Shown: positions 1 to 46,101 of the stretch, one piece after another
Numbering within the stretch: the stretch's first letter is position 1
Layout: every line of letters begins with the position of its first letter
Source of the DNA: Myxococcota bacterium
GTDB taxonomy: Bacteria > Myxococcota_C > UBA6777
Assembly: GCA_023150835.1 (NCBI GenBank)
Contig: JAKLKB010000039.1
Coordinates: forward strand, 1-46,101
Length of the DNA: 46,101 nt
Reading direction: 5' to 3'
Notes under the pieces: generated by a model
Database searches by the model: none
Told to the model about the DNA's origin: nothing
Seen by the model: the letters and a program-made list of their open reading frames with translations, nothing else
Position numbers and translations under genes: made by a program

Positions 1-140
1 AGCCCTCCCCCGTGAACAGGGGAGGGAGCGAAAGTCGGAAGCAGCGGGGATGTTGTTTTTTCGTGACGCACGCTGTATGCACGAGACGCAGACGCTGCCC
101 GTTCCAACTTCCCCCCGTTCACGGGGGGATTGAGGGGGGG
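1..140. repeat. REP-like GC palindromes (two inverted CCCCCGTGAAC-N-GGGG units)
   Basis: ccctcccccgtgaacaggggaggg at the window start, and its inverse cttccccccgttcacggggggattgagggggg at ~108-140; each unit forms a hairpin. Confidence 0.55.
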
Positions 141-237
141 AGAAAAAAAAAAGGCGATCAAGACCGACTCTACGAGGTTTCCACCTTAACAAGGCGCGTG
201 TGGGGCCGCGCCCCACAGAATCTATCCAACCGCGTCA

Positions 238-351
238 TACGATATCCGAGAGATCTGTGATCGAAGGAGAGCGCCCAAACACCCTGTGCTTGGGCAGCCA
301 CAGGGGGCTGCCCCTACCTTTTTTACGATCACACAATGGGCTGATTTCGTC
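238..351. mobile_element. MITE-like repeat family A (~112 bp) with an internal GTAG-type REP hairpin
   Basis: Ends tacgatatccg ... gatttcgt; internal gggcagccacagggggctgcccctac; homologous copies at 15365, 23825, 33272, 37218, 45007 and 45900. Confidence 0.75.
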
Positions 352-378
352 TAAGTCCTATCCCTATACAGAACAAGT

Positions 379-1284
379 CTACGGAACAAAGCAAACTTGC
401 GAGGCACAGCGCATGGACTTGGGGCAACTTGCATCGCTTCCGCCGGGGCAGGTGTACGCGCAGTATTTGAGATTGAGTCCTTGAAAGAAGGCGCAAAACG
501 AAGTGCGGTTGGGATCTTTTGCGGTGCAAGCGGTATCATCGGAGCAAGGCAGCGTGCAAAGACCTTTGTCGGCTCCTTCGGCGCGTACACACAGCAACGG
601 AGCGCGGCAAAAATCCCCTTCGGACGGAGAACACAGACTGCCAAAGTCCAAGGTTCCCGCAGTATCGGCGTAAAAAGGCAAGCAGATCTGTTGTCCTCCC
701 CCAATCGACTGGCAGCGATGCCCGGGATAGGTGCAATCTGAATCGTTCTTGCAGGCGCTTTGCATACAGTAGGTTTTGCCTTGCGCGGTCGCGGTGCAAG
801 CAAAGGCGGATTGTGGGCAGGCAGGCACATCAGCGACTCGACAAGGGCGCAAGCAAACACGCGGTCGTTCGGGTCGATACGACGCACACACCAAGCCATC
901 CGAACAAAAAGACGGGGATTTTGCAGCAAAAGGCTCGCAGCGCTCGCCTTCGATCAAGCAATCTTCGTCCACGCGGCCATCGCAATCGTCATCTTTTCCG
1001 TTGCAAACTTCGGTGGATGGGACGCAGATCGCGTCCTTGTCGCTACCGTCGGTGGTGGGGATTTGGCATCCTTGGTTGACGCAACGCTCGCCTGATACCG
1101 AACAATCGGCGTCTTGTTGACAAGGCACAAGACAACGCTGCTCTCGACAACGCAAGGGTTCGGGGCAATCTTGATCGCCAAAACACGCAAAGCCTTTGAG
1201 ATCGGGGGGCTGGAAGAAACAGGCCGTTTTCAAGGAAAGGAAACACAACAACAAAAGTCCACAAAAGCCGACAGAGCGAAGCAA
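379..1284 (-). CDS. Cys-rich lipoprotein with a MopE-type putative metal-binding repeat
   Basis: Signal peptide with lipobox-like LKTA-C; EVCNGKDDDCDGRVDE motif; several CxxDxDC modules. Confidence 0.75.
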   Translation of the reverse strand: MLRSVGFCGLLLLCFLSLKTACFFQPPDLKGFACFGDQDCPEPLRCREQRCLVPCQQDADCSVSGERCVNQGCQIPTTDGSDKDAICVPSTEVCNGKDDDCDGRVDEDCLIEGERCEPFAAKSPSFCSDGLVCASYRPERPRVCLRPCRVADVPACPQSAFACTATAQGKTYCMQSACKNDSDCTYPGHRCQSIGGGQQICLPFYADTAGTLDFGSLCSPSEGDFCRAPLLCVRAEGADKGLCTLPCSDDTACTAKDPNRTSFCAFFQGLNLKYCAYTCPGGSDASCPKSMRCASQVCFVP

Positions 1285-2193
1285 TTAGCCAACCTCATAA
1301 AGACGAAATGGACGGATCATCGGGCGTTGCGGAGTGCTTTCTTTTTCTTTTGCGCGCTTTAAGGCTTCAAAGCGGCGGATCGAAAGATCAAGATATTCTT
1401 TTTTGAGGTCGAAGCCGACGTACGACCGACCGTAGGCCCACGCCATCAGTCCAGCGGTCGAACTGCCTGCAAAAGGATCGACCACCAGATGGCCTTTTCG
1501 AGTGCTTGACAACACCACGCGCTCCAACAACTGTTCGGGTTTTTGGGTGGGGTGTTTGCCGTGAAATTTTTCGTGACCACGAGCCGAACCGATCGACCAG
1601 ACAGAGCGCATCTGTTTGCCGGGCTTTTTCAAGAAGTCTTGTTCGCTCCACGATCCATTTTTCATCATATCGTAATCGAAGGTGTGTTTGGCGCGGGGAT
1701 CTTTAAGCGCCCACAACAGCGTCTCGTGACTGGCGGTAAAATAACGGCAGCTCAGGTTGGGGGAGGCGTTGGGTTTAAACCAACAGATATCGTTGAGCAT
1801 CTTAAACCCTTCGAGTTGAAGGGCATAACCACAAGCATAAATCGAATGGTACGAGCCGCTGATCCAGATCGTCCCTTCGGGCTTGAGGACGTGTCGGCAA
1901 AGTTGGATCCAGTTTCGATGAAAAGCGAAGTCTGCTTCGGCTCCGTTGCTACGGTCCCATTCGCCTTTGTTGACACTTGCGCGCCGCCCGCCTTGGCAAG
2001 TAAACCCCCCGTTGGAAAGGTTGTAGGGTGGATCGGCAAACACCATATCCACGGTGTTTTCGGGGAGCGCTCGAAGGAATTCGAGCGAGTCCCCGTGATA
2101 CAACACAAAACGCTCGCTTTCATAATAAGGCTGAACGCCTTCGATCCTGATCATCTTTGCACCCGCCATCAGCGATGTATCCACAAACGACAC
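1285..2193 (-). CDS. beta-class N6-adenine DNA methyltransferase, DpnA (M2.DpnII)-like, probably GATC-specific
   Basis: DMVFADPPYNLSNGG (motif IV) precedes DPFAGS (motif I); PNLSCRYFT and GKHPTQKPE segments as in DpnA; true start may be ATG 2169 or 2154. Confidence 0.88.
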   Translation of the reverse strand: MSFVDTSLMAGAKMIRIEGVQPYYESERFVLYHGDSLEFLRALPENTVDMVFADPPYNLSNGGFTCQGGRRASVNKGEWDRSNGAEADFAFHRNWIQLCRHVLKPEGTIWISGSYHSIYACGYALQLEGFKMLNDICWFKPNASPNLSCRYFTASHETLLWALKDPRAKHTFDYDMMKNGSWSEQDFLKKPGKQMRSVWSIGSARGHEKFHGKHPTQKPEQLLERVVLSSTRKGHLVVDPFAGSSTAGLMAWAYGRSYVGFDLKKEYLDLSIRRFEALKRAKEKESTPQRPMIRPFRLYEVG

Positions 2194-2814
2194 GCATTCT
2201 CAAGAGAGAAGCCCCCACAGAAGGCTGCACCCCACGGAAGATTCGGCATATCGCAGACAAAGCCCTTTGGGAGGGCCACCGAACCTTGCTTGAACCTTCG
2301 GACAACCCTTGACGCGAGAACTTTTCCACGCAGCTTTTTGTATGCTGAAAGGTTCAGATCCGTTTGTCAACAACAAAATGCACCTTGTATGCTGAGAGAT
2401 CGCTGGATCCAAACAAAAAAGAGGCGGATACTTGAACGATTTTGTTTGGCAGACCGCCAAAAAGCGAGACAAAACACAGCACCATAGGTCTTTCACACAG
2501 AAAGCTTGAGGGTGGCATGAGAGACCGCGCCAAAAATCTTGCACAACGCCACGTACTCAGGCGACAAGCTTTTTCACGACAGGCCGCTCAACGTTGTCGA
2601 GATCACCCAAATCACCGAAACAACGGCTCGCTAAGAATATGCCTTCATTCAAATCAACGATTCGCATCAAGGATCAACTCCCTTGCCAAAGGCTTTCTAC
2701 CCCCCCCCACTCCCCAAAGACCAAGGCATCGGCTTTTTGACTCGCCCGCCCGTAGCAAAATGGCTTGCGCAAGTCATTTTGCCCCTGCGTTCGGGACGCA
2801 CAAACACCTTGTGG

Positions 2815-3729
2815 ATGGTTGCGTTGTGGGCGCTGTTGTGGGGTTGTACGATCCCGACCTTGCCACCCGATCCGCTGCTTTGCCAACAAGACGATGACTG
2901 TAACGTCGGGCAGTTGTGCCAACAAGGACAGTGTGTCGTGTTTTTTCGAGAGCGCTCCCCTTCGGACGCCAGCCACACCGAACCAGTCGCCGATATCCCG
3001 CCTGCTTGCCTTGATGGTCAAACCAAGCCTTGTTCCCAAGATGGCGCATGTTCGGGCGGTGTCTCGATCTGCAAACAGGGTCGATGGGAACCTTGCCGCC
3101 CCGCCCAACCCACTCCCGAACTTTGCAACGGCAAAGACGACGATTGCGACGGCCAGATCGACAACAACCTGCGTCCACCGCTGTGCAACCTCCAAAAAGG
3201 CGTCTGCGCAGGAAGCGCCCAAGTCTGCGGCGGAAGCAAAGGATGGTTGGATTGCGATCTATCCCGATACAACGCACACAACAGCGATTACCAAGCCACC
3301 GAAGAAAGCTGCGACGGCAAAGACAACGATTGCGATGGCATCGTCGATCCTGCGTGGCTGTGTGGCTGCAAAGCAGGTGATCGCCGCGCTTGTTACAACG
3401 GACCCGGCAAGAGCCGAGATCTCGGTTCCTGTCGGGCAGGTTATCAACTCTGTCAAGACGGCCAATGGGGTCCATGCCAAGAAGAACGACTACCGAGCCG
3501 CGAAGTCTGCGACGGCAAAGACAACAATTGTGACGGTCGCATCGACGAAACCGACCCCAATCTCGACCAGCCTTGTGTTATCCCCAAAGCCAACGGACCC
3601 TGCCAACAAGGCACGATGCGTTGTCGTGATGGCGTGCTTCTGTGCCAAGTCGCCTACATCGCCCGCCCCGAGATCTGCAACGGCAAAGACGACGATTGCA
3701 ACGGCAAGATCGACGAAGGATGCCGCTAA
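2815..3729 (+). CDS. Cys-rich lipoprotein with four MopE-type repeats
   Basis: MVALWALLWG-C lipobox; ELCNGKDDDCDG, ESCDGKDNDCDG, EVCDGKDNNCDG, EICNGKDDDCNG; ORF is open from 2683. Confidence 0.8.
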   Translation: MVALWALLWGCTIPTLPPDPLLCQQDDDCNVGQLCQQGQCVVFFRERSPSDASHTEPVADIPPACLDGQTKPCSQDGACSGGVSICKQGRWEPCRPAQPTPELCNGKDDDCDGQIDNNLRPPLCNLQKGVCAGSAQVCGGSKGWLDCDLSRYNAHNSDYQATEESCDGKDNDCDGIVDPAWLCGCKAGDRRACYNGPGKSRDLGSCRAGYQLCQDGQWGPCQEERLPSREVCDGKDNNCDGRIDETDPNLDQPCVIPKANGPCQQGTMRCRDGVLLCQVAYIARPEICNGKDDDCNGKIDEGCR

Positions 3730-3904
3730 CTTGACTGCGTGGCGAAGATGAGTATGTTCTCTTGCCTTCTGAGCATACACGGCACATATCGCCTATCCTC
3801 ACGCTCAGCCAAACCCAAAAGGACGTATCCTCCGCCCTTTCCAAAGCCCCAAAAGCTAGACGCTCTCTGGCCGAAATGCGCCAGCACAAGGAGACCTCAA
3901 TACA

Positions 3905-5008
3905 ATGAGCGCAGAGATCCAAAAGGTGCTTGAGGCCCTTGCCCAAGTCGCCGACCCCGTCATGCACATCCCTCTCACCAGCCTTGAGATGATCCGCGAT
4001 ATCCAAGTCCAAAACAAACAAGTGTCCCTCACCGTCGAACTCACCACCTCTTCCTATCCGCATCGTCAAAAAGTCCAGCAACAGATCGAATCGATCCTCC
4101 AAGGACTTGGCTACACCTGCCACCTCCACATCATCGAAAAGAGCAACGCCCAAAGCAGCAGCCCCGCAGGCAAAAAACACAGCCTCGCCAAACCCGCCCA
4201 GAACACCCAAGAAGCCCAAGCAGCAGAGCAGATGCCGCTAAGCAATATCAAGCACATCATCTTGGTGGCCTCAGGAAAAGGCGGCGTTGGCAAATCAACG
4301 GTTGCCGTCAACTTGGCCGCGTCTCTCGCGCTCTCAGGTGCGAGCGTCGGTTTGTTGGATGCCGATATCTACGGTCCTTCCGTCCCGATCATGCTTGGAC
4401 TCGACGGCAAAGGCCAGCCCGAGATGATCAAAGAAGGCGAAGAACAGCGCATCATCCCGATGCACGCCCACGGCATCGAAGCCATCTCGATGGGATTCTT
4501 TGTGCCTCCCGATGTAGCGATGGCTTGGCGTGGACCGATGGTGCATAGCGCGCTGCTTCAGTTTATGCGCGAAGTGGCTTGGAGTGATCTCGATTATATG
4601 GTCATGGATCTTCCCCCCGGCACAGGCGATATCCAGATGACACTTGCCCAACGTGTCAAAGTCTCGGGATCCGTCGTCGTCACCACGCCCCAACTTGTCG
4701 CTCTTGCCGATGTGATCCGCGCCAAAGCTTTCTTTGACAAACTGCGTGTCCCCATCCTCGGGGTCGTAGAAAATATGAGCTACTTTGTGGGCGATGATGG
4801 CAAAAAATACGATATCTTTGGTAGTGGCGGTGGTGCCCATGCTGCCGAGCGTTTTGAACTCCCCCTGCTTGCCGAGATACCTCTCGCTCCCGAAGTCCGC
4901 ATCCAATCCGACGATGGTACACCTGTTGTGATATCCCACCCCAACCACCCGGTCTCGAAAGCCTTTATGGGACTTGCCCAAAAAGTCCGTGAGATGTGTC
5001 CTCTCTAA
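3905..5008 (+). CDS. mrp: Mrp/NBP35 (ApbC) Fe-S cluster carrier ATPase
   Basis: Deviant Walker A SGKGGVGKST; LLDADIYGPS; WRGPM; DLPPGTGD; VTTPQ; ENMS; N-terminal FeS_assembly_P-like domain; AGGAG RBS. Confidence 0.93.
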   Translation: MSAEIQKVLEALAQVADPVMHIPLTSLEMIRDIQVQNKQVSLTVELTTSSYPHRQKVQQQIESILQGLGYTCHLHIIEKSNAQSSSPAGKKHSLAKPAQNTQEAQAAEQMPLSNIKHIILVASGKGGVGKSTVAVNLAASLALSGASVGLLDADIYGPSVPIMLGLDGKGQPEMIKEGEEQRIIPMHAHGIEAISMGFFVPPDVAMAWRGPMVHSALLQFMREVAWSDLDYMVMDLPPGTGDIQMTLAQRVKVSGSVVVTTPQLVALADVIRAKAFFDKLRVPILGVVENMSYFVGDDGKKYDIFGSGGGAHAAERFELPLLAEIPLAPEVRIQSDDGTPVVISHPNHPVSKAFMGLAQKVREMCPL

Positions 5009-7179
5009 GGTTTTTTCTGTCGCTCCGAGCGCCGCATCGCCTTGCGTAACAAACGCGGCATCTTGCTCATCACATCCGACGAAGCCACATAACCCGCCGC
5101 CCCCACCTCCAGCGCCTTGTTCATCAGCATAAAATCCCCGTCCTCTCCGACAAGAAAGATCGGCGAAGAATGCCCTTGCTGTTGGAACAACCCCATCACA
5201 TCCTCCCATCTCGCACCAAACGGTGGGCGAAGATCGACCACCAGCGGGCAAGATCGACCCTCCTGCAAAGCTGCCGCCAGATCAGACCACTTGGAAAAGC
5301 GCGTGGTGCGATACCCGTTGGCGCTCAGGCTCGCCAAGATCGAGTGAGATGGATCGGTCTGCGTTCCCGATTCGACCACCCAGATCATCTCATCACGCAA
5401 CGGATCTTCCGCAACTTCGCTGCGCGCAGGCAAAGCAGGGATCCCCACCGCTGCCGCACGCGATGCCCGATCCGCTTGCTCCAAAAAACGCTTCACTTCG
5501 TCGTTGCTTTGGGCTTGTTTGGCCGATCGCAAAGCGGTCAAAAATTGTTGCGTATCTTTGGGCCGCTGGTTGGGATCTTTGGACATCGACTGCAACGCCA
5601 ACTTCTCTAAGGCTGCGTTGATCGGCTTTTCTTTGTAGCGCACCGAAGGAGGTGTCGGCTCCACGAACATCTGTTGCATCAACACGGCCATGATGTTGTC
5701 GCCCGAAAAAGGCAACTCGCCGCACAACAACTCGTACAAAAGAACCCCCAGCGCGTAGATATCGCTGCGCGCATCGATATCCATCTGGCCTCGGCATTGT
5801 TCGGGTGACATATAATACGGTGTCCCCATTGTCACACCCTCGACCGTCAAGCGCTCTTCCACCGACGTCCCCACCAAAACCGCCAAACCAAAATCCACCA
5901 CCTTGACGATCTCTTTGCCGTCACGATCCTTCAAGATCATCACGTTCTCAGGTTTGAGATCCCGATGGATTAAGCCCGCTCCATGCGCAGAGATCAACAC
6001 ATCGCAGACTTGGCCCAAGATCCCAACGATACGTTCTTCGGAAAGCGGAAATTCGTGCTTGATCAGATCCTCCAAGGAACGCCCTTGTAGGTACTCCATC
6101 GCGATATACGAACGCCCCTCCCATTCGCCATAATCGTACACCATCACCGCGTTCGGATGCACAAAGCGCGTCATCGACCGCGCCTCTCGCTCAAACCGCT
6201 GTTTGCGATCCGCTTGTCGCATCAACTCATCGTGCAACAGCTTGATCGCCACCGATCGCCCCAAGCCCAACTGCTCGGCCAGATACACCTTCCCCATCCC
6301 ACCCCGCCCCAGCAACGAACGCAAGACAAAACGGCCATTCACGATCTGCCCCGCCAACGGATCTTTTGGAACGATCGGCTTGGTCGCCAAAAAAAGCTCC
6401 AGATCCGCATTCACGGGATGCGAAAGCGCCTGTCCTGCGGGTGGCTTGCTTTGATTGGAAGGTTTCGCCCCTGTCGCAGATGCGGAGGGAGTCGACGAAG
6501 GCGGCATCACCGCAGGAAGAGAAGCTCCCGAAGGCGCTTCCATCGTTCCTGCCGCGATCAGTGATGCTTTTGAAGCTGTCCACTCCACAAACTCCCCTGA
6601 CGGCGGCATCACCGCATCCCCCCCAAAAAGCATCGCGTCGGTTGGATGGCCGTCTGCGATATTCAATGCCCCTGTTTGGTTCAAGGCTTCGGGAGTATAG
6701 TACTTTTCTGGCGATGCGTCAGGAAAATCCTCTTGCGCGATGCGGCGTCCCAAGACCGCCGGAGTATCGGAGACCAAGACCCCCGATATCGGAGGCGTCA
6801 GATCCATCGTGTTGATCAGCGTCCGTTGCGGGGCCTTGTTACGGATGACAGGGGTTTCGGAAACCAAGACCCCTGATATCGGAGGCGTCAGATCCATCGT
6901 GTTGATCAGCGTCTTTTGTGGGGCTTTGGGTGACGCTGTCGCTTTTCCTGTACCATCGGCCTCCTGCGCTTTCCCTTGTGGCAAAGAAGAGGCCGCAGCG
7001 GCAGAGTCGGTCTTGTTCTGCGATGCCGCAGCGACACCAACATTGTTCTCCAATGCAGCGGAAGAAGCGTCTTTTTGGACAGCATCGAAAGTCATCGTGT
7101 GCGTGAATGGCTTTCGATGCAAAGGCGTGGGTTGTCCTGCTGTATCCGCCTTTTTACCCCGATTTCCTTGATCAGTCAC
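5005..7179 (-). CDS. Cytoplasmic Hanks-type Ser/Thr kinase with a disordered N-terminus and a C-terminal receiver-like domain
   Basis: GRGGMGKVY, VAIK, HRDLKPEN, DFG, GTPYYMSPEQ, DIYALG; C-terminus has alpha/beta REC pattern (LVVDL, PIFLV, KALEVGAAGYV); GTG start at 7179 after GGAGG. Confidence 0.92.
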   Translation of the reverse strand: MTDQGNRGKKADTAGQPTPLHRKPFTHTMTFDAVQKDASSAALENNVGVAAASQNKTDSAAAASSLPQGKAQEADGTGKATASPKAPQKTLINTMDLTPPISGVLVSETPVIRNKAPQRTLINTMDLTPPISGVLVSDTPAVLGRRIAQEDFPDASPEKYYTPEALNQTGALNIADGHPTDAMLFGGDAVMPPSGEFVEWTASKASLIAAGTMEAPSGASLPAVMPPSSTPSASATGAKPSNQSKPPAGQALSHPVNADLELFLATKPIVPKDPLAGQIVNGRFVLRSLLGRGGMGKVYLAEQLGLGRSVAIKLLHDELMRQADRKQRFEREARSMTRFVHPNAVMVYDYGEWEGRSYIAMEYLQGRSLEDLIKHEFPLSEERIVGILGQVCDVLISAHGAGLIHRDLKPENVMILKDRDGKEIVKVVDFGLAVLVGTSVEERLTVEGVTMGTPYYMSPEQCRGQMDIDARSDIYALGVLLYELLCGELPFSGDNIMAVLMQQMFVEPTPPSVRYKEKPINAALEKLALQSMSKDPNQRPKDTQQFLTALRSAKQAQSNDEVKRFLEQADRASRAAAVGIPALPARSEVAEDPLRDEMIWVVESGTQTDPSHSILASLSANGYRTTRFSKWSDLAAALQEGRSCPLVVDLRPPFGARWEDVMGLFQQQGHSSPIFLVGEDGDFMLMNKALEVGAAGYVASSDVMSKMPRLLRKAMRRSERQKKP
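6767..6926 (-). repeat. 90-bp intragenic tandem duplication (30-aa repeat KAPQxTLINTMDLTPPISGVLVSxTP)
   Basis: accaagacccc(c/t)gatatcggaggcgtcagatccatcgtgttgatcagcgtc occurs twice, 90 bp apart. Confidence 0.9.
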
Positions 7180-7235
7180 CGCGTGCCTCCACACAAAAAA
7201 TTGTCAGCCACCGCGTGCCTCCACACAAAAAATTG
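7172..7235 (-). repeat. 32-bp tandem duplication containing the kinase RBS and start codon
   Basis: tcag(t/c)caccgcgtgcctccacacaaaaaattg at 7172-7203 and 7204-7235. Confidence 0.9.
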
Positions 7236-7239
7236 GCGG

Positions 7240-9036
7240 CTATTCAAGCAGCGTAAATACTTCGATCCCTTCGACTCGACCAACGATCGAATGTTCTCCC
7301 AGCGAACTCACATCGAAGACCGCCCCGACAGCTTCGGCGGTTTCTTGTGTCATCAAGATCTGGCCGGGACGCGCCAAGGTTTCAAGGCGCGCTGCGATGT
7401 TCACGGTATCACCGATCACGGTGTACTCCATGCGCTTTTGCGATCCGATATTTCCCGCCAACGCCTCACCTGTGCTAATCCCGATCCCCATCTGCAACTC
7501 AACACCAAACTCGCTACGCCAACGGGCATTTCCAGACTCCAACCACTGCAACATCTCTTCTGCCGCAGAGACCGCAGAGATCGCATCATCACCTTTTGAA
7601 TATGGCGCACCAAAGACCGCCATCACGCAGTCTCCCAAAAATTTGTCCACCGTCCCACCATACCGAAAAATAATCTCCGTCATGATCGTAAAGACTTCAT
7701 TCAACAACGCAACGACTTTCTCGGGCGGCTGCTTTTCTGCAAGCGGCGTAAACGCAACAATATCCGCAAACATCACCGTGATCAGCTTGCGCTCGCCGCC
7801 CAGTCGCAGGTCCATCTCTCCTTTGACGATGCCTTCGACAAGATCCGCGCTGAGATAACGGCTGAGATCATGGCGGATCTCCGCCTCTTTGATCACTTGT
7901 TCCCGATATGACGAGAGATCCCCCGCCATCTTGTTAAAGGAACGCGCCATCTCGCCCACTTCGTCGCGTGTCATCACCTCCGCAGGGATGCGTACTTCAA
8001 AGTCTCCACCTGCCACCTTCTCTGCCGCCGAAGCCACCGCAAGAACAGGCCGCGCAAGTCGATATCCCAACAACATCCCAAACACCAGCGCCACAAAAAC
8101 CCCCACCACCAACGCCAGCCAAGTCGTGCGCGTCAGCTTGTAAAGAACCGAAAAGGCCCGTTCTTCAGGCTGTAAGACCACAACTCCCCAACCATACGCA
8201 GGCATCGGACGCACAAAGCTCAGATACACTCGGCCTGCTCGCTGATATCGCTTTCCGAATGGAGTGTCCCGATCAAAGGTGATGCCTTCCAAAAACAACG
8301 CTCTATCCGCCATCTGACCGCGCATCGCCTCACGCGCATGAGCCAAGATCCGCAACCCCGCATCCACCAAAAACACTTCCACACTTTCACCCATCTCTTG
8401 CCCAAAACGCCGCAGATCCCGATACACCGCATCCAAGGGCATCACAGACCACAAGTAAGCGTAGATCGCCTTGGTTTCGGGCCGCACAAGCGCAACCACC
8501 ATCGGAAGATACACCTCGCGCCCGCGCCAGATCACAGGAAGATACCGACAATGCGACGGCGACGCTCGCTCCAACAACACGGGAGACAAAGAACGAGGAA
8601 CCTCCCCTACAAAGATCGACTGCTTGCGCGCTTCGACCAAGAGGCCCTTCGGATTGTAGATCCCCAAAGCATACAGCGCATGGGCCTCACGAAACCCCAC
8701 CTCCAACGCTTGCTTCCGATGCAGCCGAAAGATCCGCTGACGCAACGGCACCACCGACGCCGACGACTCGACCGTTTCTTGGAGCACTTTTTCGATCTCT
8801 TGCTGCTGCGCCACACGCGGGACCAAGACGCGACCCACCCCCAAAAGCTCCGCACAAGCCTCACGGCTGCGTTGAAGACCCACTGACACCGCATAGTTCG
8901 CGGCCATCACCCGATGCTCTCGCGCTTGTGCAGCCAAACCACGCTCCTGCTGCACATACACAAAACCCGCCAACCCCACCAACAGCAACGAAGACAGCAG
9001 CAACATCACCAACGCGAGTTTTGAACGCAAGCGCAT
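7240..9036 (-). CDS. Membrane class III adenylate cyclase (TM - Cache-like - TM - HAMP - cyclase)
   Basis: Two TM helices; HAMP (RDEVGEMARSFNKM); FADIVAFT, DKFLGDCVM, EYTVIGDTVNIAARLE with ATP-specifying K and T; AAGGAG RBS before ATG 9036. Confidence 0.92.
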   Translation of the reverse strand: MRLRSKLALVMLLLSSLLLVGLAGFVYVQQERGLAAQAREHRVMAANYAVSVGLQRSREACAELLGVGRVLVPRVAQQQEIEKVLQETVESSASVVPLRQRIFRLHRKQALEVGFREAHALYALGIYNPKGLLVEARKQSIFVGEVPRSLSPVLLERASPSHCRYLPVIWRGREVYLPMVVALVRPETKAIYAYLWSVMPLDAVYRDLRRFGQEMGESVEVFLVDAGLRILAHAREAMRGQMADRALFLEGITFDRDTPFGKRYQRAGRVYLSFVRPMPAYGWGVVVLQPEERAFSVLYKLTRTTWLALVVGVFVALVFGMLLGYRLARPVLAVASAAEKVAGGDFEVRIPAEVMTRDEVGEMARSFNKMAGDLSSYREQVIKEAEIRHDLSRYLSADLVEGIVKGEMDLRLGGERKLITVMFADIVAFTPLAEKQPPEKVVALLNEVFTIMTEIIFRYGGTVDKFLGDCVMAVFGAPYSKGDDAISAVSAAEEMLQWLESGNARWRSEFGVELQMGIGISTGEALAGNIGSQKRMEYTVIGDTVNIAARLETLARPGQILMTQETAEAVGAVFDVSSLGEHSIVGRVEGIEVFTLLE

Positions 9037-9067
9037 CGCGCTCTCCTTTTTCTTGTTCCTCGAAACG

Positions 9068-11818
9068 TCAACGCAGCGATGGAAAGGCAAGATCCACCGC
9101 GATACCGACGTGAAAATCACCGGGAAGCCCTGCGTGTTGGGGGATCATCCCACCGCCCGTCAGCGATATCCGAACCTGCCCAAGATAGGCCCGTACACCT
9201 GCGCTCGCCCCAAACGTCACAGGCAACGCCCCATCGACCGAGGGAGCCGCTAGGTGGATCTCCGTCACAAACGACAAGAACCGCCAGCGTAAGTGAAGAC
9301 CCGCGTTTCCTGTAAAGAAAAAGCCTGTATTTGCCCCAAAGTCCGTATCCAACACAAACGCAAGATTGGTGTGCAGCATCAACCAAGACAGCGGACGCCA
9401 CTCCAACAACAACGCAGGATCAAAAAACGTCGAGAGCGCGTTGCCCGCCTTGCTTTTACCGGGCGTATAGCGCTCCAACGAACGAAACGTCGGCAGTATC
9501 GCGCCTTGTGTATCGCGTGGTGGAAAACGATAACCTCCCGTCGGCAAGATCACCCGCAACCCCGCCCCGACCGTCAGATCTCTTCGTTCGTACAACAATC
9601 CCTTGATCCCGATCCGTATGTCTCCAATCTTTCCATAAGAGATATTGTCGAGATATCCTTCGGGCTGCACCACGATCACGTTTAACAACGGGATATCCAG
9701 TTCAAGGCTCATGCGATCGTGCCACAAAGCCAACTCACCCGCGATCGAAAATCGCGAAACAACGGGCTTTTGTATCGTTCCTTGCGCCGCAACCAACGGC
9801 CCGCTGTAAGCCTCGTTAGGGGGCGTATAATCACCAAAAAACGCCCGAACACCCGCCCATGTCATCGGTTTTGCCCCGCGAGCAGGAAGCCCAGCGAAAG
9901 GCCGCGCAAACTCCAAAACCAACGGGGTTTCGGCCCACTCCCACACCCGAACACGCGACGGCGCGGTCTTGTCATGGGACGGAGAGGCACGCAACAATAC
10001 TTGTTCGGGCCACCGAAGCTCGGGCTCTTTTGAGGGTTCAACAGGAGGAGGCTCGCGACGTAGCGCAACCTCTGGAGGCTTTTTGACGGATATCATCGCC
10101 AACGCCAGATCTCCTGCCGCCCAAGTAGCCCGAATATACAGGGCTTTGTGCTTGTACGCCTTAGGCGCAGAGATCATCGCCTCGCATCGGCCTCGCCCCA
10201 CGCAACGAAACGCCGCCCCGTCGCCTTCGGGCAAGATATCCAAACGCAGCCCGGGCAAAAGCACAGGAAAGCCCTTCTCGTCGGTCAATTGCAGACGTGC
10301 TTTGACGCTTTGCCCCCGCACATCGATCTCTTTCTGCTCCAGAGACAACGTCGCCTTCACTTGCAAAAGCTGGATACGAAAAGCCGTTAGCACCGAGCCT
10401 TTCGGACCACGCCGAAAAAACAGCGTGTAGTGCCCGGGCTTTTGCAGACGCACAGGCTCCTGAAACGCTCGAAACGCCATCGTATCCGCACGGATCGCAG
10501 CGGCGTCTCCTTCGACAAGTGCGATATCAACGGCTTTTTTAGGCGGTGCGATCTGCAACAGTCCCACCCCGACCCAGCGATCTCCGCCCGATTGACGGGC
10601 CAGATGCCTTGACATCTGAAGAGTTGCCGCGTGGATGTGCAGAGTTTCGGATGGGCGGCTCTCCAGTCCGTCTTTGTCCAACGCGGAAAGACGGACATAA
10701 TAATCACCCGCTTTTCGGATCGGCAGGCTGTAGCGCTGCAACGATGACGCGGATGGACTTGATGAAGATGGACTTGGTGATACCGGCGCGATCGATGAAG
10801 GCGTCGAGGTCGGCGCAGAGGCCACAAGATCATCCCAGTAGACCTCGCGAAAGCGCGGATCGACCGCTGCTTCGATCCGATAGCGCGTGTCGCTTGTGTT
10901 GCCTTGCCAGCGCAGCTCCAACATCTCTTGCCCTTGTGTCGGAGTCATCGGCACAAACGCTTCATGCACCCCTTGGCTCCAACGCGGCGCACGCGGAAGC
11001 CGACGCGGAGGGGCAGGTGGACGGCCTTTTTTTACGTACGTACCGAAATCATCGGGAACCTGAACAGATTTCCCTTGGGCGCTAACCTTGGCATTCCCCC
11101 GAAAGACCGAGACCATCGAGGTTTTTTGTGCATCAACACCGACCTGTGCTGCGCTGGCTTTGAGCGCGACTTCCGCCGAAGGCGTCTCGATCGGGATCGG
11201 CACATCGTCGAGGCTATCAAGGCCCGCTCGTACCGTCCCTTCTTGGATCACGATCTTTCCGCTTTTCTTTTGGCGCGTGCGTTCGGCTCTTCCGTGGATC
11301 ACCAACAGCGCTTGTTCGCGCATCCGTATCCGCGCACGCCTCTCAAAGCGCACCACCGCAAGAGACTTCTTGCCTGTCGAGACCTTGTACAAACGCCACA
11401 GCGCCATCCCTTCGCGAGCATCGTACCAATCCAAGGCACTCGGAGGCTTGGTCTTGACTTCGCGCCGCTTCTTCTCAAGCTCCGCATCAGGTTGTGGCGC
11501 AGACAGCGGGATCTTCAAGCGCTGCCCGGGTTTTAAGATATGCGGCATCGGCCCAAGATCGTTGTACTGGTGAATGATCGAGTAAGCACTCCCCCGACCG
11601 AACAGCATCTGCGCGATGCTCCAACACGAATCCCCGGGTTGTACCGTGTACCAACGATAATTTTGCGCAGAATACGCCGTTCCCTCCGCACAAATCAGCC
11701 CGACACACAAACACCACAAACATCCCAACACACGCAAAACCACCCTCCACGCCCTCAGCGCTTGTTTCTCCAGAACCCTCGGTGTTTTCTTAAAGGAAGC
11801 TCTGTGCATTCCAAACAT
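9068..11818 (-). CDS. Exported LysM + FecR + Fn3/Ig-like protein with a C-terminal beta-barrel-like domain
   Basis: Signal peptide; LysM YTVQPGDSCWSIAQ...ILKPGQRLKIP; FecR-like IETPSAEV...VSVFRGNAKVSAQG; Fn3-like GDYYVRLSALDKDGLES; amphipathic strands (GDIRIGIKG, VILPTG) at the C-terminus; ATG overlaps the upstream stop (TGATG). Confidence 0.78.
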   Translation of the reverse strand: MFGMHRASFKKTPRVLEKQALRAWRVVLRVLGCLWCLCVGLICAEGTAYSAQNYRWYTVQPGDSCWSIAQMLFGRGSAYSIIHQYNDLGPMPHILKPGQRLKIPLSAPQPDAELEKKRREVKTKPPSALDWYDAREGMALWRLYKVSTGKKSLAVVRFERRARIRMREQALLVIHGRAERTRQKKSGKIVIQEGTVRAGLDSLDDVPIPIETPSAEVALKASAAQVGVDAQKTSMVSVFRGNAKVSAQGKSVQVPDDFGTYVKKGRPPAPPRRLPRAPRWSQGVHEAFVPMTPTQGQEMLELRWQGNTSDTRYRIEAAVDPRFREVYWDDLVASAPTSTPSSIAPVSPSPSSSSPSASSLQRYSLPIRKAGDYYVRLSALDKDGLESRPSETLHIHAATLQMSRHLARQSGGDRWVGVGLLQIAPPKKAVDIALVEGDAAAIRADTMAFRAFQEPVRLQKPGHYTLFFRRGPKGSVLTAFRIQLLQVKATLSLEQKEIDVRGQSVKARLQLTDEKGFPVLLPGLRLDILPEGDGAAFRCVGRGRCEAMISAPKAYKHKALYIRATWAAGDLALAMISVKKPPEVALRREPPPVEPSKEPELRWPEQVLLRASPSHDKTAPSRVRVWEWAETPLVLEFARPFAGLPARGAKPMTWAGVRAFFGDYTPPNEAYSGPLVAAQGTIQKPVVSRFSIAGELALWHDRMSLELDIPLLNVIVVQPEGYLDNISYGKIGDIRIGIKGLLYERRDLTVGAGLRVILPTGGYRFPPRDTQGAILPTFRSLERYTPGKSKAGNALSTFFDPALLLEWRPLSWLMLHTNLAFVLDTDFGANTGFFFTGNAGLHLRWRFLSFVTEIHLAAPSVDGALPVTFGASAGVRAYLGQVRISLTGGGMIPQHAGLPGDFHVGIAVDLAFPSLR

Positions 11819-13668
11819 CAGCAGCCTCCCTTCTTCTTTGGCGATGCGGTTGTCCTCGTACCCTGCGCAAGAACGGTCCGATCTGGCAAACCCCTCCCCC
11901 CCCCAAACCCCACCTCTCCCCACGAGCGTTGCGCTGTGGGGCGAGGGGGGAGAAGAGAAGACGTGGCTTTTCTGATGCGCAAGATCAAAAACTGCACACG
12001 GCGATTTTCGGCGCGTCCTTGGGTCGTTTTGTTCGTTGCGATCGGCTTTTTGGGTCCGTATCCTTTGGCGCGCAAACGCCCGACCACCACCCCTTCTTGC
12101 ACCAAAAATGACTTGACTCGACGCGCCCGCCTCTCCGAAAGATCGACGTTTTGTTCGCGATCTCCCCGATTGTCCGTATGCCCTTCGATCATGACTTCTT
12201 CGATCTCTTGCTTTGCCTTTAAGAATTGCGCAAGAACCCTTAATATCGGAAACGACCGAGGCTCTAGCCGATCACTGCCCGTCCGAAAATACACTTTTTC
12301 CTTGAGTTTGATCTGCGTTGCGGTCGACTCGATCAGCTTGGAATCCTTGAAGACGACGGGCTTGGGGATCTCGTCGGGGCATCCATCTTCGTCTTTGTAG
12401 CCGTTGAAGGTCTCGGGCTGATCTGGGCACTGATCCAAAGCGTCTGGGATACCGTCGCCATCGCGATCTTGCTCTTGCTTGGCTGCTTGATCGAAAGCCT
12501 CGGGCGAAAGCGGGCGATGCGCCAAGATCGCAGGCTTTTCAGGCATCGCCGCTTCTTGGTTCGGCGGTGGTTGCGGTGCCTTCTTGACTTTCAGAGGTTT
12601 CTTCACAGGCGGCGAAAAAACCTCTGGCTCATACGCGGCCCAAGATGCCGAAGGCTTCGCCTCCGTCAACGACTTCCCCCAAGCGATCTGCAAAAAGAAC
12701 CGAAAGTCCGGCACACCGTACCCCGACGTCAATCCCGCACCCGCACCCGCCGTCAAGATCACACCCGTGTGGTGACGCCAACGCAACCCTGCCAAAAGCT
12801 CCATCCCTACGCGCTGAACGCGCCCTGCCTCTTCGCCATCTGGAAACCCGATCTCCATCCCCGCTTCGCCGATCAACGAAAGCCCTTGCATCATCAAGGG
12901 GATCTCTGTTCCAAGCGCCAAGCGCAACGCATTCCCCACCCGAAACCCCATCAAGGCATCCGTCACCATAGACGGCGAAAACGCCAGATCTTCTGCCGTT
13001 GGGGCTCCCGCACGCAAACGAAACCCCGCATTCAACGACAATAAAAATCCTCCCTTCCATCGGTAATCCATGACCAAACGCGGCGTAAAAGTCGCCGACG
13101 CTTGGCGCATCAAAAACGCCCCCCCCGTCGGAAACGAACCTTCCAACAGTAGCGCCATCCCAAAGCCCGCTGCTTGCGCATTTTCCAAGATCCGCACTTT
13201 CACCCACAACCGAAGATCCCCGATCCCCATCGATTCGAGCGGCTCTTCGCCCTCTGGATACGTTGCTTGACTGCCCGAAAAAGCAAATGGAAAACGCTGC
13301 GACTGTTGGAACCAATACACAGGCAACGACAACGCCACTTCGACCCACGAAAACAACCCCACACCCAACGCAAACTCCGAGGTCAGGCGATGCGCCAACG
13401 GCTGCGAGATCACCGACCCTGTATCAAAACGCCGCGCCAACAACAAACCCTTCGCATAATCGGTCATCACCTGACCGTACAGATGCAAGTGCGGCATCAA
13501 TCGGCTACTTTGGACCCCAAACACACTGTACGGTGAGGCCGAGGCTTCCAACAAACGACCATCCATCGAAAGCGCATAACCCGCAGGAACGGGCTTTGCC
13601 CAGCCCAACCGCCCTCCAACACAAGACAACAGCGCGCCGATACACAACCACCTCAGCCACTTCCTCAC
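11818..13668 (-). CDS. OmpA-family outer-membrane protein (N-terminal barrel, TSP3-like Ca-binding repeat, OmpA_C peptidoglycan-binding domain)
   Basis: DRDGDGIPDALDQCPDQPE...DEDGCPD; IEGHTDNRG, NVDLSERRA, GYGPKKP, GRAENRRV; GTG start at 13668 after AAGGAG. Confidence 0.9.
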   Translation of the reverse strand: MRKWLRWLCIGALLSCVGGRLGWAKPVPAGYALSMDGRLLEASASPYSVFGVQSSRLMPHLHLYGQVMTDYAKGLLLARRFDTGSVISQPLAHRLTSEFALGVGLFSWVEVALSLPVYWFQQSQRFPFAFSGSQATYPEGEEPLESMGIGDLRLWVKVRILENAQAAGFGMALLLEGSFPTGGAFLMRQASATFTPRLVMDYRWKGGFLLSLNAGFRLRAGAPTAEDLAFSPSMVTDALMGFRVGNALRLALGTEIPLMMQGLSLIGEAGMEIGFPDGEEAGRVQRVGMELLAGLRWRHHTGVILTAGAGAGLTSGYGVPDFRFFLQIAWGKSLTEAKPSASWAAYEPEVFSPPVKKPLKVKKAPQPPPNQEAAMPEKPAILAHRPLSPEAFDQAAKQEQDRDGDGIPDALDQCPDQPETFNGYKDEDGCPDEIPKPVVFKDSKLIESTATQIKLKEKVYFRTGSDRLEPRSFPILRVLAQFLKAKQEIEEVMIEGHTDNRGDREQNVDLSERRARRVKSFLVQEGVVVGRLRAKGYGPKKPIATNKTTQGRAENRRVQFLILRIRKATSSLLPPRPTAQRSWGEVGFGGGRGLPDRTVLAQGTRTTASPKKKGGC

Positions 13669-13777
13669 AACACTCTCCTTCTGCTCACACAACAAAACTT
13701 CTCACAAACAAATCCATCCAACACACACTACAACTCACACAATCTCCGATACAAACCAACCAACGGATCTCGTATGA

Positions 13778-13935
13778 CGCCGCTGACAAAGAAACCCGTG
13801 TTCACGGCACTTCACGCGACAGCGTCGTCTGTTTGAAAAAACAGTGATCTCTTCGCCGACACGGGGTCAAGGGGGCCGCGACCCCTTGCGGGGCATGGGG
13901 CAGCGCCCCAGACAACAAACTCCATCCAACTCTGT
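13778..13935 (+). mobile_element. MITE/REP-like repeat family B (~150 bp), abutting a family A end at 13764-13774
   Basis: ccgtgttc...gtttgaaaaa...cgcc..acggggtcaagggggccgcgaccccttgcggggcatggggcagcgcccca; homologues at ~29840, 33387 and 38373, partial at ~195-234; boundaries approximate. Confidence 0.7.
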
Positions 13936-14014
13936 CGATCCTCGCCCTGTATCAAAAAGCTGACCAATGCCCTCGCCTCTCACCAAAAAGATCGACAAAA
14001 CAACAGGCTCTCGC

Positions 14015-15211
14015 TTATTCCGCGTCTTCGTGGCCTTCGTCTTCGCCGCGCCCGCTGCCAAACGAGATCCCCATCTGCGCACACAACACCGATGCATACG
14101 AACCCGCAGGCAGCGAAAAAGTAGCTGATACAGCCGCCTCTTCGCGCTCCACAAGCACATCCCACGGCCACACCGCGATCAAGCGCCTTGTACCTGTTGC
14201 GATGCTCCCAAGCCTCCGAAAAGCCTCGACATCGACACCTTCACGTTCCCACAACGCCGACTCCCATCCTCCCACAAGGCCCTCGGCTTTCTCCACTTGA
14301 GAACCCAACAACACGCCCGTCGGCACCCAACGTCGTGCAGGTTCGGTGTCCCCCAACGAGCCTTTGTTTTGGCGAGACGGCGTCTCGCTTTGAGAAGGCA
14401 AAGAAACTGTGATATCGCGCACATCTCCCGCACCATCGGCCTCTTGCGCGTCTCTGGCCAACTCCCGCGCAAGACCCTCTGGAAAGCTGCGCAACGTCCC
14501 ACCACGCGGGAAAGGCCGCATCCAATCCCCCTCGATCGGAGCCGACCAGTCGCCGCATTGTCCGATCCGCCACGCCAACAGATCATTAAAGCAGGCCGAT
14601 TGGTAGGCGCTGATCATCATACGCTTTCGCCAACGGGCCTTGATCTGTTTGGCCTGCACAAGAAGCCGCTGCCCTTCAAGGTGATTGTCTTGCCCTCGGC
14701 CAAAACGCTGCGGCCCAAAAAAGTTGGGCATCCCCTCGCGCTCCATCCGCCCCAAAGCCCGCAGCAGAGCCTGCTCCTGCACCTCCGAAAGCTCCGGCCA
14801 CACCATGCGAAAGCGATTCCCCAACAGATGCCCCGTCCGTAGCTTGCTGCGATGACGTTGCCACTCCACGATCTCGACCCCTTCCATCGCAAACGTATCG
14901 AGCTTTTCTTGCAGCTTTGCGGGGATACTCAGCCATTGCGTCGTGGTCGCATGCCGATCTTTTAAGCCCGCCACACCGATATCTTCGGGATTCATCTCCA
15001 AATGCGAGGCCAACATCCGACAGATATCGCGTGTGTTGTGACCGCGTTTACGCACCGAAACAAAGAGATGTTCTCCCTCCCCCGAACAACGGTACATCGG
15101 GATCTCTTCGACAAAAAAACGCTCGACGCTGGGAAAAAAACGCAGACCTTTGAGTGCTTCTTCTTCATACATCTTCGGAAGACTCGCAAAATCAACACGC
15201 GGTAAAAACAT
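14015..15211 (-). CDS. truD: tRNA pseudouridine(13) synthase TruD
   Basis: GEGEHL, AGLKDRHATTTQW (catalytic Asp), LRTGHLLGNRF, PNFFGPQRFG, FSLPAGSYAS. Confidence 0.95.
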   Translation of the reverse strand: MFLPRVDFASLPKMYEEEALKGLRFFPSVERFFVEEIPMYRCSGEGEHLFVSVRKRGHNTRDICRMLASHLEMNPEDIGVAGLKDRHATTTQWLSIPAKLQEKLDTFAMEGVEIVEWQRHRSKLRTGHLLGNRFRMVWPELSEVQEQALLRALGRMEREGMPNFFGPQRFGRGQDNHLEGQRLLVQAKQIKARWRKRMMISAYQSACFNDLLAWRIGQCGDWSAPIEGDWMRPFPRGGTLRSFPEGLARELARDAQEADGAGDVRDITVSLPSQSETPSRQNKGSLGDTEPARRWVPTGVLLGSQVEKAEGLVGGWESALWEREGVDVEAFRRLGSIATGTRRLIAVWPWDVLVEREEAAVSATFSLPAGSYASVLCAQMGISFGSGRGEDEGHEDAE

Positions 15212-15364
15212 CCAAATCCCTTTCGCTCGCACCACACCAAGAAAAACGCCTCGCGCAAACACAAGACGCTGCCAAAAAATTGCACGAAATGGAAGGGCGT
15301 GCTAGAGCCAAACAGAGCGCTCCGCGCAAACGACGGTCCAAAGAGGCTCGCGCAACACTTCTCC

Positions 15365-15477
15365 TACGAAATCCGCCCGTTGTGTGATCGTAAAGAGGTA
15401 GGGGCAGCCCCCTGTGGCTGCCCAAGAATCGGGCCTCTACGTGCTATCCTTGGTGTGCGCATCACTCGGATATCGTA
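15365..15477. mobile_element. MITE-like family A copy
   Basis: tacgaaatccg ... gtaggggcagccccctgtggctgccc ... cggatatcgta, followed by TCA. Confidence 0.78.
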
Positions 15478-15563
15478 TCACGAGACTTGCAACAGCACAC
15501 CATACACAACGCCCACGAACACCGCCTACGTGGAAGTCTGTGGGAGTCCGAAGCCGCGCAACG

Positions 15564-18128
15564 ATGGAACGGATCAACACACCACGCAAAGGAGTACAGC
15601 CTGTGTGGAAGAGATGGCTCCAGCCTTGGCAACGACAAGGGGCGTGGTCGCCCCCCGATCGCATCAGCGGTCTTGGCGGCCCCGTTGAGTTGCGCACAGA
15701 TCGCTTTGGCATCTGCCACTTGTTGACGCGCAAAGAAGAAGATCTCTTTCGCGCCCAAGGCTTCCAAACCGCCCGAGATCGGCTGTTTCAGATGGACACC
15801 ACCCGCCGCTTGGGTGGAGGCCAACTCTCCGAGCTTTTCGGCGATGTCTCGGCAGCAACGTGGGATCCCTCGCTTCATTTGCGCGGCCAAGGACTTAGCA
15901 GCATCGACTATCTGATGCGCGTCTTGGGCCTCAAAGAAGCCGCAAATGAGGGCCTGTCATGGGTCTCCCCCCGAACCTATCGGGCTTTGCGCGCCTACAG
16001 CGAAGGCGTCAACGAATACATCGAACAGATCCGCCGCGCCGAACGCTTGCCCCTCCCTTACAAGATCCTCCAAGCCGAACCCGCCCCTTGGCAAGCCCAC
16101 GATAGCCTCTTGGTGCTGCGCGTCCTCGGACTCCAACTCAGCTTCACATGGCGGCTGCTGCTGGCTTTTGGGGCGATCTGTCATCCGCTCAGCCAACGCC
16201 CCGAAGCCCTCCAAAGCCTGCTCCCTTCTCATCTCGGCTTCACCCTCGGCACCGAATACCTCCCCCACGATCTCGCCACACTCTTCCCACCCTCCGCCCT
16301 CGAAGAACCCTCCGCCTCTCGCCTGCTCTCAGACTCCTCCGCTCCTTCTTCTCCACCCGCGACTTCCCCTTCGGATCCCTCCGAGATCCTCTCTCCCGAG
16401 GGCACAGGACGCGGAAGTTGCGCATGGGTGATCGCTGGACGCCACACCCAACACGGTGGCCCCTTGCTTTGCAACGATCCCCATCTCCAAATGCGCCTCC
16501 CTTGCAACTTTTACCAGATCCGCTTGTGGGGCGGAGAATACGACGTGATCGGCCTTTCGATCCCGGGCGTACCCGGCATCTTCGCAGGCCACAACTCCTC
16601 GATCGCTTGGGGAACCACCCTGCATCGCGCCGACGACGCCGATATCTACCTCGAAGAACTCGATCCCTCGGGCGAACGCTATCGCCACGAAGAACGCTAC
16701 CTCCCCTTGATCCGCCGCGAAGAGATCATCCATGTCCAAGGCGAAGCCCCTCGCACCCGATGGGTCCGCTCCACACAACGCGGCCCCCTGCTCAGCGATG
16801 CCTTGCGCGGCCCTCTCCCCACCCTCCGACCCTATACCCTCCGATGGACGGGACAAGAAGGCGTTCGCGAAGCCGAATCCATCCTCCAACTCAACCGCGC
16901 CAAAAAATGGACCGACTTCCTCGAAGCCATCCGCTACGCCCGTGTACCCGCCCTCAACTACGTCTACGCCGACAAACAGGGAAATATCGGAGCCGCTGTC
17001 GCAGGTTATCTACCTCTTCGCAATCGCAAACCTCGCATCTTTCGACCTCTCATCGGCAACCACCCCCAAGCCACTTGGAAAGGCGAAGCCCCTTTCGACG
17101 AACTCCCCCGCTGCCTCAACCCCGAACAAGGCTACCTCATCCTTTCCGGCCAAGCCCCCACCTCTCCCCTCCAAGGCTACGCCCCCACAGGCCTCTGGAC
17201 CTCTGGCACACGCTCTCAACGCATCGAAGACCTACTCTTGCGACTTGTCCGACAAAAGAAAGTCGGCGTCGAAGAGATGGCTCGCCTACAGCGCGATACT
17301 TATTGTCTTTGGAGCCGAGACTTCCTCCAGCGCACACTCAAAACCTTTCAAATGCGCGCAAGGCTCACCCCCGAGATCCGCAAACAAGTCGATCTACTCC
17401 TCGAATGGAACGGACGTGTCGGCCCTGAAAGCATCGCGGCAACGATCTTTTCGACCTTCCAACTCCAACTCATGGAACAACACTACAAACCCGCGATGGG
17501 AGACACGCTCTATCGACGATGGCTTGAGATCTCTCACGAACTTGAACCCCCGATCGAGCCGATCTTTCGCCGCCCTGATCTCTGGCTCCCCGAAGACCGC
17601 GATCAAGCCATCCAAGACGCTCTTATCCGAACCTACCAAGATCTCGAAAAACGCATGGGTCCCGAACCCGACCGCTGGCGGTGGGGCAAGATCCACCGCC
17701 TCACCCTCCGTCCTGTCTTTTTCCGCGACACTCACCACCTCCAAGAATGGGTGCGCGGACCCTTCGCCACAGGCGGCTCCACCCTCAGTATCAATACAGG
17801 CAGCTTTAGCTGGAGCCGACCCTTTGAGCAACGCGTCGGGGCTGCCGCCCGACAGATCATCGACTTCGGCTCACTCGACGCTTCCCAATGGATCCTCTGT
17901 GGCGGGCAATCCGAAGACCCCCAAAGCCCCCATTACGACGACCAGCTCGATATATGGCTCCAAGGCGATCATGTCTCCATGCACGCCTCCACCCTCGCCC
18001 TTCAACCCATGCGCAGCTCTTGGCTACTCCCCGAAGACGCCCCCATCCCCAAACAACCGATCCTGCGCACCAAAACCGAATCCACCCCCAACAACAGCCC
18101 CAAAGCCCAGCCCCAACGAGGTCACTGA
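15564..18128 (+). CDS. Penicillin acylase / AHL acylase family Ntn hydrolase (peptidase S45)
   Basis: DRFGICH, AQGFQTARDRLFQMD, processing site G-SCAWVIAG, PLLCNDPHL, NYVYADKQGNIG, WRWGKIH, GQSEDPQSPHYDDQL. Confidence 0.9.
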   Translation: MERINTPRKGVQPVWKRWLQPWQRQGAWSPPDRISGLGGPVELRTDRFGICHLLTRKEEDLFRAQGFQTARDRLFQMDTTRRLGGGQLSELFGDVSAATWDPSLHLRGQGLSSIDYLMRVLGLKEAANEGLSWVSPRTYRALRAYSEGVNEYIEQIRRAERLPLPYKILQAEPAPWQAHDSLLVLRVLGLQLSFTWRLLLAFGAICHPLSQRPEALQSLLPSHLGFTLGTEYLPHDLATLFPPSALEEPSASRLLSDSSAPSSPPATSPSDPSEILSPEGTGRGSCAWVIAGRHTQHGGPLLCNDPHLQMRLPCNFYQIRLWGGEYDVIGLSIPGVPGIFAGHNSSIAWGTTLHRADDADIYLEELDPSGERYRHEERYLPLIRREEIIHVQGEAPRTRWVRSTQRGPLLSDALRGPLPTLRPYTLRWTGQEGVREAESILQLNRAKKWTDFLEAIRYARVPALNYVYADKQGNIGAAVAGYLPLRNRKPRIFRPLIGNHPQATWKGEAPFDELPRCLNPEQGYLILSGQAPTSPLQGYAPTGLWTSGTRSQRIEDLLLRLVRQKKVGVEEMARLQRDTYCLWSRDFLQRTLKTFQMRARLTPEIRKQVDLLLEWNGRVGPESIAATIFSTFQLQLMEQHYKPAMGDTLYRRWLEISHELEPPIEPIFRRPDLWLPEDRDQAIQDALIRTYQDLEKRMGPEPDRWRWGKIHRLTLRPVFFRDTHHLQEWVRGPFATGGSTLSINTGSFSWSRPFEQRVGAAARQIIDFGSLDASQWILCGGQSEDPQSPHYDDQLDIWLQGDHVSMHASTLALQPMRSSWLLPEDAPIPKQPILRTKTESTPNNSPKAQPQRGH

Positions 18129-19693
18129 TGCTGTTTGAACGCGAAACCCCCAAAACGCCCTTTGGCAGCGCTCCGCGCAACGAACAACACACCGTCCACA
18201 TCAAAGGACGCCCGGGCGCCCTCGAGATCCTTCTCGACGAAGAAGCTCCCCTCACTTCGCTCCTGCGCGATCTCCAAGCCCTGCTGTCCCAAAATCAAAC
18301 CATGATCCACGGCGTCGCTGTCCGGCTCAACTTTGGGGAACGCCCCATCGATCGACTCCAACTCTCCGAGATCAAACGCCTCCTCGAACGCTTTGAGATC
18401 CGACTCCAACGCGTCGACCTCGCACCCTCCGCTCTTGAAGACTTCCTCGAAGAAGCCTTCGGACTCCCCATCCATATCAAGTCACAACACCAGATCATCC
18501 AAGCTGCTTCACCACTTCCTGCTCTTTCTCCTTCCTTTCAAGAAGAATCCTTGCCACCCATGCAGACCGATATCTTGGATTCCTCCACATACACCCCCAC
18601 CCACGCTCACCCCCACCACCACGAACCCTCTCGCTACGTACGCCACGACGCCTCCCAAACATCCCACGAACACGCTTCTCCTTCGCAACTCCCCCAACAT
18701 CCGCGATATTCGAGACACCCGCAAACCACGCAACACCCGACTCATCCGCAAACCACGCAATACCCGACTCATCCGCAAACCACGCAATACCCGACTCATC
18801 CGCAAACCACGCAACCTCCGCCACACGCTCGCTCGATCTCATCGACCCCCACACCACAAGGACACAAGCACCACACTCCCGCCCCCACACCACAAGGACA
18901 CAAGCACCACACTCCCGCCCCCACACTACATGCCTACTCCCCCGCTGTCGCCTCCAACCCCACCGCAGACTATCCCGCACATCGGCCTACGGCAACACCT
19001 TCTCATCCTCACTCACGTTCTGCGCAACATCCCGCGAATCCGACATTTCCGCATCCTTCCGAGCCTGCACACACGCCGCAGAACAGTCCCCCTTCGCGGC
19101 GCGCCTCGCTCTCCGAACGCCTTGCCCCCAAACAACCTGCTTACGAACCTGCCTCTCCCAACGCTCGCCGTGACACCGCCCCCTACGAAGAAGATCGCGA
19201 TCTCGACGGCCTCCCCGATACCTTGATGCCCTTCGCCTCCAACCTCACAGAAACCACCCACGAAGACAACAACCGCAACCATTCGCTCCACGCAGAGATC
19301 GACACTTCTTCGTCAGCAGGACGACAAGTCCACCGAATTATGCGTACATGCCGCGCAGGAACTCGTCTTGATCTAGAAGGCGATGTCTGGGTGTTTGGAG
19401 ATGTGAATCCGGGCGCAGAGATCCGAGCAACGGGCGATATCATCATCTTTGGAAGTCTGCGCGGCATCGCCCACGCAGGCTCCGAAGGCAACGACAACGC
19501 GATCATCGCCGCCTTCGAACTGAACCCCATGCAGCTTCGCCTCGGCAACCAGATCGCTGTCTCCCCCCCTGCTGACGGACGCAACAAACAGCGCGTCGAC
19601 ACCGAAGTGGCTTTCCTCAACCAACACCACCAGATCGAAGTCAAGAACTATCAAGGCAAATTCCCCCACGAAGTCCCCAAACCCCACCCCTGA
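18128..19693 (+). CDS. minC: Septum site-determining protein MinC with a very long His/Pro/Thr-rich linker
   Basis: N-domain VHIKGRPGALEILLD; C-terminal beta-helix RTCRAGTRL..GDVWVFGDVNPGAEIRATGDIIIFGSLRGIAHAG..PMQLRLG; ATG overlaps the acylase stop (TGATG). Confidence 0.88.
   Translation: MLFERETPKTPFGSAPRNEQHTVHIKGRPGALEILLDEEAPLTSLLRDLQALLSQNQTMIHGVAVRLNFGERPIDRLQLSEIKRLLERFEIRLQRVDLAPSALEDFLEEAFGLPIHIKSQHQIIQAASPLPALSPSFQEESLPPMQTDILDSSTYTPTHAHPHHHEPSRYVRHDASQTSHEHASPSQLPQHPRYSRHPQTTQHPTHPQTTQYPTHPQTTQYPTHPQTTQPPPHARSISSTPTPQGHKHHTPAPTPQGHKHHTPAPTLHAYSPAVASNPTADYPAHRPTATPSHPHSRSAQHPANPTFPHPSEPAHTPQNSPPSRRASLSERLAPKQPAYEPASPNARRDTAPYEEDRDLDGLPDTLMPFASNLTETTHEDNNRNHSLHAEIDTSSSAGRQVHRIMRTCRAGTRLDLEGDVWVFGDVNPGAEIRATGDIIIFGSLRGIAHAGSEGNDNAIIAAFELNPMQLRLGNQIAVSPPADGRNKQRVDTEVAFLNQHHQIEVKNYQGKFPHEVPKPHP
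18716..18926 (+). repeat. Coding tandem repeats in the minC linker (27 bp x ~4, HPQTTQYPT; 36 bp x 2, PTPQGHKHHTPA)
   Basis: catccgcaaaccacgcaatacccgact repeats and cccacaccacaaggacacaagcaccacactcccgcc x2. Confidence 0.9.
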
Positions 19694-19760
19694 CGAAAGC
19701 CCGCACGAATTGATCAAGGCGTGGGTGTTTCCCACGAAGTCCCCAAACCCCACCCCTGAC
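19665..19760 (+). repeat. 30-bp direct repeat of the minC 3' end, including the stop codon
   Basis: cccacgaagtccccaaaccccacccctgac at 19665-19694 and 19731-19760. Confidence 0.88.
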
Positions 19761-19789
19761 CCCGCTCCGTACCGCTGAGACTGCCCCTG

Positions 19790-20077
19790 TCACTTTTTGA
19801 AAAGCGCCTCCAGACGCTTCTTCGCTTCGGCTGCCTTATCAAACTCTGGCGCTTTGCGGTCTTTGTCGAACGTAAATTGACCACAAAAATTCGCCTTCTC
19901 TCGATCACGAATAAAGTCACCCACACCTTCGCGGCACAACGAAGCGTTATCGTCCCAAAAACGGCAGTTTTTACAACAGCGTAAGTCCGCTCCACAATGC
20001 ACGCAGGTATCGCGTCGCTGTAAAAAGCGCACCTCATCCTCAGGAAGTTCTTTTTTGCATTTATAACAGAACAACAT
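19790..20077 (-). CDS. Small conserved hypothetical Cys-rich (Zn-finger-like) protein
   Basis: CYKC, CVHC, CCKNC, C, NFC pattern with a helical ..AKKRLEALFKK tail; GAGGAG RBS before ATG 20077. Confidence 0.75.
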   Translation of the reverse strand: MLFCYKCKKELPEDEVRFLQRRDTCVHCGADLRCCKNCRFWDDNASLCREGVGDFIRDREKANFCGQFTFDKDRKAPEFDKAAEAKKRLEALFKK

Positions 20078-20225
20078 GTGTTCTCTCCTCATGGTTTGAT
20101 TCTTTTTTTGCGCTGTATCCGTACTTTCTGCAACACACAAAACCATACTTCGCGCCTTGTCTGTGTGCAAAAGCCACCCTTTCTACGCAAAGAGGCGCGC
20201 ATCATAACCAAGTACTCGCCTTGCT

Positions 20226-21908
20226 TCAAGCAAAATCCTGCGCCTCGATCCCATAACGCTTGATCTTCTCCCAAAGATTCTTGCGATCCATCCCTGACAC
20301 CCGCGCTGCTTGCGAAAGATTCCCTCGACAAGCCCGCAAGATCCGCGTCAGGTAATCCCGCTCAAAATGCTCCACCATCCGCGACTTTGCCTCTCGAAAA
20401 GGCAAGATCCTTCCGCCACCGACGATCTCTTGTTTTTCCCACAGATCCGCCCCTATCGATCCGTCCATCTCTTTGGTTCCTACCGTCGACAACGAGACCC
20501 CCACCCGACTTTTCGAGGATTCTGCCAACCCCAAAGACAAAGTATCTTCCTTTTCCGTCGGAAACATCGATCCTATCGGACCAACCAACCCCTGCTGCGC
20601 AACGTACGCCTCTTCCTTGATCCCTGATGGCAAGGGAGTTAACACCGAAACCACACGACCCGATGAAGCCGATGAATAGGACGATACAGGAGCGGGCGAA
20701 GGATGCCCACCCAACGGAGCCGACACCAACCCCATCCCGTATGCTCGCGCTTCGGGCCAATGGATCGCCTCCGCACGGATGGTATCTTCTTCGCTCATCA
20801 CCACCAACTGCATGATCTTATTTTCCAATTCGCGGATATTCCCCGGCCAATCATATCGCTGCAATCGCTGCATCGCTTGGGCCTCGATCTGCACACCTGT
20901 CCGCCCTGTTTCCTTGATCGCACGCCGCAAAAAATACCTCACCAACAACGGGATATCCTCTCGGCGCTCCCGCAACGACGGCAGCCTGATCGGGATGATA
21001 TTCAAGCGATAATACAGATCCTCTCGAAATCGACCTGCTCTCGTCTCCATCAACAGATCCCGATTCGTCGCTGAAATAAACCGAACATCCGCCCTCTGCG
21101 TCTGCACGCTCCCCAGCGGTTTATACTCTTTCTGTTGTAAAAATCGCAAAAGCTTGACTTGTACCCCCAACGAGATCTCCCCAATCTCATCCAAAAACAA
21201 CGTCCCCCGATCCGCCTCTTTCACCAAACCATCGTGATCTCTCGACGCATCCGTAAACGCCCCCTTCTTGTAACCGAAAAGCTCGCTCTCCAACAACTGC
21301 TCCGGCAAAGCACCACAGTTCACCGTCACCATCGAAGCCCGCGCACTCAACGCATGAATCGCCTGCGCGATCAGCTCTTTCCCTGTCCCCGACTCTCCGT
21401 AGATCACCACCGAAGCGTCTGTCTTCGCGATCGAAGGCAACTTCTTCAAAATATCCATCAACCGAGGTGATTGACCGATGATGTGGCTGAGTTCCTTGCG
21501 CTGCCCCAACTCCCGCCGTAGCTGCGAGTTCTCTTCGGCCAACTGATGCGTCCCCAACACCGTCCGCAAACGATGCAACAACACCTCCTTGTGGACGGGC
21601 TTGGGGATATAATCCACCGCCCCCGCCTTCAGAAAATGCACCGCGCTATCAATGCTTCCGTGCGATGTCATCACGATCACAGGAAGATCAGGCATCCGCT
21701 CACGCAACGCTTCCAACAGCGCTTCCCCACCCATCAACGGCATCATCACGTCCGATAACACAAGGTGGATCGCATCCTGATCCCGCTCCAACACTTCCAA
21801 CGCTTCTTGCCCATTTGACGCAAAACACACCTCCCAACCCGCTCTTTGGCACATCACCTCGATCACCCGCTGCGTATAGCGATCGTCGTCTACCACCAAG
21901 ATCCGCAT
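20226..21908 (-). CDS. Sigma-54-dependent response regulator (NtrC family: REC - AAA+ - Fis HTH)
   Basis: ILVVDDD, SDVMMP, YIPKP; GESGTGKEL, ESELFG, GAFTDA, LFLDEIGE, FREDLYYRL, WPGNIRELEN; HTH GNLSQAARVSGMDRKNLWEK; AAGGAG RBS. Confidence 0.95.
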   Translation of the reverse strand: MRILVVDDDRYTQRVIEVMCQRAGWEVCFASNGQEALEVLERDQDAIHLVLSDVMMPLMGGEALLEALRERMPDLPVIVMTSHGSIDSAVHFLKAGAVDYIPKPVHKEVLLHRLRTVLGTHQLAEENSQLRRELGQRKELSHIIGQSPRLMDILKKLPSIAKTDASVVIYGESGTGKELIAQAIHALSARASMVTVNCGALPEQLLESELFGYKKGAFTDASRDHDGLVKEADRGTLFLDEIGEISLGVQVKLLRFLQQKEYKPLGSVQTQRADVRFISATNRDLLMETRAGRFREDLYYRLNIIPIRLPSLRERREDIPLLVRYFLRRAIKETGRTGVQIEAQAMQRLQRYDWPGNIRELENKIMQLVVMSEEDTIRAEAIHWPEARAYGMGLVSAPLGGHPSPAPVSSYSSASSGRVVSVLTPLPSGIKEEAYVAQQGLVGPIGSMFPTEKEDTLSLGLAESSKSRVGVSLSTVGTKEMDGSIGADLWEKQEIVGGGRILPFREAKSRMVEHFERDYLTRILRACRGNLSQAARVSGMDRKNLWEKIKRYGIEAQDFA

Positions 21909-22030
21909 CTCTCTCTCCTTTCGCCTCGATCCACCCTTATCTTCGCTCCCTTCCACACAAGGGCGCGACCGTGTGCTTGGTCATTGTCTCTCCTTTCACC
22001 TCGATCCATCCTCGCCTTCGCTCCCTACAA
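21909..22030 (-). repeat. Diverged ~45-bp duplication of the regulator's RBS region
   Basis: tctctcctttcgcctcgatccacccttatcttcgctccct vs tctctcctttcacctcgatccatcctcgccttcgctccct. Confidence 0.75.
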
Positions 22031-22051
22031 AACGCCCTGTCTCTTTTTCCT

Positions 22052-22327
22052 GTGGTATATACACCACGATAGCGAGGTAAAACAACCACCCACCCTCAAG
22101 CTCCGCTCAACTTGTTCTTTTCCCCACAAAAAAAGCTTGCCTTCATCCCCGAAAAATCAAGCATCCTCGACTTTTTTCCTCCACACACACCTCGTCTTAC
22201 TCTTCCCGCCCAACGCCAACACACCACCCAGTCCCTTCAAAACACGGGCTTTCATCTGTGGTAAAAAAACCATACCGCCCTCCAAAAAAGCTCCCACCTC
22301 CGCCGTCATCGTGGGGTTCCTTTTCAC
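22052..22327. promoter_or_regulatory. Putative bEBP upstream activator sequences, GTGG-N8-CCAC
   Basis: gtggtatatacaccac 22052-22067; gaggtaaaacaaccac 22074-22089 (22 bp later); gtggtaaaaaaaccat 22258-22273; weaker sites at 22112-22127 and 22311-22327. Confidence 0.6.
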
Positions 22328-22329
22328 CT

Positions 22330-22397
22330 GTAAAAAATATTTTATAAAACAAATACAATGACTTAAAAAGTAGAACCGTTTTGGGAACAGATCATGC
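22330..22397 (+). promoter_or_regulatory. IHF-like site plus sigma-54 (-24/-12) promoter
   Basis: A/T tract then CAA-TGAC-TTA (22356-22365); GG(22384-85)-AACAGATCAT-GC(22396-97), i.e. GG-N10-GC spacing; predicted +1 about 22409. Confidence 0.6.
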
Positions 22398-22408
22398 CCA
22401 ACACGCAA

Positions 22409-22711
22409 ACGTCCACAAGAAGATGACCCCCTCTTCACTCCATCTTCTCGCAGACGTGGGCGGACAAACCGCGCTTGCCACTATGAACGTTCCCCTCCGT
22501 TCGAGCAAGTCTCGTGTTTGTCGCAAATGAGCCGCTTTCTCAGACCCTACTTCTGATCGAGCGTCCACTCATCTTCGCCCCTGGTTCGTTGTCTCATTTT
22601 TTACGGGCTCCCCCTCTCCCGTCCGATGAACAATCACGAACCAGATCAACAAAGCCGTTGTGTAGCAAGTGTGTTCCCCTCACCACTTCCTATCCACAGC
22701 GGCTTTTTTTT
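22409..22711 (+). ncRNA. Candidate sigma-54-dependent sRNA of five tandem hairpins with CCC(C)U loops
   Basis: Hairpins at 22409-22457, 22463-22522, 22527-22572, 22581-22644 and 22651-22706, then T8; the first hairpin starts at the predicted +1; no RBS-bearing ORF inside. Confidence 0.65.
22651..22711 (+). terminator. Intrinsic terminator-like hairpin
   Basis: aaagccg...cggcttt stem followed by a run of 8 T (22704-22711). Confidence 0.65.
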
Positions 22712-22885
22712 ATCCTCGCCACCCCCAAAACAAGCCTTCACACGCCACACGCCACCAAATCTCCCCCATCCTCGCCCCCTTCGACAGCCTTGATCTTGCC
22801 GCAAGGCTTTGTTAGCCTACCCAAGCGGCTCAATACAATGCTCCGCCTCTCTTGCCTACAAAAGAAAGAATCCTGCGAGGTAAGT

Positions 22886-23755
22886 ATGCGATTTCTTGCT
22901 TTTCCCCTGTTTGTCTTTTTTTTGACGCTTCCTCTGTTTGCCCAAGCAGAGACGCCCACCCAGACCGCCACCAACACCGACAACACCGTCGCAGAGATCC
23001 CCTGCACCCAAGTCCTACAAACCTACCAAGACGCACTCTCCCAAATCGAACGCTGGCTCGCCCCACGCAGTACATGGCCGCGCAACCTTTCTGCCTTGCG
23101 CCGTGTCGAAAAAGAATTTCCTTCCTGTTTTGCTTCGCGCTCTGGTCTTTCTCTGATCGAACGCCGCAAAAAAGTCGAACTCCGTGTCCGCCAAGATGCC
23201 GAGCAAACCAAGCTGAAAAAGCTGCCTAAAAAAGACCAAGAGGCCAAAGAAGCCGCCAAACACGGATACCGCTCCGCGATGGAGATGAACCTTAAACGCA
23301 GTCGGTTTTGGTGGAGCGTTGAGCTTGGCGCGTATCTGCATTTTTATATGCCGATGGGCCAGATCAATCAACTTCCCCAAGGTATCCGCCCCTTTAACTT
23401 CACAGGGTTTTTGTTAGGCGGACGTTGGGGATACGCAGGCAACGGCTTTTTGATCACAGGAGATCTCTTTTATGCCACAGGCGCTGAGAGCTTTATGCTC
23501 CAATTTGGCGCGACTTTCGGATACATGTTTAACCCTTACTTTACCCTTGAAGCAGGAACAGGTCTGAATGTGATCGGCGCACAAGGACTCGATAGCCCGG
23601 GCATCCATGTTCCCTTTGAAGTGGGGATGACCTTGCGCTTTAACTTCCGCACCACCAGCCTTGGTGTGCGATTTGTCAATAGCCTTGCATACGATCTCGA
23701 ACGCAACGCCTTCGCCACCAGCGTACGCATCAACCTTGTGGTCAGCAGCCTCTAA
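22886..23755 (+). CDS. Exported hypothetical protein: Cys-pair helical domain plus small beta-barrel-like domain (paralogue 1)
   Basis: Signal peptide MRFLAFPLFVFFLTLPLFAQA; GAGG RBS; C...PSCFAS; FWWSVELG; amphipathic strands to the C-terminus. Confidence 0.65.
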   Translation: MRFLAFPLFVFFLTLPLFAQAETPTQTATNTDNTVAEIPCTQVLQTYQDALSQIERWLAPRSTWPRNLSALRRVEKEFPSCFASRSGLSLIERRKKVELRVRQDAEQTKLKKLPKKDQEAKEAAKHGYRSAMEMNLKRSRFWWSVELGAYLHFYMPMGQINQLPQGIRPFNFTGFLLGGRWGYAGNGFLITGDLFYATGAESFMLQFGATFGYMFNPYFTLEAGTGLNVIGAQGLDSPGIHVPFEVGMTLRFNFRTTSLGVRFVNSLAYDLERNAFATSVRINLVVSSL

Positions 23756-23824
23756 CCCCCACATCTGCCCAACCCGACGAGCATTTGGCGGTTCCTTGCT
23801 GCTTCACTCCAACCCGACGCCTCA

Positions 23825-23936
23825 CACGAGATCCGCAGGGCGTGTGATCGCAAAGCGTAGGGGCAGACAGGTGTGGCTGCCCAACAATCGGGTGTCTACG
23901 CACTCTCCTACGGGAACACTTCACACGGATATCGTA
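23825..23936. mobile_element. MITE-like family A copy (112 bp) with TCA target-site duplication
   Basis: TCA|cacgagatccg ... cggatatcgta|TCA. Confidence 0.8.
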
Positions 23937-23978
23937 TCACAACCCCCCAAAGACCGCAGATCCATAGGAGCGCAGACT

Positions 23979-24890
23979 TTGCAAAAGAACCCATCCGCTC
24001 CAATCCATCCAACCCACCGCCTTCTTCAACAACGTACACGACAAGTAACCTTGTTTTTTTGCGGGCTCTTGGGCGGAATGCTCTTTCACTCCTTTCCTTG
24101 CCAAGCGATCCCCGATCCCTACCGCGAGCCCGATGTTTACTGCCTTTTGTTGTTGCAGCACTACAAAACCTTGCTTGGCGCGCTCGCCAACGAACGCAAG
24201 ACCGATCCCCGCGCTCCTACCGATCGTTACGAAGCACAACTCGCCGCCACCTATCAAAGAAGACCCGCTTGTTTTGCCTACAGCGCAGGGCAAGATCTGC
24301 TTCAGATCCGAGACCTTCTGCTTCGACGCCCCCCTCAAAACAAGCCACCCCTTACTCCCCCTTCTTTTCGTGCGGATCATCCTCCGCCCCCCGTTCGGTT
24401 GTGGTGGAGCTTAGAAACAGGCCCGTTGAGCGCAGCCTACGACCCCTCCACACAAAGCGGAGGCCCGGGAACGCTCCCTGTCGCTCTGTCCGTTTGGGGA
24501 ATTGGCGGGCGTGTGGGCTTTCAAGCCTACGGCTTTTTTCTAACAGGCGATCTGATGTTTGGCATCGGAGATGCTCACTACGGGCAGTCCCTCTTTTACC
24601 AAGTTTCCGAGATCGACGCATGGATGGTCAAAGCCAGCGCAACAGCGGGGGGCTTTTTGGGATCGTTTATGTTGAGCGTAGGGATCGGGATCTTGTACAC
24701 ACAGATGCACGATCAACGCACACAGATCGAGGCGTTGTATGTCCCCCTCGAAGTGGGTTTGGGGATGCGCATCCCCTTCGGTCAATATGCCCTCGATCTT
24801 CGCATGATCGCCATGATCGCTTTTGATGGCGGCGACAAAAAAGGCACGCTTTCAGGTGCGCAATTCGTCCTGTCTTTTGGCTCCCGCTAA
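23979..24890 (+). CDS. Exported hypothetical protein, paralogue 2 of 22886-23755
   Basis: TTG start after AGGAG; C...PACFAYS; LWWSLETG; GGRVGF..GFFLTGDL; YVPLEVGLG, all matching paralogue 1. Confidence 0.62.
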   Translation: MQKNPSAPIHPTHRLLQQRTRQVTLFFCGLLGGMLFHSFPCQAIPDPYREPDVYCLLLLQHYKTLLGALANERKTDPRAPTDRYEAQLAATYQRRPACFAYSAGQDLLQIRDLLLRRPPQNKPPLTPPSFRADHPPPPVRLWWSLETGPLSAAYDPSTQSGGPGTLPVALSVWGIGGRVGFQAYGFFLTGDLMFGIGDAHYGQSLFYQVSEIDAWMVKASATAGGFLGSFMLSVGIGILYTQMHDQRTQIEALYVPLEVGLGMRIPFGQYALDLRMIAMIAFDGGDKKGTLSGAQFVLSFGSR

Positions 24891-24894
24891 GTCC

Positions 24895-26628
24895 TTAGTG
24901 CGTAGGCATCTTGCGGCGTCCGTTGCCAAACGCCTCTCTTCGGGGCTTTCGGGCCTCTTTTGTTGCGGGGATTGTTTGCGAGGGAAGAGGGAGAGTCGAT
25001 GTTTTTTTCGGGATAGCGGGCTTTTTTGGAAGAGCCACAGGAGCGCGCAACGGATCGATCTGATCACCATAGACCTCGCGGAAGATCTCTCGAACTTTGA
25101 GGCGCAGATGGGCTGTGTGCTCGATCGGAGTATATTCGGACTGGCCTTCGGCTTCGCTATCGAGCGCAAAGGTCATGTACGTCGAATCGGCGATCGTGAT
25201 CACCGAAGGTACGCGCCCTTCAGCTTTTAGCGCGATCAACATACTGCGAAATTGCTCAAGACGCGGCTGGAGCAGTTTGCGGCGCTTGGTGAACAGATCT
25301 TGGTCCCACTCGGGATCGGACCCTGCGGTGCGCTTAAACTGATCCGTCGAGTCCACCGAGGCGAAATAATCCAGATCGAGATCGAGCGTGAACCGCCCTT
25401 TGGGGATCGCCTGTAACAGTTGCGCGAACATCTGCGCCCCTTCTCCCTTGCCTGCGCTTGTGATGGCGGTATCGGAGGTCAAGATCGACAGCCAAAACGG
25501 GCGAAACAGATCGAACTTCTCCGCAACAGGCCGCTGTGCGGGCTGGATCGTGATCCACGCATCACCCATCCCAACAGCGGGCTTCTTCGGCTCCATCTGC
25601 GGATCGTAATACAGCCGATAATGCGAGCGTTTGGACTCCGCTTCTTTGATCTCACGCGCTTGTTTTTTGGCTTTGGCTGCCGACCAACGCGGGTCCGCCA
25701 AAAAAGTGGGGGTTCCTTTTTTCGGAACTCCAAAGAAAAAGCGCCGATTGAGAAACTCGGTGTAGCCGTTCCAAGAAGGCTTGCCCCAGATCACCCGATC
25801 ATACCCCGCTGTCAAAACCCCCCCCGCAACGGGCATCGCGCAATCATAGATCGCGTGGGCGATCGTGTGCCATGCGTCTTTTACGTTCACGCCACGCTTC
25901 AACTGATCCACCGCCTTCAACACGGCACTTGGACTGGGCACAGCCCGCATATCGTTGTGTGTATCGAGGTGAAACAACGGCCCCACATCGCGGCGTTGGC
26001 TTTCCTTGATCCAAAACGGCACAGACAGGTGATGCCCGTTGACCTCGTACACAGGGATGGCCGCATATTCGGCTTGTTCATTTTGGACGGGATAGAGGCG
26101 CGCACCGAGCATATACAGATGCTTCCAACGCGCTACCGTCCGCCAGTCTGTGGACTCTTTGCGCAAACGCTCGTGCAAACCGCGCAGCTTTCGCAACAAA
26201 AAAACATCCATCTGCTTTCCCAAACGTGGAAAAGCCCGTCGGATCGTAATCAAGCAATCCACTTCACGAAACGCACCATGAAAATCCCCATCCCCCCGAA
26301 CTTCTGCACACAACTCTTCTGGCGCAACGTTGTTCTTCCCAAGCAACGAACCTCGGATATCGGCCACAGAAGCCAGCGGGATCGGCTGCGGCCCACGCTG
26401 CCACCACCACGCCGAAGCCCCCAACAAACACACCAAAAAACCGCACGACACAAAGCCGCGCCACCACACCGAAGACAAGGACGCCCCTGCTTGCGCATGA
26501 TGCGCAGGCATCGATGGCGGATACATCTGACTCATCGATCTCCACACTCTTGTCGCCAACGTACAACCCATTCCGTCCGAATCAAGCGTCGATCCGAACC
26601 TTTGCCTTTGACGCATCCGAGCATACAC
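24895..26628 (-). CDS. Membrane-anchored UPF0489 / arginase-deacetylase-fold metalloprotein
   Basis: N-terminal hydrophobic segment; VNGHH, LFHLDTHNDM and FTLDLDLDYF metal-ligand motifs; start codon uncertain. Confidence 0.6.
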   Translation of the reverse strand: MYARMRQRQRFGSTLDSDGMGCTLATRVWRSMSQMYPPSMPAHHAQAGASLSSVWWRGFVSCGFLVCLLGASAWWWQRGPQPIPLASVADIRGSLLGKNNVAPEELCAEVRGDGDFHGAFREVDCLITIRRAFPRLGKQMDVFLLRKLRGLHERLRKESTDWRTVARWKHLYMLGARLYPVQNEQAEYAAIPVYEVNGHHLSVPFWIKESQRRDVGPLFHLDTHNDMRAVPSPSAVLKAVDQLKRGVNVKDAWHTIAHAIYDCAMPVAGGVLTAGYDRVIWGKPSWNGYTEFLNRRFFFGVPKKGTPTFLADPRWSAAKAKKQAREIKEAESKRSHYRLYYDPQMEPKKPAVGMGDAWITIQPAQRPVAEKFDLFRPFWLSILTSDTAITSAGKGEGAQMFAQLLQAIPKGRFTLDLDLDYFASVDSTDQFKRTAGSDPEWDQDLFTKRRKLLQPRLEQFRSMLIALKAEGRVPSVITIADSTYMTFALDSEAEGQSEYTPIEHTAHLRLKVREIFREVYGDQIDPLRAPVALPKKPAIPKKTSTLPLPSQTIPATKEARKPRREAFGNGRRKMPTH

Positions 26629-26656
26629 CGACAGCCTTTGAAATCAACCCTCCGCT

Positions 26657-28207
26657 CTAGATCTTGATCGGCTTGGGCAGTTCGTGATCAAACCGCGCCT
26701 TGATCGCCTTTTTGTCGAGCTTTCCTGCACTTGTCTTTGGAAGAGCCTCCGAAAAGACCACGTAGCGGGGGATCTTGTAGCGTGCAAGATGCGCTTGCGC
26801 GTACCGCAAGATATCTTGCTCGGTGCATCCCGCCCCTTCCTCTCGGCGGATCAGAGCCAGTCCGACCTCTCCCCAACGCGCATCCGCAACCCCCACCACA
26901 GCGGCCTCTGCAACCCCCTCCGCCTCATGCAACACACTTTCGATCTCCGCAGGATACACATTCTCGCCGCCGCTGATGTACATATCCTTGAGGCGCCCCA
27001 CGATGCTCACGTATCCTTCGGCATCCACACGCACCAGATCGCCCGTATGCAGCCAACCTTCGCGCAACACCTCCGCGCTTGCTTCGGGACGCTGCCAATA
27101 CCCCGCCATCACATGCGGACCACGCAAACAAAGCTCACCCACTTCGTCCGCTCCCACGCGGCTTCCGTCTTCATCGATCACTTTGATCTCGACGTGCATC
27201 AACGGAAACCCTACAGCACCCGGCTTTCTCTCGATGTCCTCTTTCGGCAACCAAAAGTTATTCGGTCCCGCTTCTGTTAGCCCATAACCCGTCTTAAAAT
27301 GTACGCCTTTTTCCCAAAATCGCTCAAACACCGGCAACGGACACGGCGCACCCCCACTGATCACAAACTTCGTCCCCGAAAAATCCGCTGCTTTCCAGCG
27401 CGGATCTTCTTGCATCAAAATAAACATCGTCGGAACGCCAAAAAACACCGTCACACCTTGGTCGCGCACCAAGTCAAACACCATCCCGACCTCAAAACCT
27501 TTGCAAACAATCGATGTGCCACCCGCATACACCAACGGCGTCGTAAAGACGTTCAATCCGCCCACATGGAACAACGGGGCATTGAGGATCGCCACATCAT
27601 GCGCATCCAACTCCCAACTGATGATCGTGTTGATCGCGTTCGCAAGGATGTTTCCGTGTGTCAGGGTCGCCCCTTTTGGAAGCCCCGTTGTTCCGCCTGT
27701 ATAGCAGATCAACCACGGATCATCCGGCGCGATCGACACAGGCAACAGAGACTCTCGCTCGTCCATCGCCTCCGAAACCGAAAGCAACGGATCTTGCGAA
27801 CGTATCGCCTTCGTCAATGCGATCCACGTCCCGACCTCAGCCCGACTTCCCTGTAGCGAACGCACCGCATCCCCAAATTCTTCTCCGTAGATCAACGCAA
27901 CAGGCCGACACTCCGCGATAAGCGCATCCAACTCACGCACCTGCAAACGCCAATTCAAATTCTGCAAGATCGCCCCAAGGCGACCACAAGCAAAGAACAC
28001 ATCGAGATACTCGATGCAATTCATCGCCAAGATCGCCACACGATCGCCCTTTCCTACACCCAACGTCTTTTGCAGAGACAACGCCAGCCGTTGCACTTGC
28101 TGATCCCACGCCCGATAAGACACCTGCCGACCTGTTGCTTGATCGATCAAGGCGGTCTTTTCAGGGCTGAGTTGCGCCCTTTTGCGCAGCCAATCCGCAA
28201 CAAACAT
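26657..28207 (-). CDS. Acyl-CoA synthetase (AMP-forming, FadD/MenE-like)
   Basis: YTGGTTGLPKG, PLFHVGGL, GYGLTEAG, GWLHTGD, KDMYISGGENVYPAEIE, LPKTSAGK. Confidence 0.93.
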   Translation of the reverse strand: MFVADWLRKRAQLSPEKTALIDQATGRQVSYRAWDQQVQRLALSLQKTLGVGKGDRVAILAMNCIEYLDVFFACGRLGAILQNLNWRLQVRELDALIAECRPVALIYGEEFGDAVRSLQGSRAEVGTWIALTKAIRSQDPLLSVSEAMDERESLLPVSIAPDDPWLICYTGGTTGLPKGATLTHGNILANAINTIISWELDAHDVAILNAPLFHVGGLNVFTTPLVYAGGTSIVCKGFEVGMVFDLVRDQGVTVFFGVPTMFILMQEDPRWKAADFSGTKFVISGGAPCPLPVFERFWEKGVHFKTGYGLTEAGPNNFWLPKEDIERKPGAVGFPLMHVEIKVIDEDGSRVGADEVGELCLRGPHVMAGYWQRPEASAEVLREGWLHTGDLVRVDAEGYVSIVGRLKDMYISGGENVYPAEIESVLHEAEGVAEAAVVGVADARWGEVGLALIRREEGAGCTEQDILRYAQAHLARYKIPRYVVFSEALPKTSAGKLDKKAIKARFDHELPKPIKI

Positions 28208-28219
28208 CCAAACCTCCGC

Positions 28220-29815
28220 TCAATTTGCAATCTCCGAAACATCCGCACGATCCCCGATCAGATACATCGCAGCGATCACAGCCCATCCCGAAAAAGTCGC
28301 CATCGTCGCCAAAAACGCCGGATTGTTGTGCATAAACGAGATCTTTCCAAACGCCACCGCAAAGTAAGCCACCGTCGAGGCCACCGTACCTATCACGATC
28401 GCACGCCGCGACACCTTCGGAAAAAACATTCCACACGCCAACGGCAAAAACGATACCGTAAAAAGCAAGTACACACCGTACTGACCAAAGATCGCCACCG
28501 ACCGCCCTGTCGGGTTCTTGAGTTGCGCAAAACTTAACCACAACGCCAAGATCCCCAAAAATACCATCCCCACGCGCCCAAACCACATTGCACGCTTCGC
28601 ACGAGCCGCTTCTTCCGCTTCATCTTTCGCTGCTTTGCGCTGCAATCCCAGATACAGATCGTTTGAAAAGATCGTAGACAACGCCAACAAGATCCCTTCG
28701 AGCGTCGATATCCCCGCAGCCAACAACCCCACGCTAATCAACACCTGCGCAGCCGCCGAAAAATTCTGCGCGATATACACGATCACCACCGTGTCGAAGT
28801 TGTGCTGCCCCTTCAACGTCACACGCGCATACAACCCCACCAACATCACCAACATAAACACCACACCCGCCAAAAGCCCCACCAACAAATACGTCCGAAC
28901 ATCTCGCTCTTCTTTGAGATACAACGCTTTGCTCACGATATGCGGCTGGCACACGATCGCACATCCCACCACAAAGTTACATACAAACACCTCAAAAAAG
29001 TTCCGAAAATACAGCGACTTTGGATTGGTGATCTGCGCGAGTTCTGGCTGGATCGCAGCCAACTTCCCAAACAGGCCGCCCTCTTGGAAAAACAGATGTA
29101 CTCCGCTACCGATCATCATCAACGCCACCACCAACATGATAATCGCTTGGATCGTGTTCGTGTACGCGCTGGTGTTCGCACCACCCAACATCACATACGA
29201 AAACACAAAAACCACCGCCCCCACCGCCAAGACCTGCTGATAAAACAGGGCTTGTTCCGCCGCTGTACGGATATTCCAACCATACAACAGCCTAGTGATC
29301 ACACCCAGTTCCTGTCCGCTGTGTGCGGCCTCTTTCATCGACACAAGCGGCGGGATCAACATCACAAACAACACCTTGGCGATGGCAACGACGATCAACA
29401 CCACAAAACTCACCAACGCCAACGACAAGATCGCAAAAAAGATCCGCAACCCCCGCGACTGGTAGCGCGTCCCGATCCACTGCGGAACCGACAACGCCGC
29501 AACCCGCGTCCCCATCGCACGAAAGCGATTCGAGAAAAACACCAGCCCCAAGATAATCCCCAACGACGCAGCGCCTCCCATCCCCAAAAGACCCGATATC
29601 CCGTAAGCATAGATCAACCCGGGATTCACCACAAACGTCGCAACACTCGTCAATTGGGCCGTCAAAGAAAGACCCACAAAGGCAGGGTGGATATCCCGAC
29701 TCCCCACCGCAAAGTTCTTCAGCGAATCGGTCTTCAACAAACCGCGTACCGTCAACCATACCGTCACCGCAACATACAGGCTCAACGCAAGCCAAGCCAT
29801 CTGAAATTTGGTCAT
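28220..29815 (-). CDS. Sodium:solute symporter (SSS family)
   Basis: About 13 hydrophobic helices; SSS-like segments FAVGSR, TSVATFV, WIGTRY, YVMLGG..YTNTIQ, QPHI, LAAGIST; ATG 29815. Confidence 0.88.
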   Translation of the reverse strand: MTKFQMAWLALSLYVAVTVWLTVRGLLKTDSLKNFAVGSRDIHPAFVGLSLTAQLTSVATFVVNPGLIYAYGISGLLGMGGAASLGIILGLVFFSNRFRAMGTRVAALSVPQWIGTRYQSRGLRIFFAILSLALVSFVVLIVVAIAKVLFVMLIPPLVSMKEAAHSGQELGVITRLLYGWNIRTAAEQALFYQQVLAVGAVVFVFSYVMLGGANTSAYTNTIQAIIMLVVALMMIGSGVHLFFQEGGLFGKLAAIQPELAQITNPKSLYFRNFFEVFVCNFVVGCAIVCQPHIVSKALYLKEERDVRTYLLVGLLAGVVFMLVMLVGLYARVTLKGQHNFDTVVIVYIAQNFSAAAQVLISVGLLAAGISTLEGILLALSTIFSNDLYLGLQRKAAKDEAEEAARAKRAMWFGRVGMVFLGILALWLSFAQLKNPTGRSVAIFGQYGVYLLFTVSFLPLACGMFFPKVSRRAIVIGTVASTVAYFAVAFGKISFMHNNPAFLATMATFSGWAVIAAMYLIGDRADVSEIAN

Positions 29816-29839
29816 CGAGACATCTCTTTCGTTGGGGAT

Positions 29840-29990
29840 AGGAGTGCCAAAAAAAAGCCGTGTTCGTGCCGCTTGAAGCGACAGAGTCGTTGGTTTGAAA
29901 AATAGGGATCTCTTCGCCAAACACGGGGTCCATAGAGCCGCGCTCCCTTGTGGAGTGGGGTGAAACCCCACAAAAACCATCAAAACTGCG
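29840..29990 (+). mobile_element. Repeat family B copy
   Basis: aaaagccgtgttc...gttggtttgaaaaa...acacggggtcc...gtggggtgaaaccccac. Confidence 0.7.
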
Positions 29991-30013
29991 TGAGTTCTAT
30001 GGGTTAAGAAAAA

Positions 30014-31528
30014 TTAATAAATCCCAAGGCGTTTTTTGACTTCTGCTTTGATCACTTTTCCCGAAGCATTCAAGGGCAATTCTTGTACAAAATGATAGTG
30101 CTTCGGCATCTTGTAGCGTGCCAACCGCACATCCAAAAAGGCGTGGAGAGCTTCGCTTGTCAAACCTTCTGTGCGCGGCACGATCACCGCAACAGGGACT
30201 TCTCCCCAACGCTCCTCCGATTGCCCGACCACCGACGCCATCGCAACATCAGGGTGACCTGCCAAAAGCTTTTCGATCTCCGCAGGATAGATATTCTCTC
30301 CCCCGCTGATGATCATGTCTTTTTTGCGATCGACGATCGTCAAAAACCCTTCTTCATCAAAACGCCCGATATCGCCCGTGTGCAACCAACCCTTGCGGAT
30401 GGTCTTCGCCGTCTCTTCGGGCAGATTCCAATATCCCTTCATCACATTCGGACCGCGCACGACGATCTCGCCAGACTCTCCCGTCGGAAGGGCGTTTCCA
30501 TCGTCATCCACCACCTTGACCTCTGTGTACAAGATCTGCCGCCCTGCACTACCCGCCTTGCGTAAACACTCGCCCGGACCCATCCCCGTCACTCCCGGGG
30601 CCGCTTCGGTCAGCCCGTACCCTTGGCGAAACTCTAAGCCCCGCGCATGGTACAATTGAATCAACGACTCCGACAACGGCGCACCTCCGCTCAACAGCAC
30701 TTGGCACGAACCAAAGTTCGTCTCCGCAAAACGCGGATGATCCGCCATCAAACGAAAGATCGTTGGGACCCCTACCACTCCCGTCACACGGTCTTTTTCG
30801 ATCGATGCCAACACCGCACCCGCATCAAACTTTTGCTGCAAGATCACCGTCGCCCCAACATGCAACATCGGTGTCACCGAGCCATTCAACCCGCCCACAT
30901 GAAACAGCGGCAACAGCACCAAACACACCGTATCTGGCGAAACGCCCAACGACCAGCCGTTGATCGTCTGCCAAAACACATTGCTATGCGTCAACACCAC
31001 ACCTTTGGGATTCCCCGTCGTGCCGGACGTATAGATGATCATCAAGTCATCATCTCCTCCACCCACAGGATCGCCCAACGGTGACTCTCCTTCGCCTCGC
31101 AAGGCGGCTTCATACGCCGATCCTTCCAAGGTTTCGGCGACTTCCGTCAACACAGGCGCTTGTTCCATCCGCCCCGCCAAGCTGCGCGCTCGTTCTGTCC
31201 AACGCCCCGCATAGATCAAAGAACGAGGCGTACAATCGCGCAAGATATACGCAAGCTCGTCCTCCCCCAAACGCCAATTCAGCGGCACATAAATCGCCCC
31301 GATCTGCGCACAAGCAAACAACACCTCGATCATCTCCGCGCAGTTCGGCAACAACACCGCTACGCGATCTCCTTGCCCCACCCCTTGCCCCTTCAACAAC
31401 GCCGCCAGTTGACTCATCCGATGCGAAAGCGTCGTATAACTCCACGCATGGCGCTCATCTTGAACCGCCAGCTTTTTCCGATACAACGCCGCATTCCGCT
31501 CGATCCATGTCGCAATATTGATCCGCAT
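30014..31528 (-). CDS. Acyl-CoA synthetase (AMP-forming, FadD/MenE-like), second paralogue
   Basis: YTSGTTGNPKG, PLFHVGGL, QGYGLTEA, GWLHTGD, KDMIISGGENIYPAEIE, LPLNASGK. Confidence 0.93.
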   Translation of the reverse strand: MRINIATWIERNAALYRKKLAVQDERHAWSYTTLSHRMSQLAALLKGQGVGQGDRVAVLLPNCAEMIEVLFACAQIGAIYVPLNWRLGEDELAYILRDCTPRSLIYAGRWTERARSLAGRMEQAPVLTEVAETLEGSAYEAALRGEGESPLGDPVGGGDDDLMIIYTSGTTGNPKGVVLTHSNVFWQTINGWSLGVSPDTVCLVLLPLFHVGGLNGSVTPMLHVGATVILQQKFDAGAVLASIEKDRVTGVVGVPTIFRLMADHPRFAETNFGSCQVLLSGGAPLSESLIQLYHARGLEFRQGYGLTEAAPGVTGMGPGECLRKAGSAGRQILYTEVKVVDDDGNALPTGESGEIVVRGPNVMKGYWNLPEETAKTIRKGWLHTGDIGRFDEEGFLTIVDRKKDMIISGGENIYPAEIEKLLAGHPDVAMASVVGQSEERWGEVPVAVIVPRTEGLTSEALHAFLDVRLARYKMPKHYHFVQELPLNASGKVIKAEVKKRLGIY

Positions 31529-31570
31529 CTCTCTCTCCCATCCTCAAAAATCGAAGCCATCCCGAACGAT

Positions 31571-32008
31571 CTACAGCAAAGCCAAAGCATCCGACGTCGC
31601 CTCCTCGCCGATCGAGGCTTCGTCTAAACGTTTTTTGGATGAGGCATCCAGTTGCTCGTGCATCTGCGCCACTTGGGTTTGAAGTTGTTCGATCATCCCG
31701 ATTAACCGAGCGATCTCTTCTGTTCGCCGTTGTTGGCCTGTGCGGAGTTCGTCCATCAGATCCTCCACTTCCGCCAACAAACGCTGTACACCGTGCATCA
31801 CCTTGAGCTGATGGCTGCGCATCGCTACGCCTAGCTGCGAAAGCAACAGATCACGCGTCTGCTCGACCATCCGCAGATTCCGCATCACCCCCCCCAAAAG
31901 CCCTGCGGATGCACGCAAAAAGGTATCGCTTTGTACCACCCGCTCGATCCGTTCGTTGGCCTTCAACGCCAACCGATCAAAACGCGGCTTCCAGTATCGC
32001 TCAAACAT
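31571..32008 (-). CDS. Small coiled-coil protein, PhaE / class IV PHA synthase subunit-like
   Basis: ...LLSQLGVAMRSHQLKVMHGVQRLLAEVEDL resembles the PhaE C-terminal L-x-L-P-T-R + coiled-coil pattern; PHA gene context; AGAGG RBS. Confidence 0.5.
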   Translation of the reverse strand: MFERYWKPRFDRLALKANERIERVVQSDTFLRASAGLLGGVMRNLRMVEQTRDLLLSQLGVAMRSHQLKVMHGVQRLLAEVEDLMDELRTGQQRRTEEIARLIGMIEQLQTQVAQMHEQLDASSKKRLDEASIGEEATSDALALL

Positions 32009-32053
32009 CTTCGTCTTTCCTCTCGTTTGACACTTCCCTCCAAAACGCCGCTG

Positions 32054-32083
32054 AGCATAACCAAGCCCCCATCGCGCTGTCAA
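32054..32083 (-). promoter_or_regulatory. Sigma-70-type promoter for the leftward PhaE-like / ligase / symporter operon
   Basis: TTGACA-N18-TATGCT on the minus strand. Confidence 0.55.
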
Positions 32084-32085
32084 GC

Positions 32086-32280
32086 TATTTTTGTGCATTG
32101 CACAAAAATATGCTGCAAAGCACAAAAATGTACTTGACTTTCACAACGGATTGCTGCATACCCAATCAAGCCAGTCAGACGGGCGGCTTGGCCGCAAACA
32201 ATGCAAGCCCAAAACCGTCCACGATCGCAGAAAAGGCCGCCATCAAAGCGCACAAAACACGCTTTTTTGCAGCGCACAAA
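32086..32280. promoter_or_regulatory. PhaR-type operator boxes (TGC..GCA-rich)
   Basis: Palindrome tatttttgtgca-t-tgcacaaaaata 32086-32110; tgctgcaaagcaca 32111-32124; ttgctgca 32151; ttttgcagcgcacaaa just upstream of phaR. Confidence 0.75.
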
Positions 32281-32290
32281 GGAATCTCCG

Positions 32291-32875
32291 ATGAAGAAAC
32301 AAGGACCGGTAGAGATCCGCAAATACTCGAACCGTCGCTTGTACAACACCCAAGAAAGCTGCTACATCACGCTGCAAGATCTCGCGCAGATGATCCAAGA
32401 CGGCCTTGATGTCCAAGTCCTCGACGCCAAAACAGGCGAAGATCTCACACGCGCCATCATGTTGCAGATCATCTGCGAAAACAAAGCGCAGCAAGAAGCC
32501 CTTCCGATCTCCTTTTTGCGCCAAGTCATCCAAGCAGGCGATAAGGCCGTCCGTTCCTCGATCCGCAGCTACCTCTCGATGGGATGGCAGGCTCAACGCG
32601 AAGTCCAACGCCAGATCGGCCATTGGGCCCGCGCTGCCATGATGATGAATCCGCTGCTCGCTCCCTTTCTGGCCGCACAACGCGATTACAGCTCATCCCC
32701 CAACGCAAACCGCCACGATCTCGCTCCCATCCCCACACCACAACTGCCTCAAATCCTCCCTCCCACCGACGATGACGGCTCGCCTTGGGAACAGATCGAA
32801 CGCTTACGGCTTCAACTTGCCGCCATGCAAGCCCAGATCGACGCCATGACACAAGAACACGACGGTGCGGGATAA
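32291..32875 (+). CDS. phaR: Polyhydroxyalkanoate synthesis repressor PhaR
   Basis: IRKYSNRRLYNT..SCYITL..DAKTGEDLTR..LQII..LPISFLRQVI (PHB_acc_N DNA-binding domain); AAGGA RBS. Confidence 0.93.
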   Translation: MKKQGPVEIRKYSNRRLYNTQESCYITLQDLAQMIQDGLDVQVLDAKTGEDLTRAIMLQIICENKAQQEALPISFLRQVIQAGDKAVRSSIRSYLSMGWQAQREVQRQIGHWARAAMMMNPLLAPFLAAQRDYSSSPNANRHDLAPIPTPQLPQILPPTDDDGSPWEQIERLRLQLAAMQAQIDAMTQEHDGAG

Positions 32876-32965
32876 TCCCCCCATCACCTATCCACCCCAT
32901 CCAAAGAAAGGACGGCGCTTCCTCCCCCCCCTCGTTCATAAGGGGGTCTCCGCGCCGAAAAATCG

Positions 32966-33271
32966 ATGACACAACAGACGGAATCCAAACAAAAAAAACC
33001 TTTGCTTCGCCGCGTTTTTCGCCTTGGTATGGCCCTCAGCGGCATCGACACCATGCGCCAGATCGCCCGTCCCCTCGCTCAGATCGCAGCCAACAACCTC
33101 GAACAAGGATTGCAACTTCAACAAGCCCTCTGGGCGCGCACCGCTGAAGCCCTCCAATCCTCACAAGAAGCCAGTCTCCATCATCTCCGACGCATCGCCG
33201 AGATCAACACTCGCCTCACCGAAACGCTGCGCGACAAGATCAAAGGCATGGCCGATCCCGGTACACACTAG
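32966..33271 (+). CDS. Small amphipathic helical protein, phasin-like
   Basis: 101 aa, Gln/Ala/Leu-rich helices, located between phaR and phaC. Confidence 0.45.
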   Translation: MTQQTESKQKKPLLRRVFRLGMALSGIDTMRQIARPLAQIAANNLEQGLQLQQALWARTAEALQSSQEASLHHLRRIAEINTRLTETLRDKIKGMADPGTH

Positions 33272-33545
33272 GACGAAATCCGTCTATTGTGTCAACACAA
33301 CGTATCGGGGAAGCCCCCTGTAGCTGTCCAATCACAGGGCGTCTCCGCGCTCTCCTTCGATCACACATCACTCGGATTTCGTATTATGCCGCATTTCAAA
33401 AACCCCGTGTTCGCTGCCCCTCAAGCGGTGCCTTCGTTGGTTTGAAAAACCTCTGATCGCTCCGCCAATACGGGGTCAAGGGGGCGGCTCTCCCTTGCGG
33501 GGTGTGGGGCCGCGCCCCACAAAGACAGAACAATAGAGACAAACT
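33272..33545. mobile_element. Composite of repeat family A (33272-33383) and family B (from 33387)
   Basis: gacgaaatccg...cggatttcgta|TTA|tgccgc...ccccgtgttc...gttggtttgaaaa...ggggtcaaggggg...gtggggccgcgccccac. Confidence 0.75.
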
Positions 33546-33592
33546 GAACTCTTTCCAAGATGCCCTATCGACGGACGAAAAAGGAGTCTTGC

Positions 33593-34675
33593 TTGCTCAC
33601 GATCTTCAAAAAAGCGACCCATGCCTTCGGCCAAGCGGCCTCTATCCTTGGCGAAGAAGCCCGCAATCTCGGTCGCCGCACACGCAATAGTGCGCGGCTG
33701 CTTCGCACGCCCTACCCGATGGGCGTGACACCTTATGATGTCGTGTTGCAACGCAACAAAATGAAGCTGCTCGCCTTTCACCGCCTCGGCCCTGAACGCG
33801 AAACCACCCGTCGTCCCGTCCTGATCGTCCCCTCCCTAATCAATCGCTACTACATCCTCGATCTCCAAAAAGGCAAAAGCTTTGTCGAATACCTTTCTCA
33901 ACAAGGCTTTCCTGTCTACGTCATGGATTGGGGCCGTCCCGGTCCAGAAGACGCAGAAGTCGACTTTTCGGAGATCGTCGACTCTTTGATCCACGCTGCT
34001 GTACGCAAAGTTTGTGCGTTGCACCATCAAGAAAGCGTCCACCTGATCGGCCACTGCGTCGGCGGGCTGCTCACGCTTACCTACGCAGCCCTTTATCCCG
34101 AGCGCGTCCGCACCCTACTCAATCTCACCACCCCCGTCGATCTCCGCAAAGGCGGTATCTTGGGGCGTTGGACCTCTGGCGAATGGATGGATCCTGACCT
34201 TGTGGTCGATACCTTTGGCAATGCCCCTTGGCCCCTGCTTCAAGCATCCTTTCAGATGCTTGTCCCCCTCGGTATGTTGATGCGCAACGTCTGGATCTAC
34301 GAACAACTCCCCAACGACAATCTCATCGAAAACATCCGCGCCATGGAAACATGGTCCAATGACAACGTTTCCATCCCGGGCGCTTTTTTTCGCAGCTTTA
34401 TTCGAGATCTTTATCAGAAAAATGCCCTCTACGAAGGAACCTTCTCGCTTAACGGACGCCGAGTGGATCTGCGCAGCTTGCGTCAGCCCGTGATGAACAT
34501 CTCATGCCAAGCCGATCACATCGCCCCCCCCGAAAGCGTTGCAGCCCTCAAAGACCTCCTGCCACACACGCAGGATATCGCGATCCCGGGCGGCCATGTC
34601 TCCGTCGTCGCCAGCTCGCGTGCCGTCAAGACTGTCTGGCCGCAGATCCGCCAGTTCTTTGAAGACGCGGCCTAG
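33593..34675 (+). CDS. phaC: PHA synthase catalytic subunit, class III/IV type
   Basis: GVTPYDVV, PVLIVPSLINRYYILDLQ, YVMDWG, lipase box GHCVGG, ADHIAPP, GGHV; TTG start after AAGGAG (ORF open from 33560). Confidence 0.88.
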   Translation: MLTIFKKATHAFGQAASILGEEARNLGRRTRNSARLLRTPYPMGVTPYDVVLQRNKMKLLAFHRLGPERETTRRPVLIVPSLINRYYILDLQKGKSFVEYLSQQGFPVYVMDWGRPGPEDAEVDFSEIVDSLIHAAVRKVCALHHQESVHLIGHCVGGLLTLTYAALYPERVRTLLNLTTPVDLRKGGILGRWTSGEWMDPDLVVDTFGNAPWPLLQASFQMLVPLGMLMRNVWIYEQLPNDNLIENIRAMETWSNDNVSIPGAFFRSFIRDLYQKNALYEGTFSLNGRRVDLRSLRQPVMNISCQADHIAPPESVAALKDLLPHTQDIAIPGGHVSVVASSRAVKTVWPQIRQFFEDAA

Positions 34676-34757
34676 TCCCTCGAACGCATCGATGCTGTCG
34701 CTTCGGTGCGCCCTTTTGGACCCCAGCGATCATCCCACAGGATGATGGGAGAAACCC

Positions 34758-35897
34758 ATGCTTGAATCACTTGGACTTTTCGGGCTACCCTTCGCATGGT
34801 CACGCGAGATCGCCAAATGGACCCGCACACAGATCCACCGCCACGAAGTCTTTTTGGACAACACCCTGCTCAAAGAACCCGCCAAACCCGCGTGGAGCAG
34901 CCCCAACAAGATCGTGTGGGAACTGCCTAGCCTGCGCCTGCGCGACTTTAGCGAAGATCCCGAAAGCTCGGACATCCCGACTCTTTTGATCAACCCGCAA
35001 GTCAACAGCTCCTACATCTGTGACTACGCCCCGGGACAAAGTCTGATGATGACCCTGCGCGAACAGGGCCTCAAACGCCTGTACGCCGTGGACTGGAAGA
35101 GCGCAACGCTCGAACGTGCCGATGAAACCTTGGATGATGCACTTTGGGCTTTGCACAGCGTGATCGATCATCTCGGTGGCCGCGTGCGTTTGATCGGCTT
35201 GTGCCAAGGCGGATGGATGTCTTTGATGCTCTCTGCCTTATTCCCCCACAAGATCGACAGCGTCGTGTTGGCGGCTGCCCCCATCGACTTTCACGCAGAA
35301 CCCGGCGTGATCAACGTCCTCGCACGTTATGTCTATCCCATGGCTTTCTACGAAGCCCTCGTTGCGATGGGCGGCGGCATCATGCGCGGAGAGATGATCA
35401 GCACAGGTTTCAACAATATGCGACCTTTTGAACGCTACGTCCTCAAATACATCGACCTCTACGCCCACATCGACGATCAAGACTACGTCGCACGCTACCG
35501 CGAACTCGACAACTGGTACGCGTTGGCCCAACATATCCCGGGGGCGACTTACCTGCGGATCGTCAAAGAACTCTTCAAAGAAAATCGCATGGTTTGCGGC
35601 ACGATGATCTGTTGTGATCGCCCGCTCGACTTGAAACATGTCACTTGCCCCGTCCTCATGATCGCCGGTCTGCGCGACCATATCACCTTGCCGGGTCAAC
35701 TCTTTGCAGCCGAACAATACGTCGGCACACAAGAAACTTATCGCTTTACCACAGACGCCGGACATGTGGGCGTCTTTATGAGCAAACGCGCCCTGCGCGA
35801 TGTCTGGCCCAAGGTCGTTGCGGTCCTTCAACAAACCTCTCACGCAACCCAGCCTCCGGCACAGATGATCACCGAACCACCGCGCTTTCAAGCCTAA
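34758..35897 (+). CDS. PhaC/PhaZ-like Cys-nucleophile alpha/beta hydrolase (second synthase or intracellular depolymerase)
   Basis: WSSPN..LRLRDFS, DYAPGQSL, VDWKSAT, GLCQGG, AAPIDFH, RDHIT, AGHVG. Confidence 0.72.
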   Translation: MLESLGLFGLPFAWSREIAKWTRTQIHRHEVFLDNTLLKEPAKPAWSSPNKIVWELPSLRLRDFSEDPESSDIPTLLINPQVNSSYICDYAPGQSLMMTLREQGLKRLYAVDWKSATLERADETLDDALWALHSVIDHLGGRVRLIGLCQGGWMSLMLSALFPHKIDSVVLAAAPIDFHAEPGVINVLARYVYPMAFYEALVAMGGGIMRGEMISTGFNNMRPFERYVLKYIDLYAHIDDQDYVARYRELDNWYALAQHIPGATYLRIVKELFKENRMVCGTMICCDRPLDLKHVTCPVLMIAGLRDHITLPGQLFAAEQYVGTQETYRFTTDAGHVGVFMSKRALRDVWPKVVAVLQQTSHATQPPAQMITEPPRFQA

Positions 35898-35918
35898 ACC
35901 CTAACCGAGAGATCGGCG

Positions 35919-37184
35919 ATGCAATCCAACACCTCCTTCGTCCCTTTTGCTTGGCGTCCCTTTGGGATCATGTCTTGCTTTTGTCTGTTTTCGCTTGGCT
36001 TCTTTTTCTTACAAGGATGTCCCAACGAGACGACAAAAACTTGCTCCCAAGACACCGATTGCCCCTCCGGGCAGATCTGTAAACAAAGCCGTTGCGAAGC
36101 CACCAGCGCAGGATGCAGCACAGACAAGGATTGCCCCGCTGAAAAACAATGCGTCCAGCAGATCTGCAAAGACAAACAACCTGCTTGCCAAAACAACAGC
36201 ACCTGCAAACAAGGCGAAGTCTGCCTCCAAGGTCGCTGTCAACCCCAGCTTTGCACCGATGATCGCAGCTGCCCTGCTGGACAACGCTGTCAAGGCGGAA
36301 GCTGCGTCTCTTCCGAGTCTTCAGAGGAGATCACCCCCAACGAAAAACTTCCCAACGACGGCGGAAGTGAACCCATCCCCGAATCCACTTCCGACACACC
36401 GCCCACCGAAACCACCTCCGAGAACACGCCCGATACGACGCCCGTTTGCGTCCCCAACCGCAACGGCATCATCGAACGCAACGAGCTCACCTTCCGTATC
36501 GGCGCAGCCATCAGCTACACCGCTGCGGGAACCGAAAGCGCCCCTGTGGATGTCGACTTGAAAGGCACCCAAGGCACCGACGGCATCGTGACGTGGGACT
36601 TTAGCAAAAAATTTCCCGACGATAGCCGTGAAATAGATGAAGTCTTGCCCTACAAAGGCCAATGGTTTGAAGGCGATATCCTTGATCCGATCCCCGAATA
36701 TACCTCTATCCTGACACGAAATTATCCTCTTGTCGGTGTCATCCTTGCGGCGTATCGGCCCACTCCTGACGCTCTCCAGATGCTCGGTTGGTACTCCCAA
36801 GAAAAAGATCGCGCCAAGGTCAAATACAACCAACCCGTCGAGATCCTGCAATTCCCGCTCAAACTCGGCGACTCTTGGCTCAACAAACCCACCGCCAAAG
36901 GCTCCTTTCCCAAAAACTTGACCCTCTATAGCGCCAGCGAAGACTACGAATTCAACGTCGACGCCAAAGGCAAAGCCAAACTCCCCGCAGGAACCTACGA
37001 TGTCTTGCGCCTTCGGATGAAGTTTAGCCAAACACAAACCCTACCTGCTTTTGCGAGCCTTTCACGCATCACTTACTTCTTTATCGCAGAGTGTTTTGGC
37101 ATCGTTGCCCGCGTTGATAGCAAGCTCTACGAAAGCGACGAAAACTTTACCAAAGCCAGCCGCCTCAAACGATTGAGCGACTAG
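35919..37184 (+). CDS. Lipoprotein with Cys-rich CxxDxDC repeats, a Pro/Thr/Glu linker and a beta-rich C-terminal domain
   Basis: FFLQG-C lipobox; four Cys modules; C-domain begins CVPNRNGIIERNEL and is paralogous to 40192-41079. Confidence 0.72.
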   Translation: MQSNTSFVPFAWRPFGIMSCFCLFSLGFFFLQGCPNETTKTCSQDTDCPSGQICKQSRCEATSAGCSTDKDCPAEKQCVQQICKDKQPACQNNSTCKQGEVCLQGRCQPQLCTDDRSCPAGQRCQGGSCVSSESSEEITPNEKLPNDGGSEPIPESTSDTPPTETTSENTPDTTPVCVPNRNGIIERNELTFRIGAAISYTAAGTESAPVDVDLKGTQGTDGIVTWDFSKKFPDDSREIDEVLPYKGQWFEGDILDPIPEYTSILTRNYPLVGVILAAYRPTPDALQMLGWYSQEKDRAKVKYNQPVEILQFPLKLGDSWLNKPTAKGSFPKNLTLYSASEDYEFNVDAKGKAKLPAGTYDVLRLRMKFSQTQTLPAFASLSRITYFFIAECFGIVARVDSKLYESDENFTKASRLKRLSD

Positions 37185-37217
37185 CTTTCGATCACACCCT
37201 GAGCCGATCTTGGATGC

Positions 37218-37329
37218 CACGAGATCCACCCGTTGTGTGATCGCAAAACGTCGGGGTAGCAAGATGTGGCTGCCCAACAACAGGGCGTCTACGCACGACC
37301 CGACGATCACACATCTCTCGGATCTTGTA
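37218..37329. mobile_element. MITE-like family A copy (112 bp)
   Basis: cacgagatcc...tgtgtgatcg...gtggctgcccaacaa...cggatcttgta|TTA. Confidence 0.75.
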
Positions 37330-37359
37330 TTACAGGTGTTTTCCGCTGTTGGAGCCGTG

Positions 37360-38334
37360 ATGCCCGTCTTTTTTCGGTATCCTAAGTGTCTCTTGATGCC
37401 GCTCTTTTTCGTTTTACTATGGTGCGGATGTATGCCTTTTCAGACGCAGCCAGTGCGCTCTGGCCTTTCGTCCAAAGACTTTGTACGGATAGGAGATCCG
37501 CAGCGCAAGATCCGAATCTACGAGCGAGGAAAGCCCACCAGCCCAGCGATCGTGTTTGTTCATGGCTACGGATCAGCGGGCCTGATCTGGTTGCCGTTGA
37601 TGAAGACGCTTGAGCAAGCAGGTTATTATTGCCTTGCGATGGATCTTCCCGGCTTCGGCCTTTCTGACAAGTACGCAGGAAACTACGACACAAACTACAT
37701 CGCCGATCAAGTCGCTGAGATCATGCAGAAAAAAGGCATCGATCGCGCCGATATCGTCGCCCATTCTTGGGGAAGTTCGGTCACGCTTGCGTTGGCCTTG
37801 CGTCATCCCAAAAAAGTCCGTCGCATCGTGATCAACGCAGGTTGGGTGTACAGCGCTCAGATCGTTCCTGTCTTGCGTTGGTCAAAGATCCCCGGGATCG
37901 GCGAGATGATCTACTGGCTGTATTACCGCGAGCGACCGGGGGAAAAGTACGCTTCTTCTTTCTATGACCCTGATCGGATGGTCGATATGGCCGTGATCGA
38001 CAAGATCAAAGAAGCCCTCGATCGTCCCGGGGCTTTGGCGGCGGCTCTCGCCGTTGCGCGAGGGATGAAATTTGCCGACAGCGAACGCCGCTACAAGACG
38101 CTGCGCCATCAAACGCTGTTGCTGTGGGGCAAACAAGACCGTGTCGCCTTACCTTTCTACGGACAACGCCTTGAGGCCGACCTCCCGAACGCGCAACTGA
38201 TCTTGCTCGATCGGTGCGGCCACATCCCGATGCTCGAACGCCCTTATCTCGTGCATCGCTATATCCGCAGTTTTCTTGGTCCTGCCGTGGTCTTGGCACA
38301 GCCCGAAGATCCTTCCCCCCCCCAAAAACCCTAG
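37360..38334 (+). CDS. Exported (lipoprotein) alpha/beta-fold hydrolase / esterase
   Basis: Lipobox-like LLWCG-C; FVHGYG, DLPGFGLS, nucleophile elbow AHSWG, WGKQD, CGHIP. Confidence 0.88.
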   Translation: MPVFFRYPKCLLMPLFFVLLWCGCMPFQTQPVRSGLSSKDFVRIGDPQRKIRIYERGKPTSPAIVFVHGYGSAGLIWLPLMKTLEQAGYYCLAMDLPGFGLSDKYAGNYDTNYIADQVAEIMQKKGIDRADIVAHSWGSSVTLALALRHPKKVRRIVINAGWVYSAQIVPVLRWSKIPGIGEMIYWLYYRERPGEKYASSFYDPDRMVDMAVIDKIKEALDRPGALAAALAVARGMKFADSERRYKTLRHQTLLLWGKQDRVALPFYGQRLEADLPNAQLILLDRCGHIPMLERPYLVHRYIRSFLGPAVVLAQPEDPSPPQKP

Positions 38335-38372
38335 AATTGGGCCTGTAAGCATGCTTATTCTTTTAGGAGCCA

Positions 38373-38525
38373 CGCCGTTGACAAAAAATCCCCACGTTCG
38401 CGGCACTTCAAGCGGCAGGGCTGTTGGTTTGAAAAACACCTGTGTACTCCGCCAATACGGGGTCCATCGAGCCGCGCTCTATGGCGGGGCGTGGGGCAAT
38501 GCCCCACAACGCAAACCCCATCTCG
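38373..38525 (+). mobile_element. Repeat family B copy
   Basis: cgccgttgacaaaaa...gttggtttgaaaaa...tacggggtcc...gtggggcaatgccccac. Confidence 0.7.
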
Positions 38526-38539
38526 CCGCTCCTCTGCTT

Positions 38540-40180
38540 TTGCGATCGTTTCTCGTACTTGCGCTTTGGCTTGGGCTGCACGGCCTCACCCATGCCGCAG
38601 GTTCGGATGGTGGGGCGATCTCCGACCCACGCGGCCAAGGCGACCCACCCCATCGCTACGATCCAGCCCTGTCTGCGATGCCGATCCATTTCTCGATCCA
38701 CGGCTATTATCGGATGCGTTGGACCCTGCTTAGCGGCCTCGATCTAGGTCGTGGCCCCACACCTTCGAGCGGCACAACGATCTTTCCCAAACCCACCGAT
38801 GGCAGCCTGATCAACACCGCCGATATGCGCTTTCGCACCGATCTTTCTCTTGAGATCGGAAGTACCGTCCGCGTCTTTGCCCGTGTAGACGGCCTCGACA
38901 ACGTCGTGCTTGGTTCTACGCCTGAAGGTCTCCCCCGCAACAACCGTGTCCCACAGATCGTCGCAACCACAGGCCAACGCGCCCCTTCTGCCGGCCAAAA
39001 CAACGCCCTCGACAGCATCAACTTGCGCTGGGCCTACGGTGAAGTCCTGTTGCCGTTTGGTTATCTTGCCGTCGGTCGGATGGGTGCGCTCACCCCTTGG
39101 GGGTTGGGCCTGCTCGTCAACCCCGGAAATGCGATCGATGACGATCAAGGCGATGTCGCCGACCGCATCGCGATGGGCTTTGCGCTTTTCGGACACCTCT
39201 TGCTTGTTGCGTACGAGTGGAGCGCAAGCGGACCCACCCTGACCATCCCAAGCAATGCTTCGGTCGATCAAGATCCACGCGATAACGTCCAATCCATCGG
39301 CATCGCGATCGCAAACTACGATCCACCCGATGCCCTCCGCCGCAAACTCAACGCAGGGCAAACCGTGATCAACTACGGCGTAATCTTTTCCTACCGCTGG
39401 CAAGATCGCGATATCCCCGCACTCTACGCCCCAGACGGCTGGTCCGAAGACCAACGCATCCAACGTGGCGACCAAGTCTTGCGAAAAGCATGGAGTGTCG
39501 TGGTCGACGCTTGGTTTTTGCTGCGCACACCTTGGTTTCGCCTTGAGATGGAGGGCCTTTACGCCCAAGCCGAGATCGGCAATGGCTCCCTTGTACCGGG
39601 TGTTGCGCTGACTCTGCCCATCACCTCGCAACAACTCGGCGGCGTAGTCCAGTTCGCCTTCTCTCCGCCCCAAAGCATCTGGGGGATCGGTGCAGAGATC
39701 GGCTATGCTTCGGGCGACAACGCTCCCGGCTTTGGCGTGACAGCCCCCCTCAACCAGATCCGCACCCAACGCGGCGATCTCGACGGCCCGCAGATCAATT
39801 ATCCCAACGATACCACCTCCAACAACCTACGCTTTCACCCCAACTACCGCATCGATCTGATCTTTTGGCGGCGCATCCTTGGCCAAGTGACGGACGCCTT
39901 CTACACCAAGCTTGGCGGTCATCTCGATATCACACCGCGCTTGCGCTTTTGGGCCTCTGTCCTTTACTCCCGCGCCATCGAAGCCAACAGCACACCCGGC
40001 GGCGTTCATGATCTTGGAGTCGAGATCAACACCGGCCTACGCTACGATTACGATCACGGCTTCCAGATCCGCACCACCTTTGGCGCTTTCTTCCCACTCG
40101 CTGGGCTGCGCAACAACGAACTCAACCTCGCTCCTCAGCCTGCCCTCGCCCTCCATACAGTCCTTGCCTACGTCTTTTAG
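38540..40180 (+). CDS. TIGR04551-like myxobacterial outer-membrane beta-barrel protein
   Basis: Signal peptide; HGYYRMR, LDNVVLGSTPEG, WGLG..NPG..DDD, EIGYASGD, RFHPNYRIDLIFWR; C-terminal YVF; start uncertain (ORF open from 38276). Confidence 0.75.
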   Translation: MRSFLVLALWLGLHGLTHAAGSDGGAISDPRGQGDPPHRYDPALSAMPIHFSIHGYYRMRWTLLSGLDLGRGPTPSSGTTIFPKPTDGSLINTADMRFRTDLSLEIGSTVRVFARVDGLDNVVLGSTPEGLPRNNRVPQIVATTGQRAPSAGQNNALDSINLRWAYGEVLLPFGYLAVGRMGALTPWGLGLLVNPGNAIDDDQGDVADRIAMGFALFGHLLLVAYEWSASGPTLTIPSNASVDQDPRDNVQSIGIAIANYDPPDALRRKLNAGQTVINYGVIFSYRWQDRDIPALYAPDGWSEDQRIQRGDQVLRKAWSVVVDAWFLLRTPWFRLEMEGLYAQAEIGNGSLVPGVALTLPITSQQLGGVVQFAFSPPQSIWGIGAEIGYASGDNAPGFGVTAPLNQIRTQRGDLDGPQINYPNDTTSNNLRFHPNYRIDLIFWRRILGQVTDAFYTKLGGHLDITPRLRFWASVLYSRAIEANSTPGGVHDLGVEINTGLRYDYDHGFQIRTTFGAFFPLAGLRNNELNLAPQPALALHTVLAYVF

Positions 40181-40191
40181 GATACATCCGC

Positions 40192-41079
40192 ATGAAACCA
40201 ACACTCTCGCTGTTTGTTTTTCTTCTGCTTGCCTGCTTGATCCTCCCGATATTCGGGTGTCCTGATCCGACTCCCCAAAAAGAGCAGACGACGCAACAAG
40301 ACGGCGCTCCCACCGAAGAGATCACCACCCTCCCCGATGATCCACCCGAACGATGTGTCGGAAACAACGACGGGATCATCGAACTCAAAGAAGTGGCCTT
40401 TGTGGTCGGCGCAAGCGTCAACGTCTTGCGCAACAAAGCCGGAACCACCGTCCAAGTCAATCAACAAGGCAACCGAGACAACGAAGGCAACCTTGTTTGG
40501 GACTTCCGCAAACTGCCGCTCGATCAAAAAGATGCCGTCCGCACCGTCGATCCCACAGGAAAGTGGTTTTTGTCCGACTTTCCCGATGCCACGCTCTTGA
40601 TCCCCATCGTCTACCAAGGCTTTTCAGGCATCTCTTATCAAGTCTTACGAAAGACTCCGACGGATCTTCTGCTCGATGGCATCGTCTCCGATCTCGAACA
40701 ACCCGAGCAAGAAAAGATCTCGCTCAAATACGAAACGCCCGTCCCCCTCCTGCGTTTCCCTTTGCGCGATGGCAAGGAGTGGATCGTCGTCTCCAAAGCC
40801 AAAGGCAGCGTCGCAGGACAACCTCTCACCTCCACAGACACCTACCAGATCCGCGTCGCAGGCCGAGGAATCCTCAAGATCCCTGACATCGAGTTCCAAA
40901 ATGCCCTCCGCATCGAGATATCTGTTCAACAGCGTTTGCTCGGTGGCAACAGCCGTACAATTTACCAGATCCTCTATATGGCCGAATGCTACGGCGAGAT
41001 CGCACGCATCGAATCCGTCGAAAATGAAAAAGATCCCGCCTTTACCCAAGCCTCTCTTGCTCGCTTCCTCACCTTCTAA
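40192..41079 (+). CDS. Lipoprotein, paralogue of the C-terminal domain of 35919-37184
   Basis: PIFG-C lipobox; CVGNNDGIIELKE, WDF, LRFPL..G..W, AECYG.IAR..S...FTQAS shared with 35919. Confidence 0.72.
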   Translation: MKPTLSLFVFLLLACLILPIFGCPDPTPQKEQTTQQDGAPTEEITTLPDDPPERCVGNNDGIIELKEVAFVVGASVNVLRNKAGTTVQVNQQGNRDNEGNLVWDFRKLPLDQKDAVRTVDPTGKWFLSDFPDATLLIPIVYQGFSGISYQVLRKTPTDLLLDGIVSDLEQPEQEKISLKYETPVPLLRFPLRDGKEWIVVSKAKGSVAGQPLTSTDTYQIRVAGRGILKIPDIEFQNALRIEISVQQRLLGGNSRTIYQILYMAECYGEIARIESVENEKDPAFTQASLARFLTF

Positions 41080-41254
41080 CTCCCTCGCAACTGGCTTGTC
41101 AGAGACGGATTTAACCTAACGCCTATGGGGGCAGCCCCTACGTTTTGCGATCCACCCCCTGCGGATCTCGTATCACCACTCTGCCGCCGAGACAGGCGCG
41201 GATGCTGTTTTTTTTGCCCGCTGCATCCTCCTGATCGATGCGAATTTCTCTCGC

Positions 41255-41283
41255 TTGCGCTTTTGCCAAAGATATCCTACGCT
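41255..41283 (+). promoter_or_regulatory. Sigma-70-like promoter, duplicated at 42932-42960
   Basis: TTGCGC-N17-TACGCT conserved in both copies of the tandem duplication. Confidence 0.5.
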
Positions 41284-41343
41284 GTGGGGACTTTGCCGTT
41301 GTTTTTGGCTGCCCTCGTTTCCCTGCACCGCGTAAGAGAATGT

Positions 41344-41535
41344 ATGCGAACTACCCTTTGGATCTTGCTTGGCTGCTTTGCGCTCTCGCCAACAGCCCAC
41401 GCACAACCCATCTCGGACTGCGCTCAACGATGCGCAAAAGACTGTTTCCAAAAAGCCGATTCGACCGACCCCTGCGCGACCTTGCGCTGCTCGGTATTCT
41501 GCAAAAAAACTTCCCGACGACAAACACTTCGATGA
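41344..41535 (+). pseudogene. Truncated copy of the CX3C-rich secreted protein
   Basis: 63 codons homologous to 43028 onward, then a deletion equivalent to 43219-43520 creates TGA. Confidence 0.8.
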
Positions 41536-41550
41536 ACCAAGAGGACGGCC

Positions 41551-42897
41551 ATGCGAAACCATCACGCTCCACCCCTGCACGTGATCCTCATCAGTCTGCT
41601 ATTTGCTTTTTCCATCTTCGGCTATCTCGAAGCCTGCGGCCCCCAAGCCACCTCTTGTAAAGCAGACAGCGATTGCAGCGCCCAAGAATATTGCGCACCA
41701 ACCAGCGGACAAAGCATCTGCACCAAACGCTCCGAGTCTATCCAAGACGGCAGTCCTGACGCAGATCCTCAGCCCGATACCCCCACCCAGACAGGCTGCG
41801 ATATCCCTGCTTATGATCCCACCAAAGATCCCGGCAACGGTGGAACAACCCTCCAACTCGACCAGATCGATCAGTTTTTTTTCCGAAAACTACGCGAGAT
41901 CTTCTACCTCAGCCAACAATGTAGCGAAAAGATCTGGGGTGGCTCCTACCAACTCCACAAAGTCCCCACTTACATCGCCAACATCGGCTCGAACGAACCC
42001 GGATCTGGAAAAGGCGTGCGCGGCTTTTTGATCAACCACCCCAATCCCCCCCAAGGCAGCACCCTTATTGACACCAAGTCGGTTTTCGGTATCCCCAACG
42101 TCTACGCTTACGACGGCGCGATCAAAGATATCACCCCACCCGGCTTTATGTTCGATCTCCCCATCAACAACACCCCCGTGTACGCCTTTTCTTACGGCAC
42201 AAGCCACGCCACCATCAACCCAACCACAGGAAACCAAGCATTTGCCCTTTACGTCCACGAAGGCTTCCACCGCATCCAAGACTTTGAAGAGGCATGGAAA
42301 TACCCTCAAGGCATCCAAGATCCCACAGGATACCCCTACGACACCGAACAACTCACCCTTGCTTTGCTCGAAGACGCGATCCTCACGGACGGACACAACG
42401 AAAAGATCACCGCCGAACAAGCCCTTCAGTGGTTTTATGCAGCCCGAAAAGAACGCATTAAGCTCGATAACAGCCCCAACAAGCTGATCCAATCCCTCGA
42501 AAACTTTCAAGAATGGCTTGAAGGCACTGCCATGTACAGCGAAATACTCTATCTCAACCTGCTCAAGATCCCCTACCCGCTGAGCGATCCCAATTCCATC
42601 CCCGGTCGCCTTACACTCTTACGCCTCATGCAATCCGATTCCAACGCATCCAAAAAAGACGTCATCGAAACACTGCGCGGAAGATACTACGCAAGCGGCG
42701 CCGCCCAAGGCGTTCTCCTCGAACGCCTCGGCAACAAGACTTGGAAAGACCAGATCCGCAAAAGCCAAACCTTTTATGATATCCTTAATGAACTTTATTC
42801 TGGACTACAAACAGAGAGCATTCTTCATCAAACAAAGACAAAATACGATTACGATGCTCTCAAAAAGATCGGACAAAATCTCGCGGATCGCCGATAA
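41551..42897 (+). CDS. Lipoprotein zinc metallopeptidase (gluzincin-like), copy 1
   Basis: Lipobox-like YLEA-C; Cys module; YVHEGFH (HEXXH); downstream EGTAMYSE third-ligand helix; GAGG RBS. Confidence 0.75.
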   Translation: MRNHHAPPLHVILISLLFAFSIFGYLEACGPQATSCKADSDCSAQEYCAPTSGQSICTKRSESIQDGSPDADPQPDTPTQTGCDIPAYDPTKDPGNGGTTLQLDQIDQFFFRKLREIFYLSQQCSEKIWGGSYQLHKVPTYIANIGSNEPGSGKGVRGFLINHPNPPQGSTLIDTKSVFGIPNVYAYDGAIKDITPPGFMFDLPINNTPVYAFSYGTSHATINPTTGNQAFALYVHEGFHRIQDFEEAWKYPQGIQDPTGYPYDTEQLTLALLEDAILTDGHNEKITAEQALQWFYAARKERIKLDNSPNKLIQSLENFQEWLEGTAMYSEILYLNLLKIPYPLSDPNSIPGRLTLLRLMQSDSNASKKDVIETLRGRYYASGAAQGVLLERLGNKTWKDQIRKSQTFYDILNELYSGLQTESILHQTKTKYDYDALKKIGQNLADRR

Positions 42898-43027
42898 CTC
42901 CCCTCGACTGTTTGGCCCGAATTTCTCTCGCTTGCGCTCTTGCCAAAGATATCCTACGCTGTTCGAGCTTTGCCTCTCTTTCTTTGCCTGCTGCCCTCGT
43001 TTCTGACCCAACTACACAGGAGGACGT

Positions 43028-43522
43028 ATGCGAATTGCCCTTTGGATCTTGCTTGGCTGCCTTGCGCTTTTGCCAACAGCCCACGCACAGCCCGCCTCGG
43101 ACTGCCCAACACGATGCACAAAAGACTGTATCGAAAAAGCCGATGCTACCGACCCCTACGCGACCTTGCGTTGCTCGGTACTCTGCAAAAAAACTTGCCG
43201 GCGACAAACACTTCGATGCCACCGCCAATGTGAGATGCAACACATCCGCGATCTGCGCTCTTGCAACACACAACCCCCCGCGCAACAGGCCGCTTGCCGC
43301 TTGCTCGCTACACAACAACAACAACGCTGCAAACAAACCTGCCCACCACTTCCGCCCAAACCTGCTGTCTCCCCCCTCTGCATCGCTCTTTGCAAAGAAA
43401 CACAACAACGCTCCACCCAAACCTGCATCACGATCAACGATCCCACGCAGCGAAAAGCCTGCCGTATCCGCAGCAAACAAGCCTTTCAACATTGCTTACG
43501 CCATTGTCATACCACCCATTAA
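43028..43522 (+). CDS. Secreted small Cys-rich protein with repeated CX3C helical-hairpin motifs
   Basis: Signal peptide ending AHA; CPTRCTKDC, CSVLCKKTC, CHRQC, CKQTC, CIALC, CLRHC; AGGAGG RBS. Confidence 0.75.
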   Translation: MRIALWILLGCLALLPTAHAQPASDCPTRCTKDCIEKADATDPYATLRCSVLCKKTCRRQTLRCHRQCEMQHIRDLRSCNTQPPAQQAACRLLATQQQQRCKQTCPPLPPKPAVSPLCIALCKETQQRSTQTCITINDPTQRKACRIRSKQAFQHCLRHCHTTH

Positions 43523-43536
43523 CCAAGAGGACGGCC

Positions 43537-45006
43537 ATGCGAAACCATCACGCTCCACCCCTGCGCGTGCTCTTCGTCGGTCTGCTGTTTGCTTTTTCCA
43601 TCTTCGGCTATCTCGAAGCCTGCGGCCCCCAAGCCACCTCTTGTAAAGCAGACAGCGATTGCAGCGCCCAAGAATATTGCGCACCAACCAGCGGACAAAG
43701 CATCTGCACCAAACGCTCCGAATCCAGCACCGACGCCAGTCCCTCCGAAACCACCTCCGAAACCACCTCCGAACCCCGCACCGAGTCCGCACCAGACGGA
43801 ACCCCCGAAGCGGAACCCCAGCCTGAGACCGCCGTAGAAAAAACCCCTGAACCCCAACCCGAACCGACCCCTGAGATCCGACCCGATACCCCCACCACCA
43901 CAAACTGCGATATCCCTGCTTATGATCCCACCAAAGATCCCGGAAATGGCGGAAAGGCCGTCCAACTCGATAACCTCGATCAGTCTTTCTTCCGCAAACT
44001 ACGCGAGATCTTCTACATCAGCCAACAATGCAGCGAAAAGATCTGGGGCGGTTCTTACCAACTGCACAAAGTCCCCACCTACGTCGCCAATATCGGCCCA
44101 AATGCGGGTGGATCAGGAAAAGGCGTGCGTGGCTTTTTGATCAATCACCCCAATCCCCCCCAAGGCAGCGCCCTTGTTGATACCAAATCGGTCTTCGGTA
44201 TCCCCAACGTCTACGCCTATGATGGCGCAATCAAGGATATCACCCAACCCGGCTTTATGTTCGATCTTTCCATCAACAACGTCCCTATGTATGCGTTCTC
44301 TTACGGAACCAGCGACTTTTATATCGACCCCACGCAGGGCAACGAAGTCTTCGCCCTCTACGTCCACGAAGGCTTCCACCGTGTCCAAGACTTCGAAGAA
44401 GCATGGACCTATCCCAACGGCATCCAAGATCCCACAGGCTATCCCTACAACACCGAACAACTCACCCTTTCCATGCTCGAAGACGCTGTCCTCATCGACG
44501 GATACAAGGAAAAGATCACCGCCGAACAAGCCCTTCAGTGGTTTTATGCCATCCGAAAAGAACGCATCAAGATCGACAACAGCCCCAACAAGCTGATCCA
44601 ATCCCTCGAAAACTTCCAAGAATGGCTCGAAGGTACCGCCATGTACAGCGAGATCCTTTATCTCGGTCTTCTCAAGATCCCCTACCCTCTAGACGATCCC
44701 AACTCCATCCCGGGGCGTCTTGAACTGTTGCGCCTCGCCGAGACCGATCCCAACCTCACCAAAGAAGGCGTCATCGGCACTCTTGGCGGAAGATACTACG
44801 CCAGCGGAGCCGCACAAGGCGTTCTCCTCGAACGCCTCGGCAACAAGACTTGGAAAGAGCAGATCCGCAAAGGTCAAACCTTTTATGATATCCTTAACGG
44901 ACTCTATCCGAGCCTCCAAACAGATCCTCTTCTTCAACAAGCCAAGACAAAATACGATTACGAAAGTCTCAAAAAGATCGGACAAAATCTCGCAGCACGC
45001 CAATAA
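43537..45006 (+). CDS. Lipoprotein zinc metallopeptidase (gluzincin-like), copy 2 with a longer Pro/Glu/Thr linker
   Basis: Near-identical to copy 1; HEGFH and EGTAMYSE retained. Confidence 0.75.
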   Translation: MRNHHAPPLRVLFVGLLFAFSIFGYLEACGPQATSCKADSDCSAQEYCAPTSGQSICTKRSESSTDASPSETTSETTSEPRTESAPDGTPEAEPQPETAVEKTPEPQPEPTPEIRPDTPTTTNCDIPAYDPTKDPGNGGKAVQLDNLDQSFFRKLREIFYISQQCSEKIWGGSYQLHKVPTYVANIGPNAGGSGKGVRGFLINHPNPPQGSALVDTKSVFGIPNVYAYDGAIKDITQPGFMFDLSINNVPMYAFSYGTSDFYIDPTQGNEVFALYVHEGFHRVQDFEEAWTYPNGIQDPTGYPYNTEQLTLSMLEDAVLIDGYKEKITAEQALQWFYAIRKERIKIDNSPNKLIQSLENFQEWLEGTAMYSEILYLGLLKIPYPLDDPNSIPGRLELLRLAETDPNLTKEGVIGTLGGRYYASGAAQGVLLERLGNKTWKEQIRKGQTFYDILNGLYPSLQTDPLLQQAKTKYDYESLKKIGQNLAARQ

Positions 45007-45128
45007 TACGGGAGACGAGAGATGTGCGATCACAAGGGTCGGTGCGATTCGCTGTAATTGCCCGATTCTTGGGCAGCCACAGGGGGCTGCCCCTACGTTT
45101 TACAATCACACGACGGGCGGATTCCGTA
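45007..45128. mobile_element. MITE-like family A copy flanked by TAA...TAA
   Basis: gggcagccacagggggctgcccctac...cggattccgta; the left TAA is the peptidase stop; taatacgggagacgagag repeated at 45004 and 45129. Confidence 0.7.
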
Positions 45129-45147
45129 TAATACGGGAGACGAGAGG

Positions 45148-45864
45148 CTACACTTTTGTCAGAAGTTCCGCTGTATGGAGATGGGGGATCTGATTAAAAG
45201 AGACCATCCCACGGCCTTTCGGAGAGACTGCGATCTCTGAGATAGAGGCGTTATAGAGTTGCCAACTCAGATCCATGATCGCTTCGGCGGAGATGTGATA
45301 GCACAATCCGACCGCCGCGCTGATCGTGCCTGCGGAAGTGAATACAGCCACACGTTTGCCGTGTCCTTCGGTGCGATGGATGGTGTCCAACGCATCCTGC
45401 ACTCCCTCCAAAAAGCGCGAAAATGGCCCCACTTCGGGAAGATGGATCTCGCCCCGAATCCACATATGCATGCTTTGAACAAAAGCCCGCATCCCAACAC
45501 GCGGATCACCCTTTTGCCCAGCAGCACGCGCCAAAAAAGCCTCACGGATCGCTTCGTCTTGTTCCATCAGTCGCGGCAATGCATGTTGAAACACAGCAAG
45601 CCCACCATGCTCATCCAGCCCCGCCAGTTCGGTCACTTCAGGCCAAGGCAATCCCTGTTCTCGGTACACTCGCTCGATCACCTCCATCGTCTCGCGTTGA
45701 CGACGCAAAGACCCCCGATACACCGCATCGATCCGCACATCCCACTTCGCCCAATACTCCCCCAACAAACGTGCTTGTTGTTTGCCCATCTCTGAAAGTC
45801 GATCATAATCCCCGCTCATAAAGTCTGCGGCCTTGCCATGCCGCACCAGCATCACCGTACTCAT
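45148..45864 (-). CDS. Histidine phosphatase (phosphoglycerate mutase-like) family protein
   Basis: LVRHG, LS..GKQQA, GSLRRQRET, LDE, VFTSAG, NASIS; GAGGA RBS before ATG 45864. Confidence 0.88.
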   Translation of the reverse strand: MSTVMLVRHGKAADFMSGDYDRLSEMGKQQARLLGEYWAKWDVRIDAVYRGSLRRQRETMEVIERVYREQGLPWPEVTELAGLDEHGGLAVFQHALPRLMEQDEAIREAFLARAAGQKGDPRVGMRAFVQSMHMWIRGEIHLPEVGPFSRFLEGVQDALDTIHRTEGHGKRVAVFTSAGTISAAVGLCYHISAEAIMDLSWQLYNASISEIAVSPKGRGMVSFNQIPHLHTAELLTKV

Positions 45865-45899
45865 CCGTCCTCTCCGTTCTTCGCTGCTCATAAAACTTA

Positions 45900-46011
45900 C
45901 ACGATATCCGCAAGATGTGTGATCGAAGGATCGTGCGTAGACACCCGACTGTTGGGCAGCCACACCTGTCTGCCCCTACGTTTTGCGATCACACGGTGGG
46001 CGGATCTCGTA
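45900..46011. mobile_element. MITE-like family A copy (112 bp)
   Basis: TTA|cacgatatccg...gggcagccacacctgtctgcccctac...cggatctcgta. Confidence 0.78.
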
Positions 46012-46101
46012 TTCTACCTCTTCTACCTCTTCTACCTCTTCTACCTCTTCTACCTCTTCTACCTCTTCTACCTCTTCTACCTCTTCTACCTCTTCTACCT
46101 C
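46012..46101. repeat. Perfect 9-bp tandem repeat (TTCTACCTC) x10 running to the window end
   Basis: Read directly from the sequence. Confidence 0.97.

Follow-up and report, generated by a model that had tools for sequence, protein, structure and literature searches.

The window, i.e. the whole 46,101-nt stretch of DNA analysed here, originates from the genome (G000) of an uncultured sludge bacterium; it belongs to a tiny GTDB phylum whose six genomes carry the NCBI label Myxococcota MAGs. On the minus strand, P0001 (20226-21908, 560 aa) encodes an NtrC-type response regulator/sigma-54 activator with Pfam matches to Response_reg (6e-27), Sigma54_activat (3.5e-65), AAA_lid_14, and HTH_8 (1.6e-11); its ATG start codon at 21908 is preceded by GGAGAGAGAG. 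Divergently oriented, on the plus strand, lies a small RNA of ~303 nt (22409-22711), recognized by its fold, contigs from RNA libraries, conservation, covariation, and single-copy occurrence. The next gene on this strand, P0002 (22886-23755, 289 aa), codes for a protein with a signal peptide and no Pfam family; it is a downstream neighbor that need not belong to the same unit.

The RNA consists of a chain of five hairpins: H1 (22409-22457, loop ACCCCCUCUUCACUC), H2 (22463-22522, loop UUCCCCUC), H3 (22527-22572, loop CCCUACU), H4 (22581-22644, loop CUCCCCCUCU), and H5 (22651-22706, loop UUCCCCU), the last followed by a T8 (U8) tract (22704-22711). All five were recovered in the minimum free energy (MFE) and in the centroid fold at the positions given by the original prediction. 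The MFE of -107.6 kcal/mol compares with -64.95 +/- 4.92 kcal/mol in 100 dinucleotide-shuffled controls (z -8.67), none of which folded as well. An extra helix is predicted between GGGCG (22458-22462) and CGCCC (22575-22579), enclosing H2 and H3. By the partition function, four of the five runs of at least four Cs are fully unpaired (P(unpaired) = 1.00) and belong to hairpin loops, the fifth (22578-22581) being paired in a long-range helix. As neither tandem nor direct repeats were found inside 22409-22711, the hairpins are not copies of each other, in agreement with the proposal of unrelated stems bearing alike loops; together with the single genomic copy of the RNA, this excludes a tandem repeat, MITE, or minisatellite. 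Elements of these kinds are frequent in this genome, and palindromic repeat families dominated the output when the genome was scanned for clustered C-loop hairpins. The region had also been thought free of RBS-bearing genes, and no plus-strand ORF of at least 20 aa is wholly contained in it. H5 and the T8 tract constitute an intrinsic terminator, which a simple terminator scanner missed due to a loop of more than 8 nt and an interrupted stem.

RNA-library evidence came from four of six listed runs, one per study, all of which gave contigs of this RNA, 100% identical to the window and located only within 22419-22701, as expected for an unannotated transcript of ~300 nt. Their word depths were 2164, 8.5, 731/113, and 357; assembled contigs are strandless, do not give true ends, and provide a rough depth. 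Single contigs extend over 22425-22701 and 22443-22701 in runs X17 and X19, and both stop at 22701 with no loose end, a weak hint of the 3' end. Run X18 yielded a separate 5' contig (22419-22579, depth 731) and 3' contig (22550-22682, depth 113). The stretches 21900-22416 and 22702-22840 are without RNA contigs, which is no evidence of silence. We infer that the RNA has its 5' and 3' ends close to 22409 and 22711 and that it depends on sigma-54 and the regulator.

The RNA is present in five of the six genomes of the phylum, in one copy each, and on one metagenome contig. It is single-copy in G000, where a further match to the H5 pattern, at G000:C75, falls within a coding sequence; a match to this pattern also occurs on G004:C173, and the genome search for the RNA gave no second match in G004. 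Stems diverge between genera, while loops remain U-C4-5-UC. Homologues fold well in G004 (z -5.18), L069 (-9.15), G003 (-6.90), and G005 (-6.53), as does the RNA of L072 (-5.86), a shorter two-hairpin analogue with C7 loops. Runs of at least four Cs fall into MFE hairpin loops in 4/5 cases in G000 and G001, 5/6 in G004, 3/5 in L069 (a fourth run there is mostly unpaired), and 2/3 in G003 and G005. The number of C-loop units amounts to five in G000 and G004, four in L069, and two in G003, G005, and L072. The RNA of G000 and that of G001 share 97.4% identity, compared with 93.2-93.9% for the flanking coding sequences and 69% for the upstream spacer, and none of the eight differences inside the RNA breaks a pair.

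Covariation was assessed on an H4-H5 alignment, in which 87.2% of cells are paired, versus 29-47% with partners slid; the set holds six sequences from ~4 independent lineages, and the tested structure was partly derived from the same sequences. Changes on both sides were observed in 12 of 30 pairs (reached by 9 of 500 shuffles), and the count of compensatory cells is 22, whereas shuffles average 9.5 +/- 2.3 (0 of 500 reach it). In the outer stem of H4, six of nine pairs covary. The base of H5 (AAGCCGUUG...CARCGGCUU) is sequence-invariant across genera, with 7 of its 11 pairs never varying. The 5' halves are not alignable by MAFFT, and correspondences for H1-H3 were drawn by eye. The conservation in relatives that the original prediction called for is thus seen as compensatory stem changes across three genera with the loops kept. 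Altogether, this is very probably a real, expressed, conserved, and structured sRNA.

Upstream of H1, a sigma-54-type -24/-12 element (GGAACAGATCATGC, 22384-22397, plus strand) has its GG at 22384-22385 and its GC at 22396-22397, with 10 nt between them; H1 begins 12 nt past the GC, exactly as predicted. G001 retains both GG and GC and differs in the base preceding GG; equivalent GG-N10-GC elements exist in G004 (GGGTATACTTTTTGC), L069 (TGGCATGCTTTGTGC), and L072 (TGGCAAGGCGCTTGC). No sigma-70-like site was found within 21900-22900. G000 encodes rpoN (Sigma54_DBD, 1.2e-65, G000:C83), so that the sequence hallmarks of a sigma-54 unit, namely the GG/GC spacing, rpoN, and an adjacent REC-Sigma54_activat-HTH_8 protein, are all found. 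Further upstream, two dyads represent candidate enhancers: a distal TGTGGT-N6-ACCA (22051-22066, UAS at ~-358 from the predicted start) and a proximal TGTGGT-N7-ACCA (22257-22272, ~-152), the latter conserved in G001. The pattern TGTGGTN{6,7}ACCA, itself built from these two dyads, has two matches in the 46-kb window (0.07 expected), each located between P0001 and the RNA. Similar dyads with an A/T spacer are found in L069 (ATGGGGTgtttttACCCCAC) and G004; the two sites presumably serve as enhancers for the regulator. An A/T-rich tract read from the sequence between dyads and promoter (22331-22370), also conserved in G001, is a possible bend or IHF region. Transcription would thus proceed from the sigma-54 promoter, activated by P0001 from the dyads, and the transcript would end at the H5 hairpin and U8 tract.

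This arrangement recurs. P0001 orthologues adjoin the RNA in G001 (94% identity), G004 (67%), L069 (62%), and L072 (53%), and a divergent NtrC-type activator, a GG-N10-GC element, and two dyad sites accompany the RNA in four of the six full-length loci (G000, G001, G004, and L069), plus L072. G003 and G005 have no P0001 orthologue (best 44-45% identity), and their RNA is preceded instead by a sigma-70-like TTGACA-17-CATAGT or TTGACA-16-TATAAA (the latter read by eye). No comparable RNA was found near the regulators of L022, L070, and L071, which are 50-51% identical. The tie to sigma-54 and the adjacent regulator put forward in the original prediction gains from the recurring arrangement and from the sigma-70-like promoters of G003 and G005, and the small RNA is probably under their control.

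The RNA matches no Rfam family. Rfam 15 gave no match to the whole window at the gathering score, in line with its unannotated status. At E<=10, the only matches in 22300-22800 were two minus-strand ones to eukaryotic lncRNA models (E 0.16 and 9.3), and at E<=1 nothing was found on the RNAs of the L072, L069, G003, G005, and G004 loci. A literature search, with supplements outside its scope, retrieved no published description. Membership in the 6C RNAs, defined by two conserved hairpins, loops of at least six Cs, an actinobacterial host, and a match to the Rfam model, is excluded: the window RNA has five hairpins with loops of C3-C5, matches no Rfam model, and stems from a host labeled Myxococcota.

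Several known sRNAs nevertheless resemble it in part. The 6C sRNA of Actinobacteria (Mycobacterium, Streptomyces, Corynebacterium) likewise forms hairpins with C-run loops in a host without Hfq and ProQ, and the two-hairpin RNA of L072 with its C7 loops resembles it most. In contrast, 6C is a short RNA with two C-rich loops, whereas the window RNA bears 4-5 within ~300 nt and has a sigma-54-type promoter with an adjacent activator. To our knowledge, Actinobacteria lack sigma-54. The account in PMC6486639 describes 6C loops as pairing directly with G-rich RBS regions, e.g. AGGGGGG, without a chaperone, in hosts lacking Hfq and ProQ. Pxr of Myxococcus xanthus is presented in PMC5684412 as adjoining the NtrC-like gene pxrR, with a predicted sigma-54 promoter, an upstream enhancer region, several stem-loops of which the SL1 loop is essential, and a host without hfq. 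Compared by description only, Pxr and the window RNA, which gave no Rfam match, are alike in context (an NtrC-like regulator gene and a predicted sigma-54 promoter) and in having hosts with the NCBI label Myxococcota; however, pxr lies downstream of pxrR while the window RNA is divergent from P0001, and Pxr is much shorter, with three stem-loops (SL1-SL3), the last of which has a conserved stem of 8 bp. Dv_sRNA2 of Desulfovibrio vulgaris adjoins the gene of the response regulator DVU0679, which binds upstream of it (DAP-chip); according to the part of PMC3333781 concerned with it, this RNA is expressed in growth and its function is not known. The likeness, an sRNA next to a response regulator gene, is again one of description only, and Dv_sRNA2 is located downstream of its regulator gene, unlike the divergent window RNA. 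Redundant C-rich/UCCC loop sites that pair with the SD are reported for LhrC (Listeria), which is under the two-component system LisRK, for RsaE/RoxS and other UCCC-motif sRNAs, and for IsrR (Staphylococcus) (PMC4132741, PMC2790875). All of them belong to Firmicutes, have ~100-170 nt and sigma-70-type promoters, and are not homologous to the window RNA.

The best explanation, to which we would give about an even chance as a whole, is that the locus encodes a new, lineage-specific, trans-acting RNA family, whose likeliest function is that of a chaperone-independent sRNA with C-rich loops pairing with G-rich mRNA sites. The architecture is a hairpin chain with freely evolving stems and G-free loops that keep U-C4-5-U-C. 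Each C-loop would act as a redundant seed that pairs with G-rich single-stranded segments (GAGGGG(G)A) of a limited number of mRNAs; having several loops would increase avidity or enable a single RNA to hold more than one target. Hfq and ProQ, neither of which was found in the 93%-complete G000 genome, would be unnecessary because G-C-rich kissing contacts would be stable unaided. For base-pairing via the C-loops as the mode of action in itself, the chance appears slightly less than even.

Searches of start regions and candidate genes confirmed no target mRNA. The general anti-SD role suggested in the original prediction finds no support, as GAGGGG is not enriched before start codons (0.027, versus 0.023-0.029 for control hexamers and 0.082 for AGGAG). 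A duplex-energy ranking of the five loops against positions -28 to +6 of 91,337 candidate starts in G000, a set from a crude gene caller, returned G-rich antisense noise at the top. Candidates with a GAGGGG(G) RBS did not keep the G-run outside genus g1 where the start was readable, and the orthologues of four genes gave no overall support for their being targets: SAM_HAT (RBS lost in G002 and G004), FxsA (only GAGG kept in G003, G004, and G005), DUF4350 (RBS kept only in G001, starts elsewhere being unclear), and DUF5685 (no orthologue outside g1). When the full-length sRNA was paired with the leader of the regulator gene in four lineages, duplex energies stayed within the range of shuffled leaders, a comparison for which duplexfold is not meaningful on RNAs of this length. 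Clusters of GAGGGG sites, sought as a multi-site partner, turned out to be only purine-rich tandem repeats.

The main rival to pairing is a protein sponge, which we regard as a possible but distinctly less probable reading. The RNA would then serve as an abundant decoy, with 2-5 UCCCCCUC loops that capture a protein binding C-rich loops, its level being set by the adjacent two-component regulator as is the case for CrcZ/CbrB or CsrB/RsmZ. The loops are kept as whole 8-mers in unrelated stems, which fits a protein-binding motif equally well. CrcZ/CrcY of Pseudomonas are ~400-nt RNAs with a repeated short motif, transcribed from a sigma-54 promoter that is activated by the neighboring NtrC-family protein CbrB, and provide the model for such a sponge: a regulator next door, a sigma-54-type promoter, and several motifs are found here as well. 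In favor of a sponge, nearly the same loop motif recurs on stems of unrelated sequence, in varying number; conservation includes the flanking U and UC, the invariance of the H5 base, though a stem, hints at sequence-specific recognition, and contig depth in RNA libraries is high. On the other hand, the CrcZ/CrcY motifs are A-rich and bind Hfq/Crc, while the window RNA displays runs of C in its hairpin loops, in a genome where Hfq was not found. The locus has no conserved gene for an RNA-binding protein, and we know of no bacterial protein that binds C-run loops. CsrB/RsmZ sponges share the hairpin chain with the same short motif in each loop. CsrA is encoded in the genome, but the five plus-strand loops, which total 47 nt, are devoid of G and therefore lack GGA, the defining loop motif of these sponges, so that the RNA cannot be a CsrA sponge and membership in CsrB/RsmY/RsmZ is excluded.

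An unlikely variant, compatible with pairing as well as with a sponge, is that the 300-nt transcript is a precursor cut into shorter active hairpin units. Contig ends at 22419, 22431, 22579, and 22654 are directly flanked by adapter sequence, the third of them falling in the single-stranded, C-rich segment that joins H3 to H4, and the 5' and 3' parts are in separate contigs in X18; library fragmentation can, however, give adapter-flanked ends too, contigs cannot show true ends, and the single contigs of X17 and X19 span nearly the entire RNA. For Pxr, processing of a long to a short form is described (PMC5684412).

Slightly less probable still is a cis-acting leader or attenuator, in which the downstream gene would have the RNA as its 5' leader, with read-through governed by H5 as a conditional terminator. 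G003, G004, G005, and L069 carry a STAND NTPase-TPR gene behind the RNA in the same orientation, and a search of the interval from the RNA to P0002 gave no sigma-70-like promoter. Yet G000 and G001 share the RNA with 97% identity even though the STAND gene was not found in G000, where tblastn gave only TPR-level matches. Which gene lies behind the RNA depends on the lineage (P0002 in g1; in G004, a P0002 homologue lies 6.5 kb further on, behind the STAND-TPR gene), the distance to the next start codon ranges from ~75 to 290 nt, and the folds reveal no evident alternative antiterminator pairing. In run X15, word depth is 2164 for the RNA and 4.5-5.1 for P0002 contigs, contig depth being a poor measure.

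A minus-strand RNA with G-rich loops (GAGGGGA), e.g. a CsrA-binding RNA, is very improbable: that strand also folds well (z -6.08), CsrA is encoded, and the contigs are strandless, but the G000/G001 substitutions C>U at 22465 and A>G at 22542 create G-U pairs on the plus strand and C-A mismatches on the minus strand, G-U pairs occur at seven alignment positions, the U-rich tract after H5 and the promoter elements are on the plus side in all six homologues, no terminator follows the last minus-strand hairpin, and GGA is absent from two of its five loops. Substitutions, U-tract, and promoter side thus point to the plus strand, the one originally proposed.

With structure, covariation, RNA-library presence, and synteny in its support, this RNA family is added to a phylum-level lineage known only from sludge and wastewater metagenome bins. 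It provides a natural experiment, as the C-loops are kept while the promoter type tracks the presence or absence of the neighboring activator, and the locus offers defined parts (regulator, dyad sites, promoter, and RNA) for heterologous testing. The five-loop, 300-nt C-rich design without Hfq and ProQ raises the question of multivalent pairing or sponge. Speculatively, there could be a widespread, unrecognized class of small RNAs that combine a sigma-54 promoter, a dedicated neighboring NtrC-type regulator, and arrays of C-run loops, with the present RNA as its largest known representative; the window RNA family, the C7-loop RNA of L072, and, by description, Dv_sRNA2 may belong to it. This raises the further question of whether a two-component system coupled to a sigma-54-dependent C-loop sRNA is a general module in the former Deltaproteobacteria and beyond. 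Such RNAs could act in hosts without Hfq and ProQ as multivalent hubs that sequester a protein or gather G-rich mRNAs, and the number of loops, from two to five, would set the capacity of the hub.

Folding of 22409-22711 on the plus strand reproduces exactly the five tandem hairpins (H1 to H5) of the original prediction, and the minimum free energy (MFE) structure coincides with the centroid structure. The MFE of -107.6 kcal/mol compares with a mean of -64.95 ± 4.92 for dinucleotide shuffles (z -8.67), none of 100 reaching the same value. The loops of H1 to H5 (ACCCCCUCUUCACUC, UUCCCCUC, CCCUACU, CUCCCCCUCU, and UUCCCCU) are devoid of G on the plus strand, and four of the five runs of at least four C in the RNA lie within hairpin loops, with an unpaired probability of 1.00 according to the partition function. 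The fifth run (22578-81) is paired with GGG at 22458-60, forming a long-range helix around H2 and H3. No hairpin repeats another, the region is single-copy, and, in agreement with the supposed lack of an internal reading frame, no plus strand ORF of at least 20 aa is contained within it. The RNA is neither a coding nor a repeat element.

The source genome is a bin of 7.56 Mb (93% complete) from an uncultured member of a GTDB phylum with only six genomes in three genera; the sister genome is labelled by NCBI as a 'Myxococcota bacterium' MAG. Homologues of the RNA are found in another species of the same genus (G001, 95% identity across a 381-base query), in a second genus (G004), where the RNA adjoins the regulator orthologue, in a third genus (G003 and G005), and on the metagenome contig L069, next to a regulator with 62% identity. 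When searched with a covariance model of H4-H5, five of the six phylum genomes give one strong match each; as the model was made from these same sequences, the informative outcome is the lack of a second copy. The sixth genome (G002, 64% complete) has no match to this model and also lacks the regulator orthologue.

The homologues measure 303-334 nt, and their folds are much more stable than those of shuffled sequences (z -5.2 to -9.2). Across genera the stem sequences are almost unrelated and the loops recur: C-run loops are UCCCCCUC (twice), CUCCCCUUU, and CCCCCUC in L069, UCCCCCUC, UACCCCCUC, CCCCCA, CCCCU, and CCCC in G004, UCCCCCUC and CCCCCU in G003, and UCCCCCUC and CUCCCCCUCU in G005. 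Other loops of the third genus are likewise pyrimidine-rich, e.g. UACCUCCUAUU. The anticipated stem covariation is seen in the alignment of the 3' half (H4-H5), a set of six sequences representing about four lineages, with a structure partly taken from their own folds: 87.2% of cells are paired, compared with 29-47% after sliding the partners. Both sides have changed in 12 of 30 pairs (reached by 9 of 500 shuffles), compensatory cells number 22 against 9.5 ± 2.3 (reached by 0 of 500), and covariation extends to six of the nine pairs in the outer stem of H4. MAFFT yielded no alignment of the 5' halves, where correspondences were drawn by eye: AAGAUG-loop-CAUCUU (source genome, L069) matches AAGUG-loop-CACUU (G004), and GAACG/CGUUC (source genome) matches CAGGU/ACCUG (G004, L069). 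In a comparison of the source genome with G001, the RNA is more conserved than any other part of the locus (97.4% identity; flanking genes 93.9% and 93.2%, spacers 69% and 92%).

The long-range helix (GGGN...NCCC, 22458-22462 with 22575-22579) is predicted to enclose a domain of two hairpins immediately 5' of H4 in the source genome, G001, L069, and G004, and a CCCCU(G/A)G motif ahead of H4 is conserved. The base of the terminator hairpin H5 (its outer stem, 22652-22660 with 22697-22705, AAGCCGUUG...CARCGGCUU) is near-invariant in sequence in three genera and L069, unlike the other stems, which vary freely; it is a possible recognition site for a protein or an RNase.

The minus strand of the region likewise has a stable fold (z -6.08), as is true of any structured region. 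The plus strand is assigned on the basis of base changes and signal placement. The eight differences of G001 inside the RNA leave all pairs intact: on the plus strand, a C-G pair becomes G-U through C>U at 22465 and an A-U pair becomes G-U through A>G at 22542; read on the opposite strand, these two changes would produce C-A mismatches. C>U at 22449 makes a pair. G-U pairs occur at seven positions of the six-sequence alignment, and every homologue shows a U-run after the last hairpin and promoter elements before the first.

The proposed GG-N10-GC element is present at 22384-22397, with H1 starting 12 nt after it, and no sigma-70-like site was detected in 21900-22900. Upstream, the spacer contains dyads of the form TGTGGT-N6/7-ACCA at 22051-66 and 22257-72; the pattern, derived from these two sites, matches nowhere else in the 46-kb window (0.07 matches expected). 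L069 and G004 have similar dyads with an A/T spacer and an A/T-rich tract after them. A 47-nt direct repeat (21912-21958 and 21987-22033, 83% identity, 75-nt spacing) duplicates the stretch directly preceding the start codon of the regulator gene, with the RBS-like GGAGAG of the minus strand; after the second copy comes a possible upstream ORF of 15 codons, and G001 has one copy only.

The regulator encoded at 20226-21908 (minus strand) combines REC, sigma-54-interaction AAA+, and HTH_8 domains, and the genome encodes rpoN. Its placement beside the RNA, from which the original prediction derived a regulatory link, holds among relatives: G001, G004, and L069 share the divergent order of regulator, spacer (~210-500 nt), GG-N10-GC element, and RNA. 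The same divergent order is found on the high-GC metagenome contig L072, whose regulator is 53% identical over its full length. On the minus strand of that locus (L072:2637-2792), a 156-nt RNA candidate with two long hairpins and C7 loops (z -5.86, no Rfam match) is preceded by a perfect TGGCAA-N5-TTGC sigma-54 promoter (TGGCAAGGCGCTTGC). G003 and G005 lack the regulator orthologue, the best protein showing 44-45% identity, the level of a paralogue. Their RNA has a dCTP-deaminase-like gene upstream, the -12 GC is missing, and the promoters read TTGACA-17-CATAGT or, by eye, TTGACA-16-TATAAA. As promoter type varies with the presence of the regulator, which is the best available evidence, we infer that the regulator drives the RNA. 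Beyond the regulator, a penicillin-amidase family gene (15414-18128) is followed by an unusually long MinC-domain protein (17888-19693, ~600 aa), whose start probably lies further downstream since the listed ORFs overlap by ~240 nt.

An index search with a 1.4-kb stretch matched 20 runs, six of them RNA libraries, of which four were examined, each from a separate study on activated sludge or bioreactors. All four have window-identical contigs inside the predicted RNA and none on its immediate flanks. These assembled contigs are strandless, do not give true ends, and carry one rough depth figure each: 22431-22654 in X15 (word depth 2164), 22425-22701 in X17 (8.5), 22419-22579 and 22550-22682 in X18 (731 and 113), and 22443-22701 in X19 (357). 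X15 has two more contigs over the downstream gene (depths 4.5-5.1). Contigs of two studies end at 22701 without a loose end, a weak hint at the end of the RNA. Adapter letters adjoin the ends 22419, 22431, 22579, and 22654; of these, 22579 (X18) and 22654 (X15) correspond to the H3-H4 linker and the foot of H5. These ends and the depth in X18, ~6 times higher for the 5' part than for the 3' part, may reflect processing or a library artefact.

Concerning function, multivalent base pairing with GAGGGG(G)A sites is favoured, at slightly less than even confidence, since neither Hfq nor ProQ was found in the 93%-complete genome and since the closest design studied so far is that of the 6C sRNA, whose logic is shared by UCCC-motif and multi-seed sRNAs such as LhrC. 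The C-loops would pair with several such sites at once without a chaperone. In Actinobacteria, the C-rich loops of 6C are described to pair directly with single-stranded G-rich RBS regions, no chaperone being involved (PMC6486639). Targets lent no support to this pairing model or to the anti-SD role originally suggested: GAGGGG is not enriched at start codons of the source genome, ranking by duplex energy gave noise, the G-run is not conserved in orthologues of the candidate target genes tested, and the regulator leader pairs with the RNA no better than shuffled leaders. The source genome also contains purine-rich tandem repeats with many GAGGGGA sites (e.g. 11 in 284 nt at G000:C139:76169-76452, minus strand, and on other contigs) and many arrays of the palindrome GGGCAGCCCCCTGTGGCTGCCC, none of which showed a link to the RNA.

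A protein sponge modelled on CrcZ is the chief rival, though a less probable reading; it would fit loops kept as whole 8-mers on unrelated stems, a unit number that varies, high contig depth, and the constant sequence of the H5 base. Cleavage into shorter species, to which the adapter-flanked contig ends point, is possible and compatible with pairing or sponge. A role solely as leader is unlikely because the source genome, in which no orthologue of the STAND gene found downstream elsewhere was detected, keeps the RNA intact. This large STAND NTPase (nSTAND1/NACHT) and TPR gene lies 3' of the RNA, in the same orientation, in G003, G004, G005, and L069 (loci L020:5434-10842, L120:2599-2859, and downstream of the RNA in L069 and L115); in G003, a tandem array of ~33-nt CCCAGCAGCTTCTTGCTTTACCCCAGAACAT-like units (L115:1560-1700) separates it from the RNA terminator. 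A CsrB-type sponge is ruled out, as the loops lack GGA although CsrA is encoded.

No Rfam family matched the window or the homologue loci at gathering or permissive thresholds. The regulatory context resembles that of Pxr, where the NtrC-like pxrR adjoins pxr, a sigma-54 promoter and enhancer region are predicted, and the host lacks hfq, as described in PMC5684412, and that of Dv_sRNA2, reported as a DAP-chip target of DVU0679 (PMC3333781). This RNA differs from both in its ~300 nt with four to five C-loops and a long-range helix, its divergent gene order, and its documented promoter swap. It represents a new family, and the two-hairpin C7-loop RNA of L072, which resembles 6C, may link this family to a wider class.

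Follow-up and report, generated by a model that had tools for sequence, protein, structure and literature searches.

The window, a 46-kb stretch of DNA, is an entire contig (C194) of a Myxococcota genome of 7.56 Mb that is 93% complete. Between positions 26657 and 41079 it carries two divergent operons, which are set around conserved TGC-N3-GCA (PhaR-type) palindromes. The left operon encodes, in this order, a short PhaE-like protein, a CoA ligase (lig1), a sodium:solute symporter (SSS) and a second CoA ligase (lig2). The right operon starts with the regulator PhaR, a small helical protein, the class III-like PHA synthase PhaC1 and the Cys-type PhaC/PhaZ-like hydrolase PhaC2, and continues with an outer-membrane barrel of AlgE/OprD-like type and three lipoproteins, among them a Ser hydrolase. 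All twelve genes lie where the first-pass annotation had put them, and the divergent arrangement that it had described at PhaR boxes holds, with three palindromes lying between the operons.

Regulatory region and RNA libraries

The operator boxes span 32091..32279 and read TTGTGCATTGCACAA (32091), TGCAAAGCA (32114) and TGCAGCGCA (32268). Their TGC-N3-GCA palindromes begin at 32094, 32114 and 32268, within 280 bp, a length for which about 0.09 sites are expected from the 2379 present in the 7.56-Mb genome. Boxes of equivalent type precede TTGAC in two other genera (G004 and G003), and one box each is found in two metagenome contigs of a second lineage (L172 and L173). A promoter-like site, TTGACA-18-TATGCT, abuts the first box on the minus strand, in a scan that was overall not above chance. 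PhaR (32291..32875, plus strand), whose start was corrected and is most likely 32291, matches PHB_acc_N with 94.4 bits (cut-off 25) and TIGR01848 with 97.7 bits, under the cut-off of 109.45.

In four metatranscriptome runs, which come from one sample of one study, single contigs bridge 33492-38319, from phaC1 to the hydrolase, and contigs also bridge 38523-41086, from the barrel to the lipoprotein lipo295. The RNA-library contigs, which may contain DNA, span phaC2, lipo421 and the hydrolase and break at repeats (33273-33522 and 38365-38510). This DNA is present in activated-sludge and wastewater runs of eight studies, one of which is possibly its source. The uncultured bacterium is an activated-sludge dweller, and PHA-laden cells are plentiful in activated sludge.

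Copies of two dispersed repeats, A and B, occupy several gaps. Repeat B lies in the lig1/symporter spacer (29845..29973; 465 blastn matches in 173 contigs of the genome) and in the hydrolase/barrel gap (38365..38510; 435 matches in 169 contigs), repeat A in the lipo421/hydrolase gap (37219..37335; 562 matches in 177 contigs), a junction of 26 bp in G004, and both in the gap between the small protein and phaC1 (33273..33522; by blastn, A at 33273-33386 and B at 33398-33522). The long N-termini of the symporter, hydrolase and barrel reading frames consist of such repeats and were rejected as coding; the likely starts are 29815, 37360 and 38540, respectively.

Polymer enzymes, CoA ligases and symporter

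PhaC1 (33560..34675, plus strand) reaches 281.1 bits on TIGR01836, under the cut-off of 365.3, and has a GHCVGG box and Asp and His residues that align with those of solved synthases. Several features are shared with the loci of class III and class IV PHA synthases: PhaC has about 370 aa, a G-X-C-X-G-G box and a triad of Cys, Asp and His; a further small subunit, of coiled-coil type, is akin to PF09712 proteins; the regulator is a PhaR with TGC-N3-GCA boxes; and a small helical protein is encoded next to it. The locus differs from class III in the score of PhaC1, which stays under the model cut-off, and in its PhaE-like protein of 145 aa, whereas class III PhaE has about 40 kDa, and it differs from both classes in that it also contains ligases, a symporter and the envelope cassette.

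The PhaE-like coiled-coil protein (31571..32008, minus strand), encoded by the first gene of the left operon, has no Pfam match itself. A profile of its five orthologs retrieves 983 proteins, and PF09712 is found in 49 of the 120 listed, one of which is named PhaE, so the earlier designation stands through this ortholog profile and not through a direct Pfam match. The Atlas lead for this protein points to clusters of the class IV 'PhaR' subunit (score 0.92). Its relatives have 95-110 aa, its homologs in L172 and L173 are placed between the ligase and phaR, and a full-length PhaE was not found in the genome. The predicted complex of PhaC1 with the PhaE-like protein scores 0.33, versus 0.00 for the best control; among 157 solved complexes 116 attain this mark, as do 2 among 215 mismatches, and at <=0.60 it is attained by only 18 of the 157. 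Between runs at least 92% of contacts coincide, the partner has a pLDDT of at least 75, and the models weakly suggest that the two proteins pair. The small helical protein (32966..33271, plus strand; 101 aa) is phasin-like by position only; it has no family match and its best Atlas score, 0.86, is a lead only, and a small helical reading frame occurs at the matching position in G004, G003, L172 and L173.

PhaC2 (34758..35897, plus strand) is a Cys-type alpha/beta hydrolase with conserved GLCQGG, Asp307 and His336, whose scores of 46.7 bits on PHB_depo_C and 69.6 bits on DUF3141 exceed the respective cut-offs of 27 and 29.7. The match to PHB_depo_C and the Cys in the nucleophile elbow are shared with the intracellular PHB depolymerase PhaZa1 (TIGR01849/PF06850), but PhaC2 reaches only 65.8 bits on TIGR01849 (cut-off 300.75) and scores higher, 175 bits, on the class III synthase model. 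Stand-alone homologs with 40-47% identity are found in Proteobacteria, and the family is uncharacterised, being annotated only as 'alpha/beta fold hydrolase' or 'PHB de-polymerase domain protein'.

Both ligases are adenylate-forming acyl-CoA ligases nearest to fatty-acyl and feruloyl-CoA synthetases of FadD13/FadD5 type, and since they are generic members of this type no substrate can be inferred for them. Lig1 (30014..31528, minus strand; 504 aa; AMP-binding 322.6 bits) scores 507.6 bits on PRK06187, the long-chain-fatty-acid-CoA ligase subfamily, over the cut-off of 476, and its nearest relatives of known structure are 8weu/8wev (418 bits), FadD13 and FadD5. Lig2 (26657..28207, minus strand; 516 aa; AMP-binding 295.8 and AMP-binding_C 66.4 bits) stays under the same cut-off with 466.4 bits; it shares 61% identity with its ortholog in G004 and 39% with a ligase encoded beside an SSS homolog on a plasmid of Chondrinema. 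The symporter (28220..29815, minus strand; likely ATG at 29815) matches PF00474 with 96.4 bits and TIGR00813 with 97 bits, under the cut-off of 184, its matches to PanF, PutP and MctC are only weak, and its orthologs in G003 and G004 share 55-58% identity. The SSS-lig2 pair also recurs on the Chondrinema plasmid, with 38-39% identity and without PhaC. An SSS transporter and AMP-forming CoA ligases in one operon recall the acs-actP uptake-activation pairs, in which an SSS carboxylate permease and a CoA synthetase serve small soluble carboxylates. The locus differs from these pairs by having no ActP/MctC equivalog over cut-off, two FadD13-type ligases in place of Acs, and a coupling to a PHA synthase.

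Envelope cassette and conservation of the block

The lipoprotein lipo421 (35919..37184, plus strand; lipobox FLQGC) has Cys-rich repeats (DUF7107 36 bits, Myxo_Cys_RPT 30.2 bits) and a C-terminal YmcC-like barrel domain, which it shares with lipo295 at 30% identity and which is found nowhere else in the genome than in the PHA locus. Lipo295 (40192..41079, plus strand; 295 aa; lipobox IFGC) belongs to a rare family of 23 proteins at E <= 1e-5, and its model (pLDDT 83.6) matches 4fvs_A with Z 8.9 (178 aligned positions at rmsd 4.8) and, with Z 7.5, YmcC (2in5_B). The exported Ser hydrolase of the first-pass annotation, abh374 (37360..38334, plus strand; HSWGS; Abhydrolase_1 110.7 bits), proves to be a lipoprotein itself. 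A lipobox is present in G000 and also in G004, L172, L168 and L174, four of the five orthologs that were read; the fifth, a fragment in L173, starts within the signal. The hydrolase has no Esterase_PHB match, reaches 69 bits on the Bacillus-type depolymerase model (cut-off 300) and resembles PHA depolymerases no more closely than it does many other hydrolases. The barrel omp634 (38540..40180, plus strand; likely TTG start at 38540) passes the TIGR04551 cut-off of 300 with 355 bits. Foldseek ranks AlgE (4azl, E 1.7e-13, TM 0.48/0.58) first for its model (pLDDT 65), followed by MOMP and OccK/OprD porins.

G004 shows synteny over the whole lig2-lipo295 block, with 50-64% identity, and G003 and G001 do so as far as their contigs extend. 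In three genera that belong to this small lineage the block has exactly the limits drawn in the first-pass annotation, and the envelope genes are conserved together with phaC, phaR and a CoA ligase; the genes flanking the block are not conserved in the comparison with G004, G003 and G001. Spacing is tight in G004, where the genes from phaC1 through lipo295 have gaps of at most 28 bp or overlap. In a second, high-GC lineage (L172 and L173) a rearranged form with 33-43% identity retains the PhaE-like protein, a ligase, PhaC, PhaR, the small protein and the lipoprotein-hydrolase-barrel-lipoprotein cassette. There the gene order and strands differ from the window, the ligase belongs to a different subtype (AMP-binding_C_3, best match FadD11) and the symporter is absent; the linkage kept despite rearrangement argues for function over mere descent. 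In a third lineage (L167 and L168) the cassette follows a gene for LysR or for a cyclophilin, and no pha gene occurs within the 8-10.7 kb of sequence examined. In L174 an SDR gene lies upstream of the cassette and two FadL genes downstream, 4 kb away.

Monomer supply and possible routes into PHA

The 46-kb contig has no match to a thiolase, an SDR (TIGR01829) or MaoC, which extends the earlier statement on their absence from the locus. Elsewhere the genome has eight thiolase matches over cut-off, five MaoC matches, one of them a 158-aa PhaJ-sized protein, several FabG-type reductases, the best with 237 bits on the PhaB model, and a two-domain reductase that adjoins a thiolase (C207). No PhaA, PhaB or Bdh (3HB dehydrogenase) equivalog over cut-off is found in the 93%-complete genome. 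The absence of phaA and phaB therefore holds for the locus and for equivalogs, but the genome does contain candidate thiolases, reductases and hydratases, which make de novo or beta-oxidation supply possible; phaAB unlinked from phaC is normal for some PHA producers. The genome also encodes an exported lipoprotein (C21) that reaches 172.7 bits with the model for extracellular scl-PHA depolymerases of type 1, whose cut-off of 150 is passed in 5 of 6 genomes of the phylum and in 0 of 14 control genomes. A lipoprotein at the end of the L172 operon scores 121.8 bits on this model, under the cut-off.

The reading that we favour, with a probability of about 0.5, is that the locus, under the control of PhaR, salvages short (hydroxy)acids or esters of these from outside the cell for conversion into PHA. 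Short (R)-3-hydroxy acids, free or ester-linked, would pass the outer membrane through the AlgE/OprD-like barrel, and their favoured source would be oligomers of foreign PHA freed by the organism's own PHB-depolymerase-type lipoprotein (C21). The two YmcC-like lipoproteins may handle the incoming esters or acids, the lipoprotein Ser hydrolase would cleave them, the symporter would import the free acids and one or both ligases would form the CoA thioesters. PhaC1 with its putative PhaE-like subunit would polymerise these, PhaC2 would most likely remobilise the polymer, and the PhaR boxes may couple expression to the state of the granule.

This reading is favoured by the conserved block with its exact limits, its rearranged recurrence in L172 and L173, the depolymerase-type lipoproteins, the symporter between two ligases with its acs-actP logic and recurrence in Chondrinema, the lack of PhaA, PhaB and Bdh equivalogs, the tight spacing in G004, the RNA-library bridging, the sludge and wastewater occurrence and, weakly, the PhaC1/PhaE-like complex score. 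Counted against it are the thiolase, FabG and MaoC genes, the FadD-type ligases, the hydrolase without a depolymerase-family match and with a phospholipase A1 as best solved relative, the cassettes without pha genes, the missing symporter in L172 and L173, the exporter function of AlgE and the DNA that RNA-library contigs may contain. The PHA scavenging first proposed for this DNA is partly supported: it gains from the co-conserved envelope genes, the exported depolymerase and the RNA bridging, and loses from the candidate supply genes elsewhere in the genome, the generic ligases, an esterase without special closeness to PHA depolymerases and the cassettes that lack pha genes.

A (phospho)lipase-type hydrolase could instead act on membrane lipids, foreign or the cell's own, to free fatty acids, which FadD-type ligases would activate and beta-oxidation and unlinked MaoC/PhaJ-type hydratases would turn into (R)-3-hydroxyacyl-CoA for PhaC1. 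Such a route has been proposed for predatory Bradymonabacteria, in which PHA accumulates during predation and its synthesis was inferred by the authors to proceed from beta-oxidation (PMC7460792). The lig1 score over the long-chain cut-off, the FadD11 match of the L172 ligase, the resemblance of the lipoprotein barrels to LolA-type and lipid-binding sheets (Z 4-6), the FadL genes near the L174 cassette and the MaoC and thiolase genes agree with this, as does the best solved relative of the hydrolase by sequence, the membrane phospholipase A1 PlaF (6i8w, 81.7 bits), although this match spans only residues 33-148 of 311. The route appears unlikely given that the locus is without a beta-oxidation or PhaJ gene in every lineage examined and that the barrel is of AlgE/OprD and not FadL type; SSS symporters transport small soluble solutes, and long-chain acids go via FadL-type channels.

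It is similarly improbable that the neighbours form no single pathway, with the cassette serving another envelope task, the ligases and symporter general carboxylate metabolism, and unlinked genes supplying the monomers. The cassettes of L167 and L168, the only genomic paralog of the barrel, which lies beside Hsp20, HtrA and dapAB genes, the Chondrinema pair without PhaC and the candidate supply genes elsewhere would fit such a separation. Against it stand the linkage that persists through rearrangement between two lineages, the compact G004 genes, the PhaR-box region common to both operons, the bridging of phaC2, lipo421 and hydrolase and the confinement of the lipoprotein domain to the PHA locus. 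Export of a polyester, oligomer or acylated product through the barrel and the YmcC-like lipoproteins, with trimming by the hydrolase, is very unlikely. AlgE, the best fold match, is an alginate exporter and YmcC is part of a capsule export operon in E. coli, but OprD/OccK uptake porins match the barrel nearly equally (TM 0.46/0.60), the only inner-membrane protein of the locus is the symporter, with no inner-membrane exporter, and PhaC and phasin-type proteins work in the cytoplasm.

Salvage into PHA would have relatives among systems for extracellular PHA degradation, with which the organism shares an exported PHB-depolymerase-type lipoprotein (C21, and also in L172) and an exported Ser hydrolase; Bdellovibrio reportedly uses prey PHA. 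The locus departs from those systems in that its hydrolase falls outside known depolymerase families and in that hydrolase, importer and ligases lie in one regulated locus with a synthase. Known systems of this kind burn the monomers. The joining of PHA genes under one regulator to an envelope channel, an esterase, an importer and ligases suggests that here the scavenged acids are stored directly.

Gene content, operators and repeats of the locus

Every gene named for this locus by the first-pass annotation is present in the window, as judged by family models and by lipobox reading. The left operon, on the reverse strand, encodes a 145-aa coiled-coil PhaE-like protein (31571-32008), the CoA ligase lig1 (30014-31528), a sodium:solute symporter (SSS, 28220-29815) and a second CoA ligase, lig2 (26657-28207). 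The right operon, on the forward strand, begins with PhaR (32291-32875), which matches PHB_acc_N at 94.4 bits (cut-off 25) and scores 97.7 bits on the equivalog model TIGR01848, under its cut-off of 109.45. It continues with a 101-aa helical protein, PhaC1, PhaC2 and a four-gene envelope cassette formed, in this order, by the lipoprotein lipo421, a Ser hydrolase, a barrel of the TIGR04551 family and the lipoprotein lipo295.

The 280-bp spacer between the operons contains three TGC-N3-GCA palindromes, against about 0.09 expected, and the first of them is the perfect TTGTGCA-T-TGCACAA. TGC-N3-GCA is the form that we take the known PhaR site to have. Candidate PhaR-type palindromes are kept in three genera and also in two metagenome loci, L172 and L173, and in two other genera the box type precedes TTGAC. 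Genome-wide, the extended operator TTGTGC-N3-GCACAA is matched at 10 or more of its 12 positions by 74 sites, 3 of them perfect; the two perfect sites outside the locus, one inside an ORF on contig C29 and one flanked by two Ser/Thr kinase genes on contig C111, were judged to be chance. A scan for clusters of at least three boxes in 150 bp returned 13 windows, roughly half of which were a single 9-mer repeated in runs, and was dropped because it overlooked the locus itself. Promoter and terminator scans were not above shuffles (4 vs 6.8 and 18 vs 17.1).

The N-termini of the long ORF forms of the symporter, the hydrolase and the barrel are copies of two dispersed repeat families, which sit between the pha-operon genes and lengthen these ORFs artificially. 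Each family is intergenic and about 110-140 nt long, with 435-562 blastn hits spread over about 170 of the 239 contigs. In the window, family A is found at 37219-37335, 45906-46010, 23825-23941, 234-350, 15366-15441 and 33273-33386, and family B at 38365-38510, 29845-29973, 33398-33522 and 13788-13891. The repeats hold GC-rich hairpins such as GTGGGGC-AAT-GCCCCAC, and in the related genome G004 the junctions that bear them here measure just 26-28 bp.

Metatranscriptome contigs from four runs of one sample bridge phaR and the small protein gene (32186-33363), phaC1 to the hydrolase gene (33492-38319), and the barrel and lipo295 genes (38523-41086), with breaks that coincide with the dispersed repeats. 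These RNA-library contigs may include DNA, so that bridging does not prove a single transcript, and differences in their depth were not used to rank genes. The left operon is thinly covered by them, a coverage that carries no evidential weight.

Conservation and habitat

Synteny over the lig2-lipo295 block extends to G004 (50-64% identity) and, up to the contig ends, to the related genomes G003 and G001; in a further relative, G005, the envelope cassette lies at a contig start. The flanking genes are not conserved, so the limits proposed by the first-pass annotation (26657-41079) are the true limits of the block. The 577-aa gene to the left of lig2 (24895-26628) was rejected as a member, its G004 and G005 orthologs lying mid-contig without ligase or pha genes. 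To the right of the block, a gene pair for a small Cys-rich exported protein and a protein of about 450 aa is present in tandem (41125-42897 and 42919-45006), in copies that are 76-78% identical; a third copy is on contig C87, and the pair, which has no family hit, is conserved in the same genus and not in G004.

A metagenome scan with the lipoprotein alignment, in which HSPs under 35% of the query were discarded, gave 14 loci, and the four-gene envelope cassette was found, 33-43% identical, in contigs whose G+C content is 69-74%. In L172 and L173 the cassette is preceded by PhaR and a small helical protein, and in L173 also by a PhaC. The opposite strand of both loci encodes a PhaE-like protein, a ligase that differs in subtype and a PhaC1-like protein, with a single PhaR-type box located between the strands. 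The opposite-strand operon of L172 ends in a lipoprotein that scores 121.8 bits on the model of extracellular type-1 scl-PHA depolymerases (cut-off 150).

The genome has 7.56 Mb in 239 contigs, 55% G+C and an estimated completeness of 93%; the window is its contig C194 in full. Its GTDB phylum consists of only six species genomes of 5-11 Mb in one family, and its relatives are titled at NCBI as “Myxococcota”, “Deltaproteobacteria” or “Myxococcales bacterium” MAGs. Despite this six-genome phylum, the myxobacteria-specific families Myxo_Cys_RPT and TIGR04551 are nevertheless present in the genome. The DNA of the window was found in runs on activated sludge and wastewater from 8 studies, and one of these studies is a possible source of the DNA.

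Synthase, activation and envelope proteins

PhaC1 scores 281.1 bits on the curated class III synthase model TIGR01836, under its cut-off of 365.3, and PhaC2 scores 175.2 bits. The GHCVGG, DH and GGH motifs of PhaC1 match those of solved synthases in the alignment and are invariant in the orthologs, and the lipase-box Cys and the catalytic Asp and His are retained in both paralogs. PF09712 (PhaE) has no match in the genome at E <= 0.1, the 145-aa protein itself included. A profile built from five orthologs of this protein retrieved 983 proteins, mostly of 95-110 aa; among 120 listed relatives, PF09712 occurs in 49 and the name PhaE in one. A language-model search with the 145-aa protein gave Bacillota “PhaR” synthase-subunit clusters (score 0.92), which are taken as a lead only. 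Complex prediction for PhaC1 and the PhaE-like protein lends weak support to their association (0.33, against 0.00 for the best control). Of 157 solved complexes, 116 attain this mark, as do 2 of 215 mismatches; at <=0.60 only 18 of the 157 do so. The best score of the 101-aa protein in an atlas search was 0.86, and PHA-related clusters appeared only at 0.79-0.83. Pfam searches at E <= 10 gave nothing relevant for the PhaE-like protein, the 101-aa protein, lipo295 or the barrel.

PhaC2 passes the Pfam models PHB_depo_C (46.7 vs 27 bits) and DUF3141 (69.6 vs 29.7 bits) and is under the cut-off of the intracellular depolymerase model TIGR01849 (65.8 vs 300.75 bits). Relatives with 40-47% identity, annotated as “alpha/beta fold hydrolase” or “PHB de-polymerase domain protein”, were found at 524 loci, of which 80 were kept. 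They stand alone in Burkholderia, Alphaproteobacteria and others, and those in Proteobacteria (L069-L145) are Cys-type PHB_depo_C hydrolases of about 360 aa. Their neighbourhoods contain clusters typed, from one representative each, as phosphate acetyl/butyryl-transferase (19 of 77 loci) and acetate kinase (8 of 77), which hints at an acyl-CoA product and hence at thiolytic depolymerisation. With HSPs covering under half of the query discarded, the symporter, phaR and the envelope genes are in none of these 77 loci outside the lineage; in L105 a ligase match of 29-30% lies at a distance of 8.7 kb, and L089 and L111 each have a second PhaC-like match kilobases off.

The symporter meets PF00474 (96.4 vs 22.8 bits), and none of the equivalogs PanF, PutP and MctC reaches its cut-off. 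A symporter-lig2 pair with 38-39% identity is also found on the Chondrinema litorale plasmid NZ_CP111049.1 (194431-204619), in a cluster with fabG, KAS III, the SSS symporter, the AMP-binding ligase, an alpha/beta hydrolase, a hypothetical protein and a TonB-dependent receptor. This recurrence suggests that the pair is a portable module for taking up and activating an acid, which would end as a CoA thioester.

A lipobox is present in the hydrolase of this genome and in 4 of 5 orthologs that were read (G004, L172, L168 and L174), so the envelope set consists of three lipoproteins and one barrel. The barrel passes the curated TIGR04551 cut-off (355 vs 300 bits) and its predicted structure is a beta-barrel (pLDDT 65), for which Foldseek places AlgE, of the 18-strand exporter barrels, first (E 1.7e-13, TM 0.48/0.58, identity 9-10%), closely followed by porins of other families, MOMP and OccK/OprD. 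The model of lipo295 (pLDDT 83.6) is a beta-barrel lipoprotein whose nearest structures are 4fvs, at a Z of 8.9 that barely exceeds the usual background of 7-8, and YmcC (Z 7.5); Foldseek gave no match at E <= 0.001. The family of lipo295 is rare, with 23 proteins at E <= 1e-5 in a set of 5.8 billion, in a search limited by its word filter.

Monomer supply and the salvage reading

The locus had been described as lacking phaA and phaB, and no thiolase, TIGR01829-type reductase or MaoC match is present on its contig. The description is true of the locus only: in the 93%-complete genome no PhaA or PhaB equivalog is over its cut-off, and thiolases, FabG-type reductases and MaoC proteins are present as possible other sources of monomer. 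None of 25 genome matches passes the acetoacetyl-CoA reductase model TIGR01829 (best 237.4 vs 302.1 bits), the best score on the PhaA model NF042967 is 388.9 vs 740 bits, and no 3HB-dehydrogenase equivalog is over its cut-off. Eight thiolase matches are over cut-off, the generic ones passing TIGR01930, and one of the 5 MaoC matches is PhaJ-sized. At C207:302-3318, a two-domain PRK08261-type 3-oxoacyl reductase (506 vs 410 bits) is directly followed by a thiolase. As for a co-regulated phaAB elsewhere, a case raised by the first-pass annotation, this pair, the only one inspected, has no TGC-N3-GCA box in the first 2100 nt of C207.

An exported lipoprotein with an acidic linker, at C21:5668-6795, passes the extracellular type-1 scl-PHA depolymerase model NF050058 (172.7 vs 150 bits). 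This cut-off is passed in 5 of the 6 genomes of the phylum and in 0 of 14 control genomes, and G004 has two tandem copies of the lipoprotein (contig C121).

The first-pass annotation had proposed that PHA products are scavenged, activated and repolymerised. This idea is favoured in a more general form, as a route by which small (hydroxy)acids from outside the cell, or esters of these, would be salvaged and stored as PHA; the substrate class is what we infer from the gene set. It is favoured because PhaC keeps a ligase as its neighbour in two lineages, small soluble solutes are the usual cargo of the symporter's family, the outer-membrane channel appears to be porin-type and not FadL-type, and exported PHB-depolymerase-type lipoproteins are present.

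A live alternative is a lipid-harvest route that resembles the one proposed for PHA in Bradymonabacteria (PMC7460792). By sequence model only, lig1 passes the long-chain-fatty-acid-CoA ligase subfamily PRK06187 (507.6 vs 476 bits), and lig2 narrowly misses it (466.4 bits). The relative of the locus hydrolase nearest by sequence is the phospholipase A1 PlaF, over partial length only, followed by meta-cleavage and epoxide hydrolases; the Bacillus-type PHB depolymerase ranks far below PlaF, the hydrolase fails the corresponding model NF050089 (69.1 vs 300 bits), and it has no PF10503 (Esterase_PHB) hit at E <= 0.01. Set against such a route is the apparently porin-type channel. The envelope cassette may also have an unrelated role, an alternative that is equally live: in L167 and L168 a LysR gene or a cyclophilin gene lies upstream, with no pha gene within the contig extent, and in L174 an SDR lies upstream and FadL genes downstream, contexts that argue against a fixed link between cassette and pha genes. 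L172 and L173 are loci in which the two occur together.

A more specific form of the salvage reading, which is rather unlikely, is a natural recycling of monomers. Polyester of foreign origin, whether from prey or from PHA-rich sludge cells that have died, would be cut extracellularly into oligomers, which would cross a dedicated outer-membrane channel and be trimmed by the lipoprotein esterase. After import, the (R)-3-hydroxy acids would be joined to CoA and built into new polymer with no detour through acetyl-CoA, and (R)-3-hydroxy acids freed from lipid A could use the same entry. If so, the cell would inherit the carbon store of another cell nearly intact.

PHA genes are reported in most sludge Myxococcota (10.1101/2024.04.26.591422). 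No published account of the locus was found, and the supplementary tables of that work may list these genes; the literature search also returned no publication on TIGR04551 and none that combines “3-hydroxybutyryl-CoA synthetase” with “PHB”.

The ligase-synthase pair could serve PHA production from hydroxy acids. PHA synthesis is taught as being supplied by PhaA/PhaB or by PhaJ/PhaG, and a dedicated, regulated uptake-ligation route, if true, would add a third natural way of feeding it. Such a route would bear on the carbon flow in activated sludge, a setting in which phosphorus removal is driven by PHA cycling. It would also give a function to four uncharacterised families: the TIGR04551 barrels, the YmcC-like lipoproteins, the short PhaE-like proteins and the PhaC2-type Cys hydrolases.
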